The notes beneath the pieces are model-generated. The model had not been told where the DNA came from and searched no databases. It worked only from the letters and a program-made list of their open reading frames with translations. From Desulfotalea psychrophila LSv54 (GTDB lineage Bacteria; Desulfobacterota; Desulfobulbia; Desulfobulbales; Desulfocapsaceae): a stretch of DNA of 32,000 nt. The DNA is taken from assembly GCF_000025945.1 (NCBI RefSeq), contig NC_006138.1, positions 2,760,001-2,792,000 of the forward strand, given 5' to 3'. Below, one piece after another: positions 1 to 32,000 of the stretch (positions are counted from its first letter, which is position 1; each line of letters begins with the position of its first letter). The position numbers were made by a program, and so were the translations under genes.

Positions 1-1
1 T

Positions 2-208
2 ACAGACACCTTTCGCCTCTTTAACCAGGACCCTGAAAACTATAGCTGGTGGAGTTATCGATTTAGTGCCAGAAGCAAGAATATAGGCTGGCGTATCGAC
101 TATTTCTGTGTCTCTGAAAATGGCCAAAAACGAATTGTTAATGCAGAGATCCTCCCCGAGGTCATGGGCTCTGACCACTGCCCCGTCCTCCTCGATTTTA
201 AGCAGTAG
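2..208 (+). CDS. xth: Exodeoxyribonuclease III / ExoA-family AP endonuclease, C-terminal 68 codons (5' part lies left of the window)
   Basis: The frame from nt 2 is open from the window edge and reads [68 protein letters not shown], then TAG at 206-208. WRIDY and SDHCPV (catalytic Asp-His) are the conserved ExoIII C-terminal motifs. Tracked ORF 108..383 is an out-of-frame shadow. Confidence 0.85.
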
Positions 209-422
209 GGTCATGCAGGCGGGCAAGCACCTGCTCTTTCAGCTGTGGGGGAAAGCAAGTGTCCCAACAGCTGTACTATGGCCTGTTTATCGAGATAGAG
301 AGCCCCTCTGGGTAACAGAGAGAAGGTGCAGAGATAGCTGTTGGGCCCCTAAAATTGACGAGACATACTTAAAAGCGGCATAAGTGACCTTTACACTCAA
401 CAAGGGTTCCTACCGTTTCGTC

Positions 423-635
423 TCATCTCTTAATAAAAACTCTGCGAAGAGTATCCAAACAGGATGAACTCTTTTTTCGTGCACCCGTAACACCTTTTCG
501 CTTTTTCCAAGCTATTTTAGCAATTTGCATAGGACTAATATCAACTTTCGGTAAAAAACCATCAAGAGCACATAAACCACGATAACACTCCTCAAATAGG
601 ATACATGACCAGTGGTGAAATTCTCTTTTTTGCAA
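423..635 (-). CDS. Small hypothetical protein (TTG start; may really start at ATG 652 if one base is missing in the T6 run at 626-631)
   Basis: ORF track only. No SD and no recognisable motif. An upstream ATG (650-652) is one frame away across a homopolymer. Confidence 0.2.
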   Translation of the reverse strand: MQKREFHHWSCILFEECYRGLCALDGFLPKVDISPMQIAKIAWKKRKGVTGARKKSSSCLDTLRRVFIKR

Positions 636-704
636 AATATTGCAGCTGACATCGTCTTTACAGTATACGAGTTAAGCTGCTTATGATTTAAGGGAGAAAA
701 AAAG

Positions 705-3191
705 ATGAATAAACAAAAAGAATCCAGCACCAGGTCACAAAACAATAAAGCACCAGTAAAAAGAAAAACACACAGAAGAAAATCGCGTTCATCACGTCAC
801 AAAAGCCCATTTTTTTTATTTTTGACCCTGTTAATAGCTTTTGCAGGCATATCAACCGCTGTTTTTTTTATACGCCCTATAGATCTTTTTAGCCGATATA
901 TTGCACTCACTGACACGATAGAAATGGTTTTGACAGAAAAGTATAACATTCTGCAAACAAATGGTTTTTTAGCAAATACAGGAGATGATCTCAATGCAAA
1001 AAACTTTTTACATCGTTTACAAGAAAGGGGTTATACCAGGGTCAATCATCACCCAAAAATGGCTGGCACGTTTAACATTGAGGGAAATATTCTTTACCTC
1101 TACACCCATGCCAACCAAGGCCTAAGCTCTGGAAAACGCTATAAGTTCACTCTGCAAAAGTCCATACTTACATCTATCTCTTCAGCTGCTGACAGTACCC
1201 TTCTTGAATCCCTAGCCTTCCCCCCTTTAAATTTAACATACTTTATAGATTCGGTGTGGGAGATCAGAACCCCAGTCTCATATGATGAAATTCCAGAAGA
1301 TCTGATCAATGCAGTCATCGCCACAGAAGATCAGAGCTTCTTCTCTCACTATGGTGTGGACGTAAAAGGTATTATAAGAGCCACTCTATCAAATCTGCAA
1401 GCTGGCAGAGTTGTTCAAGGTGGGAGCACCATTACCCAGCAACTCGTCAAGGTGCTCAGTAAAAATGATGAACGAAGCCTGTCACGTAAGCTTCGTGAAG
1501 CCATTCTTGCCCTTATGGTTGATTATCAATATTCTAAACAAGAAATCCTCACTGCATATTTAAATAATGTCTATCTGGGGCATGCCTCACCATTCGAACT
1601 CCGTGGTATTGCAGCAGCTTCTGACTATATTCTTGGTAAGGATCTTAAAAATCTCAACCTCAAAGAATGTGCTATCATAGCGGGATTAATACGTTCACCA
1701 AATTCAGCATCCCCATTGCGTAACCACAGCTTTGCCGCCCAACGAACTCAGACTGTCTTAAACCAGATGGCAAATATGGGAGACAGTCTTGCTGCTGAAA
1801 CCCAAGTGAAAGACAAACTTATTCGTATTAAACATAAAAGCATTCTGCATAAAATGAGTTGGTATTTTGACCAGATTGCTAAAGAAATAAAATTACGAAA
1901 ACTTGATACCAGCGACCATACCAGACACCTTACAATCCAGACACCGCTTGATCCCTGGATGCAGATCAGTGCCACCAAAGTGCTCAAACAACAACTGAAC
2001 AAGCTCGACCCCGTTTCAGCAAACAAGCAAAAACCACTGCAGGGGGCAACAGTCATCCTGGATCCATATTCCGGCGGGGTCAAGGCACTGGTTGGCGGCC
2101 GCGATTACCTCAAAAACTCGTTTAATAGAGCTGTCGATGCACAAAGGCCGATGGGATCACTGATAAAACCATTCATCTATCTGACAGCTCTTGGGGGTAT
2201 AGATGCGGCAGGATTCATCACCCAGGCTGATACGGTAAATGATTCACCTATTACTGTTGGACAGGGAAAATCAAAGTGGAAACCGCATAACTACGATAAA
2301 AAATATTTAGGGAAAATTACAATCAGAAAGGCGTTGGCAGATTCTAGAAATATCCCCGCAGTCAAGATTGGACAGCGTATTGGCGTAGAAAAATTCCTTC
2401 CGGTTTTACGAAAGACAGGGATTACTGAAATACAGCAAGCTTATCCTTCAATTTTTCTCGGTGCTGTAGAAACAAGTCCCCTTAAAATTGCGGGCAGTTA
2501 CGCAACAATTGCAAATGGTGGAAACTTCACCAAACCACACCTTATAAATAAAATTTTCAAGGACGACACACTCATATATTTTCAGCAACCTGCTCAAGCA
2601 CTCTTTTCGCCAGCTACCTGTTATATCATGACAGATATGCTGCAAAACGCCCTCAACAATGGCACAGGAAAGAGAAGCAGAAAATATGGTTTCACCCATC
2701 TTGGAGCAGGTAAAACCGGAACGACAAATGCTGGACGAGATTCATGGTTTGCAGGTTATACCAATTCTCTGGTTACGGTCACGTGGGTAGGAAAAGATAA
2801 CAACAGCCCAACCAAATTAACTGGTTCTTCTGGTGCCCTTAAAATCTGGTCTTCCACAATGCAGGATATCCTTGGTCAAGGAAGAGATAAGGATTTTACG
2901 ACACCTACAGGCATTGAAACAGCCGAGATTAATTCAGCCACCGGGCAAAAAGCTAGCCTCTTTGACACCAACGTGGAATCAATGGCATTCATCCTTGGCA
3001 CTGCCCCTACCGCAATAGACAATAATGAATATATCCGCCAACAGTTCGTGGCCATTAAAAAGACCCTTCATCTAGAAAACTTAAAGAAAACACACAAAAC
3101 CCTGCTTAAAGGTGGGAGTGAAAATATTTCTGATTACACATCCTGGATGTCAGAGCAGTATGAAAAAACGAAAAATTGGCTCACCCAATGA
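705..3191 (+). CDS. Class A (bifunctional glycosyltransferase/transpeptidase) penicillin-binding protein
   Basis: AAGGGAG SD before the ATG. Basic N-terminus plus one TM. GT51 motifs ATEDQSFFSHYGVD, GGSTITQQLVK, RKLREA. Transpeptidase motifs SLIK (SxxK), SRN, KTGTT. Confidence 0.9.
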   Translation: MNKQKESSTRSQNNKAPVKRKTHRRKSRSSRHKSPFFLFLTLLIAFAGISTAVFFIRPIDLFSRYIALTDTIEMVLTEKYNILQTNGFLANTGDDLNAKNFLHRLQERGYTRVNHHPKMAGTFNIEGNILYLYTHANQGLSSGKRYKFTLQKSILTSISSAADSTLLESLAFPPLNLTYFIDSVWEIRTPVSYDEIPEDLINAVIATEDQSFFSHYGVDVKGIIRATLSNLQAGRVVQGGSTITQQLVKVLSKNDERSLSRKLREAILALMVDYQYSKQEILTAYLNNVYLGHASPFELRGIAAASDYILGKDLKNLNLKECAIIAGLIRSPNSASPLRNHSFAAQRTQTVLNQMANMGDSLAAETQVKDKLIRIKHKSILHKMSWYFDQIAKEIKLRKLDTSDHTRHLTIQTPLDPWMQISATKVLKQQLNKLDPVSANKQKPLQGATVILDPYSGGVKALVGGRDYLKNSFNRAVDAQRPMGSLIKPFIYLTALGGIDAAGFITQADTVNDSPITVGQGKSKWKPHNYDKKYLGKITIRKALADSRNIPAVKIGQRIGVEKFLPVLRKTGITEIQQAYPSIFLGAVETSPLKIAGSYATIANGGNFTKPHLINKIFKDDTLIYFQQPAQALFSPATCYIMTDMLQNALNNGTGKRSRKYGFTHLGAGKTGTTNAGRDSWFAGYTNSLVTVTWVGKDNNSPTKLTGSSGALKIWSSTMQDILGQGRDKDFTTPTGIETAEINSATGQKASLFDTNVESMAFILGTAPTAIDNNEYIRQQFVAIKKTLHLENLKKTHKTLLKGGSENISDYTSWMSEQYEKTKNWLTQ

Positions 3192-3429
3192 AGCTCTTTT
3201 ACCAGCAGAATATGTGGTTTGGACTTAAGAAGATGAAGCGCGCCCCTGGTTTTGTAGACATTCCTGAGTCATAAGAGACGACTGACAACTTTCGCAAAAA
3301 GTTGTTTCATCAGCATTTGCATAGCCGTAGCTTATACATATTTTGCACATATTTCTTACTCTTTGAATCTCTTTTTAAATTTTTACTGTTTTTCAAATAT
3401 CCTACGAATAGTACCTAATAGGCAAAAAG

Positions 3430-4236
3430 CTATTTACAGCCAAAGATTGACAGAAAAACAGAACGGAGATTATGGCAAGGCTGAACCAACACCGCACTTA
3501 CATTATCTTTTCCACCAGCATCAAGCGCCTTTCCAATAAGCTTTTGCACCACTTTTTTGCCAGTTTTCGCTAAATTTAAAACAGCAGTGATTTCATCTGC
3601 ACAAATCATTCCATACAGGCCATCACTACAGAGCAGAAATTGATCTCCTTGCTGAAGTTCATAAACATCAACAACTGTTCTTTTAAGACTATCTCGCTTA
3701 CCGCCAATTGCCTGACTGAGCACATGCCTCAGATGATGACGGACAGCCTCTTCAGCAGTCAATCGACCCATATTCACATAGCGTTGAACTTCAGTTTGAT
3801 CTTCAGTGAGTTGCTCAAGAATTTTGTTTCTTACTCTGTAAATACGGCTATCACCTACCTGAACCGTGTACGCTCTGTTCTTTCGTATAAGCAGAAGGGA
3901 GAGCGTTGAACCCATTCCAAATAAATGAGGTTTTTCTTTGCCCAGAGATAATATCTTTTTGTTTATTTTATAGACGATTTTCTCCAGCAAAAAGCAAATA
4001 TCTTTTTCCTCTACCGTCTCTTGGGCTTCAATATCTTTAATATGTTGAAAATATTGTTTTTCCACTTCAAAACAAATTATCCTACTTGCTGTTTCACCAG
4101 CAGCATAGCCACCCATTCCATCTGCTACCGCATATAATGTGCCCTGTTCAGGATCTTTATCAGCTATAACAAAACAATCTTCATTATTATCTCTGCTCAA
4201 TCCCTTATCTGTTAATGCATATGCTTTAAAATCCAT
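3430..4236 (-). CDS. PP2C-family Ser/Thr protein phosphatase
   Basis: MDFKAYALTDKGLSRDNNEDCF..ADGMGG..GGKDNVSAVLV are the PP2C metal-binding motifs. I prefer the ATG at 4236 (family-typical N-terminus) over the tracked GTG at 4317. The start is uncertain. Confidence 0.85.
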   Translation of the reverse strand: MDFKAYALTDKGLSRDNNEDCFVIADKDPEQGTLYAVADGMGGYAAGETASRIICFEVEKQYFQHIKDIEAQETVEEKDICFLLEKIVYKINKKILSLGKEKPHLFGMGSTLSLLLIRKNRAYTVQVGDSRIYRVRNKILEQLTEDQTEVQRYVNMGRLTAEEAVRHHLRHVLSQAIGGKRDSLKRTVVDVYELQQGDQFLLCSDGLYGMICADEITAVLNLAKTGKKVVQKLIGKALDAGGKDNVSAVLVQPCHNLRSVFLSIFGCK

Positions 4237-4517
4237 AATAAACAATTTGTTATGGTAATAATTGCTAAATATATGCTTCCCCAAAACCCGCAACTTCTGC
4301 CTGGTCAAGGTGGGCACGGATATAATCCATTAATCTTTCACGAGAATATGGTGAGTGGTGGCCTTACCTCCACCAGCGAATGCCTCAAGCCAGCTCAATA
4401 TTAGTCAGCAAAATATTCCTCCAACCACCATATAATCAGGAAATGGGATTGAGCTTACGACGGAGGCACAGCTACCACAGTTTTTTTTGCAAAACATTTA
4501 TATCAAGAGGACAAGAC

Positions 4518-5660
4518 TTACACTTCATGACCGAGCTCCTTATCTATTTTCACTAAGCCCCCCCTCACCTCAGCCATGGATCTTGGTCGATTTACGGGCT
4601 CTACATCGAGACATTTTTGTAACAGAACGTCCAATGCAGGCGGTACATGCTGGTTAAGATCGGCGAGAGCAGGATAGACACCTTGCGGAAAGTATTTCTT
4701 TGAAATCAGGCGATAGATGACCACGGCCAGAGAATATATATCTGTCCTGAAATCTACCAGGCTTGGATTGTTTCTTTGCTCTGGTGAAGAATAAAATTCA
4801 GTCGCCAACACACTGCCAACTCTGGTCAATTCATCTCTACCATCTGATTTACAAATTCCGAAATCACAAAGTTTTATTGAAATAAGGTTCTGTTCTGGTT
4901 CATATTTGTTCAACAAGAGGTTCGATAATTTCACATCGCGATGAATAACGCCCTGTTGATGGATTACCTCAAGTGCCTCAGCTGCCTGCATAGCCGTTTG
5001 CATGGCAAATTTAAGAGAAAAGTCACTCTCCTTAAACACCGTATTAACCCCCCCGAGCTCATGAAAATCCATGACAAGATATCCACCACCCATATGAAGA
5101 CCAGATTCATAAACCTTAATAATATGGGGATGACTAAATTTTTTTGTGGTTTCACACTCTCTTCTAAATCTCTCACATACAGTTTCAGATGAAAAAAACT
5201 CTTTTCGCAAAAATTTTATAGCCACGTCCCGAGAATCTTTTTTCCTCACAGCTCTAAAGACAACACTCATCCCTCCTTGACCGATCTGCTCACAGACCTC
5301 ATATTTACTGCTAAATTGCAATTCGCCCTGATCGCTATCATAACTCCTCTCCAGCGACTTAAGATCATTCCACAAAGCCTGCAGTTGAGCATCACCAACG
5401 GGGGGCATAGTCATTCTTAACAGATCAGCGCCAAGAAGCCTCTTGCCTCGTAATCTATTTTGTAATCGTTTAATTTCTGATGAAAAAAACGGGTTGGACG
5501 TATTGTTATAAATAGAGCTAAGTTCGCCAAGGAGATGGTTTGCATCTATCCGATTCGATCGAGCATCATCATGCAGAGATGAAAATATTTCAGTGGCCTT
5601 AGCTCGATCATTCGCTGCCACAGCAAGTTGTAACAGCGAAATCTTTTCGGTTATATTCAT
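4518..5660 (-). CDS. Hanks-type Ser/Thr protein kinase, soluble (about 110-aa helical N-terminal region, no TM or PASTA)
   Basis: Kinase motifs: G-loop GQGGMSVV, VAIK lysine, HRDVKLSNLLL catalytic loop, DFG, SPE. Confidence 0.9.
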   Translation of the reverse strand: MNITEKISLLQLAVAANDRAKATEIFSSLHDDARSNRIDANHLLGELSSIYNNTSNPFFSSEIKRLQNRLRGKRLLGADLLRMTMPPVGDAQLQALWNDLKSLERSYDSDQGELQFSSKYEVCEQIGQGGMSVVFRAVRKKDSRDVAIKFLRKEFFSSETVCERFRRECETTKKFSHPHIIKVYESGLHMGGGYLVMDFHELGGVNTVFKESDFSLKFAMQTAMQAAEALEVIHQQGVIHRDVKLSNLLLNKYEPEQNLISIKLCDFGICKSDGRDELTRVGSVLATEFYSSPEQRNNPSLVDFRTDIYSLAVVIYRLISKKYFPQGVYPALADLNQHVPPALDVLLQKCLDVEPVNRPRSMAEVRGGLVKIDKELGHEV

Positions 5661-5772
5661 AAGAGGGCTTTAAGAGAAAAAAATTAGGTTTTGCCAACAC
5701 AGACATCTTTTTTCAACAATTTGGACAAATTTTTTCTGCTGTATCAAATTCCTGCTTGCAGGTAGAACAGAG

Positions 5773-8037
5773 CTACACCTTCTCCCCACCACCCGGATTT
5801 ATTGCAACTCCAGCTGACGAGCCGGTCTGACTTGATGCGACATTTCCCATCTGCTGCACGGACCTATCAGCCATTCGTTCAACTCGATCAGCGACATGTC
5901 TTTCTGCTTGAGCAAGACCCTGTTGTTGGCCACCTACGCTTTCCATCCCCTGATTGAACATTCTTTCATTCCGATTAGCGGCATCTTTATGCACTGAGGA
6001 AAGTTGCTCCGTAGAACTCTTCATCTGAAAAATCATCCGTTCGTACAGATCTTTCACCTCGCCGCTCTGTGAATTCTTTGCTTTTTCTTCAAGGGCACGA
6101 CCAAGGGCGGCGGGATCGTTCATGGCAAGAATTTCTTCTGCGCTCATCCCTTTGAGTATTTCTGTTTGAGCAAGATCGCCTAAAATCCCGGCCTGACCAT
6201 CACCGGACACAGAAATGAGTTGAGCAGTAGACATGGTGGCAATATCAGCACGTTTTTCCCTATCAATCTGGCTAGAAAAACGCTTCTCTTCAAGGCGCAT
6301 TTTATGGTTCTCCACCTCTTCTTTCATACGCATTTCATATTTACCAAGTGCAAGTTCCTGCTCATGAAGATCATTCTCAAATTTATCGGCCCTCTTGATG
6401 GCCTTCATCTTTTCAAGATTTGATAAGCCTAGCTGTGATTTAAGACGTTTTTCCTCAAGTTCAAGTGTAGCAAACCCATGGCGAGCTTTTGCCTTATCGT
6501 GCACATTTTCTATGGTTAAATCGAGCTCGGCCTTCTTCATCTCAAGATCTTTAAGATGTTTCTGGACTTCTATCTCTTTTTCACCAAGTTCTTTCACCTC
6601 TTTTTTTGCAAGCTCAGCCTTTTCTCGCAACAATTCTACTTCAGCCTCTTGCTGAGATGTTTTGAGCCGTGAATTTTGTTTCACTTCAACGGCTACAAGT
6701 TCCTGCTTTATCTGTTCCACTTGTAATGAACCATCATTAATAATGGCAAGTTTATCCAGATCAAACTGCTGTTGTTCCTCAACTTTCCGAACAAGAAAGC
6801 TTCGATCCCGACCCTTATCCTCATCCTGCCAGCGCAGCTCATCAGCAAATATTTTTTTCTCTGCTGCATCAAGTACCTGATCACGATCAATCTCCAGCAT
6901 AAACTTACGTACTTCTTCATCAGTCTTAACCTGAGAGATATCTGCCTCTTTTATTTTCTGGTAGACCTCAAGCCTTTTCTCAATGATCTCGACACTCTTT
7001 TTCTTGAAATCAACATCCTGATGTTCTTTTTTCAACTCGAAATCATTATCCAGACCACGATCCTGCAATGAAACCGATTGAGTATCGACCTTTATACCCA
7101 TATCACTTTTAGCACCTACAATATCACCACGCTTGATTTCACGATGTAACTCTTCATTCTCCTGGTTTTGTTTAGCTACATGAAAGGCATCCTGCGCCTC
7201 TGCCTGCACTGCTCTTGTGCTTGTTTTACGCTCAGAATGAGCCTTTGCGCTGGTATCGAGTGTGCTATTGCCAATCTGTAAAGACCTCACCTGACCAAAG
7301 CCAAAACCACTTCTGGTAAAACTTTTTCTAAAATGTGATTCAATTCGAACGGCAAGCTCATTCTTAACCTTCAAATTTGTATCCAACTCATCAAATGAAT
7401 AGGCAACAAGCCCCTCCTGAATTGCATTACGAATCTCGCCAAGAAGCATGGCACGAAGTTCATGGTTTTTTAAAACACCCTGCTCCTTCATCACATTAAC
7501 AAAAAAGGCATTCGCATCTTCCAGTCTGATGACAATTTCTGTGCTGATACTGACAAAAATATTATCATTCGTTTTCATGTCGTCGATTTTAAACGGCAGA
7601 ACAATGTCACCCGCATCGACGAGGAGTGCAGAAAGATTTTTCTGCTTCTTGAAAAGCTTGTTCAAAAAGCCACCTTCCTGAATCGTATAGCGACCCGATT
7701 CTGCAGTTTCAACCAATCTACCATCTTCAAAAAAAAGGGCTTTTGTTCCGTGTCGTACCTCAAAACCCTTACTGCCACTTACAAGATGTGTTGCCGAAAC
7801 TTTGGCCGCAAAATCATCATCACCACGAATCCAAGCGACAACATCACTCTCAACCGTGGCACTGGTTCGCATATCATATCCACATTGACCACAAAAATTA
7901 CCGGAAGGCACATCTGCACCACACTTTGGGCAGGCATAATTAACACCAGTTGATTTGCCACAATAACCACAAAAGATGGCACCTGGTTTAATGTTCTGCC
8001 CACAGTGAAAACATAAACTTTGATTGATATTGCTCAT
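5773..8037 (-). CDS. Double zinc-ribbon / SPFH (Band 7_1, YdjI-like) / long coiled-coil protein
   Basis: N-terminus CFHCG..CGYCG and CPKCG..CGQCG. Residues about 65-265 follow the SPFH/Band_7_1 pattern (VVAWIRGDD..GTKALFFEDGRLVE..GRYTI..). About 450 aa of E/K/Q-rich heptad-like sequence follows. GGAG sits upstream of the ATG. The SPFH call is by eye only. Confidence 0.7.
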   Translation of the reverse strand: MSNINQSLCFHCGQNIKPGAIFCGYCGKSTGVNYACPKCGADVPSGNFCGQCGYDMRTSATVESDVVAWIRGDDDFAAKVSATHLVSGSKGFEVRHGTKALFFEDGRLVETAESGRYTIQEGGFLNKLFKKQKNLSALLVDAGDIVLPFKIDDMKTNDNIFVSISTEIVIRLEDANAFFVNVMKEQGVLKNHELRAMLLGEIRNAIQEGLVAYSFDELDTNLKVKNELAVRIESHFRKSFTRSGFGFGQVRSLQIGNSTLDTSAKAHSERKTSTRAVQAEAQDAFHVAKQNQENEELHREIKRGDIVGAKSDMGIKVDTQSVSLQDRGLDNDFELKKEHQDVDFKKKSVEIIEKRLEVYQKIKEADISQVKTDEEVRKFMLEIDRDQVLDAAEKKIFADELRWQDEDKGRDRSFLVRKVEEQQQFDLDKLAIINDGSLQVEQIKQELVAVEVKQNSRLKTSQQEAEVELLREKAELAKKEVKELGEKEIEVQKHLKDLEMKKAELDLTIENVHDKAKARHGFATLELEEKRLKSQLGLSNLEKMKAIKRADKFENDLHEQELALGKYEMRMKEEVENHKMRLEEKRFSSQIDREKRADIATMSTAQLISVSGDGQAGILGDLAQTEILKGMSAEEILAMNDPAALGRALEEKAKNSQSGEVKDLYERMIFQMKSSTEQLSSVHKDAANRNERMFNQGMESVGGQQQGLAQAERHVADRVERMADRSVQQMGNVASSQTGSSAGVAINPGGGEKV

Positions 8038-8079
8038 ATTTTTTATATCTCCAGTTCTGGTTACAAAGATACTGCCTAA

Positions 8080-9031
8080 TTATGCCCGGCCAGCAACATT
8101 GTTATATGATTTATTTCGACAATTTTTCAATTCATTGGCAACTTCATTAAGACTTACCTCTGCCGAGGAATCGTTTCCTCTATTAACGTTTTTCAAAAGC
8201 TTTTCGCTCTGAACTTGCAGGTTACGCACAAGTCCCTGCATAAATTTATTATGTTTTTCAATTTTTCTTTTATCCTGTGAAGCAACTCCATCTTTGTGTA
8301 AACCTGGGTGTTGCTCGATGGAAAACAGTAGACTTTCAAGTTCCTCCTGTTGGTCCTTCACTTTTACAGCAAAGCTGATCTTCTTATTTTCGACCAAGAC
8401 GTCATGCACTCTTTTAAGATTATCTCTGGTTTTTTTAAGCTCCATGGCGATGGAAAGCTGAGCTGTACCATTATGCTCAACTGCCTTTGAAACCATGCGT
8501 CGTTGTTTTGCCCTGTTCATCGTAAAAAATAATATGACAAGTAAAAGAACACCAAACAAAACAGCAAGATACTTTATAACAGGCAACAAATAATACGCAT
8601 TAAAACTTCTTGAAAATGCCACCTGTTCTGTAGCCGTGTTTTCCATTGCAAGAAAGACTTCTGCATATGCAAAAACCGGGTAGTCAACAATCTTTATAAC
8701 TTTACCATCTACTATCCAGCCACCTTCTCTACCTGCGCTGTCTCAGGCTGGATGTGTTCGGCAACAGTGTAATTAGTGGGCAAGGCAATAGATGTGCTAA
8801 GCATACTTATGAAGTCACCCTGGTCATCGACAATAGAATCACCCACAATATCTGGTAAACAGGGTCATCAGGCATCTCCATCACTACCTGTCTGGCAATA
8901 TCTGCATACACTATCTGAATAGGATCACTTCCCGGTTGCGGAAACGAGCCTGAGCTGTCTCCATAAACCAGAGAGACAGACAAGGACATGATGGCGATAC
9001 ATAACAAAATCTGCTGATAGAGTAATCTCAT
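8080..9031 (-). pseudogene. Signal-peptide / periplasmic / TM / cytoplasmic coiled-coil protein interrupted by two 1-nt frameshifts (tracked as ORFs 8807..9031 and 8080..8646)
   Basis: ORF 8807..9031 starts with a signal peptide (MRLLYQQILLCIAIMSLSVSLVYG). An intermediate frame is open 8712-8864 (..PDIVGDSIVDDQGDFISMLSTSIALPTNYTVAEHIQPETAQVEKVAG). The frame of 8080..8646 is open upstream of its Met (WIVDGKVIKIVDYPVFAYAEVFLA-MENT..), and that Met has no SD. Confidence 0.5.
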
Positions 9032-9206
9032 GAAATCTCCCCAGATAAAGAATTTTTTAATATGTTTTTCATTAAATTAAAGTGGTTAAGCTAAAACAGC
9101 CTGCTGTACAGCTTCAAGCTGTATACTAGACGAGCTTACAATATCTTTTCTGCATTTTTTATTTTAAACCTGCAAACCTTGCCTCCACCCCACCGTCTCA
9201 CCGGCC

Positions 9207-10685
9207 CTAAACTGAGAGAACAAGACGAAAGCCCACACGGCTGTTGCGGGCATCAGAAGCGATCCCAAAACGGAACGCAGAACGCAAAGCCCACGAACCG
9301 GCGCCGTCCCAATTACAACCACGAAGGACGCGATTAGATCCTAATGAAGGCCCCCTGGGGTTATTGCCAGGACTACTCTGATAATAGTATTTATCAAACC
9401 AGTCCTGGCACCACTCCCATACATTTCCAGACATATCATACAGACCTAAACCATTTGCCTGTTTCTTACCAACCGGATGGGTTGAACAGTTACTATTTCC
9501 ACCATACCAAGCAACCGCCTCAATATCATTACCCCCCGCATACAGCTCTCTCTTACCGCCACTGCGGGCTGCATATTCCCACTCTGCCTCGGTGGGCAGT
9601 CTGAATCTCATTCCACTTTGTTTATAAAGCTGTTCTATAAACGCCTGGGCATCATGCCAAGAAACAGTCTCCACTGGATAGGTGTCAGCTTTCTTAAAAC
9701 GTGAAGGATTGATCCCCATCACCTCTTCATACTGGGACTGAATAACAGGGTATTTACCTAGCCAAAAGCCATCCAGTTCCACCTCATGTACCGGTTTTTC
9801 GCAGTCAGCCCCTTGATCAAACTGATCTCCCATCTCAAAGCTACCAGCCGGTACCCAGATCATCTCGATATTGGTCATTGATTCTGTGTAATTGCGACCT
9901 GGAAGTGGCCATTTTCTGCTGGTTTCCAAAAGAGCTTGCAACTCATGCACAGTTCCCAAATCAAAGAGGTTACTACCTCCTGCCACTAATCTCTGCAGTT
10001 CTGCTATGACCTTTTCTGCACCTTCAATATCCAGAGCTTTAAGAGCCAGACGGCACTGTTTTTCATTTTTTTCCCAGCTATCCTGCAAAGCCAGTTTTTC
10101 TTTCTTCTCAGCCACGCACCTCACGCAGATAAACTCTGTCGGATCCTGATGCTCATGGCAGAGATGGTCACGACCGCAATTCGTGCATTTGAAGGTCTGG
10201 GCCAACTGGTTACGTTTACCGCAGAGTTCACATAAGACTGTGGATTCGGGCACTGGTTCGGGATGAGTTTTCGCCTGCTCCTGCTCCATCTTCTTGACAC
10301 AGAGCAGACAGACAAAATGTTCCCGATCAAGATGCTCCAGGCAGTAATGGTCTACCCCACATTCACGGCATTTGAAGGTGTCTTTTTCTTCGTTCAGTCG
10401 GCCACAGAGAGGGCATCTCTGCATGGATGCGCTGACAGGGGTCTGTTGTTGGCCACTAAGATTGACATTGATGGCACTGACCGATGCCTGACTAGAACCA
10501 CCATTATTGTTAATCTTGGTGGTACTCAATATATTTCCATCCAGATAGCCAATATCACCCATGCCAAGACCAGAGGATATATCTTGCTCGTTCAGCTCTT
10601 CGCCCACAGAACCACATACACCACAGAATTGTTGACCCTCTGCTATTATTTGACCACACTGTTTATTTGAACATCGCAAGGCCAC
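9207..10685 (-). CDS. Zinc-ribbon / tandem Cys-rich module / FGE-sulfatase (SUMF1-like) domain protein
   Basis: GTG start with a GAGAGAGGA SD. N-terminal CSNKQCG..CGVCG. Two 39-aa seven-Cys modules (aa 91-129 and 152-190). The C-terminal 220 aa carry FGE-sulfatase-type motifs (WVPAGSFEMG, VSWHDAQAF, RLPTEAEWEYAAR, GNVWEWCQDW, RGCNW, GFRLV). Confidence 0.85.
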   Translation of the reverse strand: MALRCSNKQCGQIIAEGQQFCGVCGSVGEELNEQDISSGLGMGDIGYLDGNILSTTKINNNGGSSQASVSAINVNLSGQQQTPVSASMQRCPLCGRLNEEKDTFKCRECGVDHYCLEHLDREHFVCLLCVKKMEQEQAKTHPEPVPESTVLCELCGKRNQLAQTFKCTNCGRDHLCHEHQDPTEFICVRCVAEKKEKLALQDSWEKNEKQCRLALKALDIEGAEKVIAELQRLVAGGSNLFDLGTVHELQALLETSRKWPLPGRNYTESMTNIEMIWVPAGSFEMGDQFDQGADCEKPVHEVELDGFWLGKYPVIQSQYEEVMGINPSRFKKADTYPVETVSWHDAQAFIEQLYKQSGMRFRLPTEAEWEYAARSGGKRELYAGGNDIEAVAWYGGNSNCSTHPVGKKQANGLGLYDMSGNVWEWCQDWFDKYYYQSSPGNNPRGPSLGSNRVLRGCNWDGAGSWALRSAFRFGIASDARNSRVGFRLVLSV

Positions 10686-10769
10686 TTATCGTCCTCTCTC
10701 AAATATTTTTGTAGTTACCAATACCCACCATCGACCTTTTATATCTGTCAGTTGGACACTATTTTTCAA

Positions 10770-12494
10770 TCACTTCATATTGAGCACATCTCTCATAGCT
10801 CGTGCGGCAATTGGCCCCGCCACCTTGGCACCCAGGCCACCATGCTCGACTATAACGGCCACTGCATATCTTGGCTTATCCGCAGGGGCAAGACCTACAA
10901 ACCAGGAGTGATCTGCTCTGCCTCTACCTGTTTCTGCTGTACCCGTTTTACCAAGCAGTTGGGTCGTTTCACCTTTAGGGAGGATAGAGCTCAAAATATA
11001 CTTGCCTCTGTACTTATAGAGCTTAGGAATTGAGTAACCAGTACCAGTCTGCATAACCTTCTTCATCATCTCAACAAGCATTTTGGCCGTATCCTTCCTA
11101 CAGCTTCTCCCCACCTCGCCCTTAGTATCTGGCCATTGATTAATAAGACCTACACTTGCATCATGGTCAGAGAAATAGGCTCCCCTCACCAGTCTTGGTT
11201 TCATCATCACTCCATCATTGCCGATAGCTGCAATGGTGAGAGCCATTTGCAGAGGCGTTGCCAGGACCACATTTTGGCCAATGGCACCCTGGGCCACCAG
11301 TTTGGGATTATTGTTAAAATTTAATGCTGTCCACTCCCTACCACTGTTCACAGCTGGATACCCTGCAAAGGCAAGCGACTGCAGACTGGTACTCTTTTTT
11401 CCTGCTGGTAACCAAGATCGATTAAAGCCAAAACGGTTTGCCTCTTTTAAAAGAAGAGGGCCAAGCCTCACCCCAATATCACTAAAAAAGACATTGCAGG
11501 AGACAGACACCGCCGTCTGCAGGCTCACCCAACCATGACCTCGTTTATTATGATCACTAATACCCAGTGTTTTATGACGTCCCCTACATCTCATGCCCCA
11601 TTTTATGTCAAAATCAGTTCGATCAGCCCAAGCGGCTGCTGTGACCAGCTTAAAGGTAGAGCCCGGCGGGTAGCGTCGTTCAAGCGTACGATTGACAAAG
11701 CCACTCCTATATCCTTTTTTAACTTCATCTTCCCAATACTTACCCGCTGGTTGACTTGGATCGAATGCCGGGGTTGAGACAGCGGCAAGCATTTCACCAC
11801 TATTAATATCAAGCACAACCACAGCACCGGTTTTATGTGCCATTGATTGATAAATTTTTTGTTGAACCGCTCCATCAATTGTAAGCTTTATATCTGTCGT
11901 TTTTTGTCGGCCACTTGCCAATCGATAAAAGGATGAAAAGGCGGAAGAGTGCTGCCGACCGGCAAGCCAGCTATTGAGTGTTTTTTCAAGGCCCTTTAAG
12001 CCATAAATGGGATGAGCCACCCCAAGAAGTGGTGCCGTAGCTAAACCCAAGGGATACTTTCTGGTAATGTTCCCCACCATACCCTGTATGGATTCGGCAA
12101 GAACAAGACCATTTCTATCAAGGATGCGGCCTCTATCCTCAAGGTTTTTACCTTGAGTTATACGATGGTTTGCAACCCTGAACCCATCACCGTCAATTTT
12201 GAATTTGTTGTTTTTATAGGAGAAAAAACGCGTTCTTTTACCAATAAACCGGGTAAGACGTTTACCGTACATCTGCTCTAATGCAGCCTGGTCAATGAAT
12301 ACCTCACCATTTTTTTCTGTAATAGCATCTGTTTGTTCAGCTATATAGATCTTATTAATTATTTTCTGCTCGATATATGGTGTATTGGTAAGATCGTCCC
12401 CCTGAATAATCACCCGAAAAAAAACCCCAAAGAGTAAGCCAAGAACAAGCAAAGCAAAAAAGATGAGCAGGGTGCTGATTCTTTTTCTATACAC
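10770..12494 (-). CDS. Class B penicillin-binding protein (PBP2/PbpA-like transpeptidase)
   Basis: N-terminal TM. STFK (SxxK), SCN (SxN), KTGTA. Start overlaps the upstream gene by 8 nt. Confidence 0.9.
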   Translation of the reverse strand: MYRKRISTLLIFFALLVLGLLFGVFFRVIIQGDDLTNTPYIEQKIINKIYIAEQTDAITEKNGEVFIDQAALEQMYGKRLTRFIGKRTRFFSYKNNKFKIDGDGFRVANHRITQGKNLEDRGRILDRNGLVLAESIQGMVGNITRKYPLGLATAPLLGVAHPIYGLKGLEKTLNSWLAGRQHSSAFSSFYRLASGRQKTTDIKLTIDGAVQQKIYQSMAHKTGAVVVLDINSGEMLAAVSTPAFDPSQPAGKYWEDEVKKGYRSGFVNRTLERRYPPGSTFKLVTAAAWADRTDFDIKWGMRCRGRHKTLGISDHNKRGHGWVSLQTAVSVSCNVFFSDIGVRLGPLLLKEANRFGFNRSWLPAGKKSTSLQSLAFAGYPAVNSGREWTALNFNNNPKLVAQGAIGQNVVLATPLQMALTIAAIGNDGVMMKPRLVRGAYFSDHDASVGLINQWPDTKGEVGRSCRKDTAKMLVEMMKKVMQTGTGYSIPKLYKYRGKYILSSILPKGETTQLLGKTGTAETGRGRADHSWFVGLAPADKPRYAVAVIVEHGGLGAKVAGPIAARAMRDVLNMK

Positions 12495-13122
12495 TTTGCA
12501 GCTCCTCTCTGGCTAATCGTGGGAGAAAATTCTCTTCAAGCCAACGAGACACCTCTACTTCAAGCAGGTACACTCTCAAGCCTCTTTGTTTTAAAATCCA
12601 GTTTATACTCTCACTGTTTTTGCACCCGCAGAGCAGTTTCTGAACAAAACCATATGTTTTCGCTATATACTGAACAAGCGTTGAGACCTGCGCAGAGGCA
12701 AGACTTTTGCTGGTTCTATCGAAGGGTGTAAACGACAAATCCAGGAATTGAAGCGGAAGTAGTCCATCACGAACCAGCCCCTGCTCTAATGCTTGTAAAC
12801 ACGCTCTGGGAAGTTTTTGAGCCAGATATACAGCAAATCCTTCATCGAGCCCGACAGGAAGATTAGCGCCGGTATACTCTCTCATCATAAAGTGTACACA
12901 TTCATGACAGACCATATTGGCAAGGGCCGTATCGTTTGGCACCTTTTCTTCTGTTACCGCCATCCTTATAATGCGCCAACTATCGACACCAACCCAAGTA
13001 AGCAGCTCACCTTTATTAATTATGGCGTGGCTATCTATCCACTGTCTCCAATCAGGGTAGACCTCTATTATAAGTGAAGCTGTAAAGCCCTCCATCAACT
13101 CAATATTACAATCACAGGTCAT
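12487..13122 (-). CDS. HExxH metallopeptidase-like protein (peptidase MA-like)
   Basis: HECVHFMMRE (HExxH) followed by GLDEGFAVYLAQ, the third-ligand Glu pattern of gluzincin/Peptidase_MA_2-type proteins. ATG overlaps the SEDS stop (TAATG). Stop overlaps the bPBP start. Confidence 0.6.
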   Translation of the reverse strand: MTCDCNIELMEGFTASLIIEVYPDWRQWIDSHAIINKGELLTWVGVDSWRIIRMAVTEEKVPNDTALANMVCHECVHFMMREYTGANLPVGLDEGFAVYLAQKLPRACLQALEQGLVRDGLLPLQFLDLSFTPFDRTSKSLASAQVSTLVQYIAKTYGFVQKLLCGCKNSESINWILKQRGLRVYLLEVEVSRWLEENFLPRLAREELQSV

Positions 13123-14687
13123 TATTCTTTGCCCTCACACAGAGTAGTAAGGACTTCTTTTGACATGCTGATGGAAGAGATCTGCATAATAAGGGCCAGA
13201 CTAATAAAGTTCATAATCAACGAGCTACCACCAAAACTGATGAAGGGCAGAGTGATGCCTGTCAAAGGCAGCAGAGCAAGATTGCCACCGACAATCACCA
13301 TGGTCTGTAACAACCACAGGCAGCCAAGCCCGGTGCCAAGTAACTGTAGATAGGGTTCATTGCACCTCTGAGCTGATCGCACTGAAACATAGGCAAGTGA
13401 TGCAAAGCAGACAAGCACTGAAAGCGCGCCAAAAAAGCCCCACTCTTCAACAATGGCCGCAAAGTTAAAATCAGACCAGACCACTGGAATCTTATAGGCC
13501 ATTCCTGCCCCCGGCCCCACTCCAAACCAGCCTCCACTCGCCGCAGCCCAAAGCGATTCTGCAATGTTCTGCGAATAAAGAAATGGTTCAAACCACATAT
13601 CAAGACGTGTTCTCACCATGGAAGGATAGCCAAAGCTATAGCTCAAGGCTCCAGCTGCGACCATAATGATGATGCCGCTCAGGGCCGAAATCCCTGAGCC
13701 GCTACCAAGATAAAAAAGCAAAAGAAAAAGAGTAAACAACAAGGCTGTGGGGCCGAGATCTTTCTGCAAAAAAATCGGAAGAAGGACGAGAATCCACATA
13801 ATAAAATAGGGGGCAAGGTATCTCCCCCGAGGCAATCCCAGGAGATGGCGGCCTCGCTCCATGAAACCACCTTCAAACCTGAAATAACTCACCATAAAAA
13901 AGAGCGCCATTATCTTTACAAGCTCAACGCTTTGGAAATTCATCACCCCAAGGTTTATGGAGAGCCTCCTACCGTGCATCTCGGTGCCAACAACTGCGGT
14001 AAGACAGATGAGCACAATAGAACCAAAGGCATATATGTAGCGAAAGCGGGTTAGTCGTTCAATTCGCTGAGGAGTCAAGTAAAGCAGAGCTACCATGAAA
14101 GCAATCAGAGAAAACAAAAAGGAGATATACTGATTCCAAAAAAGAAAGGTGAAACCTGCTTTATGGCTCTTAATGGCAATATCCGGTCCCAACCGATAAA
14201 GGAGGACAAGACCAGTGCCAACAAGCATGGTAACCATTGGCAGCAGAGGTGAGGCACGTAGAGGTATTTTAATATTTAAAAACAGATGGATCAGCCAAAT
14301 AGGCACAAGATATAGCCCCACGGCCAGAAGCGACTGAGAGAAGACGCTGATACCGGGCAGGAAGGGAAAGGTATTCCAATGCTCACCGCCATGGAGCAGC
14401 CTGCCCTGTCCTGCCAGCACGAAAAGAGCCAACAGAATAATAGAAAACCCCATAAGCGAGATGGCTTCGTTCCTTCGAATTGCAGCAGCTTCTGGTTTTT
14501 CACCCTCGGTCCATAAATAAAGTGTAGCACACAACCAGCTTAAGAGAGCTACGATCACTATTACATGACAGGTAAAATGAAAATTATGACCAATAAACAA
14601 AGCAGAACCAATACGGTACAGCAACAGACCAGCGAGACACAGTAAAACAACCTTAAGCAACAATACATTTTTCCTGCTCACAGGCAC
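13122..14687 (-). CDS. SEDS-family peptidoglycan polymerase (RodA/FtsW-like), 521 aa with an extended N-terminal TM region
   Basis: Polytopic membrane protein with SEDS signatures GGWFGVGPGAG and LPLTGITLPFISFGGSSL. GTG start overlaps the FHA gene by 10 nt. Confidence 0.9.
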   Translation of the reverse strand: MPVSRKNVLLLKVVLLCLAGLLLYRIGSALFIGHNFHFTCHVIVIVALLSWLCATLYLWTEGEKPEAAAIRRNEAISLMGFSIILLALFVLAGQGRLLHGGEHWNTFPFLPGISVFSQSLLAVGLYLVPIWLIHLFLNIKIPLRASPLLPMVTMLVGTGLVLLYRLGPDIAIKSHKAGFTFLFWNQYISFLFSLIAFMVALLYLTPQRIERLTRFRYIYAFGSIVLICLTAVVGTEMHGRRLSINLGVMNFQSVELVKIMALFFMVSYFRFEGGFMERGRHLLGLPRGRYLAPYFIMWILVLLPIFLQKDLGPTALLFTLFLLLFYLGSGSGISALSGIIIMVAAGALSYSFGYPSMVRTRLDMWFEPFLYSQNIAESLWAAASGGWFGVGPGAGMAYKIPVVWSDFNFAAIVEEWGFFGALSVLVCFASLAYVSVRSAQRCNEPYLQLLGTGLGCLWLLQTMVIVGGNLALLPLTGITLPFISFGGSSLIMNFISLALIMQISSISMSKEVLTTLCEGKE

Positions 14688-15367
14688 ACCTCGATTTTGC
14701 TGGCTCCCAGTTGTAGGACATCACCATTATTTAAGACATAAACACCTATTATTCTGTGTTGATTAATGAGTGTACCGTTACCTGAAGCAAGATCTTCAAT
14801 TGTTGCGCATGATTCATCTATAGTCAGTTGACAATGTTTCCTGGAAACAAGATGATCTTCCTGACCAATCTGAACATCCGCCTCCGCACCTCTTCCGATG
14901 ATATATGTACCCGTTCCAAGCTCAATTGGTTCAGGCTGCTTCTCTGAAATTATATGAAAGGCAACACAACTCTTTGCAGGTTTTTGGGTAAAGAGAGGAT
15001 CGTGCTCCACAACTTCTTCCAGTTCCTCCACAACAGGTCTTGAACAGCTTGATTTAATTAGGGCTTTTTCACCAAGTCTTCCGCCATCTGCAATGGTAAC
15101 TTGAGGAGGAGATCGCAAAAATGAATATTTTTGGGAAGAGGCAAGGCCGATGAGTAGAGTAGAGAGCTCTTTTTCTAAAGAGGGTAAGAATGGTTTATGC
15201 TCTTTAAATTCGGCGGAATCGAACAGTATCTCATATCTGTCAGATATCACGGTAATATCTCTGAATACTTTCTTGCTCTTTGACATCTCACCTGTCAAAA
15301 GAGTTACAAGATCACACCCACCCATTCTTTTCTTAAAAAGAAACACATTTTTAAGCAGGTTTAGCAT
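14678..15367 (-). CDS. FHA-domain protein (FhaB-like position)
   Basis: C-terminal FHA pattern YIIGRGAEADVQIGQEDHLVSRKHCQL..DLASGNGTLIN..L.NGDVLQLG. Confidence 0.85.
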   Translation of the reverse strand: MLNLLKNVFLFKKRMGGCDLVTLLTGEMSKSKKVFRDITVISDRYEILFDSAEFKEHKPFLPSLEKELSTLLIGLASSQKYSFLRSPPQVTIADGGRLGEKALIKSSCSRPVVEELEEVVEHDPLFTQKPAKSCVAFHIISEKQPEPIELGTGTYIIGRGAEADVQIGQEDHLVSRKHCQLTIDESCATIEDLASGNGTLINQHRIIGVYVLNNGDVLQLGASKIEVCL

Positions 15368-16015
15368 ATTTTTTCTGCCTCTACTTTTTCAGGGCTGATA
15401 AAAGAAAGGAACCATCCTGTGAAACACCGAGACGCCAGTAGTTCCAAGAAAGCATCCAATAACAATAGGATTCAATCTATTTTTCCACATAGTTCCAGTT
15501 AATATCAACAATATTATTATTTTCAGCCTATTTTCCCTGACTAAAACATCACTTCCTGCCGGAGTAATATAATAAGGGCAACAGGCTAAAATTTGAAAAG
15601 TGGCCCTACCCCTGATATGGTTAAGTCCACATTAACTCGTTATAATATGAGGGATAGGAGGCTCAGATAGTTAGACAAAGGCGGAGAAAATATGATGCCG
15701 ATTTTAAACGTTCGACCCCAAAATAATGAAAGTAAAAATTCAATCACTTTTTGAATACGGCGGCACAGAAAGACGCATCTTTCCTCAACCGAAAAAATGG
15801 GCTCAAATATGGAAAATGCTTCCAGATAAAAATCATAAAGGTTCTGGGTGACAGCCACTGCTCCCCCTGAATTTGGGGGGCATGGTGACACACTACAACT
15901 AGCGAAAAGAAGGACAAATTTAAACTGCACTTAATGTAGAGCGAAGAAAAGGGCATTTTGAGTCAAGTGAATTCATTTTAACGACAATTGACAGAAAAGG
16001 ATTGGTGAATAATAG

Positions 16016-16450
16016 ATGAGTGATTTGCCTGAGTATGTAAAAAACACCTTGGATGAATGGGATTCAATATCCTACTTTGCGTATGATTGTTATGAAAAGG
16101 TAGGAAGGGTTGCTGTCGGAATTGAGGCTGACCCTGACAATCCTGCTGGCGCAAGACTCCTAGCTTTTCAATACGATTTTCAAGACGGGAAACCTGACAA
16201 AAAAACAGCTCAGATATTAGAGATTTACGACCCTGAAAATGAAATTGTAATTCAGTTCATGCATGATGACGGACAAGTTCAGACTCTAAAATTAAGAACT
16301 GCACCAGACGCTCGTCATCCCAAACGGATTTTCTTTTTTGAAACTTTACGCAAGTTATCAGAGGAACCATCTACAGTTAATTTATCTGAACTGCCAGCAT
16401 GGATGATAGAGGCGTTAGAACAATTGGATGAAATAAAGAAAGATCAATAA
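16016..16450 (+). CDS. Hypothetical acidic protein, 144 aa
   Basis: Clean ATG ORF with coding-like composition. It is the only plus-strand gene between 3.2 and 19.5 kb. No motif recognised. Confidence 0.55.
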   Translation: MSDLPEYVKNTLDEWDSISYFAYDCYEKVGRVAVGIEADPDNPAGARLLAFQYDFQDGKPDKKTAQILEIYDPENEIVIQFMHDDGQVQTLKLRTAPDARHPKRIFFFETLRKLSEEPSTVNLSELPAWMIEALEQLDEIKKDQ

Positions 16451-16626
16451 GGTCGAAAATTGCGCTCGCCAGACGGCAAAAATCACGATGGTGCTATCGC
16501 GACAAGTTTGGATAAGCCGCTGGTAATGCAAGGCATTATGGGTGCAAAAATGACTCATAATATATTCAAGTCATGTATAGAAAATTCGATGAAAGTATTT
16601 TGGGTCGTGTTGCCAAATTGTTGTTT

Positions 16627-17029
16627 AGCAAAATTCTCTCTCTATCTGCGATAACATGCAGCCCGGTGCTTTTTGAAAACCCGATTGTTTTACGGTTGAG
16701 TCGCTTCAGCCTCGTTCGCAAATTCAGATTCTGTCGTTCGATTCATGAACACAGCTTTCTCACAGCTTTTCAGAAGGTAATTCAGCACGATAGGTTTCAA
16801 GCTGTCCATGCAGAAAAGCCTTATATCGAAAGATGGCAACAACCACAGAAGTGACTTGCATGCTTCGGTATCCTGCCGAAAGCATGGGCGATGATCGGCC
16901 AGCGTAGTTTCCATGCACCCCACCTTAAGAACCCTTGCCATGCCGCCTTAGCATCAGTGCTACCACAAAATCGACACTACCTTTACTATGACCATACCAG
17001 AACCTTAAAAAAAATGACTATACCATCAC
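16627..17029 (-). mobile_element. Truncated group II intron, 5' (domain I) fragment, copy A
   Basis: The minus strand starts GTGATGG and contains, in order, TTTTAAGGTTCTGG, TCGATATAAGG and ACAGAATCTGAATTTGCG. From memory these resemble Ll.LtrB domain I strings (GTTTAAGGTACTAC, CAGATATAAGG, GAGAATCTGAATTTACC). No domain V/VI and no RT ORF. Bounded by half-palindrome motifs at 16602-16627 and 17032-17051. Confidence 0.5.
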
Positions 17030-17195
17030 TTCAACGTTTTGGCATCACGCCTAACAATATGGCAACACGAGCAAAATTTGCCTTAAGTGGGAAATCAGAG
17101 AAGCGGAAACTACTTTAGCTGTTTTGCTTGAAACACTTATTAAAAAATATAGAAGGCTTAGTTACTGGGACAGTAAATCTATCATTTATTTTATA

Positions 17196-17738
17196 CTATT
17201 CGAACAACCAATAACGAGTAGGGTTGTCCGGGCATTGGCCGAGACCGCATTCGGCAAAAGTCAACACGACCAAAGTTAAACTCAGTGTTATGGCAAAAAT
17301 AGTAATATAGCGAGTAGCCTTATCACGTTGCTGAACAATCATCCCCAAAGTGATAGTTCTCTCTTGAAGTAACATTATAGCTGAAAATACTAAGGAACAG
17401 AAAAAGGCTATACCGGCCCAGGTATACATATGGTAGCCCCAAATTGGAGCACCATAGTTGCCTGTCCCGGGCACTATATGAAGTAGTATTTGACGAACGG
17501 AACCAGCCATGCCAAATAGGGCACTTATAAGAATTATGCCGTAGTGGGAAGTTCTCATTCCAAAATTGAGATTTAGGACAGCTCCGATTAGCATACATAC
17601 AAACGCTAAACGTTGGAGCATGCAAAGTGGGCAAGGCAATTCGCCAAGGAATAACTGAATTACAAGAGAGGAAATCAGTATCCCTCCTACCACAAAAATG
17701 AACAGGAAATTCAAGAATCTAGCGATAGATATTGGCAT
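17196..17738 (-). CDS. DsbB-family disulfide bond formation protein
   Basis: Four-TM protein with ELPCPLCMLQR (CxxC followed by QR at the end of TM1) and a C-terminal Cys pair (AECGLGQC). GGGAG SD 6 nt before the ATG at 17738; the tracked start 17783 is less likely. Confidence 0.7.
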   Translation of the reverse strand: MPISIARFLNFLFIFVVGGILISSLVIQLFLGELPCPLCMLQRLAFVCMLIGAVLNLNFGMRTSHYGIILISALFGMAGSVRQILLHIVPGTGNYGAPIWGYHMYTWAGIAFFCSLVFSAIMLLQERTITLGMIVQQRDKATRYITIFAITLSLTLVVLTFAECGLGQCPDNPTRYWLFE

Positions 17739-17757
17739 TATATCTCCCGAGATAAGA

Positions 17758-17913
17758 TTATAAATTGATATTGATAGAATCACTCATATGATGAACCAAC
17801 CACATAATTCCCAATGCCAACGTTACAAATGATGTCAATATTGCCGGTTGTCTCAAACCTTTATAAATAAGACCGAAAACTATGACTGTTAGAGTAAAAA
17901 GAATGCCCGTCAT
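17758..17913 (-). CDS. Small (51 aa) two-TM membrane peptide just upstream of the DsbB-family gene
   Basis: GGAGG SD 6 nt before the ATG. MTGILFTLTVIVFGLIYKGLRQPAILTSFVTLALGIMWLVHHMSDSININL. Below the ORF-track size cutoff. Stops 19 nt before the dsbB-like start. Confidence 0.35.
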   Translation of the reverse strand: MTGILFTLTVIVFGLIYKGLRQPAILTSFVTLALGIMWLVHHMSDSININL

Positions 17914-17980
17914 ATGTTCACCTCCAAAAAAAATTAATTTTCATAGTGTTTCAAAATAGGGTCGTGTTGGCAAAATTAAA

Positions 17981-18284
17981 TTTTGTCGTTCGATTCATGG
18001 CCACAGCTTCCCCACAGCTTTTCAGCAGGCAATTCAGCACGATAGGCTTCAAGCTGTCCATGTAGAAAAACCTTATATTGAAAGGTGGCAACAACCCCAG
18101 AAATAATTTGCATGCTTCGCTATCCTGCCGAAAGCATGAAGGATGATCGTCCAACGTAGTTCCCATGCACCCCACCTTAAGGCCCCTTACCGCGCCGTCC
18201 TGCCTCATCAGTGCCAGCACAAAACCGACACTACTTTTACTGTAGCCATACCAGAACCTTAAAAAAGAGTGCCGATAGCATCAC
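17981..18284 (-). mobile_element. Truncated group II intron, 5' fragment, copy B (direct repeat of copy A, shorter)
   Basis: About 85% identical by eye to 16730-17029. Starts GTGATGC on the minus strand. Bounded by motifs at 17958-17976 and 18287-18307. This repeat explains the similar shadow ORFs 16690..16941 and 17951..18220. Confidence 0.5.
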
Positions 18285-18576
18285 TTCAACGTTTTGGCAT
18301 CACGACCGTATTTTGGCCTCTTTTGACATTTGAGTAGGTAATTGAATGCCATTCCTTCCAGAATCAACCTGAAAACATCCTACAGAGGAGGGTCTGATTG
18401 AAGCATTATTTCGTGGGTGCCCATCCTCCCACATGGCAGCATTCTTTTATACCGATGGTTCCAATATCACAGGTTAGGCACGCAAGAATCGAACAAAAGG
18501 GATAATTTTCCCCCCAACGAATATTAGCAGTATCACTGCAAGAATAATTCCCATAAAAACATTTGCTCCATTCAAC

Positions 18577-19350
18577 TTAAAACGTTGAATATGTCATCTC
18601 AAATGGTCCAATTTTAACAACACTTCCATCACGCAATAACATGCGTTCGCATACCTCACCATCCACAGTTACCTTTTTATAACCGAGACAATTTTCAAGA
18701 CAGACATCTCCATTTTGCATTATCTGGAACAACACTCCAGGAATATTTGTAAGCAACGAAGCTGAATTAATTTGCAAGCCTGCTTCAGCAGGCATAGTAG
18801 ACTCTACCTCAGGCGCCACAGATTCTCCTTCGTAATCACATACAATGGTCAAGGGTTCATCCAAATACTCATTTACGCCAGCCTGTACCGTTGACTGTGA
18901 TTCTTGCTCCTGCTTGGCACAAGAGAGGATGGTATCCCTCTCCATAGATTCTTCAAGTACCGTACTACTCAAGACCGTATCTGGCTCAGACTCACAACAG
19001 ACCAATCCTTTTATTTCTGGCCTTTTGGGTTTTACTTTGGTGCTTTCGAACAAGAACACCTCAAGATTTGAAGCGAGAACATATTTTCTTTCTTCTATAT
19101 GCCTTTCAAGCTCTGCTTGTATGTCAGAGCTGATAACTTTAAGAAAAGGATAAAGTTCGTTATAATCGTTGCTATGCAAGTAAATATGAAAAGTATTTGG
19201 TGCATAGGTTCGCCTGAGACCTTTTTTACATCCTTGTTCAAGACATCTCACCGCCAATCGGCATAAATCGATTGGATGAAAATCATTCCCCTGATGAAAT
19301 TTTTCCATTGGTATGTTCAGTATATTTTCTACTTTTGTCAAAAAACCCAT
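18577..19350 (-). CDS. FhaA-like protein (DUF3662-type N-terminal domain plus C-terminal FHA domain)
   Basis: The N-terminus MGFLTKVENIL..IDLCRLAVRCLEQG..APNTFHIYLHSNDYNELYPF follows the FhaA/DUF3662 pattern. An acidic linker follows. The C-terminus has a FHA-like end (VTVDGEVCE..LRDGSVVKIGPFEMTY). GGGGG SD. Confidence 0.75.
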   Translation of the reverse strand: MGFLTKVENILNIPMEKFHQGNDFHPIDLCRLAVRCLEQGCKKGLRRTYAPNTFHIYLHSNDYNELYPFLKVISSDIQAELERHIEERKYVLASNLEVFLFESTKVKPKRPEIKGLVCCESEPDTVLSSTVLEESMERDTILSCAKQEQESQSTVQAGVNEYLDEPLTIVCDYEGESVAPEVESTMPAEAGLQINSASLLTNIPGVLFQIMQNGDVCLENCLGYKKVTVDGEVCERMLLRDGSVVKIGPFEMTYSTF

Positions 19351-19519
19351 GCTACCCCCTATTTCAATTATTTATTTTTATCTTCCTTTTTTCAAAATGA
19401 ACAGAGACTCACCTTTATGCATTTACTTTCATATTTTAGTCTTTTTTCACTCTCCCCATCCAATAAAAACCATCAACTTCCGAAAAAGTCGAGAATTTGA
19501 CTGCGAGGGACGGGTGCTC

Positions 19520-19792
19520 ACCCCAGCGTTTATCGGTTTCATCCCGCAAGAGCGGGCTTGGATGGATGAGTTGCCAGAGGCAGGTTATACGGACACCTTC
19601 CGCCTCTTTCACCAAGACCCTGAAAACTATTAGTGGAGTTATCGCTTTAATGCTGGAAGCAAGAATATAGGCTGGCGGATCGGCTATTTCTGTGTCTCTG
19701 AAAATGACCAAAGGCGAATTGTTAATGCAGAGATCCTGCTGGATACCATGGGCTCTAATCACTGCCCCGTCCTCCTCGATTTTAAGAAGTAG
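19520..19792 (+). pseudogene. xth: Decayed duplicate of the xth 3' end
   Basis: Reads ..[81 protein letters not shown]. In-frame TAG at 19631-19633 with a 3-nt deletion relative to copy 1. The catalytic SDH is changed to SNH. No 5' part of the gene. Confidence 0.8.
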
Positions 19793-19796
19793 GGGC

Positions 19797-19827
19797 CAGG
19801 CAGGCGGGCAGGCCTGCCTGCTCTTTC
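19797..19827 (+). terminator. Stem-loop after the xth remnant (CAGGCAGG-loop-CCTGCCTG then CTCTTTC)
   Basis: An 8-9 bp GC-rich stem read directly. Only a weak T tract. A weaker homologue follows the intact xth end at 215-240. Confidence 0.35.
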
Positions 19828-20043
19828 AGCTCCCCGCAGCACAGGGGGGCCGAAGGGCCGTAGTGGCCGGGCTCCTTTCCCTCATCTCTTTTGAGTAAAA
19901 GAGATGAATAGCTCCAAAAAAGCATGACATCGGCACTTATCGAGTGAGCTTTATCAAAACAACAAATTGACATCACGACCTATTTTTTGGGGTCGTTTCA
20001 AATAGAGCGGCCAAAGAATAGAATAATTACCACCGTTACTATG

Positions 20044-21116
20044 TGTTGGGTCCCTGATGATTTCCTAGACATCCGTAGTGAAAGGTTGTTACAATCATAT
20101 GCATGGATGCAGGATTTTATTAACTTCCTTTCAAAAGGTGATTCTTATGCAAGTTAAGCTACATGCAAATGCAACCACAACGCCCCGAATTCGTAAGTAC
20201 ATACAGGAATCAGATAAACCTGTAAGAACACTTGCAAGAGAGCTTGGTGTAGCCGAGACCACAATACGAATATGGCGTGACCGAGACTCCGTTGAAGATA
20301 GGTCCCATACTGCTCAAAATCTCCAAACGACCCTTTCAAAAGATCAGGAATGGCTTGCTGTAGAGCTTCGTAAAATGCTTTTACTGTCACTCGACGATCT
20401 GCTTGTTGTGGTGCGAAAATTTATCAATGCCAAGGCTTCTCGATCAGGACTTGATCGTTGCTTGCGAAGGCACGGAGTAAGCCGTCTTAAAGATTTAATC
20501 CCGGAGACAGCTCCCAAACCATCGCCAAAACAGTTTAAAGAGTATGATCCTGGCTATGTGCATGTTGATCTGAAATATCTTCCTCAGATGCCAGATGAAG
20601 ATCAACGAAGATACATTTTTGTTGGCATAGACAGAGCGACACGCTGGGTATATCTCCAGATTATGCCAGATAAAACAGCGGCGAGTGCATCTCTTTTTCT
20701 TAGAAATCTTTTGGAAAAAGCTCCCTTTAAAGTGAAAACTATTTTAACTGATAACGGTAAAGAATTTACTGACCGTTTTTGTGCTACTGGGCAAAGAGAA
20801 CCTACAGGTAAACATGTTTTTGACCAAAATTGCACCGTCCACAATATTGAGCATAGACTTATAAAGCCAATGCATCCTCAAACAAACGGAATGGTTGAAC
20901 GTTTCAATGGGCGCATTGCTGCCATTCTGAAAAGAACTACATTCGAGTCAGCACAAGATCTTGAGGATACAATGCACCGATATGAGCTAGTTTATAACCA
21001 GCATATCCCGCAAAAAGCATTGAAGCATTTAACGCCCATGGATAAGCTGAAAGAGTTTCATCAACTCAAACCAAATTTATTCAAGAAGCGACCAACCAAT
21101 CGTCGGGGACCCAACA
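20044..21116 (+). mobile_element. IS481-family insertion sequence (1073 bp) with terminal inverted repeats and 6-bp target duplication
   Basis: Left end TGTTGGGTCCCTGATGATT. Right end AATCGTCGGGGACCCAACA (its reverse complement is near identical). ACTATG directly flanks both ends (20038-20043 and 21117-21122). Confidence 0.85.
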
Positions 21117-21181
21117 ACTATGGCGATTATCAATGTCCGCAACCCGGACCAAAGCCAAAAGGTTTTACTGATTTTTCCTAA
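20147..21181 (+). CDS. IS481-family DDE transposase (integrase core domain)
   Basis: MQVKLHANATTTPRIRKYIQES..HTH, then the DDE region (HVDLKYL..VGIDRATRW..ILTDNGKEF..PQTNGMVERFN). AAGGTG SD before the ATG at 20147. The ORF reads through the right IR and ends 65 nt into the flank. Confidence 0.85.
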   Translation: MQVKLHANATTTPRIRKYIQESDKPVRTLARELGVAETTIRIWRDRDSVEDRSHTAQNLQTTLSKDQEWLAVELRKMLLLSLDDLLVVVRKFINAKASRSGLDRCLRRHGVSRLKDLIPETAPKPSPKQFKEYDPGYVHVDLKYLPQMPDEDQRRYIFVGIDRATRWVYLQIMPDKTAASASLFLRNLLEKAPFKVKTILTDNGKEFTDRFCATGQREPTGKHVFDQNCTVHNIEHRLIKPMHPQTNGMVERFNGRIAAILKRTTFESAQDLEDTMHRYELVYNQHIPQKALKHLTPMDKLKEFHQLKPNLFKKRPTNRRGPNNYGDYQCPQPGPKPKGFTDFS

Positions 21182-21682
21182 AAATACCCCAAGGGAAAAG
21201 ATACATATCAGTGCCACAACTATAGCATTGATAAAAGGTGATGAAGGTAGTGCATGTAACTGTTCTGCAAAAAACAGAGGCAAGAGGATGATCAGAGATA
21301 GCAGCAATGGTGCGAATCCATTAACCAGAGCCACCAATATTGGAAGATACCGGCTTGCCTGTCCGTAATCACTCTCTTTCAGATCAACCAACAAGGCCTG
21401 TTCCAATTCATGTAATTCTTTTTCACGCTCAGCTTTCTCGCTCAAGTAGGCGCTACTGAGGCCGCTTATAAACAGAGCGACTACGGCGCCCAAGCAGGCA
21501 CTAATTGCCACCGACAGTTCTGTCATCCCACTTGCATAGAAACCAGTCACCATGCCCAGAATAGTTAATGAACCATCAAAGCCATTGGTAATCAGATAGC
21601 GCCGTGCAATACTTCTGGCACGGAGGACATGCAATATCAGCTGTTTTTTATTTAAGATCATATGGTGTGACCTACAAAACAA
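21077..21682 (-). CDS. VIT1/CCC1-family (vacuolar iron transporter-like) membrane protein, last codons replaced by the IS481 insertion
   Basis: RYLITNGFDGSLTILGMVTGF, a central coiled segment and C-terminal TMs. Removing the IS and one ACTATG copy restores ..LIIAIVTVVIILFFGRSI* ending at 19998. The likely true start is the ATG at 21661. Confidence 0.7.
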   Translation of the reverse strand: MFCRSHHMILNKKQLILHVLRARSIARRYLITNGFDGSLTILGMVTGFYASGMTELSVAISACLGAVVALFISGLSSAYLSEKAEREKELHELEQALLVDLKESDYGQASRYLPILVALVNGFAPLLLSLIILLPLFFAEQLHALPSSPFINAIVVALICIFSLGVFLGKISKTFWLWSGLRTLIIAIVVGSPTIGWSLLE

Positions 21683-21768
21683 AACTTAATTTGATATGAC
21701 TTAACCAGCAGTATTTAATTTTCACAAATTTCTCGCTCTCAAAGACTATTTGCAAGAAGGTTGAAAAA

Positions 21769-22035
21769 TTATGTTGGCTCCGTCCCGTACACTTCAACTT
21801 CATCAATACTATGGACAGATGCGCCCATTTTTTCGATGGCCGTTTTAATATTCTCAAAATTTATATCAGCGCCTTCAATAGTCACGATTGTGCTTTCGGT
21901 GTTTTTGTCCACCTCTGTAACGGTTAATTTTATACGATAATCTCCCCCTAAATCAGCCAGGGTAGAAGAAAAGTCCAATGCATTTGGTTGATGTGGTTTG
22001 AGTACATCAAGTACGACTCTTCGTGTTTTTGTCAT
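21769..22035 (-). CDS. DUF211-family small protein
   Basis: MTKTRRVVLDVLKPHQPNALDFSSTLADLGG..KLTVTEVDKNTESTIVTIEGADINFENIKTAIEKMGASVHSIDEV matches the DUF211 (COG1888) pattern from memory. Same strand as, and adjacent to, the VIT gene. Confidence 0.7.
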   Translation of the reverse strand: MTKTRRVVLDVLKPHQPNALDFSSTLADLGGDYRIKLTVTEVDKNTESTIVTIEGADINFENIKTAIEKMGASVHSIDEVEVYGTEPT

Positions 22036-22354
22036 GAGTAATTCTCAAAAGGTATTAATCTATTAATTTTTACGTCGTGTTAACATCTCTCAACTTACAT
22101 ATTTTGTAGTTTGCACCCAATATCTTTGGTCGTGATGCCAATCTGTTGTTGAAAGAACATCCCTCTTGATGAAAGTGGATTGACTTTATCATATAGACCT
22201 GAGTTACTGGAACAATCCCCATTGTTATACGACTGAGCCCTTCCCCATTTTGGCATCATGCCCACACTACATAACCCAAATCCCCTCCAACCTTACCAGG
22301 AGGGGGAGCACACTGTTAGCATAAGCTAACTAAAAAACACGCCAGCCCCAATAG

Positions 22355-22412
22355 CCTTTTCCAGTTTATCATTCTGGCCAAGAGATCCGCAATATTATGT
22401 GAGCATCTTCGT
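22355..22412 (-). repeat. Partial copy of the gene-proximal repeat family (see 26975-27155)
   Basis: TTCTGGCCAAGAGATCCGCAATATTATGTGAGCATC aligns with TTTGGGCCAGGAGATTTGCAATGTGTTTGAGCATC. Confidence 0.4.
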
Positions 22413-22574
22413 GCCCTTTGTCACAAAGGGCATTATCACCCTGACACGGAATGACTTCAAGTGATCGACAATCATCTAAAATCACAGTTTAAAACATCAG
22501 GCCGGCAAGCTTCAGCACCCAAGTTCCGCACCCCGCCGCCTCAGTAACCTCTTGCCGACTCAACAACCAGCAAG

Positions 22575-22665
22575 CGGATAGTTTTTTTTGAGCCCCATGG
22601 CTACAGTAAAAGTAGTGTCGGTTTTGTGGTAGCATTAATGCTAAGGCGGCACGGAAAGGATTGAG
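22575..22665 (+). mobile_element. Third, short group II intron 5' fragment (inverted relative to copies A and B)
   Basis: GGATAGTTTTTTTTGAGCCCCATGGCTACAGTAAAAGTAGTGTCGGTTTTGTGGTAGCATTAATGCTAAGGCGGCACGG aligns with the minus strand of 18180-18270 and 16930-17015. Confidence 0.35.
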
Positions 22666-22719
22666 TTACATCGCACAAGACGATATTTCGCCAAAACAAC
22701 AAATTGGTATCACGAGCCT

Positions 22720-23150
22720 CGATCGAGTTTCCCGGGTTTGATGGTAGTCACCGGATCGTGGCTTGCCAGCCACCCTGGCCAAAAGGGGAAGCGTTCCCCC
22801 CTTTGAACCCCATGCCGCCCCGGCCCAGTTGCCAATCCTCACTCTCGTTTCAGCTGCCGCTAAGGTTGCGAACGGACTCCTGGGCGCCACTGGCAGTTCC
22901 TCCTGACCTACCCACGCGCCAGCTTCACTCCGTTCGGGCAACTGAGAGGGGGGAGGGGCCACCTCTGTTCTCCATAGCTAATGGTTATTTCCGTGCTTCC
23001 TGTCCAGATCGGCTTCTGGTGGCAATCCCCATTGGCATAGCCGCTCCCTGGCATCCATGCCACCGCAGCTTACCACCCTTGTCCTATTTCAGGCTCATGG
23101 CCTGCAAGACAATGGCCTAAATGCGGGGCCTGTTTCATCAAGAGCCCTTG
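22720..23150 (-). other. GC-rich (about 60%) hairpin-dense non-coding segment; candidate structured RNA or foreign remnant, identity unknown
   Basis: GC of 22741-22800 counted at 63% against roughly 40% in the flanks. The minus strand is purine/GNRA-rich with many local stems (GGCATGGATGCC, GTGGCTGGCAAGCCAC, GGGGAACGCTTCCCC, GGCGC..GCGCC). The overlapping ORFs on both strands (22666..22962, 22704..23120) are Pro/Arg/Ala-rich shadows. Confidence 0.3.
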
Positions 23151-23353
23151 AGGACAGAGAGATAGATGAATCATCTCTGCACAACTTATTTTTCGCATAT
23201 CATGTGCGACTCTAGTAGCTTATTTCTTGTACTTAACACTCTTTTGCGGTATCACCTTGGTTAGAGATTTTATGGAGGGCGAAGGAGTCCGTCTGTCTAT
23301 CACGCAAAATTGTGCTACGAGTCTATACCTTGGTAGGGATCAAAGGAGATATT

Positions 23354-24224
23354 GTGCCCAACGGGAACTCAATATTAATTTAGGCAACTTGGCTAAGCCT
23401 GCCCCGTACTTATTGAAAAAGTATCGAATGCGGTTGGTGTTCTGTATGAGCCAAGGCGGATCATAAAACGGGCCGAAGCTGAAGCAGAAGCTGGAAAAAT
23501 TAAAGCTTTAGCCGGCATTGATCTAAATGAAATCGAGCAAAGAGGTATTGAGCGACTCGTTCATCAAGAAGCTAGAAAGCAGGAGAATATCGAAAATATT
23601 ACAGCAAAAGCTGCGTATTCGATCCCCCCAGGGGCCAAAACGGAAGATCTTGAAGAAGACTGGGTGGCACACTTCTTTGACAAGTGCGACAAGGTCTCTG
23701 ACAAACAGATGCAATCTTTATGGTCGAGCCTTCTTGCCGGTGAAGCTACGAGGCCAGGTACGTACTCTAAGAGAACCGTAGATTTTGTAGCATCTATGGA
23801 TAAGAAGGATGCCGACTTATTTACAAACTTTTGTCAGTTCACATGGATGATTGGTGACGCCACACCACTGGTGTTTGATACGGATAACGAAATTTATACT
23901 AAGCACGGCATAAACTTTACCTCCATTAAACATTTAGATTCGATAGGCCTAATTTCCTTTGAGTCGGTCTCTGGCTATCGAAAAATGGGCCTACCTAAAC
24001 AAGCTGCAATTTTTTACTATGGCCAGCCCACCATTGCTGAGTTTCCGAACGATAAAGACAACGAGATAAAAACAGGTAAAGTATTGTTCACTCAGGCTGG
24101 GCAGCAGCTTGTAAGTATATGTGGCGCACAGCGAAACCAAGAGTTTTATGAGTATGCAATCGAGCAAATATCCAAACAAAAAATTACTCTGTCAAGTTTG
24201 ATACCTAACAAGCGCGTCAACTAG
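23354..24224 (+). pseudogene. DUF2806-family protein, needs two 1-nt corrections near the 5' end
   Basis: AAGGAG SD then GTG at 23354 (MPNGNS..). Shift near 23369-23373 into ..NINLGNLAKPAP. Shift in the C4 run at 23402-23405 into VLIEKVSNAVGVLYEPRRIIKRAEAEAEAGKIKALA..EEDWVAHFFDKCDKVSDKQMQSLWSSLLAGEATRPGTYSKRTV.., the DUF2806 pattern from memory. Confidence 0.65.
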
Positions 24225-24263
24225 GGCGCTCGTAATCCCGCGCCTATTACGCGGTCGTTAGCC
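24203..24263 (+). other. attC-like imperfect palindrome 1 (ACCTAAC ... GTTAGCC)
   Basis: Ends fit RYYYAAC and GTTRRRY (6 of 7). Folds by hand into three stems (CTAAC/GTTAG; CGCGT/ACGCG; TAGG(G)CGC/GCGCCTA with a bulged G) separated by internal loops. Overlaps the DUF2806 stop. The next ORF starts 14 nt after it. Confidence 0.45.
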
Positions 24264-24276
24264 AATTATATGTATA

Positions 24277-24764
24277 GTGGGAATTATGGGTAGAAAACAA
24301 TCAAATGGTAGCGTATCAAAAGAATTAATGCTTCGTAGCAAGATTACAGGGCGTTGGATTAAGCGGTCTGATGAAGAAATTGCTTTGAGTGAAAACTCAA
24401 TTCCAAAGACTTTAGTTCAAATCCAACAGAACAATATTTACTATACTGATACAAATTTAATCATTAGTAATTTTGTCAAAATTAGATATGAAGAAAAATA
24501 AAAGTATTAGAAACGAAATACAACACTATAATTGACAGTATTGATAATTATCGAGCTTACTCTTCTGGCATTGAGATAGTTTTTAACAATTGCCAGCAAA
24601 ATGCTAGTCACTTTGACAATAATTTAAGAGGCATTGTCGATGAGTTTGATGTTACGTGTGAAAAAAAAGAGTTAAATGAAGATTTAATTAGTCTTTCTAA
24701 AGCGTACGTTAAAGTGTTGTTTGTACTCTGCCTTCTCTTTACACAAGGAGAAGGTCAAGAATGA
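24277..24764 (+). CDS. Hypothetical protein, about 162 aa if one A is restored in the A5 run at 24494-24498
   Basis: Tracked ORF 24277..24501 ends ..IRYEEK*. The -1 frame continues open without any start codon (KIKVLETKYNTIIDSIDNYRAYSSGIEIVFNN..GEGQE*) to 24764. Confidence 0.4.
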
Positions 24765-24781
24765 TACGGTTATATATGGCA

Positions 24782-24851
24782 AGATAACTTCTTTTAAAGA
24801 GTACATCTAGGGCTTATTAGAGAGGATACTGATCCCTAAAACCAGTTGGAA
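24782..24851 (+). other. attC-like imperfect palindrome 2 (AGATAAC ... GTTGGAA), weaker
   Basis: Stems AAC/GTT, TTTTA/TAAAA and TAGGG/CCCTA. Shares the CTAGGGC core with palindrome 1. Lies 18 nt after the previous stop and 26 nt before the next ATG. Confidence 0.3.
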
Positions 24852-24876
24852 TAATAACCTTAACTATAAACATTCA

Positions 24877-25200
24877 ATGTACTCCATGTTCATCTATAAC
24901 GATGAATTTAATATTAAATATATTGATGCCCTTGTAGTATATGATAGAAGGTTTGATTCTTCACTTGAACTAATTAGAATATTCAACAAAAACGCCCTCA
25001 TCATCGACACTTACTCCAATTTTGAAATTAGTGGTAGCTTTAAAGAATATCATATTGAGAGTAAGCCAGTGAAGTTAGTAAGCTCGCTAGTTAAGCTATT
25101 ATCTGATATAGATAGATTATTAAACATTAGGCAGGAAATTAATGATATTGACCAAGACATAGTTTTTGAAAAGTTCGAACAGCAAGTTAAAAATGGCTAA
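24877..25200 (+). CDS. Hypothetical protein, 107 aa, AT-rich
   Basis: Clean ATG ORF in a low-GC stretch. No motif recognised. Confidence 0.45.
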   Translation: MYSMFIYNDEFNIKYIDALVVYDRRFDSSLELIRIFNKNALIIDTYSNFEISGSFKEYHIESKPVKLVSSLVKLLSDIDRLLNIRQEINDIDQDIVFEKFEQQVKNG

Positions 25201-25290
25201 CAAATTATTCAAGCTGATTCAAAACGCGTGGCATTCGTGGTTTGAATCCACTTTTGTGTTTACGGTGGTCAATTCAAGTTAAATGGTAGT
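25194..25290 (+). other. attC-like element 3 (GGCTAAC ... GTTAAAT), poorly paired
   Basis: The 5' end GGCTAACAAATTATTCAAGCTGA resembles classical attC starts. The stop codon lies inside it. The internal hairpin GATTCAAA..TTTGAATC is clear, but the outer arms pair badly. Confidence 0.25.
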
Positions 25291-25652
25291 GCGCTTCTTG
25301 CCACCTAACAGGGTGTTACCCCTCCCCAGAACCAGCAACGATCTCCCCGCCGCGCCTCAATAAGCAGGCATTGACTTCCGGCCCCCGCACCTCAACTGCG
25401 GGGACGCCACGGCTTGCGAGGCCTGGCTGACAGCTGACGGCTATCCTTTGCACTGCCCCCTCCCATATTGGGGGCAATCCCCATTGTCACCAAGCTGAGT
25501 AGCGAAAAAGTGGTCGATCGAACTCAGCAGGAGTTCCTCACTGATATAAAGGCTGCACTTATTGCCTGAATCTATCGCAAATCGTAAATGTTAACAATAA
25601 ATTACAAAAAAACATCCGCCTCACATCTCAAGTCGATCTATAAGTTCTCAAC

Positions 25653-26945
25653 CTATCTTTCCTGGGACAATCGTTTAACTGCATTCTGGGCAGACCTTCT
25701 AACATCTGCATCGCTGTCAGCTAGAAGAGGAGAAATAATTGCTAACGCACCTGAAGCTTCTTCGCCAAAATAAGCTAATGTGTCTAATGTACCACTACGC
25801 ACTTCCCATGATCTTGATTTTAAAACTTTCCCAAAATATTTAATATATTTATCATCAAAACTTTCCAATTTCACAGCTCTTTTTGCTGATCTTCTGACAT
25901 CAGGATCACTGTCCCCTAAAGCTAAAACTAGCTGAGGGTAGGCATAAACAATAGCCTCATTGCCATATGATATAAATTGATCGATTGATTCCTTTCGAAT
26001 TTTCCATGAATCATGGCTCAAATTCAGTATCAATTGATCTAAAATAATATGTGACAAGCCATTAGCAAGCTTATGTTTTTTACTATCAACAGGCTCACGA
26101 CTACTTCGTCTGGCTTTTGCTATGCCTTGAGAATTTTGACTATATGATGGTTTCTTTGCCTTGCTACTAATATTAGAAAAAGAGAAATCTCCATCAATTG
26201 AGGCCTCATACCAAGGTGATTGCTTACCATTAGTTTGTTTTTTTACCTTCTCTCTTACCTTTTTGAACATCAACTCAACAGGCAAATTTGGATACTTCAT
26301 CAATTCTATCAGGCTACCTGTATATGGACTATTTCTTCCGACACCATCCAAAGCTACCTTACCAGGTGCAGTCGAGTAAGCGATTAAACACCCGTCCGCA
26401 TCAGATACTCTACTCAAGCCATCCCCCATATCTCTTGCAAAAGATTGGAAGGGATTGTTTCTACAAGCATCAAGAATCACAATATTCAGACCATTATTTG
26501 CGTGTTTCATGACGCCTAAAACATATCCTACATCCACAGTTTTATATTTTAAATGATCTGGAGAGGAAATTTTTGGCATTGCCCCAATAGGTATTAAGTA
26601 ATTTCTACCTTCATACTGCACACCATGACCAGAAAAATAAAATAAGCCAACGGTGTCTCCTCTGATCTTTTTTCCAAATTTACGAACAGACTCTTCAAAA
26701 CCCTCCTGATCTGCATTTACTTTGATGATAGTTTCAAACCCTAAGGCTGAGAGAGTTCTAGAAAAATCTTTTGCATCATTAACAGGGTTTTTTAATGATC
26801 GTATCCGATAGTCACTGTTTCCAATAATCAAGGCGATTCTTTTTTGTGCAACAGCTTCATCAGGGTGGGCTGAATTAAAAAATATAACTGAAAATATAGT
26901 TATATATAATAATTTTCTCATTCTAATATTTCTTCTATCATTCAT
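25653..26945 (-). CDS. Exported caspase-family (peptidase C14) protease fused to C-terminal HEAT repeats
   Basis: Signal-like N-terminus (MRKLLYITIFSVIFFNSAHP). RIALIIGNSDY..NPVNDA..LFYFSGHG (catalytic His) and IVILDACRNNPF (catalytic Cys). The C-terminus carries repeated D.D..VR..A..A. HEAT-like units. The start may be the ATG at 26921. Confidence 0.85.
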   Translation of the reverse strand: MNDRRNIRMRKLLYITIFSVIFFNSAHPDEAVAQKRIALIIGNSDYRIRSLKNPVNDAKDFSRTLSALGFETIIKVNADQEGFEESVRKFGKKIRGDTVGLFYFSGHGVQYEGRNYLIPIGAMPKISSPDHLKYKTVDVGYVLGVMKHANNGLNIVILDACRNNPFQSFARDMGDGLSRVSDADGCLIAYSTAPGKVALDGVGRNSPYTGSLIELMKYPNLPVELMFKKVREKVKKQTNGKQSPWYEASIDGDFSFSNISSKAKKPSYSQNSQGIAKARRSSREPVDSKKHKLANGLSHIILDQLILNLSHDSWKIRKESIDQFISYGNEAIVYAYPQLVLALGDSDPDVRRSAKRAVKLESFDDKYIKYFGKVLKSRSWEVRSGTLDTLAYFGEEASGALAIISPLLADSDADVRRSAQNAVKRLSQER

Positions 26946-26974
26946 ATGGCGATTATTATAATTTTTGGGTCAAA

Positions 26975-27155
26975 ACCTAACAGGTTATTATCCGGTTTCC
27001 TGATATCATCCCAAAGCACAATTTGACAAGGATTTCCCAGCCATATTACCTAAGTTTCAGCTTGCCACTTTTGGGCCAGGAGATTTGCAATGTGTTTGAG
27101 CATCCCCCCTCTAACAAGACAGATCAAGACCCTAACAGCAGATCCCCTTCAAGGA
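26975..27155 (-). repeat. Gene-proximal repeat family, copy 1 (immediately 5' of the caspase-HEAT gene)
   Basis: Aligns with 27637-27775 apart from a roughly 40-nt indel. Contains TAACAGGTTA (26977-26986) and the shared core TTTGGGCCAGGAGATTTGCAATGTGTTTGAGCATC. Confidence 0.6.
27062..27077 (-). promoter_or_regulatory. Possible sigma-54 type -24/-12 element inside repeat copy 1
   Basis: The minus strand reads TGGCCC-AAAAG-TGGCA against the consensus TGGCAC-N5-TTGCW. GG and GC are at the correct spacing. Confidence 0.25.
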
Positions 27156-27240
27156 AGGGGCAAGCATCTAACATCACAAATTAAAACACCGGGCCTACAA
27201 ACTTCAACAGTCATGAGGATAGCGCGGCCTTGTTATGCGT

Positions 27241-27621
27241 TTAATTTCTTCCCTCAACAACGTGACAGCCTCTATACATAAATTGCCATTCTTGATTTTG
27301 ATGGCGTCTTTGCACAAATGCTTCATTCCCTTTTTCCCACCACTCCAGTGACTCATTTGAGTATCGTTCACCAGATCCTGATGGCACACCTACTAAGGTG
27401 ATTTCTGGCTCATTTGGCAACTTCAACTTCACAAAATTAAGACTATAATCAGAAAGAGAATAATATTTCACTTGAACCCGTACATTATTTTCACACTGAT
27501 ACTCCTGTACCTCTCCTCTTAACACATTCAATTCGTCATTTTTGAAAGTTGATTTTGAACAGCCAACCAAAATAAAAGCCACACTAAGCAGTAATACCAT
27601 CAGTCCTATTTTCTTTGTCAA
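27241..27621 (-). CDS. MliC-like lipoprotein (membrane-bound lysozyme inhibitor family)
   Basis: AAGGAG SD then a TTG start. Lipobox LVGC. YQCEN..VQVKY..VPSGSGERYSN..LEWWEKGNEAF fits the MliC pattern from memory. Confidence 0.65.
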   Translation of the reverse strand: MTKKIGLMVLLLSVAFILVGCSKSTFKNDELNVLRGEVQEYQCENNVRVQVKYYSLSDYSLNFVKLKLPNEPEITLVGVPSGSGERYSNESLEWWEKGNEAFVQRRHQNQEWQFMYRGCHVVEGRN

Positions 27622-27636
27622 TTACTATCTCCTTGC

Positions 27637-27775
27637 ATAACACGTTACTATCCGATTTTCTGATATCAACCAAGTTTCAGCCTGTCTCATTTGGGCCAGG
27701 GGATTTGCAATGTGTTTGCGCATCTCTCCTCTAACAATAAATATCTGTACACTAACAGCAGAGCCCCTTCAAGAA
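27637..27775 (-). repeat. Gene-proximal repeat family, copy 2 (immediately 5' of the MliC-like gene)
   Basis: TAACACGTTA (27638-27647) sits 17 nt from the start codon. Core TTTGGGCCAGGGGATTTGCAATGTGTTTGCGCATC. Confidence 0.6.
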
Positions 27776-28065
27776 AAAAAGCAATCAGCTAAAACCACAA
27801 CTCAAGCCTGCAAATTTCAGCGTTCAAGTGCCATCTCCCTTTTTACTGTTAAAGATTCAACAAGAGGAGAGCATCCCAATAGCAGGGGAGGATGGCCTTT
27901 TGGGCGGGATAGAGCGGCCAGCCTCTGGATGGTGGCAAGAAAAAGAGACCTACTCCTGCCGCTGATCCAGAAAAGCCCCTTTTACAGATAAAAACAGGCT
28001 ATAATATGAACTAGTTTAAAGTGACCGTCTGCAAAGGTATTTAACGCCCAGGGATAAACTGAAAG

Positions 28066-28119
28066 ATTTTCATCAAAGCAAATTTATTCAGGAAACAACC
28101 AATCGTCGGGAAGCTAACA
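28066..28119 (+). mobile_element. Solo right-end remnant of the IS481-family element
   Basis: ATTTTCATCAAAGCAAATTTATTCAGGAAACAACCAATCGTCGGGAAGCTAACA aligns with the last roughly 60 nt of the IS at 21055-21116. Confidence 0.55.
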
Positions 28120-28248
28120 ATGGGACGCCAGGCGATGGGGGACAGCTCTGGCAGGGTGCGACTGGCAACACCTAATCCGCCGAGTATAAAAGAAATATCA
28201 ATATTAGAGGAATTAACAAGGCGCGCATTGACGTCGTAACCGCATTGA

Positions 28249-28983
28249 ATGGAGAATAGAATGATCCATCTTGATGATCTTAAGGCTTTTGTTCATTTTG
28301 ACCGGGAAAAAAAGGTCGACACGATCCTGCCACTTATAACGACTCTTATTGCCGGTCTCGTTATAATATTATCTATCAGTCCTGAATATTTACGTGAGCT
28401 GAACCCGATCACCCTTTTCCTTTTATCAGTTGCCTGTGCCCTGCCGGTCTGGTCTTTAAACCAGCTTCTATGGTGGCATTTAGGAAGAAAGATATCCAGC
28501 GAACTGGTTGGCAAGATCGTTTATATTTTTGATATTTCAGGGAAAGAGAAAAAAGTACTGTCATTTGCCCTTGGCCAGTTGATGACGGCCCTGGATATCA
28601 TGCGCTTCATCCCTTCGAAAAATATTGCCAACCTGGTAACAGTCCTGACAATATATCTTGCCGCCGCAGTAATTTATTTCACCTCCGGTTCACCGGCCCT
28701 TCTCTATGGGATTATTTTTTTACTGAGCCTAATCATTTGGCTTGGCGGCTGGTACGCCTTGCACAGATCCAGCCGAAAAATCGATGTGAAGCCCCTGAAA
28801 AATGCGTGGGAGCAGTTGAAAGACAACGAAGAGCTCCTGGCCAATATCAACAAACATTTCGAAAAAATTGAAGAGATGGTTCTAGCAAGGGCAAGCCTGC
28901 TTGGAAAAAACAAGGATGAGGTAGAAGCAGAAAGCAGGGAGGAGGCCACTCAAAGGGAAAAAGAAAACGGCGAAGATAACTAG
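28249..28983 (+). CDS. Hypothetical membrane protein (about four TM segments) with an acidic coiled C-terminus
   Basis: Clean ATG ORF with GGAG upstream and hydrophobic segments. No family recognised. Confidence 0.55.
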   Translation: MENRMIHLDDLKAFVHFDREKKVDTILPLITTLIAGLVIILSISPEYLRELNPITLFLLSVACALPVWSLNQLLWWHLGRKISSELVGKIVYIFDISGKEKKVLSFALGQLMTALDIMRFIPSKNIANLVTVLTIYLAAAVIYFTSGSPALLYGIIFLLSLIIWLGGWYALHRSSRKIDVKPLKNAWEQLKDNEELLANINKHFEKIEEMVLARASLLGKNKDEVEAESREEATQREKENGEDN

Positions 28984-29158
28984 TTACCGCTTACGAAGAG
29001 GCTCACAGCTACCTTAAGCGCCCAAGATCTCATCACATTTCGATGTCAGAGAGACAATTCGCGTAAAGTGTCTCTCTTGCCGGCAAAACGGGAGGACATC
29101 GACCACTGAGCACGTTTGCGAGAAGACAGCGAGCCTAGAGCAACAGGGCCAATCAATA

Positions 29159-29770
29159 TCACTTAATTACAATATCATACACATCCAGTAGAGACAGAAC
29201 ATCTGGTAAAGAAAACACTGTCTTTTTCAATTTATTTCCATCTGGATGGATGGAATAATTTGAGGCATATGAAAAATCAGTATATTCCAAATTGGTATTT
29301 ACAAATCGGCTTCCAGTAAAGTCTGAATATCTGCAATTTGATTTCGATAGATTAGTCTCAGCAAAATCAGCCTCTTTAACCATACAGTTAGTCATTTCTG
29401 TTTTTCGTAGGTCTACACCTATAAAGCTACAATAATTGAGCAAACACTGTCTAAATTTTATATTTAAGGGAATCCCGGTATCAGCCCACTGAATTCCAGT
29501 TAACTTTGATTCTTCAAAAGTGACACCAGCAAAGACACTATGCTTTATCAAAATTGAGCTTAAATCACAGTTTTTAAAGCTACAATTTTCAAATCTACAG
29601 GCAAAAAAGATGACTTTGGAAAATTTGCAATTGATAAATGTGCAGTCACTAAACTCAACCTCAGTTAACTTGGTGTTTTGCTGTAACTCTATTTCTGAGA
29701 ATATTTCATCTGCAATGAGATCTATATTCAATATATCGGTTTCATTTTTATTCATTTTGCTTTTCATCAA
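29159..29770 (-). CDS. Pentapeptide-repeat protein (Qnr/MfpA-like size and architecture)
   Basis: Continuous A(D/N)LXX-type repeats (FSDCTFINCKFSKVIFFACRFENCSFKNCDLSS..ADFAETNLSKSNCRYSDFTGSRFVNTNLEYTDFSYA). About 200 aa. Confidence 0.85.
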   Translation of the reverse strand: MMKSKMNKNETDILNIDLIADEIFSEIELQQNTKLTEVEFSDCTFINCKFSKVIFFACRFENCSFKNCDLSSILIKHSVFAGVTFEESKLTGIQWADTGIPLNIKFRQCLLNYCSFIGVDLRKTEMTNCMVKEADFAETNLSKSNCRYSDFTGSRFVNTNLEYTDFSYASNYSIHPDGNKLKKTVFSLPDVLSLLDVYDIVIK

Positions 29771-29789
29771 TCTTATCTATTTTCAGCTT

Positions 29790-29880
29790 CTAACTGTTGG
29801 GGGATCTGATGCAGCCCCCAACAAAACACGCCCACCTCAACACCTTTCCCGTTTGCCTATTTTGGGCCAGGAAATCCGCC
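29790..29880 (-). repeat. Gene-proximal repeat family, copy 3 (5' of the pentapeptide gene, abutting the GH1 stop)
   Basis: CTAACTGTTGGGGGATCTGATGCAG..TTTGCCTATTTTGGGCCAGGAAATCCGCC aligns with copies 1 and 2. Confidence 0.5.
29854..29869 (-). promoter_or_regulatory. Possible sigma-54 type -24/-12 element inside repeat copy 3
   Basis: The minus strand reads TGGCCC-AAAAT-AGGCA. GG/GC spacing is correct, but the -12 region has two mismatches. Confidence 0.2.
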
Positions 29881-29889
29881 CCCACACAC

Positions 29890-31350
29890 CTAGAGAACTG
29901 CGTTGTGCCCAGCAGCCTCTTTGAACCATTTCGCACTCAGTTTTGGCGTACGTTTTTGAGTTTTAAAATTTACGTGCACCAGTCCGAAACGCGTACCAAA
30001 ACCTCCGCTCCATTCCAAATTATCAAATGCGCTCCAGACAAAGTTGCCCTTTATGGGTACGCCCTCAGCGCTTGCTCTCTGTAGCTGTCCCATAGCGTTG
30101 CGCAGGTACATGACGCGATCGGTATCGTAGATATTGCCGTCGGCAGATATCTCGTCGCTGGCAGCACAGCCATTTTCAGTTATGTAAATCGCCTTCGGCT
30201 TCCAGATGGAGTGGGTCAGACGTGGAGCCCAATAAAGAACTTCAGGCGCGAAGGTATGCCAGGGCGAGGACATTTTTGGATGTGATACGCTCATAGGCAC
30301 TTCTTTATAGCCAGATTCATCCTCAGAGGCCATAACGTACATTTTGGGGATGTAAACATTGATACCAACAAAATCTACCGGTGAGCCAATGGCTTGCAGA
30401 TCTTCTTCTGTGAATTTCGGAGCGTCCTTACCTGCCTCTTGCAGGTAGGCATCACTGTATTTTCCGGTCAGCATGACGTCCAAAAAACGGGCATTGAGAC
30501 GACGTGTAGCTAACTCCGCAGCTTTAACATGCTCTGGGCTGTCCATTATTGGTACCCCGCAAAACATTACCTCTGCAGGACCTACTTTAGTACCTTTTTT
30601 TCCCATTGCCCGAATGGCCTGCACCGACAGACCATGGGCCAGCACGGTATGATGGGCAACCTGGTTCAAAGCTTGATTGTCGAGCTTAAGACCCGGAGCC
30701 AGTTCAATATGCACTGGTTTACCTTGAACCACCATATCTACACCACGGTGGCCCATATCTACAATATTTTGAAATTCATTTAGAGTGAAGAAATTTTTCA
30801 CCCTATCACTCAATTTTTCCGCCATATAACCCGCATATTGGGCGAAACATTCAGCTGTTTCGCGTGACTGCCATCCCCCTTTGTCCTGCAGTGCCTGTGG
30901 CAGATCCCAGTGGTAGAGTGTGGCAAAGGGTTGAATGCCAGCATTAAGTAGCTCATCGACAAGACGATTATAAAAATCCAGCCCCTTCGGATTTGCCAGC
31001 CCCGTACCGCTCGGGAAGATGCGAGACCAGGCAATGGAGAACCTGTATCCGGTTGCCCCCATCTCCTTCATTATTTGTACATCTTCCTTATATCGCTGGT
31101 AGTGGTCAATAGCGACATCACCGGTATCATTATTTTTCATCTTTCCCGGTATGTGTGCATAGGTATCCCATATTGACATGCCCTTGCCATCCACTTTAGG
31201 GGAGCCCTCAATCTGATAAGACGCTGTAGCCAGTCCCCAGCAAAAACCGTCTGGAAATTTTGCCAAGTTGGACGCTGATGTAATGAGAGCACCATCATCT
31301 TGGGTCTTTACAGACAGAGTACCTCCAGGAAGAACGGAATTAATAGGCAT
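29890..31350 (-). CDS. Glycoside hydrolase family 1 beta-glucosidase
   Basis: FCWGLATASYQIEG, TLNEF (acid/base Glu) and YITENGCA (nucleophile Glu). AAGGAAAG SD. Confidence 0.92.
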   Translation of the reverse strand: MPINSVLPGGTLSVKTQDDGALITSASNLAKFPDGFCWGLATASYQIEGSPKVDGKGMSIWDTYAHIPGKMKNNDTGDVAIDHYQRYKEDVQIMKEMGATGYRFSIAWSRIFPSGTGLANPKGLDFYNRLVDELLNAGIQPFATLYHWDLPQALQDKGGWQSRETAECFAQYAGYMAEKLSDRVKNFFTLNEFQNIVDMGHRGVDMVVQGKPVHIELAPGLKLDNQALNQVAHHTVLAHGLSVQAIRAMGKKGTKVGPAEVMFCGVPIMDSPEHVKAAELATRRLNARFLDVMLTGKYSDAYLQEAGKDAPKFTEEDLQAIGSPVDFVGINVYIPKMYVMASEDESGYKEVPMSVSHPKMSSPWHTFAPEVLYWAPRLTHSIWKPKAIYITENGCAASDEISADGNIYDTDRVMYLRNAMGQLQRASAEGVPIKGNFVWSAFDNLEWSGGFGTRFGLVHVNFKTQKRTPKLSAKWFKEAAGHNAVL

Positions 31351-31503
31351 ACACTTTCCTTCTTTGAATTGAGTAGTTAGTAATTATTGCCCTTTTCTTA
31401 GGTCTGGTTCTGCAAGACACTGTTTGCAAAGTTATTATTGCATGTCAGGGGACAGAATGCCATTTTTCATAGTGCACAGCACCTCAACACCGGACGGTGA
31501 TCA

Positions 31504-32000
31504 TCAAGTCCTGCGGTATTTCTTTTTTAAGACGCCAACCATCCTTGCCGTCAATGAATTGGAAAGTCGGGCATTATACGAGGCATGATATTGAACCGGC
31601 AAGTCAGCAAGTGACAGATCAACGGGTAACTGAACAGAGGGGTCTTCTTGATTATCTTGAGGACGGCTGGGGTCCATGGACGGAAGATCCTTAAATGGTC
31701 CAACCTCTGTTATATTTTTAAAGTTGGGCAGGAGCGGATTCTGCACGATTTGTTGAGTTGCAATCGCATATTTTCGTGAAATTTCAGCAGGAGTCCCCTT
31801 TTTTACGGCAGGGTCAACATTAACAGCGTCAATTGAGATTGTATCGTCATCAGCAAAAAAGATCTCAAAGTTTCTAAACTGCTGAGGAAAATCACGAAGC
31901 GACGACGTCTCAACCTGCCAAAATCCTCTTTCCGGTTTGGTTACATCATCCGATGTAATTGCCTTGACAGTGTTAAAATGGCGATGACCGGCTATCCACA
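31504..32000 (-). CDS. Metallophosphoesterase, C-terminal part (continues beyond the right window edge)
   Basis: The frame of tracked ORF 31504..31746 stays open to nt 32000 and reads WIAGHRHFNTVKAI..ERGFWQVETSSLRDFPQQFRNFEIFFADDDTISIDAVNVDPAV... It contains the GHxH metallophosphoesterase motif and resembles the TIGR03767/03768-type family from memory. Confidence 0.6.
   Translation of the reverse strand, partial: WIAGHRHFNTVKAITSDDVTKPERGFWQVETSSLRDFPQQFRNFEIFFADDDTISIDAVNVDPAVKKGTPAEISRKYAIATQQIVQNPLLPNFKNITEVGPFKDLPSMDPSRPQDNQEDPSVQLPVDLSLADLPVQYHASYNARLSNSLTARMVGVLKKKYRRT

Follow-up and report, generated by a model that had tools for sequence, protein, structure and literature searches.

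The minus-strand gene cluster of Desulfotalea psychrophila LSv54 described here, which encodes FhaA, a SEDS protein, an HExxH gluzincin, a class B PBP (bPBP), a Zn-ribbon/FGE-like protein, a Zn-ribbon/SPFH protein, a Hanks kinase and a PP2C phosphatase, is a rare and partly decayed counterpart, in a sulfate reducer, of the actinobacterial locus for a kinase-controlled cell-wall synthase. In the reading that we prefer, with a probability of roughly 60%, it represents a variant of the FhaA/PP2C/SEDS/PbpA/Hanks-kinase locus that is specific to a Desulfobacterota lineage and most likely encodes a dedicated peptidoglycan synthase switched by Ser/Thr phosphorylation. The zinc peptidase, putative lectin-fold sensor domain and membrane scaffold recur in a few relatives and not in the classical locus, and a literature search found no published description of this gene composition, in agreement with an earlier sequence-only reading of the same DNA, which knew of none.

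Within the window, by which we mean the whole 32,000-nt stretch analysed, nine minus-strand ORFs occupy 3430-15367, at the coordinates given by the sequence-only reading. Its count of nine intact ORFs and one frameshifted gene, on the other hand, does not hold: D. psychrophila has kept an intact catalytic core, while the accessory part is in decay: the scaffold genes carry frameshifts and an in-frame TAG, and a further gene survives as a remnant. The features referred to below are the following.

1..210, plus strand: xthA-like exonuclease III gene, intact 3' end, left copy of the direct repeat bracketing the segment
3430..4236, minus strand: soluble PP2C phosphatase (Pfam PP2C_2, 1.6e-15) with metal-binding motifs ED, DGMGG, DGL and GGKDN
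4253..4470, minus strand: U49-like pseudogene remnant, the last ~75 codons of a Zn-ribbon/Peptidase_U49-like gene, with a W-to-stop change and a frameshift
4518..5660, minus strand: soluble Hanks-type Ser/Thr kinase, 380 aa, with a 115-aa N-terminal domain and VAIK, HRDVKLSN, DFG and SPE motifs
5713..8037, minus strand: Zn-ribbon/SPFH protein gene (Pfam DZR, double zinc ribbon; SPFH domain; long charged helical region)
8080..9031, minus strand: disrupted CsgG-like gene (CsgG-like periplasmic domain, TM helix, cytoplasmic coiled coil; ~335 aa in relatives)
9207..10685, minus strand: Zn-ribbon/FGE-like cytoplasmic protein, 492 aa (Pfam FGE-sulfatase, 2e-52)
10770..12494, minus strand: class B PBP of the PbpA type, 574 aa (N-terminal TM helix, PBP_dimer_2, transpeptidase)
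12487..13122, minus strand: small cytoplasmic gluzincin, 211 aa (Peptidase_MA_2, HExxH)
13122..14687, minus strand: SEDS peptidoglycan glycosyltransferase, 521 aa (Pfam FTSW_RODA_SPOVE, 4.4e-50)
14678..15367, minus strand: FhaA-type adaptor, 229 aa (Pfam FHA, 1.1e-16; FhaA_N, 3.5e-6)
18577..19350, minus strand: second protein, FhaA_N only, 257 aa (Pfam FhaA_N, 7.1e-12), outside 3430-15367
19588..19794, plus strand: xthA 3' end, degenerate right repeat copy (89-91% identity, in-frame stop, 3-nt indel)
20078-21181: IS481-like transposase gene, beyond the right xthA repeat copy

Pfam upholds the domain calls for PP2C, Pkinase, the DZR zinc ribbons, FGE-sulfatase, Transpeptidase with PBP_dimer_2, FTSW_RODA_SPOVE, and FHA with FhaA_N. 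Seven core ORFs (FhaA, SEDS, gluzincin, bPBP, FGE-like protein, kinase and PP2C) are uninterrupted and have kept their catalytic residues and overlapping start and stop signals. The three gene junctions claimed earlier are exact: the stop of FhaA overlaps the start of SEDS by 10 nt (GTGCCTGTGA), the SEDS stop is joined to the gluzincin start by TAATG, and gluzincin and bPBP overlap by 8 nt (GTGTATAG). Tight FhaA-SEDS and gluzincin-bPBP junctions also appear in the gene tables of relatives, and FhaA lies immediately 5' of SEDS in six of the seven SEDS-carrying relatives (L001, L002, L004, L005, L006 and L091). Its FHA domain retains the phosphothreonine-binding residues (GR, SRKH, NG).

The SEDS protein has an N-terminal extension of ~140 aa with, according to hydropathy, roughly four extra hydrophobic helices, and its SDF (D406) and DLGP motifs fall in invariant columns; the bPBP has its STFK, SCN and KTG motifs. 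Since both proteins thus possess all catalytic motifs, and since their best NCBIfam names are ftsW and pbp2_mrdA, one could take them for the ordinary housekeeping pair of D. psychrophila (RodA-PBP2 or FtsW-FtsI), lying beside signalling genes by chance. We consider this very improbable. Both fall far below the equivalog cutoffs (SEDS: ftsW 182 vs 337, rodA 138 vs 337 and spoVE 115 vs 449 bits; bPBP: mrdA 237 vs 455), and SEDS scores ~210 bits against SEDS proteins of Chloroflexota and Actinomycetota clusters, compared with 96 for FtsW (P. aeruginosa), 66 for RodA and 46 for E. coli MrdB among PDB entries. Its matches outside its own clade are Chloroflexota, Limnocylindria and Actinomycetota proteins (~205-218 bits), and the nearest of these, from Actinomycetota and Chloroflexota, reside in an FHA-PP2C-SEDS-bPBP-kinase locus. 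The clade itself has few members (some 30-40 clusters in a set of 5.8 billion proteins), the 32,000-nt window contains no mreBCD or dcw genes, and the cluster lies in a repeat-bracketed, insertion-like segment. Family scores and the affiliation of relatives thus suggest that the pair is an extra one. In fitting neither the RodA-PBP2 nor the FtsW-FtsI models, and in having dedicated regulation, it resembles SEDS-bPBP pairs of the accessory or stress type, for example SpoVE-SpoVD and the multiple paralogues of FtsW and RodA in Listeria and Enterococcus (on such paralogues see PMC6686043, PMC12724132), but the SEDS protein is not orthologous to SpoVE, as the score above indicates, and control would here be exerted by kinase, FHA and PP2C, with an ECF-type sigma factor in addition in relatives.

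The proposed homology of the core to the actinobacterial fhaA-pstP-rodA-pbpA-pkn locus is borne out by FhaA_N, PBP_dimer_2, the SEDS affinity and the best solved relatives of the bPBP, which are PbpA-like (4mnr, 4jbf, 3un7). With the fhaA-fhaB-pstP-rodA-pbpA-pknA-pknB locus and its Chloroflexota and Coriobacteriia counterparts, where the nearest out-of-clade SEDS relatives are found, the cluster shares an adaptor with FhaA_N and FHA domains, a SEDS gene beside a PbpA-type bPBP with PBP_dimer_2, and a Hanks kinase and PP2C, all in one same-strand cluster. In mycobacteria, FhaA, PknB and PstP have been linked to wall synthesis (PMC11898655, PMC6554272). The Desulfotalea version differs from the actinobacterial locus in that the kinase is soluble, without a TM segment or PASTA domain (Pfam, hydropathy), as had been noted; the PP2C is soluble and at the far end instead of between FHA and SEDS; FhaB is missing from the cluster; a gluzincin stands between SEDS and bPBP; an FGE-like lectin domain, a CsgG-like membrane protein and a Zn-ribbon/SPFH scaffold are added; and the host is a Gram-negative sulfate reducer. 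A full-length kinase orthologue (42-45% identity, also 380 aa) adjoins the SPFH gene in locus L088. The PP2C ORF is open up to 4317, with the U49-like remnant, located between kinase and PP2C, overlapping this 5' extension; the start is probably the ATG at 4236 (MDFKAYALTDKG). The phosphatase scores 208 bits against NCBIfam Stp1/IreP (cutoff 230).

To define which genes travel with the pair, we compared nine independent Desulfobacterota-type loci including the window, a small sample in which the relatives are mostly short metagenome contigs, with 80 Actinomycetota/Chloroflexota loci keeping the canonical FHA-PP2C-SEDS-bPBP-kinase order. The gluzincin is found in all nine of the former, the FGE-like domain in seven (mostly fused to Pkinase, and once DGR-diversified), the pair of CsgG-like and Zn-ribbon/SPFH genes in six, including a rearranged Syntrophus locus (L090), and PP2C in only two (the window and L006/L007); tblastn and HMM searches found gluzincin, FGE-like, CsgG-like and SPFH genes in 0/80 of the latter. 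Since the extra genes recur alongside the SEDS-bPBP pair in relatives, the possibility that they are unconnected neighbours, which the sequence-only reading had allowed for, is not borne out. Its 9-10 gene order does not recur, however: the order varies and the content alone is conserved, and the class A PBP converging on the cluster end falls outside this shared content.

The gluzincin carries HECVH in the window, so that the HExxH call holds, and H73, E74, H77 and E94 are invariant in the family. With 31.4 bits it stays short of the Peptidase_MA_2 cutoff (32.4), while 16/16 family members match the model. An AF2 model (pLDDT 85.7) shows only weak similarity to M1 aminopeptidases, and no significant solved structural relative of the predicted fold was found. 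In L091 the gene encodes an FhaA_N-TPR-gluzincin fusion.

The FGE-like protein consists of one zinc ribbon, two Cys-rich cross-brace-like modules and an FGE-like domain of C-type-lectin fold, with no TM segment predicted. The FGE-sulfatase domain identified earlier matches Pfam strongly and, as in FGE/SUMF1, aligns to S. coelicolor FGE (95 bits), but G and A occupy the positions of the two catalytic cysteines and the best PDB match is the non-enzymatic T. denticola variable protein TvpA (2y3c). A function as formylglycine-generating enzyme is thus ruled out, and the domain is, judging from alignment and fold match, a TvpA-like lectin-fold binding domain. It is a separate protein in L004 too, whereas in L001, L002, L005 and L006 it forms the C-terminal domain of the kinase. 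Such kinases with a C-terminal FGE-sulfatase domain are listed as the "Proteo1" architecture in a bacterial kinase atlas (bioRxiv 10.1101/2025.01.12.632604), and DGR targeting of regulatory proteins, including kinases, has been described for cyanobacteria (PMC7517822); the literature searched holds no report linking either type of kinase to a SEDS-bPBP synthase. The window differs from them in that its domain is split from the kinase, on zinc-ribbon modules, and in that it contains no DGR.

These features raise the alternative of an envelope-surveillance or conflict system, in which a variable lectin-fold receptor senses a foreign or damage ligand and the kinase/FHA/PP2C relay then causes the dedicated SEDS-bPBP-peptidase set to synthesise or remodel the wall locally. 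Indeed, a DGR-diversified kinase-TM-PEGA-FGE receptor adjoins the cluster in L006, with 23/24 TR/VR mismatches at template adenines, and when the window protein is compared with its L004 orthologue, divergence is greatest in the stretch equivalent to this variable region. Some relatives have caspase-FGE, DO-GTPase2-FGE, PEGA, TPR and Sel1 genes nearby as well as the ECF sigma/anti-sigma pair, the window has a caspase-HEAT gene at 25653-26945, and PMC7159879 describes conflict systems for which FGS, caspase and PEGA domains are typical. We nevertheless find this alternative quite unlikely: the window contains no reverse transcriptase or template repeat, PADLOC matches are generic only (kinase, PP2C, caspase), the caspase/GTPase association is limited to a few loci, and the window protein and several kinase-FGE fusions are cytoplasmic and therefore would not sense external ligands directly.

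Two features that the sequence-only reading kept apart, a "frameshifted gene" at 8712-9031 and a "membrane coiled-coil gene" at 8080-8646, whose 188-aa ORF is the 3' part, are a single broken ancestral gene, which we reconstructed by tblastn with the L088 (340 aa), L006 (331 aa) and L002 (216 aa) proteins and three-frame translation: it runs in frame -2 from 9031 to about 8840, in -1 at 8846-8712 and in -3 at 8733-8080, with two frameshifts, and its orthologues match CsgG in Pfam. The adjacent 754-aa SPFH ORF stops at an in-frame TAG (5773-5775), past which a conserved C-terminal CxxC...CxxC zinc ribbon (LCSTCKQEFDTAEKICPNC) continues in frame at 5772-5713, and the 419-aa L088 protein aligns through the TAG. 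For the window protein the SPFH call does not reach threshold (Band_7_1, E 0.018, 15 bits) and stands by orthology only, with three orthologues (42.7, 30.5 and 32.4 bits) passing the Band_7 gathering score of 23.6 bits; the structure prediction has a pLDDT of 45. Like SPFH/flotillin-type scaffolds, the protein continues from its Band_7/SPFH domain into a long charged helical region and has a membrane partner encoded next to it, but it differs from them in its N-terminal and, ancestrally, C-terminal zinc ribbons, in having no predicted membrane anchor of its own, and in its sub-threshold, TAG-truncated state. The U49-like remnant was found by tblastn of a 367-aa L088 protein and translation.

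With several accessory genes disrupted, the module may have lost some or all of its activity in this strain. One could go further and regard the block as a decaying, horizontally acquired island that arrived beside xthA and is being lost, no longer a working system in LSv54. The ~19.4-kb segment, which extends from the class A PBP up to and including the second FhaA_N gene, lies between direct repeats of the xthA 3' end, of which the right one is degenerate and next to the IS481-like transposase; besides the two frameshifts, the TAG and the remnant, LSv54 lacks the sigma/anti-sigma pair found ahead of the cluster in most relatives, as well as their FlgT_N-like gene. We judge this alternative unlikely, however, given the uninterrupted core, a base composition no different from the flanks, and the fact that the apparent frameshifts could be sequencing errors. 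Moreover, L004, which is the closest relative, is streamlined in the same order and has no scaffold genes between FGE and kinase; accessory loss may therefore be tolerated, not terminal.

For the phosphorylation-switched synthase that we favour, what is directly observed is the identity of the domains, their catalytic motifs, the coupling and co-conservation of the genes and the gene lesions; every protein-protein and phospho-regulatory step is our inference. SEDS would polymerise lipid II and the PbpA-type bPBP would cross-link the product, with the gluzincin, made in fixed proportion with both through translational coupling, acting within the same complex. The soluble kinase would phosphorylate threonines of cluster proteins, which the FHA domain of FhaA, itself translationally coupled to SEDS, would read so as to tune or position the synthase, and PP2C would reset the phosphorylation state. 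The FGE-like lectin-fold domain, fused to the kinase in relatives and placed on a separate zinc-ribbon protein here, may be the kinase's ligand-binding input, and the Zn-ribbon/SPFH coiled-coil protein may build a membrane scaffold together with its CsgG-like membrane partner.

The earlier plural "FHA proteins" needs correcting, in that 3430-15367 encodes only one FHA protein, and the second protein has FhaA_N alone and lies outside. This second protein is 41-46% identical to those at L001 3007-3963 and L002 2318-3289, where its orthologues lie upstream of the cluster.

In the ORF calls for the window, the cluster consists of nine minus-strand ORFs from 15367 to 3430, listed here with their lengths and domain matches.

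Minus-strand ORFs of the cluster, from 15367 down to 3430 (coordinates given for two of the ORFs)
FhaA-type adaptor, 229 aa: Pfam FhaA_N (3.5e-6) and FHA (1.1e-16)
SEDS protein, 521 aa: Pfam FTSW_RODA_SPOVE
12487-13122, minus strand, HExxH protein (the gluzincin), 211 aa: Peptidase_MA_2, 31.4 bits against a cutoff of 32.4
Class B PBP (bPBP), 574 aa: Pfam PBP_dimer_2 and Transpeptidase
9207-10685, minus strand, FGE-like protein, 492 aa: Pfam zinc ribbon and FGE-sulfatase (E 2e-52)
Membrane protein, 188 aa: one TM helix
Zinc-ribbon protein, 754 aa: Pfam double zinc ribbon
Kinase, 380 aa: Pfam Pkinase
Phosphatase, 295-aa ORF: Pfam PP2C

The kinase motifs VAIK, HRDVKLSN, DFG and SPE are uninterrupted, the PP2C retains its metal-binding motifs, the bPBP its STFK, SCN and KTG and the SEDS protein its SDF and DLGP, and the FHA domain keeps the residues that bind phosphothreonine (GR, SRKH, NG). 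About four extra helices are found at the SEDS N terminus and a single TM helix at that of the bPBP, and there is no hydrophobic segment in the kinase, the PP2C, the gluzincin or either zinc-ribbon protein. The three gene overlaps reported in the sequence-only reading proved exact at the junction sequences, and its description of the kinase as a soluble protein without TM helix or PASTA domain holds as well: the 380 residues contain no PASTA match and no hydrophobic segment, and the match to NCBIfam PknB_PASTA_kin is limited to the kinase domain (175 bits against a cutoff of 450). Searches of the window for Rfam families and tRNA genes gave no match, and a scan for promoters and terminators found sites no more numerous than in shuffled sequence, which makes it uninformative on operon structure.

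That the SEDS and bPBP genes form an ordinary elongasome or divisome pair is very unlikely on family scores. The SEDS protein reaches 138.5 bits against a cutoff of 336.7 for NCBIfam rodA_shape and 181.8 against 337.5 for ftsW, and also lies far below the cutoff for spoVE; the bPBP reaches 236.7 against 455 for pbp2_mrdA and 39 against 737 for the FtsI subfamily. Among the window ORFs scanned for domains there is no mur, mra or ftsQAZ gene such as a dcw cluster would contain. In comparison with solved structures, the SEDS protein matches FtsW at 96 bits and RodA at 46-66 bits, and its next-best matches outside its own clade are SEDS proteins of Chloroflexota, Limnocylindria and Actinomycetota, at roughly 205-218 bits; the best solved relatives of the bPBP are PbpA-like proteins. 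A scan of GTDB species genomes with the single SEDS protein as query gave no match, and the same scan with an alignment of the SEDS clade gave 80 loci at 30-38% identity. Nearly all of them belong to Actinomycetota, Coriobacteriia and Chloroflexota, and in most of the 80 tblastn recovers the order FHA-PP2C-SEDS-bPBP-kinase. Given these nearest SEDS and bPBP relatives, the canonical order in the 80 loci and an FhaA adaptor that carries FhaA_N together with FHA, as in the actinobacterial locus, the core gene set is a homologue of the actinobacterial fhaA-pstP-rodA-pbpA-pkn locus, in line with the sequence-only reading; the proteobacterial mrdAB and ftsWI pairs are not its homologues. The window version nevertheless departs from its actinobacterial counterpart in its kinase and its gene order: the actinobacterial kinase is a transmembrane protein with extracellular PASTA domains, neither of which the window kinase has, and the actinobacterial PP2C gene lies between the FHA gene or genes and the SEDS gene, whereas the window runs FhaA-SEDS-gluzincin-bPBP-FGE and ends with kinase and PP2C. 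A literature search returned no prior description of a Desulfobacterota variant.

The SEDS clade itself is small, with about 30 clusters at 39-66% identity, mostly from MAGs of Desulfobacterales and Thermodesulfobacteriota and from unassigned metagenome contigs. From these we assembled eight independent loci of relatives: L001 with L089 (one 148-kb contig), L002/L003, L004, L005, L006/L007, L088, L090 (a Syntrophus MAG) and L091. This set of relatives is small and consists mostly of short metagenome contigs whose taxonomy is uncertain. Their six-frame ORFs were searched with HMMs and phmmer, and the counts below, over nine Desulfo-type loci, include the window.

Occurrence of genes absent from the classical actinobacterial locus, in Desulfo-type loci and in Actinomycetota/Chloroflexota loci (the latter searched by tblastn and HMM, without any match)
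Gluzincin: 9 of 9; 0 of 80
FGE-like domain: 7 of 9; 0 of 80
CsgG-like gene with zinc-ribbon/SPFH gene: 6 of 9; 0 of 80

The last pair is found in the window, L002, L006, L088, L089 and L090, the contigs of L004 and L005 ending too early to tell. Since these genes recur with the SEDS-bPBP pair in the Desulfo-type loci, the possibility, raised with the original proposal, that they are not co-conserved with this pair does not hold. The idea of a recurring gene order fared less well, as the order varies among relatives and only the content is conserved. Next after the SPFH gene of L088 comes a kinase gene whose 380-aa product aligns with the window kinase from end to end, N-terminal domain included, at 42-45% identity; PP2C occurs in only two of the nine loci. 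Genes for an ECF-like sigma-70 factor and a zf-HC2 anti-sigma-like protein lie directly upstream of FhaA/SEDS in L001, L002 (7272-8386), L005, L006 and L090, and are missing from the window and L004. Four loci have a gene for an FlgT_N-like periplasmic protein between the bPBP and CsgG-like genes, which is absent from the window.

The most constant of the additional genes encodes the gluzincin. Residues H73, E74, H77 and E94 are invariant across 16 sequences of the family, all of which are matched by PF13485 (the window protein at 31.4 bits against 32.4), so that the HExxH motif, the downstream Glu ligand and the PF13485 match that define Peptidase_MA_2 are all present. A fold search with a good model of the protein found no significant solved relative, its weak top matches all being M1 gluzincins. 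The subfamily is rare: at E <= 1e-10 we found 11 cluster representatives among 1.84 billion. A metagenome scan with the gluzincin alignment gave one locus, which lengthened the L001 contig, and a word-indexed homologue search, too insensitive for this purpose, returned only the query. Where contigs show both genes, the gluzincin gene sits directly upstream of the bPBP gene except in L090, where it is a few genes away, and L091; it separates SEDS from bPBP in the window and most relatives, and only in L090 and L091 are these two directly adjacent. The gluzincin, which no relative lacks and whose translation is coupled to that of both enzymes, is a concrete candidate for a new SEDS-bPBP accessory factor. 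In L091, a single 522-aa protein (5627-7195) right after the SEDS-bPBP pair joins FhaA_N, TPR repeats and Peptidase_MA_2, a fusion that ties the gluzincin to the FhaA_N module.

The FGE-sulfatase domain call of the sequence-only reading is solid, but the protein is not an FGE: in an alignment to the Streptomyces coelicolor enzyme (2q17/6muj), the two catalytic cysteines are replaced by G and A. Among solved structures, the best relative of the domain is TvpA, a variable protein from Treponema denticola that has a lectin fold and serves for binding, not catalysis. In the relatives, the domain mostly forms the C-terminal part of a kinase, in some fusions preceded by a TM helix and PEGA and in others soluble. 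One such gene, in L006, lies beside the FhaA/SEDS cluster and encodes a kinase-TM-PEGA-FGE protein; past it come a gene for an HRDC-domain protein and one for an RVT_1 reverse transcriptase. Its last 137 nt (6118-6254) are repeated just past the reverse-transcriptase gene (7879-8015) at 82% identity, with 23 of the 24 mismatches at adenines of the downstream, template copy. This is the signature of a diversity-generating retroelement (DGR), in the region L006:3268-8015, with the FGE-like C terminus of the kinase as its target. The window FGE-like protein is homologous to this target scaffold, and in its comparison with the L004 orthologue (54% identity) the equivalent of the variable region diverges far more than any other part; in the window itself we found neither a template repeat of the 3' end of the FGE-like gene nor a reverse-transcriptase gene, the two features expected of a DGR target. 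Earlier work has described fusions of kinase and FGE domains, as well as regulatory proteins that DGRs target (bioRxiv 10.1101/2025.01.12.632604; PMC7517822; PMC7159879); our literature search found no report tying either to a SEDS-bPBP synthase. Among the rival explanations, the most interesting is that a variable receptor drives a system of envelope surveillance or conflict; in our estimate it is a rather improbable one. A 37-nt stretch at the start of the L004 contig (2-38) matches the 3' end of the zinc-ribbon/FGE gene of that locus (7622-7658, 89% identity); a template repeat truncated where the contig stops could explain it, though the match is too short to judge. Between its N-terminal zinc ribbon and the FGE-like domain, the window protein has two tandem Cys/His-rich modules (residues 88-195; CxxC-x11-CxxC-x4-C-x2-H-x6-7-CxxC), kept in the L004 orthologue and without a Pfam match.

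Several genes of the window are damaged. What had been described as a frameshifted gene and a separate membrane gene is indeed broken coding sequence, but of one gene rather than two, running from 9031 to 8080 through three reading frames. Its orthologues, about 335 aa long, combine a signal peptide and a CsgG-like domain in the periplasm with a TM helix and a coiled coil in the cytoplasm; the 188-aa ORF is the 3' part only, beginning just before the TM helix. The 754-aa ORF stops at an in-frame TAG through which the orthologue alignment continues, and the conserved C-terminal zinc ribbon LCSTCKQEFDTAEKICPNC is still encoded beyond it, at 5772-5713. Programmed readthrough or pyrrolysine insertion at this TAG was rejected for want of support, since an ordinary nonsense mutation, or an error in the sequence, is the simpler account. 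The SPFH call for this protein is indirect and comes by way of its orthologues, three of which (33-48% identity) pass Band_7 in the aligned region with 42.7, 30.5 and 32.4 bits against 23.6; the window protein alone does not carry the call (Band_7_1, E 0.018, 15.1 bits against a gathering score of 24). A profile search of the zinc-ribbon/SPFH region against PDB sequences gave zinc-ribbon matches only, an AF2 model of the region from two sequences was too poor for a fold test (pLDDT 45), and the word-indexed search, again too insensitive, gave one match for the SPFH N-terminal region. A pseudogene between kinase and PP2C corresponds to the last fifth of a zinc-ribbon/Peptidase_U49-like gene, which is intact in L088 and in the window has a Trp-to-stop change and a frameshift; because this remnant overlaps the 5' extension of the PP2C ORF, the PP2C start is most likely the ATG at 4236. 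In sum, D. psychrophila has seven intact core genes, a broken scaffold module and neighbouring peptidase gene, and no sigma pair. The strain may run a reduced version of the system, as its closest relative L004 seems to, or may be losing it, and the frameshifts and the TAG could also be sequencing errors. That the whole is a non-functional, decaying island, which the broken genes would suggest and the seven intact ones would not, we consider unlikely, if less so than a receptor-driven conflict system.

Our preferred reading, to which we assign a probability of roughly 60%, is that the cluster is a Desulfobacterota variant of the actinobacterial system and encodes a dedicated wall synthase, made up of SEDS and bPBP, that Ser/Thr phosphorylation controls. 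FhaA, coupled to SEDS, would read phosphothreonines; the gluzincin would be an obligatory, translationally coupled partner of the synthase; the FGE-like lectin domain would provide the ligand-binding input of the kinase in place of PASTA; and the SPFH and CsgG-like proteins would form a membrane scaffold. The steps beyond domain identity, motif integrity, coupling and co-conservation are all ones that we infer. SEDS-bPBP pairs are core wall polymerases and antibiotic targets, and to our knowledge their switching-on is understood in only a few model systems. Control by Ser/Thr kinase and FhaA is usually regarded as a Gram-positive, actinobacterial feature; the cluster would extend this logic to Gram-negative sulfate reducers, where an FGE-like lectin fold would replace PASTA as the sensor and where three recurrent partners join in that, as far as we know, nobody has studied. 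In one relative, the DGR-diversified receptor kinase suggests a possible link between wall synthesis and a variable receptor for ligands. One could also speculate, tentatively and with the odds against it, that these loci constitute an undescribed Desulfobacterota system of envelope surveillance and repair, in which a lectin-fold receptor would act through a relay of Hanks kinase, FhaA and PP2C on a private synthase of SEDS, PbpA-type PBP and gluzincin, with a zinc-ribbon SPFH scaffold, its own ECF sigma factor and, in some members, a DGR-hypervariable receptor. If true, such a system would directly link programmable ligand recognition to cell-wall synthesis, and the gluzincin would be a new obligatory partner of a SEDS-bPBP pair. 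D. psychrophila is cultivable, and these ideas are open to standard genetics and phosphoproteomics.

Positions 1-210 are the intact 3' end of an exonuclease III-like (xthA-like) gene, a degenerate copy of which, with an in-frame stop and a 3-nt indel, forms a direct repeat at 19588-19794 (89-91% identity). The roughly 19.4 kb between the copies hold a class A PBP gene, the whole cluster, a DsbB-like gene and a second, FhaA_N-only gene (18577-19350) with orthologues upstream of the cluster in L001 and L002; right after the degenerate copy lies an IS481-like (rve/DDE) transposase gene (20078-21181). The base composition of the segment is not distinctive, and the layout looks like an old insertion beside xthA. 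A 44-nt fragment at 28039-28082 matches the 3' end of the transposase gene. The class A PBP (705-3191, plus strand, 828 aa) was considered as a component of the system and rejected, no relative having a counterpart near its cluster; its gene converges on that of the PP2C, and it has a weak, below-threshold match to UB2H (E 8.7e-4), as in PBP1B-type enzymes. A known anti-phage defence system was likewise rejected, as PADLOC matched no specific component model in the window, only generic models for kinases (PD-T4-6, mad6), PP2C and caspases. On the minus strand, 25653-26945 encodes a caspase-like protein (Peptidase_C14, 430 aa) that has HEAT-like repeats at its C terminus; it shares 36% identity with the caspase portion of a caspase-FGE protein encoded just upstream of the L001 cluster. 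The DsbB-like gene (17196-17783) is flanked by two direct repeats of about 335 nt (16714-17049 and 17966-18304, 86-89% identity) that contain short ORFs of 83 and 89 aa, with a partial inverted copy 4-5 kb away at 22597-22662; from their sequence, these may be a small mobile or repeated element.
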